Shown here piece after piece: positions 1-64,000 of a stretch of 64,000 bases of DNA; positions within the stretch are counted from its first letter, which is position 1, and each line of letters begins with the position of its first letter. Below the pieces are notes generated by a model. The model was not told where the DNA came from, did not search any database, and saw nothing but the letters and a program-made list of their open reading frames with translations. Position numbers and translations under genes: made by a program. This DNA comes from Geosiphon pyriformis uo1 (taxonomy: Eukaryota > Fungi > Glomeromycota): positions 1-64,000 of the forward strand of contig JAAOMT010000028.1 of the NCBI GenBank assembly GCA_016748015.1. Reading direction: 5' to 3'.

Positions 1-3000
1 TAACTTCTGACATGTAAGCATCCAAGACTGCCTGACTATCTGAAAACAGATGAACAGAATGAGCCGCAAGTACACACTCCAGAGCCAACGCTATAGTCTG
101 CAATTCCACCAAAGTAGATAACACCAAACCCCAAACACTGATACTCAGACCCAAGTTAACATCCTCAAAAAAGGCAACAGCTCTGCCTCTACAATCAGTC
201 ATGCCCAAATTTTTCAATGACCCATCTGTATACACAGACAAACTATCAGCACCAATCTGAGAAAGATGATCACATACAAACATAAAATCATCAGAACCAC
301 AAATGTCAACAGGACCAACACCAATCGAGACTGAGAGAGAAGAATGGGAAGTCACAAAGAACTCGACTAAACATTCAAACCACTTAGGGACTGGACCATG
401 AGGATCTAGTCTCTTCCACCACTTAAAGGTGAGCCAGCTAAAAACATCACCATAACAATCCCGAAGCTGGTCCATGAAGGCAACGTCATAACACTGAAGA
501 GATGGCAAAAACTTGAAAAACAAAGAATTGCCAAGAACAACAGACATAAAAACCCCACTGCAAAACTGGAAAGTACTGGCCAAAGAACCATCCAAAGACA
601 GTCTGCAGTCAAGAAGAATGGAAACCACACCAGCCAAGAAATTATTAGAAACACTGACACAAATACGAGTAGAAAAGATCAATAGATGGATCAGTCATCA
701 ACACAGAACTTGCAAGTCATGAGACCTGTGACTGAACAAACGCCCCAAAATCCCACTAAAGTTTGTGAAACTAACAAGTGAAACAACCTTACATTCTGAC
801 TGATACTGCAAAAAGAACTTTAAACCATAAAAAGAAGAATAGTAAATTGTATTACTAAGAAAATTCAGCAGGAGACCAGATTTAAGTTTCAAGCCTTTGC
901 AAATCAGAGCATCCCATTTGGTGCACATACCAACAGAAACAAAGCTGAACTGTGTTCTATAGCTAATTATAGAATGAAGGACTGCTAACACCAGATACAA
1001 AAATTGCTTATCCAAAACTGCCTTCCTCAGAACCAGATTGGTAAAAAAACAAACATCTGAGTTCGCCTTAGCCAAACTAGGCTTTAAAAGACTCTCAGTT
1101 GAGAGAAAAATATCCAAGTACTGATGAGATTTACTCTTTTTGGTGATAGAGATCGGCAAGCCACTGATAGAGAAAAAAGGAACACTAACCCTGCTATTGA
1201 TGAAAATGACCACTGTCTTGTCATTATTGATTGAAATGTCATTAATTTGAAAAAATTCACTAGCTACATTGAGAATATGCTGAGTAGCATTTTGACTGCT
1301 ACCAACCCAGATTGTATCATTGACAAAAGCACCAGCAGCAAAAAAAGAAAAGAGCCCAGTCTGAGATTCGGTATGACCACTTTTGGAAACAAAATGAGAA
1401 TTCAACCTATACTCGTACACACTTTTCTGATGCTTGATTTTACACAACAGAGGATCATAAAAAATACACCACAAAAGGGAGGAAAAAACCTCTCCTTGGT
1501 CCAGGCCATTGTGCACATGATAGCCTTCTGTCAAACCGAAATTTGTTATTATACGGTTGGTACAATTCTTATGAATACTGCCAAAAAACTGAATAAATTT
1601 ACTGCACATCTTAATCCTGACCAAACTCTTCTCAAGATGCTTCCAGCCAACTGAATCATAAGCTTTTCGCATGTCCTGTAAAACTAACCAAAGCTCTCGG
1701 TTTTTTTCCAGAGCATCTTCAATAACTGAACCAATAGCAAAAATAGGTAACTGAGTTGTTATACCCTTTAAGACAGAAAAATTGTTACCACATAAGACAT
1801 CATAAGAGCTGCAAGCCAATGAGATTCTATCTGAAAGAATTTTGGAGAGAATTTTGCGAACTGTTTTGATCAAAGCAATAGGATGAGTATTCGTGAAAAC
1901 ACCCTCCTATTCATAAGGCTTAAGAATCATTGAAACCCAAGCCTCTTTCCAAGAACCAGGTACTGATTCACAAGACAGACAAGAATTCAACAAGACCAGA
2001 AGCAAACCCAAAACTAACTCATCACAATGTTTCCATAGCTTATTAGAGATACCTGAAAGACCAGCAGCTTTGCCATCAGGCAGATCAGAGACCACACAAT
2101 GCAACTCATCAAAATCAATCACACACATCACCCCAGAGAAGGCCTTATCAAAAACATAGTCCAAAGGTCGGTATTGACAAGACCAAGTATCAAAAACATC
2201 ATCGACCACCACACGCTTCCTGGTCCATCCTTCCATAATATTATCCATTTTGGATTTCACCAAGTCAGGCTTAAGAACCAACTCATTACCCACGACCAAA
2301 TGATCCAAAACTATCTTGCAAAAGGGTCATTCCAGCATACTTTTGATCGTGTGACCCTTATTCACCTTAAAACTCTTTATTCTCTTATCTATAACAGACC
2401 TGATATCTGCTTTCTTAGCTCTCAAAGACTCAGCAAGCTTGGATGCATAATAAGACCTCCTAGCACTAAAGAGAACAGAACAAACACCATCAGCGCCAGC
2501 ACCAGAGTCCACCATACCTTGCACAAATAAAGTCTTATCATTGTCCAAAAAAACCCAATGTCCCATAAGAAATTCAAAATTTGCTACACATTCCTTACGT
2601 GAGACCTTGACAATTTTGGAAACCAAAAGCTCCAATTTGTGAAATCTCAAAAATTTCTTGGTAAAAACATAATCGAAGCTCTTGAACTACTTCCTCTTGA
2701 ACATTTTACTAGCTAAGAGAACCATTATCTTGTAAACAATGTCCCACATTGCATCCAAATCCAAAAACTTTGCAGAGGTGGCAAATTCATCTGAAAACAT
2801 TGTAGCGTTGGCCAATGTGGCACTTTTAAAATTGTTCCATCTAATCTCATTAGCACCCTTAAAATTGAACTTCCAATGATCCTTATTTGCCTGTTTGCAA
2901 AGAAAGTTCAGCTGTGCATCCAAAAGCCCACCCAAGTCTATGAACACAGAGACAGTTTGGTGATCCATATCATAATGTTTGCCAACCTCCAAAACATTAT

Positions 3001-3631
3001 GGTGTACGATCGCACTAACCAAACTTGAGAAAACAAACACATAATCAATTGTTTTCTTTACACTCCTTGAATTTTTCCAAGTAGGACTTTTCACAACTGG
3101 ACTATCTGACAGAGAATTGATCAGCCCCAAATTGAAGCACTTCCTAAAACTTGTGCTTTTATGCAAACCATCTTCATTAAAATCACCCCCAAGAATGACA
3201 AAAGAAGATTCATTAACAGTCTTAGCAATAAGAGAGTTAACCTCACCAGCCTGAGAGAACCAAATCACCAAAGAAGTGCCTGCATAGAGCCCCAAAATTG
3301 ATACCAAAAGTTTATTCTTAAACAGCAATTTGATAGATAAGAGCCAACCAGGCACCTCAAAAACCTTGCACACATGTCTCGCCAAAGAAGAATTCACAAC
3401 AATCACAACACCAGCATCCAGATAACCAGAATCCAAGCCAGAGGTAAACACTCTTATACCATCAAATTTGTTGATGATCCAGAGGCAAACCTTTTCTTTT
3501 AACTTTGTTTCTGTAAAAATTGAAATCAAATTGTTTATGTCATTGTACCAATGAATGATGTCATCCTGTTTTGCAGGATTGTTCATGCTCCTAACATTGC
3601 AAGTAGCAATTTTCCAAACCAGACCACTTAT
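1..3631 (-). pseudogene. LINE A ORF2 (APE endonuclease, RT, RNase H), interrupted by stops
   Basis: The start codon has decayed to ATA and overlaps the ORF1 stop; APE, RT and RNase H motifs follow in order. Confidence 0.9.
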
Positions 3632-5508
3632 TGAGATGAAAGGACAGACGACGAACCCAACTCAGAGCACAAAAGATCCAATCTAACCAAAACTGTACCA
3701 ATTGCTGCATCTAAAGCCATGATTTTCGATTCCAAACCACCAACTTTGGTGGTCAAGATTTTTGAACTACTAGAACCAAAATCAAAAGCTGCATTGTCAA
3801 TGACTGTGATGGAAGGAGAAAAAAAAACCTGTGGAGCATTCAACACCATATTCGAGTTTGCACTCAAATCCAGAGGAGCAGAGACAACAGGAGAGGAAAC
3901 TAGTGAAGCAAAGAGCAAAGGCACCAATTCAGCAGAGCTCAATCTTTTCAAGATGCCAGAAACCTGGTCAGCCAAGAGTTCTAAAGAGCATTCCAAGGAC
4001 ATCAAGTGATTATTCAGACCTGTGACCACGAGAGAATCAGAATCCATTGAAAGACTTTTGACATTTGAAAACAACTTTGCACCAAAAAAAACTAAATGAG
4101 CAATTGGTGCCTGCCTCTTTTTATAAATGTTAGCCAAACAAGTCTGATCCTAAGGAGTAACCACACGTCTACCACATTTTCCAGAATTTTCACCCACAGA
4201 GCACATATCTGAAATATGATCGAAATGTTTACACATAGCACAACAGACCAAAGAAAGACCAGCCCAATGCAAACTCACATTCTTAAAGATCGGAACTGAA
4301 CTAATTGCAGCCAACTTGGAAGCTTCATCCGCAAAACAAATGACAGTGCACCTATCTCAAACATACATAACCGGATTACGGCCAACTACACAGGTTTTCC
4401 CACCATAAGAATTCAACAAATTAGAAAGATCATGGGTGGTAGTGCCAACTAGAAGAGTATAAAGCAATGCCTGATGCTGATCTTTTGATACCTATGTTTG
4501 TTTATTACCAATCGCCAAAACTACACGCACTGAATTCTTTCCCATAAGAACTGACCACTCAGATGCAACCAGACTGGCTACTTCAGATGACTTGAATTCA
4601 ACCAGGACCTTTTGTCAAAGACCAATCAGCTGCATCTTGATGGACACAATCTCACCAAATTTAGAAAAAACTGATTCCACTGCCAATTTGGGAAGATCTA
4701 CTGGGATTTCCTTGACAATTACCTTCCAATCTGAATGGCTGTTTGCTTTTTTAACATCATTATTAACCAAGATTTTCTCACTGACTGCCATCTCCCTTGC
4801 CTTTATCAAGCTATTCTCAGAAGTAAATGAAGATCTAATGATTCTAGGAAATTTTGAAGGAGTTGACACCCTTCCAAAACCATTAATTTGATAAAAAATT
4901 TTTTTTACTGCAATTAACTTGTCACTAACTAATTTGCCAGGCACTGCAGAAAGCTCAATATCAAGTGCAAAAAACTTCGTCGAATCAAAACTTTGCATTT
5001 CTGAGGCACGTGACACAAGTGGCAGCAATTGATTGGGACCACTAAGCATGCAAAAAGGGAGCTCTAGTGCACTATTGTCGTCATTCACATTGTTGAAAAA
5101 GGGTTGCTTCATTGGGTTGCTTAGAGCATACATCCTGATGCATGTTTTCTTTGGCATAGCTTTATCCATGTTGTTGTCCTTACCAGATTCTGCATAGCTT
5201 GTTTCTTTGGCTACCAAGTTTGTCATATTTTTTGCATCTGAAAGACTGCTTACACTGCTTGCTACACTACCAACATTGCTACCCCAGAACACCACAGGTT
5301 TGGTACCAGCTTCACCCAAATCTTTCAAGCTAAGAAGACCAGCAGATGTATTGATCATACTGCCAACAGCAGCAGGCTTCTTAGGTTTCTTGTAAGATGC
5401 ATCACACGAGTGAACACTTGCCAAACATTTAGATTTAACACCAGAACGGGTCCCCAAACCTGTTAAAACAGAACCTGAACCACCAGTAGAAGAGTCTGTC
5501 AATTCCAT
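3628..5508 (-). pseudogene. LINE A ORF1 (RRM-like region, degenerate CCHC knuckle, coiled coil), interrupted by stops
   Basis: VIVKEIPVDLPKLAVESVFSKFGEIVSIKMQL is RRM-like; CAMCKHFDHISDMC at ~4200-4245; leucine-rich heptads; ends SSQ-stop. Confidence 0.85.
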
Positions 5509-5589
5509 ATTAACAAAAAAGGGTGTATTGAAAGAAATAACTTTAAGACAAAAAAGGGAAAAGGAAGAAAAAGAAGACTATTCTATTAA

Positions 5590-7986
5590 TTTACTTTTTG
5601 CTTTCGCTATGGTCAAGGGATCAACGAGAAAAAAAAAGTTTTTCCAACAAAATTAAAAATAAAAAAGTCTTAAATATTATTTTTTTTATAATAATTAATA
5701 AAGTTTCAACAAAAAAAAATTTTTTTATTATAGAAGCAATTAAACAAAACATTATAACAATGTTTTTTTTTAAATATTAATAATAAAAACCTGTTTATAA
5801 TAGATTTTAAAATATTTTTTATTTTTGGCTAATGGTTTTTTTTTAGTTAAAGTTTTTTTTAACAAATATATTAAAATTAGCTCTAATATTTTTTTTATTT
5901 TCTTTAAAAACTCTAAAATTTTTAATAATAAACTGGTTAATAAACTAATTTTTTTTTGCTTTAATTATTATTATTATTATTATTTTATAAATAATTAAAA
6001 AAGCCAAAAACTTTAAAAACAGCAATAATTATTTGTGTTATTATTATTATATTAAATTTCTATAATAACAACCAGTTTTAATATAACAATAACAATAATA
6101 ACATATTTTTAAAAATAAATTAAAATTAATTATTAATTATATTGTTAAATATAGTTTTTTTTAACAGATTATTACTGATTTTAAAACTAAATAAGCTATA
6201 TTTTTAAGTATGTTTTTAATTAGTCTATTAAATTATTTAATTTTAAAAATTAAACTAATTAAATTTTTTTTTGTTTTTTGATATTGTTTTTAATAATATT
6301 TAAAAAATAATTTTTAATTATTAAAAGTTTTTAAAATAAGTAATCTTTATTTTAATATTTAATATTATTTCTAAAATTAAATTAGTCTTAATTGATTTTT
6401 TGTTTAAATTATTATTTAGTTTTATTAGATTTAAGTTAATTTTAAAAAACAATATTAAGTTGTATTATATTAATTTTGCTTTTAAAACTTTTTTGATTGC
6501 TATTATTAAAAATTTTATTAGTAATTTTTTTTTGACTATGTTTAAAACTGGAAAATTTTTATGTTAATTTTTTGTTTTATCTTTTTTTACTTTTATTGTA
6601 TTTTTAATATTCTTTTAACATATCTGTTAATAATATTAAAAATGTTTTAAGTGTATTTAATATTATTATTTTAAGTTAAAATCTATTAGTTCATAATAAT
6701 ATATTATTGTTTATTTTAAAAACTTTTTTTTTGTTGTTACTGCTTTTGGTTTATACTAATTAAAAAAAACAATATTAAGGTTTTTTTTAATCAAACAAAA
6801 AAAAGTTATTATTTTAAAAAACATTTTTAAAATTAAATTAATTAATTTTTTTTTGGTTGTATTGTTTTTAAAATTAATAATTTAATTTTTCAAGTTAATA
6901 ATTATATATATTATTATAAATAAACTTAATAAAAAATAATTATAATATTTGGTACTTATAATTTAATATTAGAAGCAAAATAATTTTTAAATAAATTAGT
7001 TTTAATAATAAAGTAGATTATTAATTTTTAAAGGTTTTTTGTCTAAAGTTTTATTTGTTGAGTTTTTTTATTATAAGACACAAAAATATTGTGATTACAG
7101 TTGTATGATTGTAGTTGTGTTTTTTTTAAATTAGTTAAATACAATTGTTAGAGTTTAATATTGTCTTTTTACTTTTTTGGTAAACTAATAAGATAAAATT
7201 AATATTTAATATTTAGAAAAACCATTTTTTTTTTACTAGACTATTACGAATTTAATCTTAAAACAGTTGATTTTTAATGTTATTACTTTACAAGAGAAAA
7301 TAAAAAAAAAAAAAATTAATATTTTATTAATATTATGATTAAAAGCAATTGGTTCAAGTTATTAGAGTTTTAAAAATATTTATGCTAATTACATTTAGCT
7401 TGAAATAAAAATAAACAGAATAATTAATTTAATTTTAACAATTAATTTGTTAGAATTATATAATTGTAAATTGAATAATAATATTTTATTTAATTAATAA
7501 AAAATATAGTAAAAACTAAAATAATTTTTTTTTTTAAACTAAAGATAAAATATTAGAAAATATTTAATTTTTGTATAATCTGTTTTTTCTATTTATTAAA
7601 ATTATTTGTTTTTATACATATTTTTTAGTTCTATAAAATTACTTTTAATTATTTATTATTACTAGTTATTACTTATTATTTTAGCTATTGCTTTATTTTT
7701 TTATATTATAATTAATTATTATATGCTATTATTAATTATTCTGTGTTTTTTTATATTATTTTATATTATTTTATATTATTTCCTGTTATTTTATATTATT
7801 TTGTGTCTTTTACATGATAATTACGTTTTTTATTATAGTTTTTAATCAGTTTTTAAATAATAATATTTTATCTTTTATTTTTTTAACTTTTATTATTATT
7901 AATACTTTATTATTGTGATTCTTAATTCTTTAAAAACTTTAAACTTTACTTTATATAAATATTATATTTGAAAAAAAACTTTTAAA

Positions 7987-8017
<31 letters not shown>

Positions 8018-10080
8018 GATATTAAAGTTTAAATTATTTAGTTTTGTATTATAAGATATTTTTATTTCTTATTTATAAGTTTTTTTTTAAATCTGTTGGT
8101 AATTTTAAGTTTTTTAATTTATTTTTTGTTAATATAAAATTATATTTTAATGTTTTTTTTTTTGGTTTTTTTTTGTTGTTTTTTTGGCTGTTTTTTTTTT
8201 ATTAAGTATTTTATGAATGTAACCCAATTACTACCTAAAACTATAGAATCATATAAGCTCCTATATTAAATATGGCTTATGCATTTTCTATATATAACTA
8301 GCCACTTGAGCCAATTAAGGCAACACTAATTACCTAAACTATTCACAATAGGAAAATTGCACAAAAAACCAAAACATACACTAAACAAATAAAAATACAA
8401 ATTAAAACATACACTAAATAAATAAAAATACAAACCAAAACAAACATAGATACTTAGCTTTATGCCAAACTCAAAAATCATACCAAAAGACCACAAAAAA
8501 GCCAAACCAGACACAGTCAGCACCATGAATTTATCACATAATAAGAGACTCTGTTTTTCATAATATACTTTCAGCTTGGTAGTTGGCAATCACATAGTAG
8601 ATCTGTAACTCTTGACAAATCTCTGAACCAATTTAACAATTAAAGATGCACTAATAAAACCACTATCCAATAAGCAAATCATGTTAGTCACTTATTTCCT
8701 TATTATAAAGTCTTTGGCCAATGATATATACAACTGATTTAAAACTTTGCTTTATGTAAAGAATGTATTACCACACTCTTAGCAGCACAAACATCTATCA
8801 GATCAATCTAAGAATTGATAGTTTTCAAAATAAGATCTTTCTTAGTATTTATATCATAAACACAAGAGAATATATAATCAGAGTCTTTAACTAATTCACA
8901 ATAAATACATAACACACTAGGATAACTTAAATTGTACAGTCTTTTTCTCTTGGCCATAAGCAATCAGCAATATAAGACTTTCATAAAGTAAGACCTAAGC
9001 ATTACAAAGACAAAGCTAGTAAAACCAGAACAAAATTTATTATCAGGATGCCACACACTAAGCTGTTTTTGTTGTAAATTTTGTAATTAAATTTAAATTA
9101 AATTTTTTAAAATTTAAAATTTCTGATTTAAAAGTATTTGTTTATAATAAAACTATAAATAAGCTTTTTTAAATATGATTTTAATTAAAATTAAATATAA
9201 TTTTAATATTAATCAAATAAAAAATTTTAATAATAATTTTTTAAATAATAAAGTTTATATTAATTTAATTATTTTTTAAAAGTATTAACTAGTTAATATT
9301 AAATCTAATTTAGATAAAACTGTTAAACAGTTAAATAAAATTATTATAAATAGTAGTTTTTTGATTATGGTTTTATATAAAATATTTTTTTAGAATTTGT
9401 TTTTCTTTTTAAATTTAATATAAATTAATTTAAACTGAATTTATGTTTGATTATATATAGAAAATATATGGATTATATATATAAAATATATGAATTATAT
9501 CTAATTTTTATTACTTAGTTTGATTTTTTATATTAAATAATAATTAAGTTACATATTAAATTTATTATAAAAAATTTGGATTTTAAAGTACTTATTTTGT
9601 TAATAATTATTGTATATTGTTAAATTTATTAAGTTTTTTTAAAAATAAAATAAAATAAAATACATTTTTGAATTATATTAATAATTATAATAATACTTAA
9701 AACTTATTATTATAACTAATTTTAAACAAAGTTTAAAGTATTAAAAATTATTAATATATATATATATATTAATTAGTTTTTTTTTGAAGCATTAAATTAT
9801 TATGTGTAATTGTTTTTCTTATATTTAATATAATATTATAAAAATTATTATTTATATTTTAATTATTAAAATATTTTTAAATGTTAATTTAAAATAGTTT
9901 TATTTGGTTTAAATAATCAATTATGAATTATTAATATATACATTTAAGATATGATAATTGAGTTGTATAAAAACGATTATTAATAATAATATAATAATTA
10001 AACATTATATTGTGTTGTTATTTATTAAATTATTACCTTGAATTAATACTGTTTAAATTAAATATAAAAATAATAACACA
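5590..10080. other. Extremely AT-rich low-complexity desert, probably terminally decayed repeats
   Basis: Very few G/C and almost no CpG; homopolymer and TAT runs; no credible ORFs; contains a recognisable LINE relic. Confidence 0.7.
8196..9061 (-). mobile_element. 5'-truncated LINE (C-terminal Zn-finger region, 3' UTR, poly(A))
   Basis: Minus strand reads VWHPD...RSYFMKVL...YPSVLCIYCELVKDSDYIFSC, homologous to LINE B 53940-54140. AATAAA/poly(A) appears as the T-run at 8191-8200. GCTGTTTTT is repeated at 8187-8195 and 9062-9070 (TSD). Confidence 0.85.
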
Positions 10081-10275
10081 ATGAGCATGTTATCAAATAC
10101 ACAATAACAAAAAATATTACGTAATCGTAAAAAAATTATAGTTTATTTTTTTTAAGGCACAGACAATCATATTCGTACATAAATCAAAATAGAGACAAAA
10201 AGATGAATATCGCTCACACGATTCTTTAAATTATAAATCAAATTTTGAATTTAAAAAAAAGATCTATAATTATTT

Positions 10276-10316
10276 AAATAAACAAACAAATAAACAAACA
10301 AACAAACAAACAAATA
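10276..10316. repeat. (AAAC/AAAT)n microsatellite
   Basis: aaataaacaaacaaataaacaaacaaacaaacaaacaaata. Confidence 0.85.
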
Positions 10317-10863
10317 AGATGGTTGCATGTTTTAGATTATCATAATAGAAGAAAGAAAATTTTCTTTAGTTATACAGAAAAGAACAATTTGCATAATTAT
10401 CTTTTGTCGCATTTCTCATTAATGTTGGTTTTTTGGGATAAAAAACAATGAAAATTGGACTATTGAAAACTGGAAGCAGCTAATCTGGTTGATGAAAGTA
10501 AGTTCTTAATTTCGGCTCTGACGGATGCAAGTACCGTTTAAAGAAGCTTATATGACCACTCAGAAGCCACATGTAAAACCAACAATAAAATTTGGTGTGA
10601 GTGACATTGGTGAATGGTATAGAAAATACAAATGATTTCATTGTCGATACCAGACAAAAAAGATCTAGTTTTTAACTCTAATCACCGACGTGTAAATCAA
10701 TGACCCAAATAAAAGTTATGATAAGACGTCATATGCTGCTGCCTCTCATTAATAAGCAAATCTCTAAGAACTGTGTGGAAACAACAAATAATTATCAAAT
10801 ATATAAAGAAGGCCATTTCCTCATATTCGTTTCTAACACACACAACTTGAAAATTTAAAAACG

Positions 10864-11392
10864 ATGGTTTACAAGATTCAAAACGCTTCTGAGTTCGACC
10901 AAATTCTTGGCAATAATGAAAAAGTACCAATAAACTGATTATTTCGCTTGCTGTTTATGATGATATATTTCACTAAAAATTTATTATTTACTCATCCAAC
11001 CTTATTCTAGGTAATAGTTGATTTTTGGGCCACCTGGTGCCCTCCTTGTGTCAGTATCGCGCCAGTATACGAACGGCTTTCGAACGAATTCAAAAACGTT
11101 AAGTTTATTAAGATTGATATTGATGAGTTTCCAGTAAGTTTTTAGTTAAACAAGCAATAATTCACTGATTAACTGATTTCACTTCGTGTCATGTTGAGTT
11201 TTTTTGATAACCAAATATTTGAAATTGCGTTCCCCGCACCCCACCGTCTCTTCGTAGGAAATAACCCAAAAATGGCAAATCACTGCAATGCCTACTTTTC
11301 AAGCATTTCACAAGGGCGAACTCTTAGATAAACTTGTCGGTGCAGATCCAAGTCAATTGCAAAGATTAATTCAAGCCCTCGCTCAAGCATGA
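10864..11392 (+). CDS. TRX: Thioredoxin (105 aa, WCPPC active site), 3 exons: 10864-10923, 11011-11133, 11258-11392
   Basis: Manual splicing with GT-AG introns gives MVYKIQNASEFDQILGNNEK|VIVDFWATWCPPCVSIAPVYERLSNEFKNVKFIKIDIDEFP|EITQKWQITAMPTFQAFHKGELLDKLVGADPSQLQRLIQALAQA*. Not in the ORF track. Confidence 0.95.
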
Positions 11393-11562
11393 ATATCATA
11401 TATGATCAATATTATATCCTAGTAGAATCTTTTTGATCCCTTTATAGCTTATAACGAATACTAAGGTTTACATAACTTAAATGTTCAGAGGTTTTCTTTT
11501 TTTTTTTTTGAAACATCTAAATATAGGCGCTTGGAATAAAATCATTAATTTTAGCACCAGAC

Positions 11563-13275
11563 TTAATCAGATTTTTTACTCTCAGTCACTTTTGCTTTTA
11601 ACCCAAAAGGATTTTTAGATCGTGCACTACCAACTGAATAAAGAAAAGTCCCAACAAAAACTAAAAAACTGCCAATCATCATACCCAAAGTAAATTCATT
11701 ATCAAAATACCATACCGAAATCATCAAAGAAGTAAATTTTCGTAAATTCAAAACTAAATTAAGTGTGAGCGCTGTTGATATTGAATTGAGACGATGAACA
11801 CCTGACACACAAACATATCTAAAAATTTTTTTTGCCAAGATAATCAAAATGTGGCTTAAAAATTAAAATTATTACAATTCATTTGGAACTTACTGAGTTA
11901 ATACATTAAGGATTAGGTATAGCCAGCTTATTGGTACTGTATAATAGCTCAAGACAGGGCGAATCTCTTCAGGGATTAAGTTGGTTTTTTCATGTATTAA
12001 ATTAATGATACTGCCAAGTTGGATAGGCTTCGAGTTATTAAAATGTTTCATCTGACTCAGGATATCGTTATAGAAAATTGAAAAAAGGGGAAGTGCGAGA
12101 AAATGCTATGGATGGCAAGAATATATATTATTTAATCAGCTTTAAAAATTGTTCATACGAATTAATCAAATAAATTATCTTTAATTCAAATACCGTATAG
12201 AATAATCCTTCACGCCAATCACTACCATAAGTCGCGTACGTTTGTTCTTGATAGAGTCCCATCACACATGAGAGAATCAAAGCAATCGAAAGCAAGCTAA
12301 TACCAATTATATAATCGGCTGTACTAGCAGAATTCGCGGCCTATTGCATGGAAATTAATAAATAATCTAATAATCTAAATGAACAGTTTCCTAAATCCCT
12401 CTCACCTTTCCATTTGAATTTGAAGTAAAAAACGTGGCCGAGAATACTCCCACAGTCACTAAAACTACAGCTGATACCTGGGTTGCGGTATACCTAATCG
12501 ATTAAAATGTGAAATAATGATTCCTCGAAAGAGTTAAAATTTCATATCAATTATGATTACCTTTTGTGCATAAAGGCCCAACCCATTATCATACTAACGA
12601 TCAAACCACCACTACGAAATATTATGTGAAGTGGTACCGTAATCTTGAATCCCAAGGCGATATTATTTAATACCGAGACGGTAAAGAACATGACAACCAA
12701 CATTATCCAATGAAATAATGGAACGAGACGTGGTTTTAACCTTGGAACCAAAGATCCTGGCGTGAGGACAAGATGATGTCTAAGGCCTTCTAAAGCTACG
12801 AATAAGAATTGAGCTAATGTGATCAAGTTTCCTATTTCATAAAAAAACAATTTTTTTTATTAAATAGGCAATTTAATGACAAATTGGCTAACCATAATTT
12901 AAATTTGTTTACCGCTTTTAGGCGCATTGCTGGATGATCGAATTGAGAAATAACGTTATGGTAAAAAAAAAAAAAAAAGAGAGAAAAGTTTAAAGGTCGA
13001 CCTCGGTCTTCTTCAATAAGAGCCAAGTCAAACAAAACGAAACCTGAATCACAGTTGAAAAGTTTCTCTGGTGCAAGAAACTTTCAAGCACCTTGCAAAA
13101 ATGCCCGGAGGCTTTTACAAAACACTTTTATTCCCGTGTCTGGTAAGTGTTTGAGTGAGTGTACTGACCCGACTAATAGCTCCAACGCGACCACGTTGCT
13201 ACAACAACCACCGAATACTAGGCTACCTATGAGTAGCCAGTCACTCAAAGATGACTGTAATAACGCGTCAAGCAT
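11563..13275 (-). CDS. YEA4: UAA-family nucleotide-sugar (UDP-GlcNAc/UDP-xylose) transporter, YEA4/SLC35B4-like, multi-exon with a 17-nt micro-exon
   Basis: FGGCCSNV, GNLITLAQF, LHIIFRSG, WREGLFYTHFLALP, TQYVCVSGVHRL, LNLRKFTSL; C-terminal KKSD dilysine-type ER motif; GT-AG introns resolved by hand. The start at 13275 is inferred. Confidence 0.92.
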
Positions 13276-13558
13276 GTCTTTTTGTGTTAAAACCAAAAGA
13301 AATTAAGAGAGCTTCAATTTAGGATTGACTACTCGTTCCTGCAAGGGGAATGATCACCAAATAACCCATTTCTAGATTTCTAAACTTGTACCCACCAATC
13401 AAAATATGAAAAGTGGTCATCAAATGTTTCATTTAAAACAAAGTGAAAAGTTAAGAACTTGGACTTTACCATTTTTCTAGATACTCAGTTTTCGATCATT
13501 TTGAATGATTCTAATTAATTAACCAGTTCTTGAATATCGCTGAAAAAATATTACAATA
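13276..13558. promoter_or_regulatory. Short divergent (probably bidirectional) promoter region between the YEA4-like gene and SEC11
   Basis: Head-to-head start codons ~280 bp apart; CCAATC at ~13395. Confidence 0.5.
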
Positions 13559-14482
13559 ATGTTTGAAGAAGAACTCGGTTTTCTTCGTCGAATGACGAAA
13601 CGACAGGTAGATCAACACCTAATACCCTCTCTAACTCTCCCTAACATACTGCTTTTTAACCATGATCTAAAGCCCATCAAATAAAAGACAAACCAATTTA
13701 TTCAAATAAAATAATGCACTAACAAACTCCGGTGCTTATTTTTTCAAATGGATTAAAGCTTGCTACGCAAATTCTTAATTTTGTAATGATAATTTCGTCC
13801 GCGTTAATGGTATGGAAAGGATTAGCATTGTATACGAATAGTGAGAGTCCTATCGTAGTTGTATTGAGGTAATTTTAAAAAATTGAGAGTTTGAAATTGA
13901 GTTTGATGAATTCAATTTTTTGAACGTTAACGTAATTTATTTTATAGTGGCAGTATGGAACCCGCGTTTTATCGTGGTGATCTTTTGTTTCTAGGTATGC
14001 CTGACGAACCGGTACGTGTTGGTGACATATGTGTGTTCAAAATTCCGGGTAGAGAAGTGCCGATCGTGCATCGTGTCATAAAGTTACATGATGAGTAAGT
14101 TCCTTTATCATTTTTTTTGATCCCAGATATACAAAGAAATTTATTTATTTTTATTTTTAAGACGTGATACAGGGAAACAATTTATTCTGACAAAAGGTGA
14201 TAACAATCAAGTAGATGATCGAGGATTATACAATCCAGGACAACTTTGGATTCATAAAGAGGATATCGTAGGGAAAGTTAGCGGGTAAATGAATATGTTT
14301 TTAAGTGAATTTTGTATTTAATCATGATAAAACTTCTAAGATAATCTCGAATGTTCCCCTGAAATTTCAATAGATTCTTGCCATATGTAGGAATGGTTAC
14401 GATACTCATGAACGATTATCCACAACTGAAATGGGTCTTGATTGGAGGTTTGGGATTATGGGTTTTGGTTAATAGGGAATGA
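13559..14482 (+). CDS. SEC11: Signal peptidase complex catalytic subunit SEC11, 5 exons
   Basis: Spliced translation [16 protein letters not shown]|LATQILNF...[10 protein letters not shown]|[15 protein letters not shown]...PIVHRV|...[15 protein letters not shown]|...[16 protein letters not shown]; Ser/His/Asp catalytic motifs present. Not in the ORF track. Confidence 0.96.
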
Positions 14483-14727
14483 AATCGGCCAATTTCATTG
14501 GTGAAGTTTCCAAAGTATTGGATGAAATTTGTCGCAATTTTGAAATTGGGAAATCCAAAAGAAATTCTGTAATTATTGTGCATTTTTGAAATAGAATTTT
14601 TGATACTATTTGATTTTAAACACAAAAACTTTAAAAACTATTATCATTGATAAAGATCAGGGGACCGTTCAAAGGGAAACTTGGAGCTCTTAAAACTAAT
14701 AATATATTGTGAAATTTTCATGTTTCA

Positions 14728-15301
14728 TTATTGTTTATTAGAAGTATAGACCTCGTCAATAAATCTTGCAAGATCAATATCTCGCTCTGAAAGCCCATTA
14801 CACGAGTGAGTGGAAAGTGTAATTTCAACGCGATTATAGACCTGAAAATTCGAAGATAACAAAATTGGCTTAAACCAGTTTTTTCGATTTTTTCTAAACG
14901 AGTCAAGTTTTCTTACATTGAACCATTCTGGGTGGTGATCGACCTAAAATGAAAGAAAATTCATATTTAATAGCGATGCGGAAACGAAGAAAAAACTAAA
15001 ACAGAGATACTTTGTCAGCTCTCAGCGCAATCCTAGTCATAAACGCAAAGGCTTCTCCAAAATCTTGGAACAAAAAAGTTTTATTTATCGCGTCTCTATT
15101 CTCGATTAGCTTCCAAGAGGTCTCTTGTAAAGGTTCAAGGTGAAGTTCACGTTCTTTTGTTGTTAACTTTTGGGTCATTTTGTGTCTTAGGGTTGTTCTT
15201 GAACTAGTGGTAAAGTGGAGCCGAGAAAAGAATAATAAATTTGATGATTTCTTGTTTGAAGAAACGATTAAGTGAAACTTTGAGTGTCTAAGTTGATTCA
15301 T
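14728..15301 (-). CDS. PCBD: Pterin-4-alpha-carbinolamine dehydratase with a probable mitochondrial presequence, 3 exons
   Basis: [24 protein letters not shown]|VDHHPEWFN|[29 protein letters not shown]; the N-terminus is Ser/Arg/Lys-rich and lacks acidic residues. Confidence 0.94.
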
Positions 15302-15653
15302 TTCTATTTATGGAAATAGCAATTTTAGTACAGGTAAATGATCGAAGCAACAACCTTTTGTAGCCAAATGATCGTGGGTATTCAAGGAGTTCATGGTTTG
15401 ACTTAAAAGCTAAACTATAATAAAATTTAAGAAAGGTTTATTCTCAAATTCAGGAATTTTATGGTGTTCGAGAACAGTAAGTATTTTTCAAAATAGATAG
15501 TCAATAGCCCAAATTCACATGGTAGATAGAATCGCCTTCTCTTTAAAATTCACTTTTCAACCCAAACCTTCGTGACAAGTGCTCTTATCTGAAGAAAGTT
15601 ACCTTTTATAAATCGTTACCTTCAAACGACTTTTTTAAGATATAACAGTCACC

Positions 15654-16924
15654 ATGATAGACTCACCATTTCTCAAAAGTCAAAGCTGGAACGTATTATC
15701 TAGACACTCTCCATTTCCCCCAAGTTTAGGCTCTTATTCCGAGTGGAATGTGTCAACTTTTGACCCACTTATTTTCATTTACTTTTCAATAGCGTTTATT
15801 ATAATACCATACCCGTTGTACCGTTTTTTCGCTGGTGTTTTATCTTGGGAACGTACTTTAAAAACACCGGCAAAACATTTTGGTGATGTTATGGCTTTGT
15901 TTCGGTACGGGTTTATCGTGTTTGTGTTAGGCGGGTATTCGAAAACTTTCGAGTAAGTCCAATGAATTGGTTAGTTAAGCGAAAGAGGAATAAAAGTTTT
16001 AGCAGCAACATAGAGGATTAATTCATCATATTTGATGTCTCTAGCTTGATCACCATAATATCTTTCTATGTTGCAATTTTCGCATATGCCCGAATTGCGG
16101 AGATTCCGTTTACACAAACCTCTCTACCATGCTGGCGAACCTGGGCTTTAGCAATGTGGATATTATTCATTGCGGCACTTGCAATAATTCTCGGATTTGC
16201 CGCATATCATATATACCTTGCTTTTATAGCTGAGGAAATAAAAAATACCAAAACTAATGGAGAATTTGCTGCGTGGTATCTATGCTGCTTGTCAATACCT
16301 ATTATCTTAATCTTAGTTGCATTATCATTTCAAAAAGAACAAAATGAAGCAATTTTGAAAGACTCCTGGATTAATATAAAGCTTCTATGGAGTCAATGTG
16401 GAAAAAAGGAAAATAGTCAAGGTAGCGGTGGTAGTGGTAGTGGTAGTGGTGGTATTACTGGTGGGAATGTATCTTCTTCAGAAGAAAATTTACGACCAAT
16501 CGTAGTAAGTTCAGAAACACCCGTGCATACATTGGATGGTGAAGCAAATGCGATAATATGTGCGAATTATGGTGCTCTCACTAGCGATCCAGCTGAAATC
16601 CCTATTATTCCACCAATCCCCCAAGAAACAAGAAAAAAAGTTAGAATACATTTACATCATTGGCAAATTTTTTATGTCTTGGCTTTCTTTACCCGTTTCG
16701 AAGATCTGTTATCTCGTATCGCTAGCGGAATTGTATTAGGCATTTATACCCAGGGAATTGCTGCGTGAGTATTGAGGAATATAATGACATTAGATTTTTG
16801 AATTTTAATTGCCAATGACGTATGGTAGAAACTGAACTTTTGAATTATTAGGTATGGGCCAGATAGTTTCCTAGAAGAGTACACGGATGATAGAGTGGGA
16901 ATTTTCATGCGGATAAATGATTAG
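15654..16924 (+). CDS. Unknown multi-pass membrane protein with an HLHHW motif, 3 exons (15654-~15952, ~16046-16764, 16852-16924)
   Basis: Several hydrophobic helices, a Gly/Ser linker, C-terminal RIHLHHWQIFYVLAFFTRF...QGIAAYGPD; GT-AG introns; CpG retained as in the neighbouring host genes. Confidence 0.8.
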
Positions 16925-17937
16925 AATGATGAGTTGACTTCACCATAACTCTTACAAGATCAAAATTTTCTTGAATAAGTATTAAAACAGAGCAACTCTG
17001 CACTGAAAGTATACTCCAAAGATAAATATAAAGTTTGAAATGAGGTGAAGGAGATGCTACTCTGGTCATGTGTAAGCCTTGAATGAAGATATTAAAGAAA
17101 TAGAGTGGGTGCTTTTGTTTAAGGTTTACAGGCAATAGAAAAAAGCCAGTAAATAAGTAAGGAATAGGTGGGTAGTATCAAGAGTAAAAAAATGCTCAAA
17201 CTCACAATTTTCATAACAATATCGTTAATCTTAAATTGAATTTTTTTCAATTTGGCTAAATGCCAGTATATGTAATCAATTAATCATACAAATATCGTAA
17301 AATAATAATGTATAAATAAAAAATTATCAAAGTTTGATTAAAAATAATTTTTAATTATTTAAAATAATATAAAACATATATGTACACAACATACTGTATA
17401 ATATTGCTATAATTATTAATTTTGTTACTAATTTGGCCATTAATTTCTTTTAATAGCTTATAAACAATGTCTTCTTCAATTATAGAAAATATTTTATTAT
17501 TACTTAAATTATTACTTACAAAATCAATTTTCAATATTTTTTTACTTTCAAGTATTTAAATATTGGCAAACCTATGTATCTATTTTTTATTTGTTAAAAT
17601 TTTTTTTTATATTAAATAAAAGATATAATTAAAAAATACAACAATATTTGTTATTTATTTTAAGAATTATTAAATAAAACATAAAATAATATTAGCTGTA
17701 TTATATTGTTACCAATAATAACTTATTTTTTATCTTTAATTATTTTTTTTGAAAAAATTAGAACTGTAATTTTAATATTAATCACTTTTCATAAAACTTC
17801 TTTCTCTCCTTCATCTAAAATTCCCAAAAAAGAGTCAAAGTTTTTTAAAAAAGAAGTTTTTTTTCACAATTCAGTATGATAAATCCAAATCCTTTATTCT
17901 TGACTATGAAGCCACTGTTGGCTGTAGTATTGCTGTT

Positions 17938-19742
17938 ATGAAGAAGACTGCTAAAGTTTCTGGTTCTAATGATGGCTTCAAATCTGTTCTTCCAAGGAAG
18001 AAAAGGAAAGATGATGCTTTAAAAGATAGTTCCAGTGGTAAGATTGTTGGTTCTAAGATTCAGAATAGTCGTTCATGGAGTTCAGAGACTGGTGACACCA
18101 CTAAGTCTGATAGCATTGACATGGAGAAAAAATGTCTGGTGGAAGAAACTAGTTTCCAGCAAAAAAGTGGAAAAAAGTCTGATGGTATTAATATTGATAT
18201 GATGCCTAAAGATTCCAAAAGAGTTGTTATCAAGCATACTCTTGGAAAGCCTCTTGGCACTATTAACTTCGGCATGGATAATGATAATAATGATGATATT
18301 TTGGATGGGTCACTTTTTTTCCCTCCCCCTCTCTCTTTCAAACATATGGTGCAGGTTTCAGTCAGGAAATCTTTTACTCTGGATATTAATCTTGGGATGG
18401 TGACTGGCAAGTTGTCTCAGAAAAAGTTAGCTTATGTCAAAAAATTTTTTCTGGTGTAAATGGTTTTGGGGGGACCTCTACCCCCTCAAAATTTGGTGGA
18501 ATAATTCAGGCTTCTTTTACTTCTAATAAGCCAATGATGGCTGCAGCAAAATTAGCAAATGATTATAGTGTTGTGGTAAACACCAATCTTAAGCACCCTA
18601 ACAACAATCATATGAATCAGGCAATTGTGTTGAAAGAAATTCCAGTGAGAACATCTGTGGAGACTGTGTGCATGACTGTGTCTGAATTTGGGGTAATTAA
18701 AATAATCAAAATGCAACTGGTAGGTTTGTGGCAGAAAGCAATCATTGAATTGGAAGATTAGAATTAGGCTGATCTATTAGCTGCCAAATCATCCATCCTA
18801 ATTGGAAAAGATGTGGTACGAGTGGCCAGAGCTGACATTGACAAACAATCATGAGATGCTCAAGATAGTTTCAGAGCTTTGCTGTATACTCTCCCCATAG
18901 GAACTACTGCTCATGATTTGTGAGATTTTATTGGTTCTGTTGGTGGGAAGATCTGCTTCATTGATCATAATTCTGTCAATTATTTTCATGCCCACTGTGC
19001 TACTGTGTGCTTTAACTCTGAGTCAGATTTGGTTGGTGCTATGACAGTAACCCCAGTTATAAAGGGTGTTAGTCTTTGCTGGTCTCATCTCTCTTAAGCT
19101 TTATGTGCAGTTTGCAAAGGTTTTGGTCATATATCTCTTAGTTGTCAGTCAGTTAAGAATGCTGTGGCTCCAGGTGGCAGAAAAGCTCCTCTTTCAGCTC
19201 AAGACCAGTTCAGGTTGGCTAGAATTTATGCGAAAAAGTCTGCACCTATTTCTTGTTCTTTGGCTTTTGGTAGTAAAACTTGGGCATTAGTGGTTAGTGC
19301 TCCTCCTGTGCACACTTCTCATGATGCTGGTATGTCTCTTGGTTTCAATAAAATTAGTGAACCCCTTTCTCTGGTTGTAGACAACTTGGAATCATGTTTG
19401 GTTGGTATTGAAAACAGTCTTGTTAGTCTCATAGAACAGATTAGTGAGTTGGCTAAAAGATTGGAATCACTCATGCTGGCAGTTTCTCAGTCTAGTCCTG
19501 GATGTTAGCTGCTGGTGGCCCCCCCATTACAGAATCAAGGAGAGGATATAGTGATGGGAATGGGTTTGAGTGAAGCCACTAGTGATAAAATTGTTCTGAT
19601 TGTGGACTTGACAGCATCTTTTTATGTTGTTAAACTGGAAAAAATGTTGGATGGTCTTTTTAGGTCTGTGTTAAGCTTGTCTGCTTGCTTCAATAGTTTG
19701 GCTTTGGCTGATGGTGCCACTTTCCTAACTTCTTCTCAATGA
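17938..19742 (+). pseudogene. LINE B ORF1, degenerate
   Basis: AIVLKEIPVRTSVETV...SEFGVIKIIKMQLVGLWQKAIIE; CAVCKGFGHISLSC knuckle ~19105-19145; ends SSQ-TGA overlapping the ORF2 ATG. Confidence 0.85.
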
Positions 19743-21570
19743 GTGATCTTGTGTGAAGAATTACTACATGCAATATTAGAGGTATGAATATTCCTGCAAA
19801 ACAGAATAATATTGTATAATGGCATAAAAATATAGACAATTTGGTTTCGATTTTCATGAAAACAAAGTTAAGAAATAAGACTCGTCCTTGATTGGTTGAC
19901 AAATTTGATAATGTTTGCATGTTTTCTTTTGGTTTGGACTCTGGCTATGTGGGTGCTGGTATTGTGATTTTTATAAACAAATTCTTGACTAGACATGTGT
20001 ATAAAGTTTCTGAGGTTCTAAGTTATCTTCTCTGCATTAGGTTACTTTTCAAAAATAAACTTTCAATTTCGATTTTGGGGCTGTATGCTGGTGCCTTCTT
20101 GGCTACTCAATTTTCCCAGGCTGATAAGATCAATTTTTTGATTGTAAGAGCTATAAATGAATCTTCTTTTGTCATTCTTGGTAGTAACTTCAACAAAGAT
20201 GGTTCTTATAAGTGCATTAGTTTTAAAAAATGCCATAATTTGGGTTTGATTAATTCTTTGGGTGGGAGCTTCTTTGCTAAGACACCAACTTAGAGCAATT
20301 CTCAGAATGTTGCCAAGACAATTGATTATGTGTTTGTTTTCTCAAATCTGGTGAATGTAATAATGCAGTGCAATGTTTTCATTGTCAGTGAACATTTTGA
20401 TATGGATTACAAAGCTGTTTCTGTTTCTTTGGGTTTAGGTGGCCTTTTAGATGTGAGATTAAACTCTTTCTGCAAATAGGCAAATAAGGATCAATGGAAG
20501 TTCAATTTTAAGAGTGCTGATGAGATTAAATGGAATAATTTTAAAAGTTCTACACTAGCTAATGCTACAATGTTCTCAGATGAATTCACTGCATCTGTAA
20601 AGTTTTCGGATTTGGATGCTATATAGTGTGTTGTGTGCAAAGTTATAACTCTTTTGGTTAATGAAATTTTCAAAAAAAAGTGGTTCAGAAGGTTTAATAA
20701 AGTTTTTACCAAAGATTCTTCAAAGTTTCATAAATTGAAGCTTTTGGTTTCTAGGATTGTTAAGGCTTTACGTAAAGAAAATGCTGAAAACTTTGTTTAT
20801 TTTATGAAATATTGGAGTTCTGTGGATGATGTCAAGTTTTCTGTTGTTCAAAATCTGGTGGACTCTGGTGCTGGTTCTAATTGTGTTCATTTTGCTCTTT
20901 TTGGTGCTAAGAAGTCTTATCATGCTTTCAAACTCACTAAATCTCTAAGAGCTAAGGAAGCAAACATCAGATCTGCCATTAATAGGAGGATGGAGAGCTT
21001 TGAGATCAACAAGGGTCATATGATCAGAAGTGTGCTAGAGTGTCCTTTTCATAAAGTAATGCTGGACCATTTGGTGGTTAATAATAATCTGGTTTTGGAG
21101 TCTGATTTGGTTAAGTCTAAAGTGGATGTAATCATAAAGAGATAGACCAAAAAGTGTCATGTGGCTGATGATATCTCAATTGATTGGCACCATCAATATC
21201 AATCTTTGGAATATGTTTTTGATAAGGCCTTTTCTGGTGTAATATGCCCAATTGGTTTTGATAAATTCTTTGAGGTGGTTTCTGAATTGCCTAATGACAA
21301 AGCTGCTGGTTTGTCTGATATCTCAAACAAACTTTGGAAACATTGTGATAAATCTGTTCTGGATATGCTGTTGGTGATTTTGAACTTTTGTTTGTCTGGT
21401 GAATTGGTGTCTGGCCCTTGAAAAGAGGCCTGGGTCTTGATAATTCCTAAACCATATGAATGGAAGGGTGTTTTGACCAATACTTGTCCTATTGCTTTAA
21501 TCAAAATGGCTTGTAAGATTCTTTCTGACAGGATATTCTTGATATGTAGTGCTTTTGATGTCCTTTATGG
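19739..21570 (+). pseudogene. LINE B ORF2 part 1 (APE endonuclease to RT N-terminus)
   Basis: MSDLV*RITTCNIRGMN, FMKTKL, ILGSNFN, TIDYVFV, KAAGLSDI, TNTCPIALI. Confidence 0.9.
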
Positions 21571-22421
21571 TGTTACTCATAGAATATAAGAAATATAGTA
21601 TTATTAATTAATAGAGATTAGCCAATCAGATGTAGACGTAGTAAATGTGAAATTCCAAGATTTCTCTTAGAGGAATTGCAGAATTCCAGGAATTTCAGGA
21701 TTCTCTAACAAAAAATCGCAGAATTCCAGAATTCCAAGATTCCTCTCATCAGGAATCACAGGATTCCAGGAATTCCAGGATTTCTGTCACAAGGAATTGA
21801 GGAATTGAGGAATCTCAAATAGGTATATATAGCAATAGCATTAGAAGCAGAAAAAAGAGGAGAAGAACATTAAGAAATTTTAGCTTAGTTATCACAATTC
21901 TCAAATAAATAATTATTCACTTTATCAAATTCATTCTTTACTATCAACATGAAGTGTTGATAGTAACTGATACTTAACCATACTGGAACAATAGCTCTTA
22001 ATCATGGCTATTGATGGGATACTAACTTGCAAATTGTCTTGGCTGATTTCTTATTTTCTTTTTTATCTTTCTTTATTTTCTTTGTTGTCTACTAACTTGA
22101 TTAAAGAATTTACTCTTGGAGGACTTATGGAGGAATAAACTTGCTTAAACAATACTTACTCTTGGAGGACTTACGGAGGAACTGACATCAGGAAACAGTA
22201 CTGGTATACACTTATGAAAAATATCATACCAGGAGAATCATCAACTCTCAAGCTGAACAAGCAATTGAGGAAACTACTGATAAACTGTTATCATTGAATC
22301 TCTGTCCATTATACAAAGAACTCAATTGAAAAACCTTCAGATTATCATTGTCACCAATCACTTTGTGCACCAAGTTATGGGTTTGTTACTTATTTGACAC
22401 CCCAAAGATTCATCTGTAACA
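21571..22421 (+). repeat. E1 5' LTR (851 bp)
   Basis: TGTTAC...GTAACA termini; CCAAT box ~21622, GGAATTCC-type tandem array, TATATATA ~21824. Confidence 0.95.
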
Positions 22422-22483
22422 TTTGGTGCTCCCTATAAGATATAATCTTACAGAGAACTAGCACCAACAAAAACAAACCAAAA

Positions 22484-25400
22484 GTGGCAAAATCAGAAAA
22501 TATAGGAGCAAATCATTTAGGATTCGCAAAATCCTTATTTCAACAATACAGCCAATAATTAGGATTAAACAGTAATCATTACCCAGCCAAATCAGCTTTT
22601 AACTTCTATGTCAACGACAAAATTACTGAATGCTTAGAAGAAACAGTTAACATTGAAGCAGCAAGAGAAAACTTTTACACAGAATTATTCCAACACACCA
22701 ACTTACCAAGAAACTATAGTTTCACACTAATAATCAGAGAAATCAACCAAACTATTGAAAGATACACTCAACAACAATTTTTTATCACCTACGCAGATAA
22801 AGGCAAAGAAAGGTTACAAATACTAGCAGTAATGCCTAAAAAGATACAACTACCAACCTGAAAGAAACAAAGAATTGAATTCCCACCATATTTATCATAT
22901 CATCACACACTTGGAAGCACTATCAATATTTCATCTGCAGGCATGTCCACACCAAACGCAACATCAACATTTGGACAATTCATATTCCAAAGTAAACAAA
23001 GAAAAACAGAGTTATTAGGACCATATGGAGAATATTTTGAGAGATTTAAATCACAATCACCAACGCCATTAGGAATTTGATCACCACTATCTCTACCAGA
23101 TTTTGGAATCTCTGATCCATGGGAGGTAATGGAATCAGAAAAAGAAGAAGAAGAAGAAACTGAGGATCAAAAATTCACTTACCAGAACCTGATCACTGAA
23201 AACCCGGAATTTGAAACCCCGAATCTTCAGAACCAGCAAAATTTAAATTTAGTAAATTCAGAAGTTGAAACTCTGAATATTCAGACACCACCAACTCAGG
23301 ATAATCAAAACCCCAATCTAATTAATCAACCAAACTTACCTCCAGTAATTATTATCAATCAATCACTAATTGATATAATAGCTGAACCCATACAGCAGCC
23401 ACTTCAACTGCCACCTTAACAAAATCAACAACTGCTTCAACAGCCACCACAACCACCCAACTTAGATCCAATGGCCTATGCACCAATCACAAAACTGGAT
23501 AATTTTACCAGCAAAGAAGACGACACTCAAGTATGGCTAAATGATGTGAAAAAAGCCATCATAGTCAACGGATGGAATGACACCCAAGCAATGTAAGCCA
23601 TTCCCTATTTTCTCAAAGATACTGCTGATTTATGGTATCAGAGCTTGATCAATAAACCACAAGACTTCAATGTCTTCAAAGTGGAATTTTTAAGATACTT
23701 CAGCAACAATAACAGTATCAACCGCCTAGTTAATATATTCACTACCATGAAGCAAGGAGAAACTGAAGCAATTACCACTTATCTGGGATGCTTTCATAGA
23801 AATCTGCACCAAATCCAGGCAATTAACGTCAACTATTTTACAGCACCACAGATCCTCAACCAGTTTATCCATGGCCTGCACAACAGCATCTTGCAACATG
23901 TATGCCTATTGCATCCAGGCACCCTTCAAGATGCAGTTACACATGCCAGAGATTTCGAATTAGTTGAGTCTGAGACCAACCATGCCCAAGCCATTAATCT
24001 AGTGATGAACAGATCATTTGAATTGGACTCCAAATTGAAACAATTTAGTGATTCAATTAATCAGAAATTAGAAGGATACTTAACTGACAATTGCACAATT
24101 TATCAACCACCTCAACAATACAGCAATTCAAGAAACTACAATTGTTCCCAAAATCAAGCACATCTCTTAATATTGGCCAATCAGCAGTGGCAGCCAGAGA
24201 CGCATGTCTGCCACAACTATAGTAAACAAGAGCACATCAGAGCAAACTACAATGCTTATAACCACTAGTGATCAGGAAATCAATATAGAAACTCCGATCG
24301 CCAATTTCAAACTTTGAGATATCAACAAAATCAGGAACAATATCAAAACACTTACCTGTCAATGACGCAGCAGCCAATTTACCAAGCACCAGTATATCAG
24401 ACTCCAGTTTATCAACCATAGCCACCAGCAATATATCAACTACAGCCACCCATAATATATCAACTGCAGCCACAAGTAATCTATCAACCCCAATCAATTC
24501 AGACACCACCCCAAAATTCAGTTAATACAACATCAGACCACCCCAGACTTAGAATCACACAAAACTGAAGATCAGCAATGGTTGTCCATCAACTGATCCC
24601 CAGTTCTTCCAACTCACCATCAGGATTGCATTTGTGGAATTCGGGTACTAGTGCCACCCAAAATCCGAATTCCCAGAACTATTTAAGTCTACTGATTACT
24701 CCAGAAGACACCACCACCAACAATTTAGAATCCAACCAACAACAAACACTTACCAACAACATTCCACCAGCAACTGTTACCAATGACAAATTGCTTGCAG
24801 CCATCTTTCTCTTCGACTTGAAAGAAATGATCAAAATTTTATTATTCAGTGGAGCAGCTCTGGAAAAGAAGCCAATTACCACCATGTATACAGATGCCAA
24901 AATTGATGGCCATGCCATCAAACTGATCTTGGATAGTGGATTAGCTGGCAGCATCATAACAAGACAACTCATGGATCAATTAGGTTGCTGAGTTGACCAA
25001 GCTGCCAGTGCAAGGATCATCACAGCTGATAGAGCAATCAAAACTCCAATAGGCAAAATAGACAACCTACCTATTGAAATTAACAGCATCATGGTACCCA
25101 TTAAAGTTCTTGTGATGGAAGCCACTCAGTATCAAGCTCTTGTTGGAAATGATTGGCTATCCAAAACAAACACCATACTCGATTGAACGATGCAAGAGCT
25201 CCAACTGAGCCAAAACAGTCAACATACTTAAGCACCAGCAGTATGCAGCCACTTTAAACCAACCAATTTGCAACCACTAATCAAACTTGAGGAGGAAACA
25301 AAGAAACCAACATAGGAAGCATATTAGGTTTCATGGGCCGACATCGACCACAATGAACTGCTGCCCATACTTGTCTGGGATGAAGATGACCATGGAAAAG

Positions 25401-28400
25401 GAAAGCAAAAAGAAGAACATACCTGAGAAACCACTATTGGCACTTGAATTAATGACAACCAAAACGAGTTGTCACCTACACTAAGTTGGGAAGAAAAAAG
25501 AAAGGGAAAGAAAAAAGAAAACAACCTACCAGAGAAAACTGAATTAACAAAAGACACCACCAGTGGCTGGACAAGTTTGTATTTCATTCATGAGCCACTG
25601 CCACAACCACCACACATACTGCTTAAATACAAAAATTGTGAGAAAAAACTCTCTTCTATGGAAGCTTGGGTCACACCAGACAAAAATTACTGGATGCAAA
25701 CCCACTATTATTACAAGTCTTGCCACTGCAAATGGTATGACTACCCAAAAAGACAAGACAAATGGGACAACAAACCATGTTTCGCTTGTGGTGAGCAATT
25801 GTTCGACAAAAGAATGTGGAACAACATTCCTGGTTGAAAAGAAACATACAACACTTTGTGCCAGTACACAATTCTCATCAGCAACTGGGTGAGTTGAGGT
25901 ATGCCAATAACTGCCACTTGGCACTAAGCAATCTCTCACCTGGACGGATACCCACATGACAAAGATGAGATCTGGCAGATGGCGAACGCCAAAATAGAAG
26001 ACACTATGTCCAGCAAAATCTTGGAAATCAAGAACAATTCTCCAAAACCAGTCAACATTATTCTAGTCCCCAACTCAGATGCTTTTTTCGATATTGAGAC
26101 CAACCCAGAAGACTTCTACAAACATTATCAAAATTTAGTACCAACCAGAGAGGAACAGAAAGAGTGGTTAGCACAACTAAACACTCGATTATGTGACTAC
26201 TGTTTGATCTCATGTGACTTTCAATATTGTAATGAGTGTGATCTCATTTACAATCCACCAATCCACATAATCTACACAATTCCAGAGGAAGAAAAACCAA
26301 TCAGCAGCTGCACATTAAAATCAGAACCACTGTTTGATCCCGATTTAAACTCTGACAATGACAATAATGAAAACACCAGTTCCAGTTTTGTTCAAAATAG
26401 TGATAACAATGACAATGATTCAAACTCAGATTCAAACTCCAATTTAAAATATGAACAATATATCACAATTCTTAATCTGACCAGAGAATTGAAACTAAAA
26501 TAGTTTAGTAATAATAACGAAGGTATCATGCCAGAATGTGCACACAATAATGATGCTGGATTTAATCTGAGGTATCCAAGAAAAGATGCCATCAAATTGA
26601 AACCACATTCATGTATCTGTCTTGATTTGAAAATAGCACTGGAAATTCTGACAACAACAATGGTTCAATTAGCATCTAGGAGTAGTTTAGCGAAAAGAGG
26701 GATTAATATAAAAAGAGGAATAATTGACATTGGATATGTAGGAAATATCATCGCTATGCTACAAAATGACTCAGAAAAGACCTATATAATAGAGCCCAAT
26801 AAAAAGATAGCACAGACAATATTCCTGCCTCTGGTTAGAGTAGCTCAGTTAGTATCAGTAGAAAAGAGAGAGGAATTAGGAATAACAGCAAGAGAAATAC
26901 AGGGATTCGGATTGACAGGTAAAGTAGATATACCAGTCAATATAGCAAATGAAGAAATTGTTGACCAAGGGGAAATTATCTCAATGGGTCAAACAATTTC
27001 TATTCCACCATATGACCAGTACATGATAGGAATAAAGTGGGAGGTAAAAGAACAGAATCAGATTTTTGAAGCAGAACCAACCCTCTGTAAATCAAGAGAG
27101 ATTGGACTCATCAATCTCCATATACCAGTCAAAGATTACAGTCACATCAAAATTCCCATCTACAATAATACAGGAAATATCATAGTAATATCAGCTGAAA
27201 CCACCATTGAATACTTAAGCACTGAAATAGAGGATCAACCACCAAGCACCATTCTGGACTTTCCACAGCTTTGTGGATATGTCAATATTATATCACAAAC
27301 AATATATGGACAAAGTAAATGTTATTTGCTCCAACCAGAACAATTGGAACAAATAAACATAAGAAACTTAGATCCACTCCAACGTATGCAACTTAAAATG
27401 TTGCTCAACAATTTCAATGACATCTTTGCCAGCGAAAACGAGTTTGGCCAAACTAACATCATCTAGCATCAGATCAAGACTGGAGATACAATGCCAATTA
27501 AACAAAGAGCATACAAAGTACCACCAGCTAGCCACAAGATTATCCATCAAGAGATAAACCAAATGCTTAATAATAGGCTAATTCAGCCATCAATGAGCCC
27601 ATGGTCATTACTAGTGGTACTCATCTGGAAAAAAAATGGGAAAATCCACTTTTGTGTGGATTATAGAAAACTCAATAGAGTAACTCATGGAGATAGTTAT
27701 CTCACTCCACAGATCCAAAAATTATTTGATGCTTTCGGTAGAAACAAATAGTTTTTAACATTAGACCTGGATAGTAGTTACTGGCAAGTAGCCATGAATT
27801 CAGCCAACAAAGAAAAGACGGCATTTACCACCAGAGAAGGGAATTTTGAATTTAAAGTAATGCCATTTGGCTTAACCAATGCACCAGCCACTTTTCAATG
27901 GCTAATAAAAATTGTTTATACTGGCTTATTATGGAAATCAGTAGTTGTATACTTGGACAACACCAATGTATTCTCAAAAACATTTGATGATCATCTTCAT
28001 CATTTTCAACAAGTGTTTGAAAGACTAAGAAGAGCAGGACTAAAGTTAAATGCAACAAAGTGTTTTTTCGGCAAGACAGAACTAAAATTCTTGGAACACA
28101 TAGTCAGCAAAGACAGCATCAAAATAGATCCAGAGAAAATAGAGATAGTAAAAAACTTTCCAGTACCAACCAATATGACAAAACTGAAATCATTCTTGGG
28201 ATTTGCCAGCTACTATTGATGTTTTATCAAGAACTTTTCCAAGATAGCACAGCCACTCAACCAACTGCAAACCAAGAATACAAAATATGAATGGACAGAA
28301 AGTCAACAAGAAGCTTTTGATATTCTGAAAAGAAAGCTCATTCAAGCTCCAGTACTGATCTATTCAGATCACAGCAAACCATTTATCATCACCACCGATG

Positions 28401-28753
28401 CATCCGGCCAAGCACTAGAAGCAGTACTATCTCAGAGAGGACCAAATGGCAGAGAATATTCAGTAGCATATGCCAGCAGAGGTTTAACACCAGCCAAAAA
28501 GAACTATAGAACACTGAAACAAGAACACTTAGTAATATACTGGGCAGTCATGAAATAGAAAAAATACTTGAGCCAGAAGTTTGAAGTATACACAGATCAC
28601 AAAGGATTAACATCACTTCAAAAACAAGAATTTGGAGATGGAAGACAGTCAAGATAGAAAATGGTACTCACACCATATAATTATACTATACATTATAAAA
28701 AGGAAAAAGACAATGGAAATGCTGATGGTTTGTCATGAATGAGACAAATATAA
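22484..28753 (+). pseudogene. E1 ORF1 polyprotein: Gag-PR-Cys-rich-dUTPase-RT-RNaseH (~2090 codons, one frame, point-mutation stops)
   Basis: ORF-track fragments 23129, 23645, 24578, 25469, 25979, 26528, 27491 and 27794 share one frame. Motifs: LILDSG, dUTPase motifs, CVDYRKLN, MPFGLTNAPATF, YLDN, TDAS, ADGLS. Confidence 0.93.
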
Positions 28754-28815
28754 GAACATTTCAACCCAAAAATATAACAAAACCAAAACATTACCAACAA
28801 TAAATATAACAAAAG

Positions 28816-30198
28816 ATAAACATACAAAGATATTAACAACTGCAACATTATATAAACACTCAACAATTTAAGAAGAATTTATCTCAAATGGAACGAAAGA
28901 GTATCAAACAACAATCAAAATATTTTATCACTCACCAAAATATACTTTATTGAAAAAATAGAAGAGATCTAAAGCAACCAACCAGAGTAATTACAGAGCC
29001 AAAAAAAGAAACAATATTATTCAACATGCACTCAAATCCAACAGCAGGACATTTTCACAAAGAAGCAACCATGGAAAGAACCAAAAAGAGATACTATTGG
29101 CCATCAATGTACCCAGACATCATTCAATATGTTCAAAATTGTAATGCTTGTCAGCGAAAAGGAGGAACAAAACCCAGTGAACTATTAAGACTAATCAAAG
29201 TGAGACAACCATTTGACTATATTGGAATTGATTTAGTCGGACTATTAACAATCACCAGCAGAGGAAACAGGTACATAGCAGTAACTATGAACTATCTCAT
29301 TAAATGGCCAGAGGCAAAAACAATTCAAAGAACGGATGCAAAATCCGTTGCCAAATTCATTTATCAAGATTTAATTTGTCGACATAGATGTCCAAAGAAA
29401 TTATTATCAGACCAAGGAACTCATTTTGTGAACAGAACATTAACAGAATTGAGCCAAAGATTCGGAATTAAGAGACCACTATCATCACCATACCATTCAC
29501 AAACCAATGGATTAGTCAAAAGATTCAACAGAATATTGTGTAAAGCAATAGCTAAGCTCAGCCAAGAAAACCAGAACAATTGGGATTTGTTGATACCATC
29601 AGTACTATTTGCTTATCAGACAATGAAGCAAGATACTACACAAACAACACCATTTGAATTAGTATATAGTAGAACAGCAACACTACTAGTGGAAATGAAA
29701 GTCAGCACATACTCAACTGAACCAATAACAGAAGAGAATTTCAAAAACACATTGTTGAGAAGAACATATGACTTAATGAAAACATTAGAAAACAAACAAC
29801 AAAAAGCAGCTGATAACATACAAAAGTCACAAAAGAAACAAAAAGAAAGACATAATAACCAACTATCAGATAAACCAGTTGAATTCAAGATTGAAAACAA
29901 AGTACTACTACATCGTACCAAAGCGAAAAAACAATGGAATGGAAAATTTGACCTCAAATGAGATGAACCATTTTATATAGAAAAAATTCTAGGAAATGGA
30001 GCTTACAAATTAAGATTAAATAACAAAATCTTGACCAAAGCAGCACATAGAAATTGACTGAAATCATATTACCATATAGTATCATCATCCACTAGTAATA
30101 TTCTACAATTAGGAGTACAGAGAATACTAGTCCAACCAGATGAGATTCCACAAGATCTGGAACCAATCATTATTATTAACAACAACACGTCCAATTAA
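28816..30198 (+). pseudogene. E1 ORF2 integrase (HHCC, DDE core, C-terminal GPY/F-like region)
   Basis: MHSNPTAGHF...CNAC; IGIDLVG; LLSDQGTHF; QTNGLV. The start has decayed to ATA (ATG in E3). Confidence 0.92.
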
Positions 30199-30221
30199 TT
30201 AACAAAAGAATATATAAGAAC

Positions 30222-30881
30222 ATGGTCAATGTGACAAAAAAGATCAGAAAAATGGAAATTACAGACAATATCTATTCACTAGTCCAACAAATTTTTCAAT
30301 TAATCCAACACCAAGAGATGGAAATTACAATCAATTAACAAACCATTCATTACAAAAATACAGCAAAGATACCACAAAACAAAGCATAGAAAAGACTTGG
30401 AAATGTTGTTGACAAGATCATAACCAAGATAAAATTGGCCATAAAAAAACAACCAATAGTCAGATTACACCAAAAACTTACCAGAGAAACTTGGACTTGG
30501 TGAATGCAACAATTTCCAAAAAACTATTGTCATTTCCACTTGGAACAACACGTAAATATCCAGAATTTGTACACTGACAAAACAAAATGGTTATTTGACA
30601 CAACAATACTGAGACAACTGAAACAATTTATGGGAAAAAACAATCTAACCAGACAAGCTCGAGCTATTTACCGGCTATATATGGAATTTCAAGACTGATC
30701 AGAAATCTTACTCAACACAGCAATGAATACAGTTACGAGTAATCAATTAGAAAAAATGACCAACACCCAATTTGAAGAACTACAAACTGAAATAACACAA
30801 GTAATACTCGAAAAAGAAGTTCAAGAAATAATTCAAGAAGGGGAATTAAAGAAATTAGATTTCGATGGAGCTCAATATTAA
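30222..30881 (+). pseudogene. E1 ORF3, unknown 220-codon protein
   Basis: ATG to TAA of 660 nt with internal transition stops; homologous to E3 52175-52834 and E2 34179-34898. Confidence 0.8.
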
Positions 30882-30894
30882 AAGGAGGGAATAA

Positions 30895-31768
30895 TATTAC
30901 TCATAGAATATAGAAAATATAGTATTATTAGTCAGTAGAAATTAGCCAATCAGATATAAACATGATAAATGTGGAATTCCAAGATTCCTTTCAGAGGAAT
31001 TGCAGGATTCCAAGAATTTCAGGATTCTCTAACAAGGAATTGCAGGATTCCAGAATTCCACTCATCAAGAATCACAAGATTCCAGGAATTCCAGGATTCC
31101 TGTCACAAGGAATTAAGGAATTGAGAAATCTCAAATAGGTATATATAGCAGTAGCATTAAAAGCAAGAAAAAAAGAAGAAGGACATTAAGAAATCTTAGC
31201 TTAGTTACCACAATTCTCAAATAAATAATTATTTATTCTATCAAATTCATTCTTTACTATCAACATAAAGTGTTGATAGTAACTGATACTTAACTATACT
31301 GGAACAATAGCTCTTGATCATAGCTATTGACAGGATACTAACTTGCAAATTGCCTTGGCTGATTTCTTATTTTCTTTTTTATCTTTTTTTATTTTCTTTG
31401 TTGTCTACTAACTTGATTAAAAAATTTACTCTTGGAGGACTTATGGAAGAATAAACTTGCTTAAACAATACTTACTTTTAGAGGACTTATGGAGGAACTG
31501 ACATCAAGAAACAGCACTGGTATACACTTATAGAGGATATCATACTAGAAGAATCATCAACCCTCAAGCTGAGCAAGCAATTGAGGAAACTACGGTTTCA
31601 GGAAACTACTAATAAACTGTTACCATTGAATCTCTGTCCATTATACAAAGAACTCAATTGGAAAACTTTCAGATAAAATACCTTCAGATTATTATTGTTA
31701 CCAATCGCTTTGTGCACCAAGTTACAGGTTTGTTACTCACTCGACATCCCAAAAACTCACCTGTAGCA
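30895..31768 (+). repeat. E1 3' LTR (874 bp)
   Basis: Direct repeat of 21571-22421; termini decayed to TATTAC...GTAGCA. Confidence 0.95.
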
Positions 31769-31772
31769 ATGG

Positions 31773-33230
31773 GGACAATTTCTCAGTTTTAAAGGATATG
31801 ACAACTCAATCTCCTATTTTTATAATTGGTTCAGTGATAAAAGATGCTTTGGAAAAAAACCAAGAGCTCTGGCTGATTCTGTAGGACATGCAAAAAGCAT
31901 ATGATTTGGTTGGCTGGAAACATCTCAAAAATAGTTTAATTAGGATTAAGATGTGTAGCAAATTCATTCATTTTTTTGGCAACATTCACAATGATTGTAC
32001 CAACTGGATTATAACAGATTTTGGTTTGACAGATGGTTATCATGTACATGATGGCCTGAATCAAGGAGAAGTTTTCTTTTCTCTTTTGTGGTGAATATTT
32101 TATGATCCTTTGTTGTGTGAAGTCAAGTATTAGGAGAGTGTATGTAGATATAGACTGAATTCTTATTTTATTTCCAAGAATGGTCATGCCAAATCTTGGG
32201 CTGGGCATTCTTCCTTTTTTGCTGCTGGTGTTTTTGTTGATGATACAATTTAGATTAGTAACAGTTAAAGCACTACTCAACATATTCTCAATGTTGCCAG
32301 TGAATTTTTTCAGATCAATGATATCTCAATTAACAATAACAAAATAGTGACAATTCCTATTAACAGCAGGGTCAGCAATCTTTTTCTTTCTATTAGTGGT
32401 TTGCCTATTTTAGTTGCCAAAAAGGAGGAGTTTCATCAATACTTAAATATTTTTCTTTCAACTGAGGGTCTTTCTAAACCTAGTTTAGTAAGGGCACATT
32501 CAAATGTTCGTTTTTTCACTAATTTGGTACTGAGAAAAGCTGTCTCGGATAAACAGTTCTTGTATTTGGTTTTGGCAGTTCTTCATCCTATTGTTAGCTA
32601 TAGAACACAGTTTAGCTTTGTTTCTGTTGGTGTGTACAACAAATGGAATGCTTTAATTTGCAAGGGCCTAAAACTAAAATTTGGTCTTCCACTGGACTTT
32701 CCTAATGATACAATTTACCACCCATCTTTTTATGGTTTAAAGTCTTTTTTGCAGTGTCAATCTAAGGGCAAAGTTGCTTTACTTGTTAGTTTTGCGAACT
32801 CTGGTAGAATTTTGGGGCATTTGTTTGGTCACAGGTCTCATAACTTACAGGTCCTGTGTTGGCAATCTGTTTATCCATTGATTTTCTCTGCTTGTATTTA
32901 TGTTAATGTTTCTAATAATTTCTTAGCTGGTATGGTTCACATTTTTTTTGACTACAAGTTGTCTTTGGGCTGGCTCTGTGGCCAGTTTTTTTCAGTTTTA
33001 CAGTGGGGTACCTATGTCAATTGTTCTTGGCAAGTCTTTGTTTTGCAAGTTTTTATTTTCTCTCCGTTATAGCATTGCCTTTGTGAACCAGCTTTATGAT
33101 TGTAATGGTATTGTCTTTAGCTGGCACACCTTTAAGTGATAGAAGAGGCTGGACTCTTGTGGTCCAGTTCCCAAATGGTTTGAACTTTCTGTTGTGTTTC
33201 TTGTGGCTTCTTATTCTTTTCTATTGGCAT
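31773..33230 (+). pseudogene. LINE B ORF2 part 2 (RT core)
   Basis: DMQKAYDLV, GLNQGEV, VFVDDTI; continues VLYG|DNFSVLK in frame across E1. Confidence 0.92.
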
Positions 33231-34210
33231 TGTTACCAAAGGTTTTTGGTCTCTTCTTAGCTCTTGTATGTTTGTTGTAATGTTGTTAATTTACGATTAT
33301 GGGAAGTGTTTGAACCTCTGATAACTGAATTTATCTTCAAATTATCTCTTATAATTTGAACTGCTGGACTTATAAGTGGAATGGCCAATTCCGTGCCAGT
33401 TACTTTGTATAGTTATGTTGTAGTAAATGTCAACTCTTTCTTGGAAATTGCTCATCTAAAAGCTCACTAAAAATGTGTAGTTACTTTGCTGTGAAAGTCA
33501 ACTCTTTTACAGGAATCTCGTTTATAGGCTACCCTAATAATTGTAATAAGAAAAGAAAAAAAAAATAAAAAAAATGTAAAAGAAATAGGATTTTATCAAA
33601 GAAAACGTTTTCTATTCAGGCCTGGAGTTACTAACAGTTTACTGAAATTAGTAGCTAATCAATTTCAAAATGTTAATTGGGTTTTGAAGATTTTTCTAGT
33701 GCAATAATTTCAAGAATTTGGTTTTTCGAATTATTTAATATTTATTTCTTTTTGTGTGTGTAGGAATGGTTTTAAGTGATAAATCCAAAGTAAGATACAT
33801 TTTCTCGAAAAGAGAAGCTTTTCTTTTATACAACTTGTTATAACACTATTCTATGCACTTGAACTTTGCTCTTTTCTACAATTTTGCTGAACTAAAGATA
33901 CATTTTGGTGAATTACAAGTTATTTCTGTGAACTATTAGATGTTTCGGTAAACTATCAATTATTTCAGCAAATTTCTACAAATTTCGGTGAACTTTTGAA
34001 TGTTACATATTTCGGAGTATTGCATAATTGATCATCACACTTAGGTTACATTTATGTTATATACAAATTGGGTTATTAGTTAAATGATAATTTCAGACAT
34101 TTTGCTAATGTAATAAGTAATAATTTGAAACAATAATATATGCTAATTAATGATAAGATTTATAAGGGTAATTTTATGCTAAACAATATCTCTAATTTTG
34201 TCTGATAACA
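33231..34210 (-). repeat. E2 3' LTR (980 bp)
   Basis: Direct repeat of 42076-43056; TG...CA termini. Confidence 0.95.
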
Positions 34211-34898
34211 TAATCTTTTTCTCAAGACTGAGCTCTGTTGAAGTCCAAGTACTGTCTGTGATTTTCAGATAATAATCCAAAATTATTGAAGAAATTTGGT
34301 CTGAAAATTGTTGAAATTTCAGTTTTGTGAGCTTTTCAATATATTGAATCTTCAAAAGTTGTAATATTGGGTTTTGTAAGACATTTTCACAGATGTGAAA
34401 TAGGTCATAAAGTCTAAGAGCAGCTCTTAATTTATAATGACTGTTTGTAGATCCAGCTGTTGTCTTAAATTTGTTATGGAGTTGTTTCCGAATAGCTTTT
34501 TTTGTAAGGTTTGCTGCTGTAAGCTTCCGTTTTTGTTTGTGAAGTGTTTTTCCAATGTAGAAATATCTATATATTGGAATATAGTCGTAATTTTTTTCAT
34601 TAAGACACAGTTGAAGTTTTTGTTGAATAGTAGCATTCAGTGGAATACTAATAGGAGTGAGCATTAAGTTTTCTTTTAAAGCAAGCTTTAGAAGTTCTGA
34701 CAGGTGAATTCCAGAATAACTTCTTGTGTTCTTCTTATATGGATGATATTTTTGTGCATTTGGGGCTAAATTTGTAACTACTTCTGTTTGAGTATAATTA
34801 ATGTGGTTTCTAGTAACAGTAATAGATAATTCGGGTATTGTTTTTAAAGCTAACATTAGTTTTTGGGATAATTGTTGAATGTTTTGAGGAATAGTCAT
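34179..34898 (-). CDS. E2 ORF3, unknown 239-aa protein, uninterrupted, reading into the 3' LTR
   Basis: Open ORF in the track; aligns by eye with E1/E3 ORF3 (NIQQLSQKL~NIYSLVQQI; YRYFYIGK~YCHFHLEQ; RAALRLYDLF~RAIYRLYMEF; IEKLTKLKFQQF~LEKMTNTQFEEL). Confidence 0.75.
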   Translation of the reverse strand: MTIPQNIQQLSQKLMLALKTIPELSITVTRNHINYTQTEVVTNLAPNAQKYHPYKKNTRSYSGIHLSELLKLALKENLMLTPISIPLNATIQQKLQLCLNEKNYDYIPIYRYFYIGKTLHKQKRKLTAANLTKKAIRKQLHNKFKTTAGSTNSHYKLRAALRLYDLFHICENVLQNPILQLLKIQYIEKLTKLKFQQFSDQISSIILDYYLKITDSTWTSTELSLEKKIMLSDKIRDIV

Positions 34899-35017
34899 TA
34901 TAAGGGATTTGAAAATAAAAGAAAATTATTTTTGGTGTATGGGTTTTTATGTTATTTTTGTTTTGTATTTGTGATATTGTTTCTAAATTATAAGGAGATA
35001 ACTATAATAAATTTAAG

Positions 35018-36403
35018 TTAAGTGTTCAAATTGGGAGGTTGTTCAATAACAACTATTGGTTCTAAATTTTGGAAAATATCTTTGGGATTAATTAAAGGGG
35101 AATGTGTACCAATTTGTGGAATTAATGGTTCAGGATTGTGTCTGGAATTATAGTGTTTCAAACAATCTCCATGTGCAACTTTTGCTAGGATTTTGTCATC
35201 AAGTCTTAGCTTGTATGATCCATTGCCTAGGACTTCATGGATAAAGAATGATCCATCCCATTTATTTTCAAATTTCTTACTCCATTGTTTTTCAGCTTTA
35301 GTTCTGTGTAAGAGAACTTTGTTTCCAATTTTAAATCTATTGGTAACTGGAGGCAATTTGTTGTCATGCCGTTCTTTTTGTTGAGCTTGAGAGTGTTCAA
35401 TATAGGTGGCTGCTATTTGTTGTTTTCTTTCCAACATGCTAAGCAGAGTGTAGGCTCTTCATTGAAGTGTTTCCTGGAAATTGTTTTTATCAATTGGTTG
35501 TGCTGGGTATGTTTCTACTGTGAAACTAATTGGTAATGTTGCTGTCCTTCCATAAGTTAAATCAAATGGTGTGTGTTTTGTGGTATCTTGTTTTAGTGTT
35601 TTGTATATTAGTAACACTGATGGAATAAAGATATCCCATTTTTGCTCAAAATCGGTTGAGACTTTGGCTAATAATTCACACAATGTTCTGTTAAAACATT
35701 CTACAAGTCCATTTGTTTGTGAATGATAGGATGAAGATAATGGTCTTTTGACATTAAATTGTCCACAAATTTCTTGGATTAAATTGTTCACAAAATGTGT
35801 TCCTTGATCAGATAAAAGTTCTATTAGGCATCCATGTCTATAAATGATGTCTTCGTAAATAAAGTTTGCTACTGATTTTGCATCTGCTCATTGAATGGCT
35901 CTGGCTTTAGGCCATTTGGTGAGATAGTCTACAGCTACTGCAATATAATGGTTTCCTTGGTTTGTGATAAAAAGTGTTCCAACTAAATTGATACCAACTT
36001 GGTCAAAAGACTGTCCAACTTTGATTGGGTTTAAAGGTTCTGTAGGGCAAGTTCTTTCTTTTTTTTAACAACTATCACAAGACTTAATGTATTTATGAAT
36101 GTCTTTTTTTATTTGAGGCCAAAAATAATATTCTAGTGTTCTCTGGTTGGTGCTGTTTTTTTCTAGGTGTGCTGATGAAGGGTCTGAGTGCATGTTATAT
36201 AAAATGATTTCTTTTTCATGTTCTTGTATTAATCTGAGCGGACTGTCTGGGTTTCTGAAGTTTTGATAATAAATAATGTTGTTGTGTAAGAAGTATTGTT
36301 TGACTTGTTGTTATAATCAGTGTTTTTCATCTGAAAACCAATCTGTTGGGATTGTTAATGTCTCCAGATATTGTTTAAGATTGTTGTAGTTTTTGGGGTT
36401 CAT
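35018..36403 (-). pseudogene. E2 ORF2 integrase
   Basis: Starts MNPKNYNNLKQYLE; MHSDPSSAHL, VGINLVG, LLSDQGTHF, QTNGLVE, KWDGSFFIHEVLGNGSYKL. Confidence 0.92.
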
Positions 36404-36449
36404 TGTTTGTTGTTTTGTTGTTAATTCAAATGGGTGTTGTTTTTATGTT

Positions 36450-39400
36450 TTAATCTTGCTTCATTCTTGAGAGACAATCAACGTTGATGTGGAGTTTTCC
36501 TGGTTTGTGGTGTACAATATATTAGTAGTTGGCTAAAAATCCTGTTCATTGGGTTTGTTTTGCATTCAGTTAGATGTTTTTGTTCTGAAGCCATTTGAGT
36601 CCAATATTATCAGTGATAATATCAAATTTTTTAGGCCTGAGATAAAGGTTAAAGTAGTGTAGGGCCCAAATTATGGCTGCTGTTTCTAGTTCTGTGGCAG
36701 GGTAGTTTTTCTCGGCTGGTTTTAATGTTCTGCTCACATAAGCAATTACTCACTCATTTCCATTGTCGCCTAATTGTGATAAAATGGCACCAAAGGCAGT
36801 GTAAGAAGCATCTGTAGCTAGTCGAAATCGGTTACTGAAATCTGGATAGGCAAAAATTGGAGCTGTTGTTAGTTTTTTTTTGAGAATTTCAAAAGCTTTT
36901 TGGTGTTCTTCTGTCCATTTGTATTCGACATTTTTAGTAGTAAGCTGATTGAGGGGTTTTGCAATTTCTGAGAATCCTTTGATAAATTTTTGGTAATAAG
37001 AAGCTAATCCAATAAATTTTCTCAATTCTGTGGTATTTCATGGAGTCTTGAAGTTCTTGACAGTGCTGATTTTTCTGGGGTCTGGTTTAATTCCATCTTT
37101 GCTTACAATGTGGCCAAGAAAGACCAGACTTGTTTTTCCGAAGTAGCATTTTTTGATGTTTAGTTTCAATCTTGCTTTCCATAATTGTTGAAAAACTTCG
37201 CACAAGTGTTTTAAGTGTAATTCAAAAGATGGTGAATAGACATTAGTATTATTGAGATAGACAACTACTGATTTCCAAAGGAGGCCTTTGTAAACAATGT
37301 CCATGAGTTTTTGGAATGTTGCTGGTGTATTGCATAATCCAAAAGACATTATGTTGAACTTGTAGTTTCCTTTTTGTGTGGTGAATGCTGTTTTGGAGTG
37401 ATCTTTGGGATCCATGGCAACTTGCCAGTATCCGCTTTCTAAATCTAATGTTGAAAAGTATTTGGATTTTCCAAGAACATCTAACATGTCATCGATTCGG
37501 TGAAGAGGGTAGGCATTTCCAATGGTGACATTGTTGAGTTGTCGATAATCAACACAAAATCATATTTTTCTATTTTTCTTCTTAACTAGGACTACAAGTA
37601 AGGTCCATGGACTCATTGATGATTGAATAAGCCCATTGTTAAGCATCCATTATACTTCTTCTCAGATAAATTGGTGACTTTCTGGAGCAACTCAGTAGGC
37701 TTGTTGTTGTCTTGGTTTGGCATCTCCTGTATAGATTTGGTGTTGAACCAAATCAGTTCTTCCTAAGTCATTGTTGTTTTCAGCAAAGATATCGGCAAAT
37801 TCTGCAATTAGCTCTTTAAACTGGCTCTTCTGTTGTGGTTCAAGTTGTTTTATGTTGATTCGAGATAGTTTTTCTATAACAACATGGTAGTTTTTAGAGC
37901 TGGGCTTTGGGTTGATTTTTGGTAGTAAATGTCCAATAATTTCAGAGAAATTGGGGACTGTTTGGAGTAATTCTTGTTGAAAGATATTACTGTGAATAAC
38001 TCCAATTTCTAAGTTATTTAATAAAACTACAGAAAAATTGTTGGAATTGTAAAAAGTAACTTGGATTTTCTTTGTTCCTTCTGGAATATAAATGTTTGGG
38101 ATTGAGATATTATGTTCTAAGCAGACTTGTTTATTGGATTCAAAAATTTGTTGTGTGATTGTTGACTTTGGGCAGGTGTAGATTTCCAGATGTTCACTAA
38201 AGAGTAAAATAGTAATTGGTTGTGCAAGTCGTAGAATCTGGTGAGATTCATTTTGTTCATTAAGAGTTATGTTTACTGGAACTGTGAATCATCCAGTTGA
38301 ACCAAAACCTTGGGTTCCTCTTTCACTTTTTCCCAATAGTTCTCTTTGATTGACTAATTGTAAACCCAAAATGTTAATTAAGGGTAAATAAATAGCTTGG
38401 ACAATTTTTTTGGCATGTTCAATTTTAAATGGCTTGTCAGTTTCATTTTGGAGTATTATTGTTATGTCACCAGTATATCCTGCATCAATTATTCCTCCTC
38501 TAACATTGATTCCTTTGCTTGCCAGAGAGAACTGGAAGGCAATTTGAATTATTGCTTCTGGTGAGATTTTGAGAGCAATTTTGAGGTTAATTTTTGTGAG
38601 AGATTTGGGTTTAAAAATAAGAATATCCTTGTCTGGATATCTTAGGTCATATCCAGCATCAATTTCATGTACTTTTTCGGGTTTTATTCCTTGTCCATTG
38701 TTGTTGAAGTATTTGAGTTGTAAGGCAGGCTGATTTTCAATGAGATAGATGAGTGTTGTTTCAATTTCTTCTATTGCTTCAGGTTTTCCAAATTCAATTT
38801 CATATTCGTCATTTTTGCTGAGTAATGGAATGCTAAGGGCATAGCATTCAGGACACCATTGTTTGTTGCATGGCATTATACACTCCTCACATAATTTAAT
38901 GTTCATTTGCTCTAATCATTGAATTTGAGCTTCTTGAATTGAGTAGGTGTGACTTGCAATTTGGTGGTATACTTTGACTTCATCTTCATAATCGAATCCA
39001 GTTAATTCCAATGTATATTCAATATATTTGGCTTCCTTCATTTGAAGGACATCTTCTTTGGTTTCTCCATTAATTAAAACCATGGCAAGTTTGTAGATCA
39101 TTTCGGCATCATGGGAGTAGTAATAAAGTTTGCTAAGAGTGCTGTTATATGCGGCATTGAAAGGTGTTCCACATTTTACTTTTTCTGCAATAGAAAAAGC
39201 ATATTGGCAAGTTTGATCACAGACTCCTCCTCTAAATGCAACATCAATCCAGTCACATTCATCAGGAAGCTGCTTTCCACAAGTAAGACAGGGTGTTCTA
39301 TCCCATTTTCTGCTTCTTTTGATCAAGTGGTCTCATTGTTCTTGATGGCAGGCCTTGTAGTAGTAGCAGGTATGACTTTCATATTCTTCTTTAGGTGAAA

Positions 39401-42030
39401 TACAAGCTTTCATTGACAATAGTTTCTTGTGGCAGTCCTTACATTTAAGGAGAATGTAGGGGTGTTGTTTCCTTGGTTCAGGCTTTGAGTAAGGGATATT
39501 CCATTCAGGAGTTTCAGGTTCAGAATGTGAAGTAAAATGTTTTTGTTCAGTTTCCTCAGCCCAATTGGACATTAATCCAAGAGCCATGAATGTTTTGATT
39601 ATTGGTTTTTCTTCTTCTGGTTCGAATTCAAAAGCTGGGGCTTTTTCGGAGTGTTTGTTGAATGTATCACAAATGGCAGGTACTCGGGCGTGTTGTTTTT
39701 GGTAGGGAATTGTTAACTCTTGTGTCTCCCAATTCAGATTAGCATTGGCTTTTTGGAGCCAATTGTTTTTGACAAGAGCTTGGTATTGGGGAGCATCCAT
39801 GACCAGAACTTTGACTGGAATGGTAATTCCATCAATTGTGAATGAGAAGTTGTCAATCTCTCTTACTGGAGTCTTTTTCATGCCATCAGTAGTGACAATG
39901 ATTGTCTGAGCTGGTTGGTCAACATTTCTCTTTAGCTGCTGCATCAATTGATATGTAATGATGCTTCCAGCAGATCCACTGTCTAGGATCAAGTGAATTG
40001 GCTTTCCTTCTACTTTAGCTTCTGTGTACATTGCAGTAATGGCTTTTTGCTCATTAGCCGCTGCATTGCTAAGCAAAAATGGTAATTCATTTGCTTCAAA
40101 TTTGAAAGGAAATATATCTGAAAGATTGGCTTTTTCAGCAATTCTGGCTGGTGGGATTGTGGTAGAAATATAGGAAGGGTTTTGTTGTTGTGTTGCAGCT
40201 CTACTTTCTGAGAATGCAGTATGGTGAAAATCCTGTTCTTTAGGTATTATAAGATAGCTAGGTTGAGTATGATAATGGGTGGATCTTGGCTGAACTGGAT
40301 TTCAGAGAATCAATTGGTTGTTCGAATTGATTCTATTGTTGTTTACTTGGTATTGGTTTTGTGATGTAAATTGATTTTGCGGAATCAATCTTTGAGCAGG
40401 TATTTGATAATGTTGTGTGAGTGGTTGTTGGTATTGCTGTTGAATTGGCTGTGGAGCGGGCTGATAATAGTTATTTTGGTATTGGGATCTTGGTAGATAG
40501 TAAGCTGGTAGTGGTAGTTAATAATAAGATTGCTGTGGTAGAGGGTAACGTTAATTACTCTTATTTTGTTGGTCTCATTGTAGCTTTCTGCAATCTTTTT
40601 TCCAGTGGCCAGGAATTTTACAGTAATGGCAAATCTGAGACTGGTTATTAGAAGATGATATAAAGTTGTTTTGATTCTGTTTTTGGGGTGGTTGATATCT
40701 TTGGGGTTGCTGTTGTTGTTGGTTAGTGAAATAGTTTTTGACTTTCTTTGCAAGTTGGTCAATTTTTTCTTCAGCTGCTGAGCTGGTTTCTCCAATGGTT
40801 AAGTTCACAAGTTTTGTACAATTGACTTCTTCTATGGCCATTTCATATCTTTTTGCATGCTGAATAGCAGAGTTTAAATCTTCTGGCACATGTGAACGAA
40901 CCTTTTTAATCAGTTTATCTTTTAAGCCAGTGATAAATTAATCCAAGATTTGAGCATCAGAATAATAATCAGTAGTTTCAAGTTGGCGAATTTGTTTGAG
41001 AAGTTTGTTAAATTTCTCAATATAAGTCATGACAGATTCAGAGGGTTCTTGTTTGATATTGTGAAAACAATTCTAAGAAGGCAGTTTTGAAAGCTGTCCA
41101 GTCATTAAAAGGAGTGATCAAGTTTTCAAACCATTTGCCTGCGGTTCCTTTAAGAAAGTAGGGAATTGTTCTTAACATTCAGGCAGCATTCCATCCATTT
41201 GCATCTCCAGCTTTAGTAACTTGGTTGAGCCATTCTTGAGGACTGGTCTTAATGTTTTCTTCATTGAATTCAGGGATTTTTGCAATGTATGCTGTCATTT
41301 CATCTTCTTCATTTTTACTGTCTATTTATTCTTTTTCAGATATTTCAGAGTCATTTTCTTCGTTCACTGCTGTCTCAGAGTGTTCACTTTGATTTTTAGC
41401 TAGAAAGTCAAGGAGATTAGAACTAGTTTGAAGAAGTTTTTGTTGTCTGATGGGACTTCTGGATAATGTAAAATCTTCTAGTCTTGTAAATCGATTTAAG
41501 GGTGAATTAGGTGTTTGTGCTTGTGCAAGTGAAGCTGGAAAAGATGTGATAGTAAGTGGAAGTTTTGAACTAGTTCCTTGTTCAGGTGTTTGTAAGTGTT
41601 TGGCAGTTGTTTTTGGTAGTATTGGAGTATTTGGGGTGGTTTTTGAGTATTGCTTCAATTTTTGTTTGCCTTTGTTGCTTGTTTCTGTCTCTGATTCAAA
41701 ATTAAAAGAGTATTTAGACTGTACTGGGTATTTTTCTTCACAATATTCAATAATGTTAAAATTAAGTTCTTGAAAGTAGGTAGCAAGTGTTTTACTGTTC
41801 AGGTTTTCTGTTTTCAATTGTGAATAGTGCACTAAATTATTGTAGAGGTTGCTTCTAACTTCTGAAATGTTTTAGTTTCCAAAAAGATAATTGTTGATGT
41901 GGTTTTCAATGTATTGGTATACTGATTTTTTGACAACTTCAATTCCGTCTGGAATGTTGAATCTTTGCTTGTAGTGTGTGTAAATTGACTGGTAATACTC
42001 TAAAGTTACTGTGTTTGGTGTGGTCGCCAC
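36450..42030 (-). pseudogene. E2 ORF1 polyprotein Gag-PR-Cys-rich-dUTPase-RT-RNaseH
   Basis: CHYCKIPGHWKKDC knuckle, LILDSGSAGS, DAGYDL/GGIIDAGYTGDI/RGTQGFGSTG, LDLESGYWQV, ATDAS. One frame from ~40889 to 36450, with small indels in gag. Confidence 0.93.
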
Positions 42031-42075
42031 TTTGAATTTGTTGTTGCTGTGTTATTTCTGTGGGAGAGCACCAAA

Positions 42076-43056
42076 TGTTACTGAAGGTTTTTGGTCTCTT
42101 CTTAGCTTTTGTATGTTTGTTGTAATGTTGTTAATTCACGATTATAGGAAGTGTTTAAACCTCCGATAACTGAATTTATTTTCAAATTATCTCCTATAAT
42201 TTGAACTACTGGACTTATAAGTGGAATGGCCAATTCTGTACCAGTTACTTTGTATAGTTACATTGTAGTAAACGTCAACTCTTTCCCAGAAATTGCTCAT
42301 CTGAAAGCTCACTAAAAATGTGTAGTTACTTTGCTGTGAAAGTCAACTCTTCTACAGGAATCTTGTCTGTAGACTACCCTAATGATTGTAATAAGAAAAG
42401 AAAAGAAAAATAAAAAAAATGTAAAAGAAATAGGATTTTATCAAGGAAAACGTTTTCTATTCAGGCCTGGAGTCACTAACAATTTACTGAAATTGGTAGC
42501 CAATCAATTTCAAAACGTTAGTTGGGTTTTGAAGATTTTTCAAGTGCAATAATTTCAAGAATTTGGTTTTTCAAATTATTTAATATTTATTTCTTTTTGT
42601 GTGTGTAGAAATGGTTCTAAGTGATAAATCCAAAGTAAGATACATTTTCTCGAAGAGAAAAGCTCTTCTTTTATACAACTTGTCATAACACTATTCTATG
42701 TACTTGAACTTTGCTCTTTTCTACAATTTTGCTGAACTAAAGATACATTTCGGTGAACTACAAGTTATTTCTGTGAACTATTAGATGTTTCAGTAAACTA
42801 TCAATTATTTTGGCAAATTTTTACAAATTTCGGCGAACTTTTAATTGTTACATATTTCGGGGTATTGCATGATTGATCATCGCACTTAGGTTATATTTAT
42901 GTTATGTAAAAATTGAGTTATTAGTTAAATGATAATTTCAGATATTTTGCTAATGTAATAAGTGATGATTTAAAATGATAATATATGCTAATTAATGATA
43001 AAGATTTATAAGGGTAATTTCATGCTAAACAATATCTCTAATTTTGTCTGGTAACA
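42076..43056 (-). repeat. E2 5' LTR (981 bp)
   Basis: Repeated AGTTCACCGAAA-like units and TATAAAA on the minus strand; followed by the PBS. Confidence 0.95.
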
Positions 43057-43060
43057 GCAT

Positions 43061-43546
43061 CAGCTGGTGTTGGCCCTTTGGATGTTTGTGGTTCTGATAA
43101 TTTTGTGTCTATCTGTAATCGCCTTTCTCAGGTTGGCACTAATAGCTTGTCTGTATACACGGATGATTCATTGAAGAATTTGGGCATGGTTGGTTATAGG
43201 GCCAAAGCTGCTGTCTTTTTTGAGAACATTAATTTAGATTTGGGTGTCAGTGTTCATGGCTTATTGTCATCCACTTTGATGGAGCTACAGGCTATAGCAT
43301 TGGCTTTGAAGTGCATGCCTGCAGTTCATTCTGTTTATCTGTTTTCGGATAGTCAGACAGCTTTAGATGCTTGCAGGTCAGAGTCTGACCTAGTGTGTCC
43401 TGATTTTCACAATCGGTGTTGAGTCAAGTGTCAACATATTAGAAATGTTATTCACAGCAAGAATTTGAGAGTTAAATGGCATAAGATTAAGGGCCACTCT
43501 GGTATTTTAGGGAATGATTGTGCCAATAGCATTACTAACACTGCAT
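43061..43546 (+). pseudogene. LINE B ORF2 part 3 (RNase H domain)
   Basis: VYTDDSL, ELQAIALAL, LFSDSQ, KIKGHSGILGND. Confidence 0.92.
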
Positions 43547-44436
43547 TGTTACTCATAGAAATATAAAAAATATATTAGCATAATTATTAGCCAATCAGAA
43601 GGAAGCGTAGTAAATGTGAAATTCCAGAATTCCTCTCAAAAATTGCAGAATTCCAGGAATTTCAGAATTTCCAACAAGGAATTGCAGAATTGCAGAATTC
43701 TAGGATTCCTCTCAAAGGAATCGCAGGATTCCAGGAATTTTAGGATTCCTGTTGTGAAGAATCAAAGAATTAAGGAATCTCAATTATGTATATATAGCAG
43801 TAGTGTTAGAAACAGAAAAGACAGAATCGATACCACAGAATCCTTAACCTAGAAACACAATCATCAAATAAATAATTATTTCATATCTCAAATCCACTTC
43901 CCACTATCAACTCTTTATGTTAATAGTAATTGATACTTAACCATGCTGGAACAATAGCTCTTGATCACAGCTATTGATGGGATACTAATCTGCAAATTGC
44001 CTTGGCTTATTTCTTTGCTTTCTTTATTTTTCTTTTATTTCTTTTTTCTTTATTTTATTTTGATTTGTTGTTATATATACTAATTGATAAAAGATTAAGC
44101 ACTGAGTTATTGATGTCAAGGATAGCCTGGTAAAAGACCCAGAAATACAGGTAGAATTTTATATATTATCGGATAGCTTACCAGAAGGGCATGACTGCCA
44201 GAATAAATCTGGCCACCAAGCTAAGAAAAAAATTAGACATAATTGCGACTCCAGGAAAACTACTACCATCACCACTGAATCTCTGTCTATTATACAAAGA
44301 ACTCCACAACAAAACCTTCAGATCAACCAAAACTTCAGATACAGCATCTTCAGAACAGCCTCAATGGAAGTAGCTTTTGAGCACCAAGTTATGGGTTTGT
44401 TATTTAATTCAACAGTAAAAATAATCACCTGTAACA
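43547..44436 (+). repeat. E3 5' LTR (890 bp)
   Basis: TGTTAC...GTAACA termini; CCAAT box, GGAATTCC array, TATA. Confidence 0.95.
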
Positions 44437-44498
44437 TTTGGTGCTTTCTGTGAAGTATAATCCTACAGAGAACCAGCACCGACAATACCAAACCAAAA

Positions 44499-47400
44499 GT
44501 GGCAGAATCAGAAATTATAGGAGCAAACTATTTAGGATTCGCAAAATCCTTATTTCAACACTATTGTCAATACTTGAGATTAAACCACAATCATATATCC
44601 ACTGAATCAGCCTTCAATTTCTACGTCAACAAAAAGATTTCTTCTTTATTAGGAACACCAGTGAACACTGAATCAGCAAGAGAAACTTTCTATAAGGAAT
44701 TAATTCAAAACACCAACCTACCAACAAACCATAATTTTGCATCTATCATCACTGAGATCAACAAAGAAATTGAACACCACACTCAACAAAGATATCCAAT
44801 TACATATGCTAGTAAAGGCAAGGGAAAATTACAAACACCAGTAGTAACACCCAGAAAAATACAGCCACCTGCTTGAAAGAAAAACAGAGTTGAATCTCCA
44901 AGCAACTCATCCTACCACTATACACCTGGAAGCGCCATCAACATATCATCAACCAACATGTTTTCATCAACTGTGACATCAACATTTGGACGATTCCCAT
45001 TCCAAAGTAGACAAAAGAAAACAGAATTGCTAGGACCATATGGTGAATACTTTAAGGGATTTAATTCACGATCATCAATCTCATTAGGACTTCGATCATC
45101 ACCGCCTCCACCAGATTTTGGAATCTCTGATCTGTGGGAAACAGCAGAATCAGAAAAAGAAAAAAAATCAGAGGATCAAGAATTTACTTACCAAAACCCG
45201 ATCATTGAAAGCCCGGAAGTTGAAACCCCAGAAGTTGAAATCCCAAATCTTCAAGCTTAACAAAATTTAAATATAGAAAATTTGGAAATCAAAACTCAGA
45301 ATCAGCAAAGACAGAACAATCCAAAACCCAAATTAATTAATCAGTAAAACTTATCTCCAATAATTGTCATCGATCAACTGCCAATTAATCTAGTAGCCAA
45401 ACCTATACAATAGCCACTTCAACTACCACCCCAACAACTACTTCAACAGTCACCACAACCACCTAACTTAGACCCAATGGCCTATGCACCCATCACAAAA
45501 CTCGACAACTTTACTGGTGAAAAAGATGATGCTTAAGTATGACTGAATGATGTAGAAAAGGCCATCGCAGCCAATGGATGGAATGACGCCCGAGCCATAC
45601 AAGCCATTCCCTACTTTCTTAAGGATACCGCTAATTCATGGTATCAGAGCTTGGTTAATAAACCACAAGATTTCAATGTCTTTAAAGTGGAATTCCTAAG
45701 ATACTTCAGCAACAACAATAGCATTAATCACCTAGTCAATACATTCACCACCATGAAACAAGGAGAAACTGAAACAGTCACCACTTACCTGGGACACTTC
45801 CATCGAAACTTGCGCCAAATTCAAACAATTGATGATGACTATTTTACAGCACCACAGATACTCAACCAGTTTATCCGTGGCCTATGCAGCAGTATCTTGC
45901 AACATGTACATCCATTGCATCCTAGCACGCTTTAAGACACAGTCACACACGCCAGAGATTTTGAATCTGCTGAGTCAGAGGCTAACTATGCCCAAGCCGT
46001 TAATCTAGTAATAAACGGATTATCTGAATTGGATTCCAAATTGGAGAAGTTCAGTGAATCAATTAATAAGAGATTGGAAGGATACTTAGCTAACAATTAC
46101 ACCATTTATCAGCCTTTACAATGATGTAATAATCAAGGAAATTATAATCATGGCCAAAATCAACCGCATCCATCTTCATCAACCAATTAACAGTGACAAC
46201 AGGAAATGTGTATCTGCCACTATTGTGGTAAACAAGGACATATCCAAATTGACTGTCGCCAGCGTTTAAATAACCAACAATTGGGAAATCCATATTGAAG
46301 CCCCGATCGCCAGTTCCAAACTCCAAATCAGTACCCAAATCAAAACCCACCCGCTTACCTACCAGTGACACAGTCATCAGTTTATCAGTCTTCAGTATAT
46401 CAACCTCCGATTTATCAGCCGCAGCCACAAGTAATATATCAACCACAGCCACAAATAATTTATCAACCTCAACAGATCCAAACACCACCCCAAAACTTAC
46501 CACCCAACAGAACCCAAAGACCAAGAATAACTCAACAGAGCTGGAGATCAGCAATGGTAGCTTATCAACCAATCCCCAGTTCTTCACAGCAACCATCTGG
46601 ATTACGCCAGCGGAATTTGGGTACCAGTCAACCCCAGAACCCGAATTCCCAGAACTATTTAAGTCTCCTGGTCACCCCAGAAGACGCTTCAACCAATAAC
46701 CCAGCATTTACCCAAAAACAACCATTCACCAGTAATATCCCACCTGCTACTATTACCGAAGACAAGTCATTGGCCGCTATCTTCCTATTTGAATTTGAGG
46801 AAACAGCTGCAACGCCATTGTTTAGTGGAGCCGCTCTTAAAGCCAAACCAATTACTGCGATGTACACTGATGCCAAAGTTGAAGGACAATCCATTAAATT
46901 GATCCTGGACAGCAGTTCTGCAGGCAGCATAATCACAAGACAAATCATGGATCAATTAGATCATCAAGTTGATCGAGCTGCCAGTGCCAGAATCATCACA
47001 GCCGATAGAGTGACCAAAACTCCAATCGGCGAAATCGACAACTTTCCTTTTGAAGTCAATGGCATCATAACTCCCATTAAAGTGCTAGTGATGGAAGCCA
47101 CTCAATACTAAGCTCTTGTTGGTAATGACTGGCTATCTAAAGTCAATGCAACGTTAAACTGGAACACCCAGAAACTCCAGCTAACGTATCAGGGCCAACA
47201 CATACATGTCCCGGCAATGTGTGGCCATTTCAAAACTCCTCCAAGAAAGAAACTATTGATTGAACTGGAGGAGGAGAAAGAAAAGCCAACCTGAGAAGCC
47301 TACCAAGTGTTGTGGGCGGATGAAGAGCACAATGAACTACTGCTCATATTCTTCTGGGACAACAGCAACAAGGGAAAAAAGAAACAAAAGGAAGAACTTA

Positions 47401-50400
47401 TCTGGGAAACTGATGACCTGACATGGACCGACAACGACGAGAGCGAACTGACTTCAAGCTGGAAATGGGAAGAGGACAACAAAAATAAAGGAAAAGAGAA
47501 AGAAAAAAAGACCACCCAAACTATTACCACTTATCATAATACCTACACTATTTCACAACGATCTACCTATCATTGACTTAAGCTTATATGCATCGATTGT
47601 GGCAAGAAATTGTCGTCAATGGGTGCATGCTGTGGTGATAATGAGGAATACCACACCGCGACAAAATTCTACTGTCGTCTATGCTTACTCAAACACTTCG
47701 GATGACCAAAGAAACAAGAAAAATGGGATAACCAACCTTGTCTCGCTTGTGGAAAGACCCTGCTAGATGAAGAGATATGGAATGACATCCCAGAATGGGG
47801 AGGAATGTGTGATGTGTCATGTCAATACACGATTCTAATAAGTGACTAAGTAAGGAAAGAAACCTCAATAGAAGCAGTCTAGAGAAAAGCCATACAGTGA
47901 CTGGACAGTTGCCCACATAACGACGACAAAATTTGGCGAATGGCACTCGCCAAAATTGAAGGGGCAATGCCAGAAGAGATAAAAACAATCAAAGACAACC
48001 CCCCAGAACCTTTAGAGCTTGACTGAGATGCAGAACCCATCATAAACTTCCTGGATCTGGAACAATTCCACGAACATTACCAAGAATTAGCACCTACAAG
48101 GGAAGAACAAAAACAACGGTTAGAGCAGTTGAATGCTCGACTATGTCAACACTGCCTAATTCCCTGTGACTTCCAGTATTGTAATGAGTGTGACCTCATT
48201 TACAATCTACCACCATGCATAATCTACTCGATCCCTGAAGAAGAAAAACCAATCAGCAGCTGCACATCAGAATCAAAATCGCTGATCAATCGCAATTCAA
48301 ACTCCGACAATGATGACAATAACAACAGTTCAAGCTCTGTTCAAATTGGCAATGACAACGAAAACGATTCAGACTCAGATTCAAAACCCAATGTAAACTA
48401 TGAACAATACATTGCACTACCAGATCTCTCCAAGGAACAAGAGTTGAAATGGTATAGTAACAATGGGGAAGGTATTATGCCAGAACGTACACATGATACT
48501 GATATAGGGTTTAATCTAAGATATCCAGGAAAAAATGCCATCAAATTGGAACCACATTCACGCACCTGCATTGATCTAAAAATAGCACTAGAAATTCCGG
48601 CAACAACAATGGTTCAATTAGCATCTAGAAGTAGTTTAGTGAAAAGAGGGATTAATATAAGAGGAGGAATAATTGACGCGGGATATGTAGGAAATATCAT
48701 CGCTATGCTACAAAATGACTCAGAAAAGGCCTATGTAATAGAGCCCAATGAAAAGATAGCACAGGCAATATTCCTGCCTCTGATTAGAATAGCTCAGTTA
48801 GTATCAGTGGGAAAGAGGGAAAAATTAGGAATAATGGCAAGAGGAATACAGGGATTCGGATCTACAGGTAGAATAGATGTACCAGTTAACATGGCAGAGA
48901 AAGAAATTGTTGGCCAAGAAGAAATTATCTCAACTGGTCAAGCTATTTCCATTCCACCATATAGCCAGTACATGTTAGCAATAGAAAGGAAAGAAAAGGA
49001 GCAAGAACAAATTTTTGAAGTAGAAGCAACCTTTTGTAAATCAGGAGAGATTGGGTTGATCAATCTCCACATACCAGCCAAAAGCTATAGCAGCATAAAA
49101 ATTCCCATCTACAACAACACTGGTAATGTCATCAACATACCAGAAGGAACCACCATTGGATATTTAATCACAGAAATAGAAGACCAACCACCAAACCCCA
49201 TTCCAGACTTTCCACAACTTTGTGGATATGTTGACATCACATCACAAACCATCTATGGACAAGACAAATGTTATTTGCTCCAACCAGAACAATTGGAACA
49301 AATGAATATGGGAAACTTAGACTCACTCTAATATATGCAGCTCAAGATATTACTCAACAATTTCAATAACATCTTTGCCAGTAAAAATGAGTTTGGCCAA
49401 ACTGACATCATCCAGCATTAGATCAAGACTGGAGATGCAATGCCAATCAAACAAAGAGCATACAGAGTACCGCCAGCCAGCCACAAGATTATTCGTCAAG
49501 AAATAAACAAAATGCTTGACAACGGGCTAATTCAATCATCAATGAGTCTATGGTCATCACCAGTAGTACTCATCCGAAAGAAAAATAGGAAAATCCAGTT
49601 TTGTGTAGACTACAGAAAACTCAATGGTGTAACTCGTGGAGACAGTTATCCAACTCCATGAATACAAGAATTATTTGATGCTTTCAGTGGAAACAAATGG
49701 TTCTCCACATTAGATTTGGACAATGGTTACTGACAAGTAGCCATGAATCCAGCTGACAAAAAGAAAACAGCATTTACTACTAGAGAAGGGAATTTTGAAT
49801 TTGAAGTAATGTCATTTGGCTTAACCAATGCCCCAGCAACTTTCCAACGGCTAATAGAAATTGTTTATACTAGCTTATTGTAGAAATCAGTAGTTATATA
49901 CTTGAACAATACCAATGTATTCTCAAAGATGTTTGATGATTATCTTCATCATCTTCAACAAGTGTTCGAAAGACTAAGAAGAGCAGGACTAAAGTTAAAT
50001 GCGACAAAGTGCTTCTTTGGCAAGACAGAACTCAAATTCTTGGGACACATAGTCAGCAAAGACAGCATCAAAATGGATCCAGAGAAAATAAAGATAGTAA
50101 AGAACTTTCCAGTGCTGAACAATATAACAGAACTGAAATTATTCTTGGGATTTGCCAGTTACTATCGCCGTTTTATCATGAACTTTTCTAAAATAGCACA
50201 GCCACTCAATCAACTGCAAAACAAAAATGCGAAATATGAATGGACAGAAAGTCAACAAGAAGCTTTTGATATTCTGAGGAAAAAGCTCATCCAAGCTCCA
50301 GTACTGATCTATTCAGATTACAGCAAACCATTCATCATCACCACTGATGCATCTGGTCAAACATTGGGAGCAGTATTATCTCAGAGAGGACCGGACGGCA

Positions 50401-50703
50401 AAGAACATCCAGTAGCATATGTCAGCAGAGATTTAACACCAGCTGAAAAGAACTATGGAACACTGGAACAAGAACACTTAGCAATATACTGGGCTGTCAT
50501 GAAATGAAAAGAATACTTGAGCCAAAAGTTTGAAGTATACACAGATCACAAGAGATTAACATCACTCCAAAAACAAGAATTTGGAGATGGAAGACAGTCA
50601 AGATGGAAAATGGCACTTGCACCATACAATTATACTATACATTACAAAAAGGGAAAAAACAATGGAAATGCTGACAGTTTTATCACGAATAAGACAAATC
50701 TAA
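44499..50703 (+). pseudogene. E3 ORF1 polyprotein Gag-PR-Cys-rich-dUTPase-RT-RNaseH
   Basis: Fragments 44499, 44958, 45651, 46365, 47307, 48129, 49440, 49902 and 50517 share one frame; CHYCGKQGHIQIDC knuckle; all five dUTPase motifs; one extra T near 50680. Confidence 0.93.
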
Positions 50704-50766
50704 GAACATTTCAACCCAAAAATATAATAAAACCAGAACAATACCAACAGAAAAATACAACAAAAG

Positions 50767-52150
50767 ATGAACATACAAAAATATCAACAATTGCAATATT
50801 ATCTAAACACTCAACAGTTCAAGGAAAATTTATCTCATACAAAATAAAGGAGTATCAAACAACAATCAAAATATTTTATCACTCACCAAAATATACTTTA
50901 TCGGAAAAATAGAAGGGATTCAGATCAACCAACCAAAGTAATTATGGAGCCAGAAAAAGAGACAATATTATTCAACATACACTCAAATCTAACAGCAGGA
51001 CATTTTTACAAAGAAGCAACCATAGAAAGAACTAGAAAAAGATACTATTGGCCATCAATGTACCCAAAAATCATTCAATATGTTCAAAATTGTAATGCTT
51101 GTCAGTGAAGAGGAGAAACAAGACCCAGTGAACCATTAAGATCAATCAAAGTGAGACAACCATTTGACTGTATGGGAATTGATTTAGTCGGACCATTAAC
51201 AATCACCAGCAGAGGAAACAGATATATAGCAGTAGCTATGGACTATTTCACTAAATGGCCAGAGGCAAAAGCAATTCAAAGAGCAGATGCAAAATCCATT
51301 GCCGAATTTGTTCATCAGAATTTGATTTGTCGACATGGATGTCCAAAAGAATTATTATTAGACCAAGGAATTCATTTTGTGAACAGAACATTAACAGAAT
51401 TGAGCCAAAGATTCGGAATTAAGAAACTATTGTCATCACCATATTATCCACAAATCAATGGATTAGTAGAAAAATTCAACAGAACATTGTGTGAAGCAAT
51501 AGCCAAGCTCAGCCAAGAAAACCAGAACAATTGGGATTTGTTCATACCATTAGTACTATTTGCTTATCGAACAACGAAACAAGATATTACACAAGCAACA
51601 CCATTTGAATTAGTATATGGAAGAATAGCAACATTACCAGTAGAGAGAGAAATTAATACATATCCAGCTGAACCAATAACAGAGAAAAATTTTCAAGAAA
51701 CATTGCTGAGAAAAACATATGACTTAATAGAAACATTGGAAAACAAATTAAGAAGAGCAGCTAATAATATCCAAAAGTCACAAGAAACACAGAAAAAAAG
51801 ACACGATAGTCAACTACCAGACAAACCAGTTGAATTCAAGATCGGAGACAAAGTATTACTACATTGTACCAAAGTGGAAAAACAATGGAGTGGAAAATTT
51901 GACCCCAAATGAAACGGATCATTTCACATAGAAAAAATTCTAGGAAATAGAGCTTACAAATTAAGATTGGATAACAAAAATTTTAATCAAAGCAGCACAT
52001 GGAGATTGACTGAAACCATATTACAACATTACACTACCATCTACCAGTAATATTCTACAATTAGGAGTACAGAGAATACTAGTCCAACCAGATGAGATTC
52101 CACGAGATTGGGAACCAATCATTATTATCGACAACAACACGTTAAATTGA
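50767..52150 (+). pseudogene. E3 ORF2 integrase
   Basis: ATG AAC ATA CAA (MNIQKYQQLQYYL) is in frame with the DDE core ORF 51151-51912. Confidence 0.92.
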
Positions 52151-52174
52151 TCCATCAAAAAAATATATAAAGAC

Positions 52175-52834
52175 ATGATAGACGCGACAAAAAATATCAG
52201 AAAAATGGAAATTACAGACAATATTCATTCACTAGTACAACAACTCTTTCAATTAATCCAACACCAGGAAATGGAGATCACAATCAATCAACAAACCATT
52301 TGATATCAAGATACTAGAAAGACATTTCAACTCAAAACACAGAAGAAAACTGAAAATACTGTGGACAAAATCATGGCAAAAGTAAAATTAGCAATAAAAA
52401 AATTGACAAAAGAGTTACTATATCAAGAGTTGACTAAAGAAACTTGGAATTGGTAGATACAACAATTTCCACGAAACTATTATTATTTTTACTTGGGACA
52501 ACATGTAAATATCCAGAATCTATATATGGATAAAACAAAGTGATTATTCGACCAAGGAGTACTACAACAATTAGAATATTTTGTGGGAAAGAACAACTTA
52601 TCTACACAAGTCTGAGCCATATACTGAATACACACAGCATTTCAAGATAAACCAGAAATATTGCTCAACAGAGCAATGGATCTGGTTACCAGTAATCAAT
52701 TGGGAAAAATCATCAATGCTCAATTTGAAGAATTACAGACCCAAATAACACAAGTAATTTTCGAAAACAAAATCCAGGAAATACTTCAAGAGGAGGAATT
52801 ACATGATTTAGATTTCAACGGAGCTCAATATTAA
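52175..52834 (+). pseudogene. E3 ORF3, unknown 220-codon protein
   Basis: 660 nt from ATG to TAA, the same length as E1 ORF3, ending at the PPT. Confidence 0.8.
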
Positions 52835-52847
52835 AAAAAGAGAATAA

Positions 52848-53738
52848 TGTTACTCATAGAAATATAAGAAATATATTAGCATAATTATTAGCCAATCAGA
52901 AGGAAGCGTAGTAAATGTGGAATTCCAGAATTCCTCTCAAAAATTGCAGGATTCCAGAAATTTCAGGATTCCCAACAAGGAATTGCAGAATTCCAGAATT
53001 CCAGGATTCCTCTTAAAGAAATCACAGGATTCTAGGAATTCCAGGATTTCTGTCGTGAAGAATCAAAGAATTAAGGAATTTCAATTATGTATATATAGCA
53101 GTAGTGTTAGAAACAGAAAAGACAGAATCGATACCACAGAATCCTTAATTTAGAAACACAATCATTAAATAAATAATTATTTCATATCTCAAATCCACTC
53201 CCCACTATTAACCCTTCATGTTGATAGTAATTGATACTTAACCACGCTGGAACAATAGCTCTTGATCACAGCTATTGATGAGATACTAATCTGCAAATTG
53301 CCTTGGCTTATTTCTTTGCTTTCTTTATTTTTCTTTTATTTCTTTTTTCTTTATTTTATTTTGATTTGTTGTTATATATACTAATTGATAAAAGATTAAG
53401 CACTGAGTTATTGACGTCAAGAATAGCCTGGTAAAAGACCCAGAAATACAGGTAGGATTTTATATATTATTGGATAGCTTACCAGAAGGGCACGACTGCC
53501 AGAATAAATCCGGCCGCCAAGCTGAGAAAGAAATTAGGCATAATTGCGACTTCAGGAAAACTACTACTATTACTATTGAATCTCTGTCCATTATATAAAG
53601 AACTCCACAACAAAACCTTCAGATCAACCAAAACCTTCAGATACAGCATCTTCAAAACAGCCTCAACAGAAATAGCTTTTGAGTACCAAGTTACAGATTT
53701 GTTATTTAATTCAACAACAGAAATAATCACCTGTAACA
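52848..53738 (+). repeat. E3 3' LTR (891 bp)
   Basis: Direct repeat of 43547-44436. Confidence 0.95.
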
Positions 53739-53742
53739 ATGT

Positions 53743-54632
53743 CTTTCTCTGATTGATATCTTCTTCCTTATGTTAATAAACATTTTTTGTTGGCAGATGA
53801 TAGTGTTGTTTTCGGTAATTCTAGGCACTTTGTCTGTGATGTTTTTTGTGTTGTTTGTTGTACGTGTTGGGAGGTTGGTTCTGGTTCTGAATTTTTAAAT
53901 AGTGGTTTGTGCTCAAATGTTGATTGACTTTGTTCTTCCAAAGTTTGGCACCCTGATTTGCATATGGCCACTAGTTTCACCAGCAGGTTCACTGCTGACA
54001 CTCGAACTTATCTCATGAAAACTTTGCACTATTGGCTTCCTGTGGCTGTCCAAAAGCACATTTACAATAAATATTACCTTAGTGTTCTGTGTCTATATTG
54101 TGGTGAGGTAGAGGTGTCTAATCATGTGTTTTCTTGTGTAGTTGATGATTCAGCTTGCTATCAGGTCTTGGAATTTTGCATGTCTTCTTGGAAGGTGCTT
54201 TCTGGTCTTTCATTTCCTTTTTTGTGTGTATTGCAGATGCTGTTAACCTGTGCTTTGGACTTTCTGGTTTCATCAGCTTTTTACAAGGGTTTTGTTTTCA
54301 ATGAATGGCTTCGAAAGGCTATTTCTGTCTTCTATAATCCCAAAGTTGCTGGTGTTAAAATTGCTAATTTTGTGTGCTCTATTTGTCTTGCTTTCAGGAA
54401 TAATGTTTGGTTAGTCCATGCTAACCATTACACATTTATGGAAAAGAATAACCTAATCTCAGTAGATGGCTCAATCTTCATCTTGGTTTTTGGTTTGGCT
54501 TTGGAGTTCTCAGCTGGTGTAATTAAATTGCTTGGTATTGCTGAAGCTTTTGGTGTTCATTTTGGCTTTCACAAGTCTTGTTTGTTTTTTTTAGGTATTA
54601 ATAATTCGGTTTCAGTTATTATAAGTGCATAG
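53743..54632 (+). pseudogene. LINE B ORF2 part 4 (C-terminal CCHC Zn finger)
   Basis: CLYCGEVEVSNHVFSC (C-x2-C-x7-H-x3-C); stop at 54630-54632, followed by a ~120-nt 3' UTR and poly(A). Confidence 0.9.
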
Positions 54633-54773
54633 TGTTGTCCTGACTGGCTTGAGTGGCTGGTTACATGTAGAAAACGCATAATTCATGCTTAGTTTAGATT
54701 ATTTCTTTAATGTATAGTTCTAAGTAGTGTTTGAATTTCACTCATTAAATGAATAAAAAAAAATATTAATCAC

Positions 54774-57700
54774 ATAAATTAAATTTTTTATCTAATATTT
54801 TTTGTAAAAATTCTTTTTTTTGCTTTAACAAAATATAATTTAATTAATAATTAATATAAATACAGCATAAAAATGTTTTAAATTAGTTATAATTTACATG
54901 TTTTTTATATGTAATTAGTTATTTAAACCAGTTAAAACTAAATTAAGTCAAATTTACAAAAAAACTTAAAAATATTATTTTTTGCATAATTACAATTAAA
55001 TTATTATTATTATAAACCAAACTAGCTAATTATGTAACAGTTTTATTTGTATTAAATTTAATATTAGAAATTGTAAATTTCTAAAATATTATTTTAACAA
55101 ATTTTTTTTGTTAATAAAAAAATCTAAATTTATTTTAAATAAATTATTTATATTTTATTTTATTTTAAACTTAATAATTTTTTTACTTAAATCTTTAATA
55201 TTTTTTCAATTATAAATAATTTTTTTTTGATTTTAGTATTTAAAAAAAAAACAATTACCAATTTTGTAATTAAAACAATTAAAATATTAATAGATTTAAT
55301 TATATAATTAATTGGTAAAATAAACTTAGCCAAATTAAATTTTAAAAAGTTAATTTAAAACCAATTATAAAATTAATACCAACAATAAAAAAAACTTTCA
55401 AAAAATAAAAGCTTTTATATATAATATTATATTAAAAAAATAACTTGTAAAAATCTTAAAACCAATTATAAATTTTGTTAAAGTTTTAAAAAAAAAATGC
55501 AAAAATATTTTATAATTTAAAACCAAATGGTTTAAATTTTAATATTTAAAACAATATTAATAATTAAAAGTTTTTTATTAAATATATTTTTTTTTAAAGT
55601 ATTAATCTTAATTATAATAGTATTTAAGTTTTTATAAAAATTAAAAATAACAATATCATATTTTTATTATTAAATAAAATTCAAAATTAACAAATATAAT
55701 TACATACTTAAAAAATCAATATAATAATCTTAAAAATAATATACATAAATAAAAATCTTATTTAATTTGATCTTAAATATATTTTTAAAAATAATTTAAT
55801 ATTATTTTTTTTAACAAAATTAATTAGTATTACAAATAAAATAAATAGCTTTTTATAAAAAATTATTATTAAAATCAAATAAAAAAAGTTATTTATCAAA
55901 ATTTATCTAATAATATTACTTAACAACAAAAAAAAAAATTAACAAATAACTTAATTATAATAATATAACTATAATACAGTTTACTTAAAACTTAAGTTAA
56001 ATACCAAAAAATTTTAACAAATTAAAAAACACCAATAAAATTTAACAATAATAAATTTTATTATTTTTAATATTTTTATATAAATATTTAATATTTATAA
56101 TTATGTTTTTAAGTAATTACCAAAAAATATAATTAATTAATTTGTTTTAATTATGTTAATTATAATTATTATTAATATTATTAATATATAATTAAAGCTT
56201 TAAACTTAATTATTTAAATCTAATTATTTAAATTATTAATTTTTGAAAAATAATATATTAAATAAGTTAAATTAATTTAATATATATAAAAATTAATATA
56301 TTTAAAATAATACTAATATAATATATAAATTTAAAATAATTTAATTATATATATATTTTTTTTTAAGTTTAAAAAAAGTATTAATTTTTATTAAACCAAT
56401 TTTTTATTATAATTTTATAATAAATAGTAAAGTTTTTTTTTGTTTTTTATCTTTAATATTTTAATTTTTTTTAATATATATATTGTATTTTTTTTTATAA
56501 AAAATTAACTTTAATTATGTTAATTTTTTTATTATATTAAGTAAAAACTTATTTTAAATTAATATTATCCAAATAAATAAAACTATATAAAAAATATTTT
56601 GGTTTAAAATATCTTAATTAAATATTACAAGTATTATTATTTCTAATTAATGTTTATTTTTTTATAAATTTTAATGATTTTTTTATCTTTGTTTTTTAAA
56701 TTAAATATAGAATTTACAAAAAACTTTGCAATTTTAAAAATAAAAGGAAAAAATAATTTAAAAAACGTAATTTTTATATTAATATTTAAGAAATTTAAAA
56801 TGTAAACTTTATATTAAAAAAAATTAAAGTTGTTTTTAATGGCTAATTTTAAATTAAAAAAATCATATAAAAATTAAATACAGTTTTAATATAAACTATT
56901 TTAATTATTGTAGTTTTATTAAATATTAAAATGAAAACTATTTATTTAAAAATTTGTAAAATTTTTTAAATATTACTAAAAACAACATTCTTTAAAAAAA
57001 AAATTCTTTGGTTTTTATTTAAGTAGCTTGATTTTTAAAATTATATAACTTATTAGTTGATTATTTAAAATTATATATAAAAATACAATTTGTTTAATTT
57101 TTAAAATTACCAAAAATTAACCAAAATTTAATATATTAAACAATTTAACCAAATATTAATTAAAACCAATTTAATAAACATATTACTATTACTATTATTT
57201 AAATAAATAAATAAAATATTATTTATAATCAAATTTAAATTAAATATTATAATTAATATAAATACAATAAAATTAAAAAATTCAAATAAAATTAATCTTC
57301 TATTTTTTACAAAAAAAAAGCAAATTTTAAAAATTAATATTTTAAAAGACAATTATTACTTATATAAAATAAAAATTATTACATAATAAATTTAATTAAA
57401 TATTAAAATTAAAAAGATAATATAATATTAAAATTTTAAAAATATCAAACCATTTTATATTATATATAGTAATAATAGTAAAAAAAAACATTTAATTTAG
57501 CTTAAATTTATTTAAAACTTTATTTACACATTAATTTGCAAATAAATTTTAAAAAAAAAACTTAAAATTACTTATTTTATTTATATTATTTTTAATTATA
57601 CTTATTAATAAAATATTTTTTTTTAATTTATTTGCTTTTAATTTATTTATTTTTATATTTATTTTATTAATTGTTATTGTTTTATTATAAAATTAATTAA

Positions 57701-58580
57701 ATAAAAAATTAAATATTAAAATTATAATATTAAGAAATAAACAATATAAATACAAAAATAATTTATTAAAAAAGTAAAAACATTAAAATAAATTAATTAT
57801 TATACTAAAAATAAATATTAAAAGTTATTAAATTATTAAATTTTTGTTTTTTATACAAAAAACTAAAAAGCCAAAACTTTATTAATATTTTTAATATTAT
57901 TAAGTAGTATTAAAGTATAGAACATAATTTAACAATTTTATTTGTAATATTATTTCAGTAAATATAAAAAAGACAACAAAGAAAAAAAGATAGTTTTGTT
58001 ATTAATTTGTTGTTAAAATTTTTAGAAATTTTTATTATAATAGTAATTACATTAGAATTAGTGTTAATTAATTATTTAAAAAAAGTTTAAATGAAAAAAG
58101 CCTTCTATTTAAACTTAAAAACAATGTTTTAACAACAGTTAAAAACCACTTTAATTTTAAATTATTAAAAAAACAGTTAAAAAAAGTGTTGTTTAATTGT
58201 TTTTATTTTAAAGAAAGCTTTTTAAAACTAATTAAAAATAAGAGTTGTAATTATTTTACTTTTTAGTCTAAGTATGATTATAAAAATAATTTTTTTTTAA
58301 TATTATATATAAAATATTTAGTTATATGTACTAAATATATAAAAATTAAAATTTTTATAATATGTAAATAAAAAACAATTATATTTAAAAAAAAAAGAAA
58401 TAAATTTTTTTGTTAATCAAAATACTATTAAAATACTAAATAATAATAATAATAATAATAACATTTAAAATTATTATTATTATTATTATTATTATTATTT
58501 GTGTTAAATGTTTAAAACAGTTATTTTGTAAAATAATAAAGTGATTTTAATAATAGCAAAAATTATTTTTTATCCAAGAT
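54774..58580. other. Second extremely AT-rich desert
   Basis: Almost no G/C or CpG; no credible ORF; (AAT)n/(ATT)n runs at 58440-58500. Confidence 0.7.
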
Positions 58581-59106
58581 TAAATCATATCATATCATAT
58601 CTTTTTTCTATTTAAACAACAAATTTTATCTTCCTGAACTTTCCGATAGCATTAAGCATAGGATAAAAAGTTGTACCTATTTTGTACTAGTGAACGATCT
58701 TAATTTCCCAATTGGAAATAGCAGCGAATTACATTTCTACTAAATAAATGTTGGCATTTTTACTGCCAAGTTAAAAACCTTTTTTGTTCACAATAAAGAA
58801 TTTTTGATAAGAACTTGGCAAAAGTCTTGGGTATTGATTGAGCGCAAGGACTGAAGGAAATCACAAAAACTTGGCGTTACCAAATAATTTATAAATATGG
58901 AATGAATGAAGGAGAGTTAAAATAAAAAACCATCTTCCTGAAAATAAATTTGAACTTTTAACATTCCAAAAATTCCGTGTGAGATTGTTGTGTAACTTCT
59001 AAAAGTGTAAATATTACGTAGACAAATATCTTTAAATTTCCCCAAGATCAATATTTGGAAAAAAAATATTCAACCTTTTTCTTCGAATTCTTAAGTTTCG
59101 GCCAAC

Positions 59107-61665
59107 ATGAATGTGATACAACTAACTAAAAAGTACCCCCAACTCTCACAGCAAGACATATTTGATCTTATCGCACAATTCAAGTATGGCTTGAAATAAT
59201 ACTCATTCGTTTTATTAGCTTCTTTCACCCGAATTCGAACTGACTGCTTTATGTCTTCTACGGTTTACTTATGAAAATAGTAAAATTGACTTGGATGGCG
59301 ATGGTTCAATTGAACAGAAAGAGGCCGTCAAAGCGCTTCAAGACATGGGTGATAGGCCCTCATATGACGAGGTGCGCGCTACCCTGAAAGAGATTGACTT
59401 AAGTTCCACTGGCAAAGTAGAGTTCGAAGAGTTTGTAGAGGTATTAAAAGAATAATTCCTTATATTTTTCGAATTGAATTTTATTTTAAACGTTTAATTT
59501 GAATTTATAATTTGCCATGATCACAGTTGATTTTGAAAGTCAGAGAAGGACGAAATAAATCGGCTTTTGCTGTAAATAAACATAAAATTACTGTGCATGG
59601 ATCAAGCATGAACGTTTCTCATACAATCAACGAAGATGAACGAACTGAATTCACAAGACACATCAACCAAGCATTAGCTCATGATCCACATCTCGCTGAT
59701 AAACTTCCAATTCCTACAAATACTATGCAAGTGTTTGATGAATGCAAAGGTATTTAATATTACACATTTTGTCTTAAAAATTTGTTTTTTTCAAAAAGGG
59801 ATTGTAAAGAAATAAAGTGAACAATTGCTAACTTTAGTCTATTATCATAATCAGATGGTTTGATACTAGCAAAACTCATCAATGATTCTGTGCCGGACAC
59901 AATTGATGATCGCGTTCTAAATTTACCAATTCGTGGAAAGAAAGTCAACAAATTCCAAATGACCGAAAATAACAATTTAGTCATATTTTCCGCAAAGGGC
60001 ATTGGCTGTAGTGTAGTCAATATTGGATCGCAAGATTTGATTGAGGGCCGAGAGCATCTCATTCTTGGTTTGATTTGGCAAATTATTAAGATTGGATTAT
60101 TGAACAAAATTGATATCAAGCTACACCCAGAGTTGTACCGTCTCTTGGAAGAAGATGAAACACTTCAGCAATTTTTGAAATTGCCTCCTGATCAGATTTT
60201 ATTGCGTTGGTTCAATTACCATTTAAAAGCTGCTAAATGGCCTCGTCGGTATGTTTTCTTTCTATTTATTTCATAATTGATGGCTCAAGAAAGAACAGAC
60301 TAAATTTTTTTCTTTTTTAATAAATTCCCAGTGTTGCGAATTTTAGCAAAGATGTAAGTGATGGGGAAAATTATACGGTTCTTCTTAATCAACTCGCCCC
60401 GGAACTTTGTTCTCGCGATCCTTTACGTGAACAAGATTTATATGAACGTGCTGAAAAGGTAAAATTCTTAATAGATATTCTGAATGAAAATTGTATCATT
60501 TCTTTTAAAGATAAAAATAAATTTTTTTTTCTTAATAGGTCTTGCAAAATGCTGAAAAATTAGGATGTAGAAAATATCTTACACCAAAAGCACTTGTTGG
60601 CGGGAATCCGAAATTGAATTTGGCCTTTGTTGCTCATCTCTTCAACACCCATCCTTGTCTTGAGCCACTTCAAGAAGAAGAAAAGGCCGAGATTGAAGAA
60701 TTTGATGATGGAGACGATCGAGAGGCTAGAGGTAAGCGTTAAAAAGATTCTTGGTCTCTTGGCTGTTGCTTTGTATTGCAAAATATTCCAAAACTTAATC
60801 AATTTCTTTCAAATGATATAATAGTCTTTGCTCTATGGTTAAATAGTTTAGACGTAGATCCAGCCGTTAATAATCTTTATGAAGATGTGCAAGATGGGCT
60901 GATTCTACTTCAAGCATTTGACAAGATACGCCCAGGTATCGTTAACCCGAAAAAAGTCAATAAAAAATTACCACTTTCCCGCTTTAAACAAGTTGAAAAC
61001 ACCAACTATTGTATTCTTCTTGGACAATCACTGGGATTCACCCTTGTCAATATACAAGGAGCTGATATATGCGATGGCACCAAGACATTAATTCTTGGGC
61101 TTGTATGGCAAATGATGCGGGCGAATATCATACAAACTTTGATGAGTCTTTCCAAGGGTGGTCGTGAAATTACTGACCAAGACATGGTCAACTGGGCAAA
61201 TGATGTCGTAAAACGTGGTGGGAAGACAACGCGTATGCGAAGTTTCAAAGATGATTCACTGAAAACTAGTCTCTTCTTTATCGACCTTTTAAATGGCATT
61301 AGACCTGGTGTTGTCGATTATAGTTTAGTAACCAGGGGAGTTTCAGGTAATTTAAATATCATTGATGGATCTTTAATTGATTCTTTAATTTCTTTATTAA
61401 ATTCTAAATAATTTTAATATGCAGAGGAAGATGCTCACCTTAATGCAAGGTATGCCATTTCAATCGCACGAAAGATTGGTGCCACTATCTTCTTGTTGCC
61501 CGAGGATATTGTAGAAGTTCGCCCACGACTGGTAAGTTAAATCCTTGAATCTACAAATTGAAAATCATATAAAGATTTAGATATTAATTTGTTTCTTTTA
61601 TGCATCCATAGATACTTACTTTTGTGGGTAGTTTAATGACCCTTGATCGACAGGGTAGCAAATGA
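59107..61665 (+). CDS. SAC6: Fimbrin/plastin (EF-hand headpiece + 4 calponin-homology domains), ~9 exons
   Basis: [11 protein letters not shown] hand; [14 protein letters not shown]; [14 protein letters not shown]; [11 protein letters not shown]; [11 protein letters not shown]; [14 protein letters not shown]; [26 protein letters not shown]; GT-AG introns. Confidence 0.97.
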
Positions 61666-62789
61666 TAACCTTGTGGTCAAGGTTTGCGGGATAATATGGG
61701 TAAAATACCATTAGGGGACTTGAACATAAATTTTATTAGTTTATTCTCGACTAAGGAATAGGATTAACAATTTTTGGTTTTACACTTGTACCAACTAGAA
61801 AATCTTCACTTTTGAACAATCTTTGTACCGCTCAATTATTTATTAAAACGACTTTTTTAGAGTCACCGGGTTACGAAAAGATGAATAATAAATGAAAAAT
61901 ACTTTATAGTAATAATGTCACTGAACAATTTCGCCTAGTTGGGGGAGTAAAAATGGGTTACTAGAACGGCAGCGAACATAAAGTGAAAATCAGTGAAAAG
62001 ATTAAATCATCCTATTGTCAATAATACCAAGTAAACATTCAGTTACTCGAGAGAACTTGATTGAAATTTGATAAAATTGAATATATAAGGAGAGTATCAA
62101 GATTAGATAATCATGCAGCCAGCTTGAGGTTTCCATTATACCAAAAGTTTGTGGTCATAAAAGGAATTGCCCTTGATGAAAGTCATAATATATATCTAGT
62201 TAAGTCCATTATTGAATTGGTTTCGATTCTTTTACATTAACACAACGCATATATCTCGGTAGAATAAAGATAAAATATCTTATTTCTCATAGCTTTTGAT
62301 AAATACATTTTTTTCTTTTTTTTTGGGAATACACTATTAAAATCCTAGAACAAAGATTCTCAACACGGATTTGGGATTTTCACACGTACTATTAATATGA
62401 TAAGTCTTTCCCTTATTAAAGATTAAATCAAGGAGGGATTTTTACATATAATTTATTCTTCTTGTTATTTATTAACTTATTTTCCATTTCTATTATATCT
62501 GTAAACATTTCACTCAAATCAAAAAAATTTCAAAAACATTATTAATTACGATATTATTTGAAATATTACGTCAAAAATAATATTTAGGACTTTTAATGCA
62601 ACATTGTGCGTCACTCAAAATTACATTGGCCACAATGATTCAGGTTTATCATCATAATCATCATCATCATCATTATCATAATTACTCAATTACCGAATCA
62701 CTTGAAATGACCCACAAATCTCATTTATCCTCAAAACTCTAATAAAAACGATACTCACTTAGATTACTAAATATTTCTTTATTGGTTCG

Positions 62790-63129
62790 GTGTTTGCTTT
62801 CACCTACCCTTGTTGGTGGGTATGAGGCTTACCAATTGGCATACGGAAGCACGCACGCACGCTTAATCCTTTTCGATTATTATTATTGAATATGATTCTT
62901 GTTGTGTGTTTTGTAGTGTATATTTCCAGTCAACGAACCATCGAGTGAAACTTTTTTGTAAACTGCCTCGAGCTCGACTTATCCTCTTGGGGAGAAAGTC
63001 TTGTTCGGTGGTTACAAGAAGGCCACCTTATATTCCATTATCGTTCCGTAATTGTTTCGTCGATTTCGATCGTGAAACTAGGCTACTATGTGGCCGTGAC
63101 GGTTGGGAAAAACCATAAGGTGAACAAAC
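62790..63129 (+). ncRNA. snR30: Probable snR30/U17 box H/ACA snoRNA (18S rRNA processing); 5' end uncertain
   Basis: Basal stem CACCTT (63024-63029)/AAGGTG (63117-63122) directly encloses m1 ATATTCCAT (63030-63038) and m2 AAACCAT (63110-63116). ACA box at 63124-63126; H-box-like ACAAGA at 63014-63019; CpG-rich with many hairpins. Confidence 0.72.
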
Positions 63130-63385
63130 ACCGAAAAGATTAAACTATTAGCTTTTAACTGTATATAATATAATTATTTTTAAGAAAACATTCGTATCCT
63201 TTTTCTTTTTCTTTTTCTTTTTAATCTGGATATCTTGGATTGTTTTAAAAATTTTGTTAACTTTTATTTTTTCTCTTCTCCCTGAATTTTAATGAAAAAT
63301 AATTTTTTCTTTTCTGGTCCTTAAATATTCATTATTCCGATCGAAAGATTTTTCAAGTCACTTGTTAAGAGAACTATTGAGTGTG

Positions 63386-63387
<2 letters not shown>

Positions 63388-63429
<42 letters not shown>
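63388..63429. repeat. (TAA)n microsatellite
   Basis: About 13 perfect TAA units. Confidence 0.9.
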
Positions 63430-63430
<1 letters not shown>

Positions 63431-64000
63431 GGTTATTTTAGTTTCGAAAATTTTTATTATTCAATAATTATTTTCCTTACTATAATTGGAAATATAATAT
63501 CAATATAACTTTTTCCATTAAAAAGGAATTCTATTCTGTGTTTAATATAATTTGAATAAAAATGATGAAGATATCTAAAGCAATCGGTTAAAAATTTTTT
63601 TTTTTTTTCAAAAACCCAAAACTTTTTAATATGGTTTAGTAATGATTTTTAAAAATGTTTTTAGAATTTCCAAATCCAAATATTTAATTATGATTTTTAT
63701 ATTAAAAAATATCTAATTTTTTTCTGAATGCGGTTAAATATCCATTATCAAAGATATTCTTTATTAAAACTATACTTTTCATTCTATTTAATAATACGGT
63801 ATCTTACATGATACCGATTTTATTTTATTTTATTTTATTTTAATCACTTAGACGGTGAAAATATAATTAGAATTTTAAACAATTGTGAATAATCAAAAAG
63901 AAAAAATATTAGGGTTCAAAGAAAGATAAAGTTGGTAAATATGGTTTAAACTAGAATACTTAAAAAGTGTTTTGTTTTAAACGAAATCGATGCTGGTGTG

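Follow-up and report, generated by a model that had tools for sequence, protein, structure and literature searches.

A Conserved GUG Codon as the Probable Start of Gag-Pol in Three Families of Ty3/Gypsy Retrotransposons from Geosiphon pyriformis

The Gag-Pol reading frame of a set of decayed Ty3/Gypsy LTR retrotransposons in the fungus Geosiphon pyriformis very probably begins at a GUG codon. Alignments of three element families indicate that GTG is the family codon state at the 5' border of coding. We favor, with less assurance, a dual start by leaky scanning, in which a minor, GUG-started long Gag-Pol would accompany a major, AUG-started Gag-Pol.

Results

Elements and Gene Layout

The window, meaning the whole 64,000-nucleotide stretch of DNA that was analyzed, contains three full-length, decayed, dUTPase-bearing Ty3/Gypsy LTR retrotransposons (E1, E2, and E3). 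Every named homolog recovered for the element proteins is a gene model of Geosiphon pyriformis, which marks the window as fungal. E1 and E3 are related, hence not independent, and constitute family A; E2 represents family B. A third family (family C) was reached via one distant match and was then collected as an independent test. The features are:

21571-31768, plus strand: E1; LTR pair 86.8% identical
33231-43056, minus strand: E2; LTR pair 93.2% identical
43547-53738, plus strand: E3; LTR pair 93.3% identical
21571..22421, plus strand: E1 5' LTR; ends TGTTAC...GTAACA; TATA-like box at ~21824, AATAAA at ~21904
22424..22440, plus strand: E1 primer-binding site (PBS); matches the tRNA-Met(CAT) 3' end
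22436-22438, plus strand: E1 in-frame stop inside the PBS; TAA, 16 codons 5' of the GTG
22484..22486, plus strand: E1 GTG, putative first start codon; context AAA-GTG-G
22484..23470, plus strand: E1 N-terminal extension; 329 codons; predicted four-helix domain (~codons 1-105), then a Pro/Gln/Glu/Ser-rich spacer; ATG-poor
23471..23473, plus strand: E1 capsid-border ATG, putative second start; M-A-Y-A-P
23471..30870, plus strand: E1 decayed Gag-Pol; capsid, dUTPase, RT region, integrase; GTG frame kept for ~2000 codons
30895..31768, plus strand: E1 3' LTR; target duplication ATGG, 4 nt
33231..34210, minus strand: E2 3' LTR; 93.2% identical to the E2 5' LTR
41296..41298, minus strand: E2 capsid-border ATG; M-T-A-Y-I; codon 245
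41299..42030, minus strand: E2 N-terminal extension; 244 codons; first 676 nt ATG-free in all frames
42028..42030, minus strand: E2 GTG, putative first start codon; sister-copy conservation
42052..42054, minus strand: E2 in-frame TAA; 8 codons 5' of the GTG; majority by depth in sister copies
42056..42073, minus strand: E2 PBS
42076..43056, minus strand: E2 5' LTR; target duplication GCAT, 4 nt
43547..44436, plus strand: E3 5' LTR; 93.3% identical to the E3 3' LTR
44439..44455, plus strand: E3 PBS; in-frame TGA at 44451-44453
44499..44501, plus strand: E3 GTG, putative first start codon; sister-copy conservation
44499..45476, plus strand: E3 N-terminal extension; 326 codons
45477..45479, plus strand: E3 capsid-border ATG
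52848..53738, plus strand: E3 3' LTR

Hallmarks of Ty3/Gypsy LTR retrotransposons are present, including paired LTRs with TG...CA ends, a target duplication (imperfect in E3, GCAT/ATGT), and a tRNA primer-binding site. Pfam domains follow the Ty3/Gypsy order (Retrotrans_gag, Ty3_capsid, Asp protease, dUTPase, RVT_1, RT_RNaseH, Integrase_H2C2, and rve), and dUTPase lies between protease and RT in each element (26504-27466, 38289-38915, and 48027-49331). In family A, the 3' ends of tRNA-Met(CAT) match the PBS in 17 of 75 loci and those of no other tRNA do; this tRNA carries G1-C72 and, by the G1-C72 rule, is presumably the elongator rather than the initiator. Family A thus appears to take a tRNA-Met(CAT) as its primer. 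Family B would use a different tRNA, its PBS having matched tRNA 3' ends at 0 of 69 loci.

Remnants of a LINE-like element (RT, endonuclease, and RNase H-like) received the insertions of E1, E2, and E3 (target duplications ATGG, GCAT, and GCAT/ATGT); they occupy positions 1-5577, 18439-21525, 31770-33222, 43065-43546, and the sequence from 53739 on. A target preference for LINE-like repeats is possible. AT-rich extremes (GC 8-12%) flank the element cluster at 5600-10000 and 55000-59000, and a host gene with calponin-homology domains lies at 60743-61411. The family-A U3 regions (21630-21815 and 43606-43785) carry short direct and inverted repeats of the GAATTCC/GGAATT type 5' of the TATA-like box, which are possibly factor-binding sites.

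GTG at the 5' Border of Coding

The preliminary description of this DNA reported that all three elements share AAA-GTG-GC and that the stretch from the PBS to the GTG is free of ATG, and both observations are borne out. The GTG of AAAGTGGC is located at 22484 (+), 44499 (+), and 42030 (-), the three leaders contain 0 ATG, and three of the six occurrences of the octamer on both strands of the window lie 43-60 nt 3' of a PBS. The GTG was also said to be in frame with gag. In E1 and E3, the frame is open for ~2000 codons bar scattered decay stops and covers capsid, zinc knuckle, protease, and dUTPase and continues into RT; in E2 it breaks after ~codon 330. Among the stops listed in the E1/E3 frame, only two are common to both elements, each at a Trp codon. 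The alignment of the E1 and E3 GTG frames over ~2000 codons, with shared stops only at Trp codons, indicates that Gag and Pol form one frame. A programmed gag/pol frameshift or readthrough was rejected, since the two common stops represent Trp-codon decay.

Conservation of the GTG extends across the families. In gene models, which are automatic predictions on dead copies, are biased toward open frames, and cannot contain stops, Val is the majority residue of the start column in family A (Val 120 and Met 11 of 136 scored models; 225 given), family B (Val 83 and Met 10 of 101; 120 given), and family C (Val 20 and Met 1 of 25; 51 given). Start-column Val decays to Met, whereas other Val columns decay mainly to Ile. 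Because G>A change makes Met only from GTG, this decay identifies the codon as GTG. In 121 of 122 family-A rows the start Val is preceded by K, T, N, or I, residues that each put A at -3; the residue after the Val is mostly Ala.

The protein is conserved after the start Val and variable before it. The N-terminal domains of families A and B are homologous at 22% identity (E 1.7e-4, probability 49%), and their starts align to within 2 residues; those of families C and A are 29% identical in exact register.

The nucleotide record of family B was followed in 942 DNA contigs covering the E2 leader, which derive from one run, perhaps the window's own source, so that depth shares are rough. Within the GTG only the third base differs at 2% of depth or more (2.2%); ATG and GCG each fall below 2% of depth, while adjacent CpG decays at 28-40%. 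A derivation of the GTG from GCG is ruled out by the share of the second base (<2%). In another comparison with contigs of this run, none of the 40 differences listed, from a total of 147, falls at the GTG, which is weak taken alone; contigs of two further runs did not align.

A Conserved ATG at the Capsid Border

A Met at the capsid border, absent from the preliminary description, occurs in all three families 244-329 codons 3' of the GTG. The first Met-majority column is 327 in family A (63 Met and 12 Ile of 75) and 244/245 in family B, and M-A-Y stands at most family-C capsid borders among those listed. Residues 5' of this Met differ by family (D-P-M, R-I-M, and D-E-M), and the family-A ATG has C at -3.

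The span from the GTG to the capsid ATG contains 7 ATGs in E1 (987 nt), 3 in E3 (978 nt), and 3 in E2 (732 nt; 0 in the first 676). The pooled density is 4.8/kb versus ~22/kb downstream; since many downstream ATGs are also decay-made, the ancestral contrast would have been smaller. With the three elements pooled, ATG is the most depleted of the 64 trinucleotides in this span (13 versus 32.3 expected) and ranks 27th of 64 downstream of it (198 versus 206 expected). Twelve of the 13 ATGs bear a decay signature, either a Met-minority column or a CpG-type decay rate in sister copies, and one, out of frame at codons 49-50 of E1, is unexplained; the ATGs now in the span appear to be products of post-insertion decay. 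Codon-order shuffles yielded only a modest, marginal out-of-frame ATG depletion per element (p 0.05, 0.025, and 0.36), and the spacer is of low complexity. A search for a hairpin 3' of the GUG found no stable one (z -1.4, 0.1, and 1.3).

Under the dual-start model, a scanning ribosome would meet the GUG in a strong A(-3)/G(+4) context, where a minority would initiate. Among near-cognate codons, GUG is described as ranking second in efficiency in general (PMC5666671). Initiation there would add the 244-329-residue extension with its predicted helical domain, in the arrangement domain-spacer-capsid-Pol. The remaining ribosomes would scan through the AUG-poor stretch and initiate at the capsid AUG. 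We infer the two isoforms and their ratio from sequence, and because the window copies are dead the model concerns active ancestors.

Family data thus strongly back the earlier proposal that Gag-Pol starts at a conserved GUG, with the amendment of a likely second start at the capsid ATG. The suggestion that GUG stands in for a missing gag/pol frameshift does not survive: both starts precede one continuous Gag-Pol frame, so that the choice between them would set the ratio of extended to plain polyprotein, not that of Gag to Pol.

In an alternative reading, the GUG is the sole start and, as the preliminary description proposed, its weakness lowers output. On this reading, which we consider unlikely, the element's own protease would cut N-domain, spacer, and capsid apart, and the capsid Met would be kept for cleavage or structure. 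All of the family evidence for the GTG fits it equally, as does the pyrimidine at -3 of the family-A capsid ATG. Retroviral Gag is laid out as matrix-spacer-capsid, and a predicted helical domain of ~105 residues followed by a Pro-rich spacer, the capsid, and a zinc knuckle would resemble that layout. However, a sole GUG leaves the depletion of ATG in all frames without a reason, ribosomes bypassing the GUG would still meet the capsid AUG first, and the capsid Met is kept though its upstream neighbors differ among families.

The Leader Upstream of the GTG

An in-frame upstream ATG with coding through the PBS was looked for in families A and B and was not found; stops close the frame in both. 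In family A, the PBS holds an in-frame stop 16 codons 5' of the GTG (TGA in most of the depth, TAA in E1). In family B, a TAA 8 codons 5' of the GTG is the majority state, and the open CAA variant (8% of depth) runs into further stops without reaching any ATG. The frame in which a family-A leader runs into the start Val is not fixed; three occur, in 70, 9, and 7 of 96 models (10 unclassed), divided partly by subclade. Family-B leaders differ by indels of 1 and 3 bases. A closed upstream frame and a leader whose length varies by single bases both speak against an ATG supplied from upstream or by splicing.

A spliced leader that would carry an LTR ATG and enter at an acceptor in the PBS-GTG interval, making the Val internal, is accordingly quite improbable. 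A candidate acceptor exists in family A (CCTACAG, just 3' of the PBS), which the gene predictor chose in many models; U5 also contains branch-point-like and pyrimidine-rich stretches and some ATGs. Yet subfamilies differ by single bases in the spacing of this AG and the GTG, the equivalent AG is absent from half of the family-B depth, no AG adjoins the codon itself in subfamilies with AAT/AAC or ACA before the GTG, and the upstream exons of the models are all different. Both LTRs of family B do carry a U5 ATG, in the GTG frame, in an upstream ORF that a TAA closes after 37 codons. At most U5 ATGs, other LTR copies have ACG or ACA, and 3' of the TATA-like box no ATG is common to all 4 family-A LTR copies. 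The motif was also considered as a splice donor (AAA/GTGGC) and rejected as off the donor consensus.

The N-Terminal Domain

The E3 copy of the N-domain is modeled as a four-helix fold spanning residues 2 to ~103 (pLDDT 77.7). Foldseek searches of PDB and viral structures returned nothing with E <0.001, the best VIA match was an unrelated helical chain (Z 7.3, rmsd 3.1, 103 aligned), and the best ESM Atlas score was 0.86, with no convincing structural match. No known family was found for the domain in Pfam or fold searches. Transversions by codon position number 6, 2, and 9 in codons 126-215, a third-position skew, and 12, 11, and 17 in codons 1-125, where the skew is weak. The TGA that E1 and E3 have in common at codon 126 could have closed a separate ORF0, but this reading was rejected, as the codon is Trp in 104 of 104 models holding the motif (models cannot hold stops).

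Relatives were not found in two metagenome scans. A search of 50% representatives returned 133 matches, and 10 of 10 looked up by name are Geosiphon. At least 181, at least 374, and at least 51 Geosiphon 'hypothetical protein' models are fragments of the three families, with heterogeneous first exons.

Initiation at the capsid ATG only, which would make the upstream frame an untranslated leader or a relic, agrees with the conservation of that ATG and with an N-domain that has neither known fold nor family. We nonetheless regard it as very improbable in view of the protein homology of the N-domain across families at 22-29% identity, the confident four-helix model, the transversion skew of codons 126-215, and a frame that is continuous into the capsid, with Trp at codon 126 in those 104 models.

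Decay of the Elements

Paired LTRs differ by transitions at 195 of 199 substitutions. The G>A bias noted earlier was confirmed, but C>T change occurs too, creating ATGs from ACG and GTG. Across 21571-53738, C>T/G>A changes make up nearly all of the decay, which extends beyond CpG (CpA/TpG, and others also). CpG in the elements stands at 0.21-0.38 of expected versus 0.91-0.97 in two gene regions. The pattern resembles the outcome of a RIP-like process in Geosiphon, or of one driven by methylation, and CpG methylation of transposons is reported for the related fungus Rhizophagus (10.1101/2021.03.30.436303).

The claim that GTG is unlikely to derive from ATG agrees with three fully listed Met columns, whose 190 residues comprise 158 Met, 32 Ile, and 0 Val. 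Met copies do not form a clade: on a quick tree of family B, the 10 Met copies require 10 changes, and on the family-A tree, 9 Met copies require 8 changes (shuffled mean 8.8). The reading that active ancestors had ATG, with GTG a product of decay or the mark of a dead non-autonomous lineage, can point to the Met minority in the models (11/136, 10/101, and 1/25), but is largely refuted and scarcely credible given that ATG>GTG opposes the direction of decay, that Met copies are scattered on the trees, that ATG is below 2% of depth in the DNA contigs, and that three diverged families agree on GTG.

Discussion

Tf1-type Ty3/Gypsy elements have a single Gag-Pol frame, and Tmt1 is a dUTPase-bearing fungal Gypsy element; to our knowledge, both are AUG-started. 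The Geosiphon elements are like them in having one Gag-Pol frame and dUTPase between protease and RT. The literature covered, from which subscription journals were mostly absent, yielded no account of a mobile LTR retrotransposon of fungi whose Gag starts at a non-AUG codon.

Non-AUG starts of retroelements are already documented in a retrovirus, a domesticated gene, and pararetroviruses. The glyco-Gag (gPr80gag) of murine leukemia virus (MLV) is described as arising from an in-frame near-cognate start 5' of the gag AUG on unspliced RNA, which yields an N-terminally extended Gag (PMC3042739). The Geosiphon elements would share an upstream in-frame near-cognate start that extends Gag, here deduced from sequence. 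They differ in codon (GUG versus CUG), in the extension (a predicted helical domain within 244-329 residues versus a signal peptide within 88), and in being fungal retrotransposons rather than a retrovirus; unlike in MLV, one uninterrupted Gag-Pol frame would carry the extension. Glyco-Gag may thus serve as a working analogue, with no membership implied.

PEG10, a domesticated retrotransposon gene, is described as being translated from an upstream CUG plus an AUG (PMC2800197), a pairing of non-AUG and AUG starts like that proposed for Geosiphon. It is likened here by start use, not by sequence, being a host gene with a -1 frameshift rather than a mobile family. For ORF I/II of rice tungro bacilliform virus (RTBV), ~10% initiation at a non-AUG codon is described, with other ribosomes scanning long AUG-devoid ORFs (PMC5902531). 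A weak non-AUG start followed by scanning through an AUG-poor ORF would be common to both systems, whereas RTBV uses AUU, separate ORFs, and shunting, and the Geosiphon elements would use GUG and an AUG-poor frame fused in frame to Gag-Pol. The Geosiphon elements would act in the manner of MLV glyco-Gag, PEG10, and RTBV, but they are Ty3/Gypsy elements and belong to none of the three. In filamentous fungi, conserved near-cognate starts of cpc-1 with A(-3)/G(+4) are described as giving an N-terminal extension, and this pair is perfectly kept at one conserved near-cognate start (PMC5487733). The Geosiphon elements share the A(-3)/G(+4) pair and would use GUG, whereas cpc-1 is a cellular transcription factor with regulatory uORFs and employs CUG, ACG, and AUU.

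The finding is confined so far to one species, and the copies are dead. The retention of GUG in three families that share no more than 22-29% protein identity is unusually clean evidence for a non-AUG start. The GUG start reveals a predicted ~105-residue helical Gag domain without a known family, and it explains the invented first exons in hundreds of Geosiphon gene models. More tentatively, the Geosiphon radiation, with three families down to 22% identity and hundreds of copies, may be one in which the GUG doses a matrix-like accessory domain onto Gag-Pol in a retrovirus-like layout (domain-spacer-capsid-nucleocapsid-protease-dUTPase-RT-integrase), its share in the particle being set by the stringency of host start-codon selection. 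If elements of other fungi behaved likewise, this would represent a widespread, unreported route to a hidden N-terminal gene in fungal Ty3/Gypsy elements, and a transposon of this kind could couple the make-up of its particles to the fidelity of initiation in its host.

Follow-up and report, generated by a model that had tools for sequence, protein, structure and literature searches.

The integrase (IN) of a lineage of Ty3/Gypsy-type LTR retrotransposons is encoded outside Pol, in a stand-alone frame behind the RNase H (RH) stop codon. We found this layout in three decayed elements of a 64,000-nucleotide stretch of Geosiphon pyriformis DNA (hereafter, the window) and confirmed it across the lineage. 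In Ty3/Gypsy elements and retroviruses, IN is made inside Pol, which also carries IN into the particle. The present lineage (67 families) lacks the Pol-IN link and must handle the dose and delivery of IN differently. Translation of IN very probably begins at its own ATG. Restart after termination of the upstream protein is the best reading of how the ribosome arrives there, at about an even chance of being correct.

Elements in the window

Three full-length but decayed LTR retrotransposons, E1, E2, and E3, lie inside the window (Table 1). Their LTR pairs have the form TG..CA. In all three elements, the 5' LTR is directly followed by a PBS-like TGGTGCT; E1 and E3 also have a purine tract ahead of the 3' LTR. 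Target duplications flank E1 (ATGG at 21567-21570/31769-31772) and E2 (ATGC at 43060-43057/33230-33227). In E3, the 3' flank is ATGT and the 5' flank is different. An ATG-based target preference is possible. The Pfam domains matched (Retrotrans_gag, Ty3_capsid, Asp_protease_2, RVT_1, RT_RNaseH, Integrase_H2C2, and rve) follow the Gypsy order of Gag, protease (PR), dUTPase, reverse transcriptase (RT), RH, and IN. The dUTPase is located between PR and RT at 26504-27466, 38289-38915, and 48027-49331; two relatives (P0491 and P0509) carry a Nudix domain (PF00293) in Pol in its place. The first ORF seemingly starts within the 5' LTR (43900-44450 and 22100-22420), by which coding sequence is repeated in both LTRs.

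The window also holds decayed LINE-like copies at 6-5577 (minus strand), 17782-21525, 31775-33222, 43065-43382, and 53928-54632. The copy at 6-5577 has endonuclease and RT matches at 698-3661, and related pieces flank the LTR elements. A host gene with calponin-homology domains, which we take to be fimbrin-like, occupies 59851-61411 on the plus strand.

Table 1. Features of the three elements in the window
Feature	Position	Strand	Remarks
E1, decayed Ty3/Gypsy element	21571..31768	+	LTRs 21571-22421 and 30895-31768; 4-bp target duplication ATGG
E1 Gag-protease-dUTPase-RT-RNase H region, decayed	22400..28753	+	start approximate; ends with TAA 28751-28753
E1 spacer, 62 nt	28754..28815	+	37 A/13 C/10 T/2 G; lacks ATG and GT; unfolded by prediction
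E1 integrase frame	28816..30198	+	460 codons; 4 internal stops; ATA at the relatives' ATG column
E1 downstream ORF in ORF4 position, decayed	30222..30881	+	marginal ORF4 profile match (E 0.056)
E2, divergent decayed element	33231..43056	-	LTRs 43056-42076 and 34210-33231; 4-bp target duplication ATGC
E2 Gag-protease-dUTPase-RT-RNase H region	36450..42200	-	start approximate; ends with TAA 36452-36450
E2 spacer, 46 nt	36404..36449	-	28 A/11 C/6 T/1 G; lacks ATG, AG, and GT; unfolded by prediction
E2 integrase frame, from ATG 36403	35018..36403	-	461 codons; 5 internal stops
E2 ORF4, open frame	34179..34898	-	helical family found 3' of IN in relatives (E 3e-8)
E3, decayed, of the E1 family	43547..53738	+	LTRs 43547-44436 and 52848-53738; flanks mismatch as target duplication
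E3 Gag-protease-dUTPase-RT-RNase H region	44454..50703	+	start approximate; largely in a single frame; ends with aligned TAA 50701-50703
E3 spacer, 63 nt	50704..50766	+	38 A/13 C/8 T/4 G; lacks ATG and GT; has more in-frame stops; unfolded by prediction
E3 integrase from ATG 50767, decayed	50767..52150	+	one frame shift near 52020
E3 downstream ORF in ORF4 position, decayed	52175..52834	+	E1-like by eye; profile match not significant (E 0.17)

The first-pass annotation had described an RH stop, a short A/C-rich spacer, and a fresh start in frame with an HHCC-DDE integrase in all three elements. Each part of this description was borne out. The start positions are 28816-28818 (ATA, E1), 50767-50769 (ATG, E3), and 36403-36401 (ATG, E2, minus strand). 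The spacers of E1, E3, and E2 fall in phases 2, 0, and 1, respectively, and Integrase_H2C2 and rve domains were found in frame after the starts. All three spacers are rich in A and C, poor in G, and fold to 0 kcal/mol.

In E1, a TGA (28736-28738) upstream of the common stop takes the place of an Arg codon found in relatives. In E3, the frame shifts by one base within the ADxLSR codons near 50678-50681. Both are decay. LTR pairs are 90.7% and 93.8% identical, and transitions account for 78/78 and 54/55 of the differences. Because the copies are heavily decayed, the window by itself could not exclude decay as the source of the stop and spacer. The E3 junction (121 nt) was compared with 872 contigs from the one DNA run listed as containing the element; no RNA run was listed. 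No alternative letter was found at the TAA or the ATG at a 3% threshold; this check is supportive only, the contigs being short and differences near contig ends unlisted. Gene models of G. pyriformis match the E1 integrase over short stretches with up to 78% identity.

Conservation of the split layout in relatives

The IN search yielded 61 proteins, 46 of which were aligned; the 15 weaker matches left out were mostly Geosiphon gene-model fragments. A Met start occupies the column of the E2 ATG in 32 of the 46 homologues, the other 14 start further downstream, and none extends back into RH. Since this search was restricted to proteins of similar length, the DNA of 80 metagenome loci was examined. 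ATG is present at IN column 1 in 69 loci; six loci are cut by contig ends and five have shifted or damaged starts. Many of the loci have long unbroken frames. The RH end and the IN ATG are both readable in 51 loci, and none of these junctions is fused. All three phases occur among them (21/16/14). Spacers range from -20 to +943 nt, the longest resulting mostly from early stops within a long RH tail. The 80 loci, E1, and E2 make up 67 families at 80% IN identity, with a median identity of 45%.

The loci had been chosen by an IN-only alignment; hence, a second search was carried out from RT-RH for longer proteins. Of the 120 matches listed, 79 were kept at an identity of at least 56% and a cover of at least 93%; the 41 left out were mostly animal and other Gypsy proteins. 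IN is missing from 74 of the 79 closest RT relatives, one of which is cut short before the RH end. Among these 74, 59 end within 30 residues past RH and 15 have a longer non-IN tail. The five relatives with IN are three Rhizophagus clarus gene models, which skip the ADxLSR motif, and two ordinary fusions, P0073 and P0513. The IN tree does not place P0073 within the split group. A search for longer IN relatives turned up four AM fungal models, P0065, P0066, P0068, and P0069, with RH-IN joins that resemble predicted introns. It also turned up P0067, a truly continuous RT-RH-IN protein with a tail that is ORF4-like by eye.

In the IN tree, a single group (SH-aLRT 89, not starred) unites all split families with the AM models and P0067. 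P0067 is nested with split elements (support 100), which suggests re-fusion; judged from its protein sequence, re-fusion is likely. The split is not absolute, as P0067 is continuous and inside the lineage. In the RT tree, the split group is weak (39/90), and E1, E2, and E3 join L049, L053, L061, and L077 (support 99/96), whose spacers are 19, -11, -4, and -4 nt. Monophyly of the split lineage is moderately supported. The lineage likely belongs to Glomeromycotina fungi. No relatives were found in the viral contigs searched. IN-only proteins that share this start but are more divergent came from a 50% representative search, one of them from Lichtheimia ornata; these, known from protein alone, may be Ginger-like transposases.

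Two further features of the relatives were noted. Pol runs 236-344 residues beyond RH in L017, L028, L032, L038, L055, and L057, which is typical of the subgroup with the RNA motif described below; no Pfam match to this tail was obtained in the four scanned. A His/Cys-rich domain with an F..FW.W pattern is N-terminal to Gag (ORF1) in L001, L017, L028, L041, L049, L055, L057, and L062, with no Pfam match where scanned.

Decay and recoding as alternatives

Two readings would keep IN within Pol. Copy-specific decay of a continuous frame would suit window copies full of stops and transitions. It has practically no probability left, for the layout is kept in intact relatives at a median IN identity of 45%, and the TAA and ATG are kept in contigs of the same organism. 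A continuous RH-IN frame in young copies, which the first-pass annotation had named as the outcome that would overturn it, was seen in none of the 51 junctions, and IN is missing from 74 of the 79 closest RT relatives. The other reading, that IN is still joined to Pol by frameshift, read-through, or splicing, was assessed in 43 junctions, comprising 40 families with spacers of at most 200 nt and the three window copies. Extra stops block a single recoding event in 25 of the 43, including E1, E2, and E3, in line with the earlier argument against conserved read-through or frameshift. A single step is feasible on paper in the other 18, but a slippery heptamer is present in only one of the 15 frameshift-feasible junctions. 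Seven of the 43 junctions, none of them in the window, would allow an in-frame GT-AG intron 3' of the catalytic Asp codon. NCBI gene models of AM fungi do link RH to IN, but they achieve the join by skipping the ADxLSR motif of RH. The lineage does use recoding-type signals between gag and pol; however, an invariant Met would be needless in a fused product. Fusion by recoding or splicing is thus already largely refuted, and we consider it very improbable. The AM fungal gene models invent introns over the RH-IN junction, and intact elements may be miscalled broken.

At the gag/pol joins, an in-frame TGA followed by CTA was seen between protease and RT in a read-through-like context (L008:2882, L009:870, and L041:3290), and slippery-like runs were seen at frame changes in L049, L061, L011, L006, and L043. 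We take these to be signals of the read-through-like and slippery-like types, respectively.

Start codon of IN and its surroundings

Residue 2 of IN is D, E, or N in 56/56 families, compared with 25% of 313 internal Met. A purine occupies position -3 in 47/56 families, compared with 196/313 internal Met. Met-Asp/Glu/Asn is the NatB acetylation signature. Initiation at the IN ATG is accordingly held to be very probable. The first-pass claim that IN is made independently stands as far as initiation is concerned, which the start context supports well; the routes it offered (reinitiation, internal entry, or subgenomic RNA) are inferred only.

The spacing of stop and start was determined in 42 families. 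They overlap or lie at most 2 nt apart in 12 families, are 19-100 nt apart in 23, and are further apart in seven. ATGA and TAATG joins occur among the 12 close-join families, to which none of the three window copies belongs. Spacers contain 10 ATGs, compared with 18.2 expected from dinucleotide shuffles, and 24/28 spacers have no ATG. Out-of-frame ATGs 5' of the stop are not depleted in any of five bins up to 300 nt; the counts are 20 in the last 30 nt before the stop (19.5 expected) and eight in the overlap class (6.9 expected). Reading from the stop onward, the first ATG encountered is that of IN in 26/30. Folding in the 288 nt before the stop showed no excess over synonymous shuffles (mean z -0.41 to +0.28), in a test blind to pseudoknots.

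A covarying RNA motif before the IN ATG

One subgroup has a compact RNA motif made up of a 6-bp stem that carries the loop CANNGYGA, a one-sided bulge of 11 nt, and a 4-bp outer stem (for example, L016:293-334 and L028:4462-4503, plus 22 other loci). A pattern search of 83 sequences on both strands gave 22 matches, every one 4-36 nt 5' of the IN ATG. A motif model trained on 20 copies matched 24 loci, all before the IN ATG, 20 of them being training sequences. The model had no match in the window and the motif is absent from 56/80 loci. Pairing was observed in 95.5% of cells, with double changes in 8/10 pairs. None of 500 shuffles scored as high, although relatedness inflates this test, and slid controls were far lower. 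Single copies are not unusually stable against shuffles (z -0.11 to -0.58). A search of 20 loci against Rfam gave no match at the gathering score, two 131-nt stretches gave chance-level matches only (E 3.2 and 8), and no motif match was found in viral contigs. On the IN tree, the motif-bearing loci fall into two places, with L020/L080 apart from the rest. Its location before the IN ATG suggests a role in initiation or as a processed 5' end.

Routes to the IN start codon

The ATG-poor zone begins at the stop, matching scanning from there, and stop and start overlap in close RT relatives; hence, restart after termination is the best reading, with an evenly balanced probability. Having finished the upstream protein, ribosomes would take the first ATG that lies close to or beyond the RH stop and restart there, giving free IN at a dose presumably lower than that of Gag. 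In the motif-bearing subgroup, the motif likely helps or replaces restart. Several observations weigh against restart. Ribosomes that have translated a long ORF usually restart poorly unless tethered. The spacers are at least 19 nt in 30/42 families, longer than viral tight stop-start joins, and the folding test showed no excess structure 5' of the stop, where victoriviruses need a pseudoknot. Pol of some relatives already needs a frameshift or read-through, so IN would be very scarce. GTA is depleted in the spacers as strongly as ATG (7, compared with 15.3 expected), and P0067 is fused. The RNA motif sits 3' of the stop and an extra ATG is present in 2/6 motif spacers, for which internal entry fits better.

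Internal ribosome entry, in which the ribosome is recruited immediately 5' of the IN ATG with no need for Pol to be translated, would uncouple the IN dose from frameshift rates. The agents would be the unstructured A/C- or U-rich spacer, such as the unfolded spacers of the window, and, in one subgroup, the covarying stem motif, which consistently adjoins the IN ATG. This route is unlikely: the motif is missing from the window and most loci, its single copies are no stabler than shuffles, and 12/42 families have no spacer and keep ATGs close upstream. A subgenomic IN mRNA is doubtful. It would arise from an internal promoter, by cleavage, or where a nuclease stalls, and would begin within the spacer or shortly 5' of it. 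The ATG-poor spacers and good -3 context would suit ordinary scanning on such an RNA, the motif could mark its processed 5' end, and several spacers are T-rich (up to 53%). T-rich stretches resemble fungal promoter tracts. Extra ORFs of LTR elements are, in the available part of one report, typically separate transcription units (PMC5408684). However, where the spacer is only -20 to +2 nt, a non-coding promoter has no room, the leader in the overlap class would cross coding sequence of normal ATG density, and L008 has an ATG with A at -3 only 7 nt upstream of the IN ATG. Different subgroups may use different routes. For restart and internal initiation in fungi, the dozens of natural bicistronic junction variants and the compact covarying motif offer a test bed.

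ORF4 and delivery of IN

Among the 46 sequences whose DNA extends far enough, 30 have a separate ORF 3' of IN that encodes a helical protein (ORF4); the gap or overlap between the two varies. Its predicted structure is a confident helical model (pLDDT 94.6). ORF4 had no Pfam match of note and no Foldseek match at E 0.001; its best VIA Z score was 4.8, and its neighbours in the Atlas have low shared counts and are hypothetical proteins. In L024 and L055, ORF4 follows the IN stop directly and in frame; in P0067, it seems to be fused to IN. These arrangements are a hint, drawn from sequence, that ORF4 may work with IN. At least 1 kb with antisense coiled-coil-like ORFs was seen between IN and ORF4 or the LTR in some loci (L052:7089-7550, L057:2780-3361, and L040).

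Free IN would be recruited non-covalently to the particle or the cDNA. The first-pass annotation took packaging by another way to be necessary, but IN might also act on the cDNA unpackaged. A tentative overall picture is that of a polycistronic Gypsy element (Gag-Pol, IN, and ORF4), whose free IN would never be in a polyprotein and would be delivered non-covalently, possibly via ORF4, and in one subgroup of which an undescribed RNA fold would start IN. At its limit, this picture would make the layout an unfused, Ginger-like state and not a later split.

Comparison with known systems

The elements share with Ty3/Gypsy (Metaviridae) LTRs, candidate PBS- and PPT-like sites, a Ty3_capsid Gag, the PR-RT-RH-IN order, and an HHCC-DDE integrase, and among PDB sequences they match Ty3 Gag-Pol best (7q5b, E 3e-52). 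According to the ICTV, pol of Metaviridae holds PR, RT, RH, and IN, which are translated as polyproteins (PMC7879559). In contrast, IN is here an ORF of its own and is followed by a further non-Env ORF. With IN outside pol (no fusion in 51 junctions; 74/79 RT relatives without IN), the lineage is a Gypsy-derived variant and not a canonical member. A survey of fungal LTR elements also places IN in pol, in the part available (PMC3248453). Gypsy elements with a dUTPase, known from fungi, bdelloid rotifers, and planarians, likewise have it between PR and RT but keep IN in pol, as far as the accessible text of the reports goes (PMC6431247; PMC5408684).

No description of a separate Gypsy IN ORF was found in the literature searched, with Repbase and subscription journals outside the search, and the stand-alone IN in Ty3/Gypsy is apparently undescribed there. 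None was found in the available portions of 10.1101/2021.03.30.436303, PMC11952901, PMC2774666, PMC6431247, PMC10224137, PMC6875170, PMC5408684, PMC13468544, and PMC5911963. Gypsy-1-I_RO, named in the available portion of PMC2836005, could be a lineage member described in Repbase.

A downstream replication enzyme made as a separate protein is also known from victoriviruses, CHV1, and caliciviruses, and AUGA/UAAUG joins are shared by part of the lineage. In victoriviruses (HvV190S) and CHV1, AUGA/UAAUG restart operates at 4-20% efficiency with an upstream pseudoknot, according to the part of the source available (PMC6631646). These viral systems differ in having tight joins and an upstream pseudoknot or tether, as described in the same excerpt (PMC6631646), whereas the lineage has mostly spacers and no structure was detected before the stop.

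Free Ginger integrases, and a fusion idea for the origin of LTR elements, were described by Bao et al. (2010) in the accessible part of that paper (PMC2836005). Judged against that text, the lineage resembles Ginger1 and YPYY-type Gypsy integrases in its free-standing Gypsy-like IN of ~400 aa, which is extended ahead of the zinc finger, in TGT termini, and in a 4-bp target duplication (PMC2836005). Ginger differs, in what is described there, in having inverted repeats and no Gag or RT, whereas the present elements have full Gag-RT, with direct LTRs and RT-RH 5' of IN in the window and 51 loci. Kinship with Ginger is a lead only, the trees being without a Ginger reference. The split layout bears on the proposed origin of LTR elements, in which an RT element was united with a DNA transposase.

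Follow-up and report, generated by a model that had tools for sequence, protein, structure and literature searches.

The window, a 64,000-nucleotide stretch of a Geosiphon pyriformis contig, contains three full LTR elements within one decayed LINE: E1 (21571-31768, + strand), E2 (33231-43056, - strand) and E3 (43547-53738, + strand). Their Pfam matches follow the order gag, aspartic protease, dUTPase, reverse transcriptase (RT), RNase H and integrase, and the LTRs, the gag, the protease-RT-RNase H-integrase order and the polypurine tract (PPT) place the host elements in Ty3/Gypsy. In E1, the 5' LTR (21571-22421, TGTTA...TAACA), which carries eight copies of a GGAATTCC-like 8-mer in U3 ahead of a TATA box at 21824, is followed on the + strand by the primer-site region and a decayed gag-protease-dUTPase-RT-RNase H frame with a stop after RNase H (22422-28753, end approximate), the integrase as a separate decayed ORF (28816-30198, start approximate), ORF3 (30222-30881), the conserved DNA motif GAGCTCAA with the PPT (30867-30894) and the 3' LTR (30895-31768), which is 9.2% diverged from the 5' LTR; a 4-nt target duplication, ATGG, flanks the element. 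E2, on the - strand, consists of a 5' LTR (42076-43056), an internal region (35018-42075; gag-protease-dUTPase, a second protease-like stretch, RT-RNase H and an integrase in its own ORF, which ends at 35018), ORF3 (34179-34898) and a 3' LTR (33231-34210), with LTRs 6.8% diverged and the target duplication ATGC. E3, on the + strand, has its 5' LTR at 43547-44436, decayed gag-pol and integrase at 44437-52174, ORF3 at 52175-52834 and its 3' LTR at 52848-53738, the LTR pair being 6.2% diverged. The LINE (endonuclease and RT) occurs in two copies, one at 1-3661 (-) and a second, interrupted by the LTR elements, at 19730-21525, 31770-33222 and 43065-43382 (+). A calponin-homology domain exon at 60743-61411 (+) probably belongs to a host gene, and the regions ~5600-10000 and 55000-58500 are very AT-rich (8-18% GC) with ATT/AAT microsatellites.

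The LTR pairs, 6.2-9.2% apart, differ by 192 transitions versus 5 transversions with the rate highest at CpG, a pattern from which we infer decay by cytosine deamination. The sequences flanking E3, GCAT (43543-43546) and ATGT (53739-53742), do not match as a target duplication, unlike those of E1 and E2, and given this mismatch E3 is possibly a recombinant. The primer-site regions of E1 and E3 (22422-22480 and 44437-44500) contain TTTGGTGCT, with the complementary AGCACC ~40 nt later, and the two could pair as a hairpin. On the - strand of E2 (37695-38288 and 39336-40301) an aspartic protease precedes the dUTPase, a second, spumavirus-protease-like stretch (E 4e-5) lies between dUTPase and RT, and a long Cys-rich region between protease and dUTPase has no domain assigned. 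The RNase H frame stops at the same place in E1, E2, E3 and the metagenomic locus L001 (see below). The break falls at 28753-28816 in E1, ~36300-36500 in E2, ~50700-50770 in E3 and 772-800 in L001, unlike the usual single Pol. Since the RNase H frame ends there and the integrase, which has a Met in E2, E3 and L001, is an ORF of its own, ORF3 is literally the third ORF; the spacer between integrase and ORF3 measures 23 nt in E1, 119 nt in E2 and 316 nt in L001.

A further ORF behind the integrase of each element, reaching the PPT or the 3' LTR, was the core of the original prediction, and a homologous frame is indeed present in all three. It stops at the PPT in both E1 and E3 and, in E2, crosses the PPT to end 32 nt inside the 3' LTR. 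The E2 frame (34898-34179, protein P0001) is open over 239 aa as stated, and those of E1 and E3 share the predicted length of 220 codons, 219 and a stop in each, with no indel between the two. Not mentioned at the time were 4 internal stops in E1 and 5 in E3, owing to which both copies are decayed and missing from the list of open reading frames. In the comparison of E1 with E3, frameshifting indels are found in the spacer and LTR beside ORF3 and none inside it. ORF3 of E1 is 66% identical to that of E3, and both are 22-23% identical to that of E2 (pairwise blastp E 6e-9 and 2e-8). The proposed homology of the E1/E3 and E2 types was borne out by profile-profile comparison, with a probability of 93.5% and a score of 52.3 over 186 columns; 60 column shuffles scored 18.5 at most, and the reversed profile 13.5. 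As had been noted, the E2 LTR does not align to the E1 and E3 LTRs (self-blastn). The conserved motif blocks listed earlier could be found again with two changes: at the E of E-K-[LM]-T, 7 of 8 groups of ORF3 proteins have a G instead, and the R-A-x2-R block is interrupted by stops in E3. ORF3 is a real gene of three dUTPase-bearing Ty3/Gypsy elements, located between the integrase and the 3' LTR.

Subsequently, we compared substitution rates of E1 and E3. For ORF3, dN was 0.20 and dS 0.56, giving a dN/dS of 0.36 (bootstrap 0.24-0.52; 0.22 to 0.44 across kappa 1 to 6), a value that is not near 1 and that, coming from this one pair, includes post-insertion decay, which raises the ratio. In 2000 permutations (null mean 0.87) so low a ratio never occurred. 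The same comparison gave 0.36 for gag, 0.32 for RT, 0.73 for integrase and 0.98-1.08 for LTR pseudo-frames, and reading ORF3 itself in shifted frames gave 0.71 and 1.95. This shows that ORF3 has been under purifying selection between E1 and E3. Identity along the two elements is uneven: between E1 26500-30900 and E3 48000-52850, RT and integrase are ~88-90% identical and gag, ORF3 and LTR 60-80%, which suggests that the pol module was exchanged between subfamilies.

At its 3' end ORF3 overlies a DNA motif, GAGCTCA with the PPT, that is common to all groups seen as DNA and is read as G-A-Q-Y-stop in E1 and E3 and, in another frame, as E-L-x-L-E-x-x-I-M-L in E2 and L001. Because the PPT is read in differing frames, the acidic tail is a by-product of this cis element, and we rejected it as a protein feature. 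That the last ~10 codons track a DNA motif, together with the broken frames of E1 and E3, could suggest that ORF3 as a whole is non-functional sequence or a chance frame kept only as DNA. For the body of the gene this reading is already contradicted by a dN/dS well under the ~1 of the LTR, by collinear protein homology at 22-40% over eight groups, by the open frames of E2 and L001 and by a confidently predicted fold, and we give it almost no credence.

The family is abundant in Geosiphon. The E2 ORF3 had 191 homologues; of the best 120 listed, 119 were named Geosiphon pyriformis and one was the window's own, and all 94 matches to the E1 ORF3 reading bore the same species name, which belongs to a fungus of the Glomeromycotina. 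Among the ORF3 matches listed (the best 120 in two of three listings) we found no named species besides Geosiphon. Searched with an ORF3 profile, 1.84 billion representatives yielded 113 matches. Of the 10 that were looked up, 8 were gene models from Geosiphon and the other 2, P0245 and P0248, were unnamed proteins from ENA or JGI; these two metagenomic proteins join the E2 type on long branches in the tree. Assigned by best match to chosen representatives, 335 ORF3 proteins formed 8 groups that are mostly 22-40% identical, two E2 groups being 67% identical. Only Y, G, N, F and L residues are unchanged throughout the 8 groups, and they include none of the acidic or His residues that would hint at an enzyme. 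Among 26 gene models in which the two are fused, 25 have the integrase ahead of ORF3, and many divergent ORF3 copies were seen in X1 (three DNA runs examined). A metagenome scan confirmed 3 ORF3 loci out of 349 pattern matches. L001 has the order RT-RNase H, integrase, open ORF3, PPT and an LTR start TGTTAC; L002 has the integrase end, another open frame of ~130 codons (398-811) lacking a Pfam match, and ORF3; L003 holds the ORF3 tail and LTR only. No relatives of ORF3 were found in viral contigs or phages and none of the E1 integrase in viral contigs. In the strict sense ORF3 is therefore no orphan, given the hundreds of annotated Geosiphon copies, the metagenome relatives and look-alike unnamed clusters from Mucoromycota.

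The env-like position of ORF3 calls for a comparison with envelope proteins. The predicted lack of a transmembrane helix was confirmed in all 10 proteins scanned (19-residue hydropathy maximum 0.27-1.29); a furin-type motif R-x-[KR]-R was present in none of them and the Cys count was 0-3. In the signal-peptide region, considered by hydropathy scan only, the N-terminal 8-residue maximum was 0.77-1.95. No family of Pfam, PHROGs or NCBIfam reached its cut-off for ORF3. DUF1016_N (PF17761) matched 2 of 41 members weakly, at best with 14.6 bits (E 0.037, P0001 109-193) versus a Pfam cut-off of 32.8 bits. FtsQ came up in 9 of 41 members (best E 0.00046), which we attribute to chance in a set of near-copies, and we also regard the only PDB sequence match, to importin-5 (E 0.016-0.057), as coincidental. 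Since there is neither a membrane-spanning stretch nor a curated family, ORF3 is not Env, and the earlier statement that it is no fusion glycoprotein stands. Nothing but the location, between pol and the 3' LTR, speaks for an Env or Env remnant, and the absence of a membrane-spanning stretch and furin motif, the few cysteines and a compact soluble model leave this reading with next to no likelihood. The earlier description as a selected accessory protein is upheld by the low dN/dS, the significant cross-subfamily homology and the lack of a curated family; of the three outcomes named as contrary to it, namely dN/dS near 1, no profile match between E1/E3 and E2, and a match to an Env or transposon domain, none was observed. 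Hence ORF3 is a selected, non-Env accessory gene in an unusual three-ORF fungal Gypsy lineage. Of the roles suggested for it earlier (silencing suppressor, targeting factor or transactivator) none stands out clearly, and weak hints from profiles and structure lean towards a DNA-binding regulator, as set out below.

Additional ORFs after pol were reviewed for plants (PMC7264820), rotifer dUTPase elements carry ORF3s after pol (PMC5408684), and PMC2864245 contains fungal dUTPase elements and a figure legend that reads 'add. ORF with unknown function'; the accessible portion of PMC3248453 names no such ORF. The ORF3 described here shares with these additional ORFs (aORFs) of plant, rotifer and fungal Ty3/Gypsy elements its position between pol and 3' LTR, its strand and its conservation across copies, and the dUTPase is also present in the rotifer and fungal elements. 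The features of a sense aORF downstream of pol (aORF-3S), namely sense orientation, location between pol and the 3' LTR and recurrence across copies, were found in all three window elements, L001 and L002. It differs from the plant env-like ORFs in having no membrane-spanning stretch, from the rotifer ORF3s, which belong to a GDSL or DEDDy enzyme family, in having neither, and from sense aORFs of Ty3/Gypsy elements, compared by description only, in following a free-standing integrase ORF. Accessory ORFs are a known kind, and the ORF3 protein family appears undescribed. A literature search whose scope excluded most subscription papers found none on Geosiphon, Gypsy and dUTPase or on arbuscular mycorrhizal (AM) fungi and an additional ORF, and none of the titles listed dealt with the ORF3 family; the element list in the supplement of PMC2864245 may bear on the novelty of the family.

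Furthermore, we modelled the protein. An earlier model, built on 21 close sequences, was of low quality (pLDDT 47), and fold searches with it were uninformative. The AlphaFold2 model of P0248 from 41 sequences reached pLDDT 79 and pTM 0.64, with a helix at 7-20 and strands at 24-29 and 34-38 (pLDDT ~72-75), a loose linker and an all-helical core with a long C-terminal helix, in which ten-residue blocks over residues 81-200 have pLDDT 87-96. On this confident model, ORF3 would be a soluble helical protein with an N-terminal helix and beta-hairpin followed by a helical core. The predicted helices include 100-119 (Y-x-Y-F-x-[IL]-G), 126-141 and, after a G-K-T-N turn, 146-160 (R-L-Y-x2-F). Among 48,161 solved chains none reached Z 5; the best match was a designed protein (Z 4.5). 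The DNA-binding domain of KorB (1r71; Z 3.7, rmsd 5.2, 95 of 114 residues, model 81-207), Spo0J (1vz0; Z 3.4, rmsd 5.1, 93 aligned) and ParB (6s6h; Z 3.2, rmsd 3.1, 59 aligned) were among the 50 best matches listed, tied with unrelated helical proteins; the ParB idea predates this search. Foldseek gave no match to the model at E<=0.001 in the PDB or viral structures. In the ESM Atlas, where likeness is expressed as feature scores only, two unnamed Mucoromycota 'hypothetical protein' clusters (63 and 98 members) headed the matches to the ORF3 core with 0.95 and 0.94, followed by closterovirus coat (PF01785) with 0.93 and, lower, by DUF6192 (0.91), of which the one genome searched contained no member, and by a family of translation repressors (0.90). 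Neither the Pfam matches nor the viral-structure matches listed include the closterovirus family, and no match to the whole E2 protein reached 0.9.

Several weak hints converge on a ParB-like helix-turn-helix. DUF1016_N (the YhcG N-terminus) aligned to the ORF3 core in one register, with an HH probability of 3% from 7 sequences (21.3 versus a maximum of 16.9 in 100 shuffles) and 6% from 91 sequences (21.65 versus a maximum of 20.9 in 80 shuffles). When 1226 bacterial ORFs including 84 of DUF1016 were ranked with the ORF3 core profile, DUF1016 proteins, which are mutual relatives, held 21 of the 25 top places (best 9.3 bits) over decoys that are not matched helical proteins, and 32 of 91 forward versus 1 of 91 reversed sequences scored above 3 bits. 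DUF1016_N is in turn similar to the ParB helix-turn-helix (profile probability 85%). Compared directly with 29 ParB helix-turn-helix domains, the ORF3 profile remained at shuffle level (10.75 versus a shuffled mean of 10.97). With DUF1016_N and ParB/KorB/Spo0J, ORF3 as modelled shares helix order and spacing (an aromatic-x-[IL]-G helix, a helix, a G-K turn and a helix ending in Y-x2-F); it differs from them in falling far under the family cut-offs, in its eukaryotic retroelement setting and in its extra N-terminal helix and beta-hairpin. ORF3 is not filed under either family.

We tentatively favour, at somewhat short of an even chance, the view that ORF3 binds DNA through a ParB/DUF1016_N-like helix-turn-helix and regulates the LTR of its own element. 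The protein would be translated from its own start codon, enter the nucleus and, with 146-160 as putative recognition helix, bind the U3 repeats, raising LTR transcription or keeping the LTR unsilenced, and the ORF3 protein of each subfamily would be matched to its own LTR. The candidate target is the near-palindromic 8-mer upstream of the TATA box, present in 8-9 copies in U3 of E1 and E3 versus a maximum of 5 in 12 shuffles and absent from the E2 and L001 LTRs. The E2 LTR repeat barely exceeds shuffles (5 versus a maximum of 4), and that of L001 is marginal too. The ORF3 dS between E1 and E3, nearer that of gag (0.52) than that of the adjacent integrase (0.18), is counted in favour of an LTR regulator; the spread of ORF3 pI values (5.4 to 9.8) and the lack of a conserved nuclear-localisation motif count against it, and so does the fact that U3 repeats are commonly host-factor sites. 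As element-encoded non-Env proteins acting on the DNA or RNA of their own element, foamy virus Tas and VANC of VANDAL transposons resemble the proposed regulator in function only. The same holds for CERV of C. elegans Cer1, a regulator encoded beyond Gag-Pol (PMC10309623), and for the nuclear GENE23 protein of maize Grande, a non-Env accessory protein cited in PMC7264820. The bolder version of this idea, a fungal LTR lineage with a bacterial-type ParB/DUF1016_N helix-turn-helix as a sequence-specific transactivator or anti-silencer co-evolving with the LTR repeats, we judge unlikely. Were it true, the lineage, with its dUTPase and free-standing integrase ORF, would be a 'complex' retroelement of fungi, and the transactivator could help explain the LTR burst filling 41% of the Geosiphon genome.

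A doubtful but serious alternative to DNA binding is an RNA-binding accessory factor serving export, packaging or translation of downstream ORFs in the manner of Rev or CERV, or shielding the RNA from small-RNA silencing. Integrase and ORF3 are separate downstream ORFs, suggesting processed or alternative transcripts; CERV is a precedent in an LTR retrotransposon (PMC10309623); the Atlas features include the closterovirus coat and translation repressor families, and a filamentous virus capsid chain appears at Z 3.7 in the structural listing. AM fungi direct methylation and small RNAs at transposable elements, as described for Rhizophagus (PMC8647823). Against an RNA-binding role, ORF3 has no conserved Arg-rich motif and no RNA-binding family, closterovirus coat protein is absent among the 50 listed viral-structure rows, and, within an ORF3 pI range of 5.4 to 9.8, the metagenomic members are acidic (5.4-5.9). 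The location of ORF3 directly 3' of a free-standing integrase ORF, the absence of a chromodomain on the scanned integrase pieces and the nesting of all three elements, which have ATG-like target ends, in a single decayed LINE would also suit a cofactor of integrase by which the pre-integration complex is tethered to chromatin or other repeats. We consider this quite unlikely, as E1 and E3 diverge far more in ORF3 than in integrase (dS 0.56 versus 0.18) and repeat nesting is expected where LTR elements make up 41% of the genome (41.2% according to PMC11952901). Very unlikely, in our estimate, is a role as a non-enveloping structural component of the virus-like particle or as a protein for its movement in the coenocytic hypha. 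The env position and the modelled soluble, helical form with a long C-terminal helix agree with it; against it, ORF3 matched neither families nor folds of capsid, matrix or movement proteins.

Plants and animals have supplied most of the known accessory genes of LTR retrotransposons, the majority of which lack an assigned function. The function of ORF3 is open to direct testing thanks to its natural open copies, a model of high confidence, the divergence of its eight groups and the repeats that are candidate targets. Should ORF3 prove to regulate its own LTR or free it from silencing, this would reveal how a transposon family expands in a fungal lineage in which repeats are methylated and targeted by small RNA. 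Moreover, several hundred Geosiphon gene models annotated as 'hypothetical protein' are explained as transposon genes.
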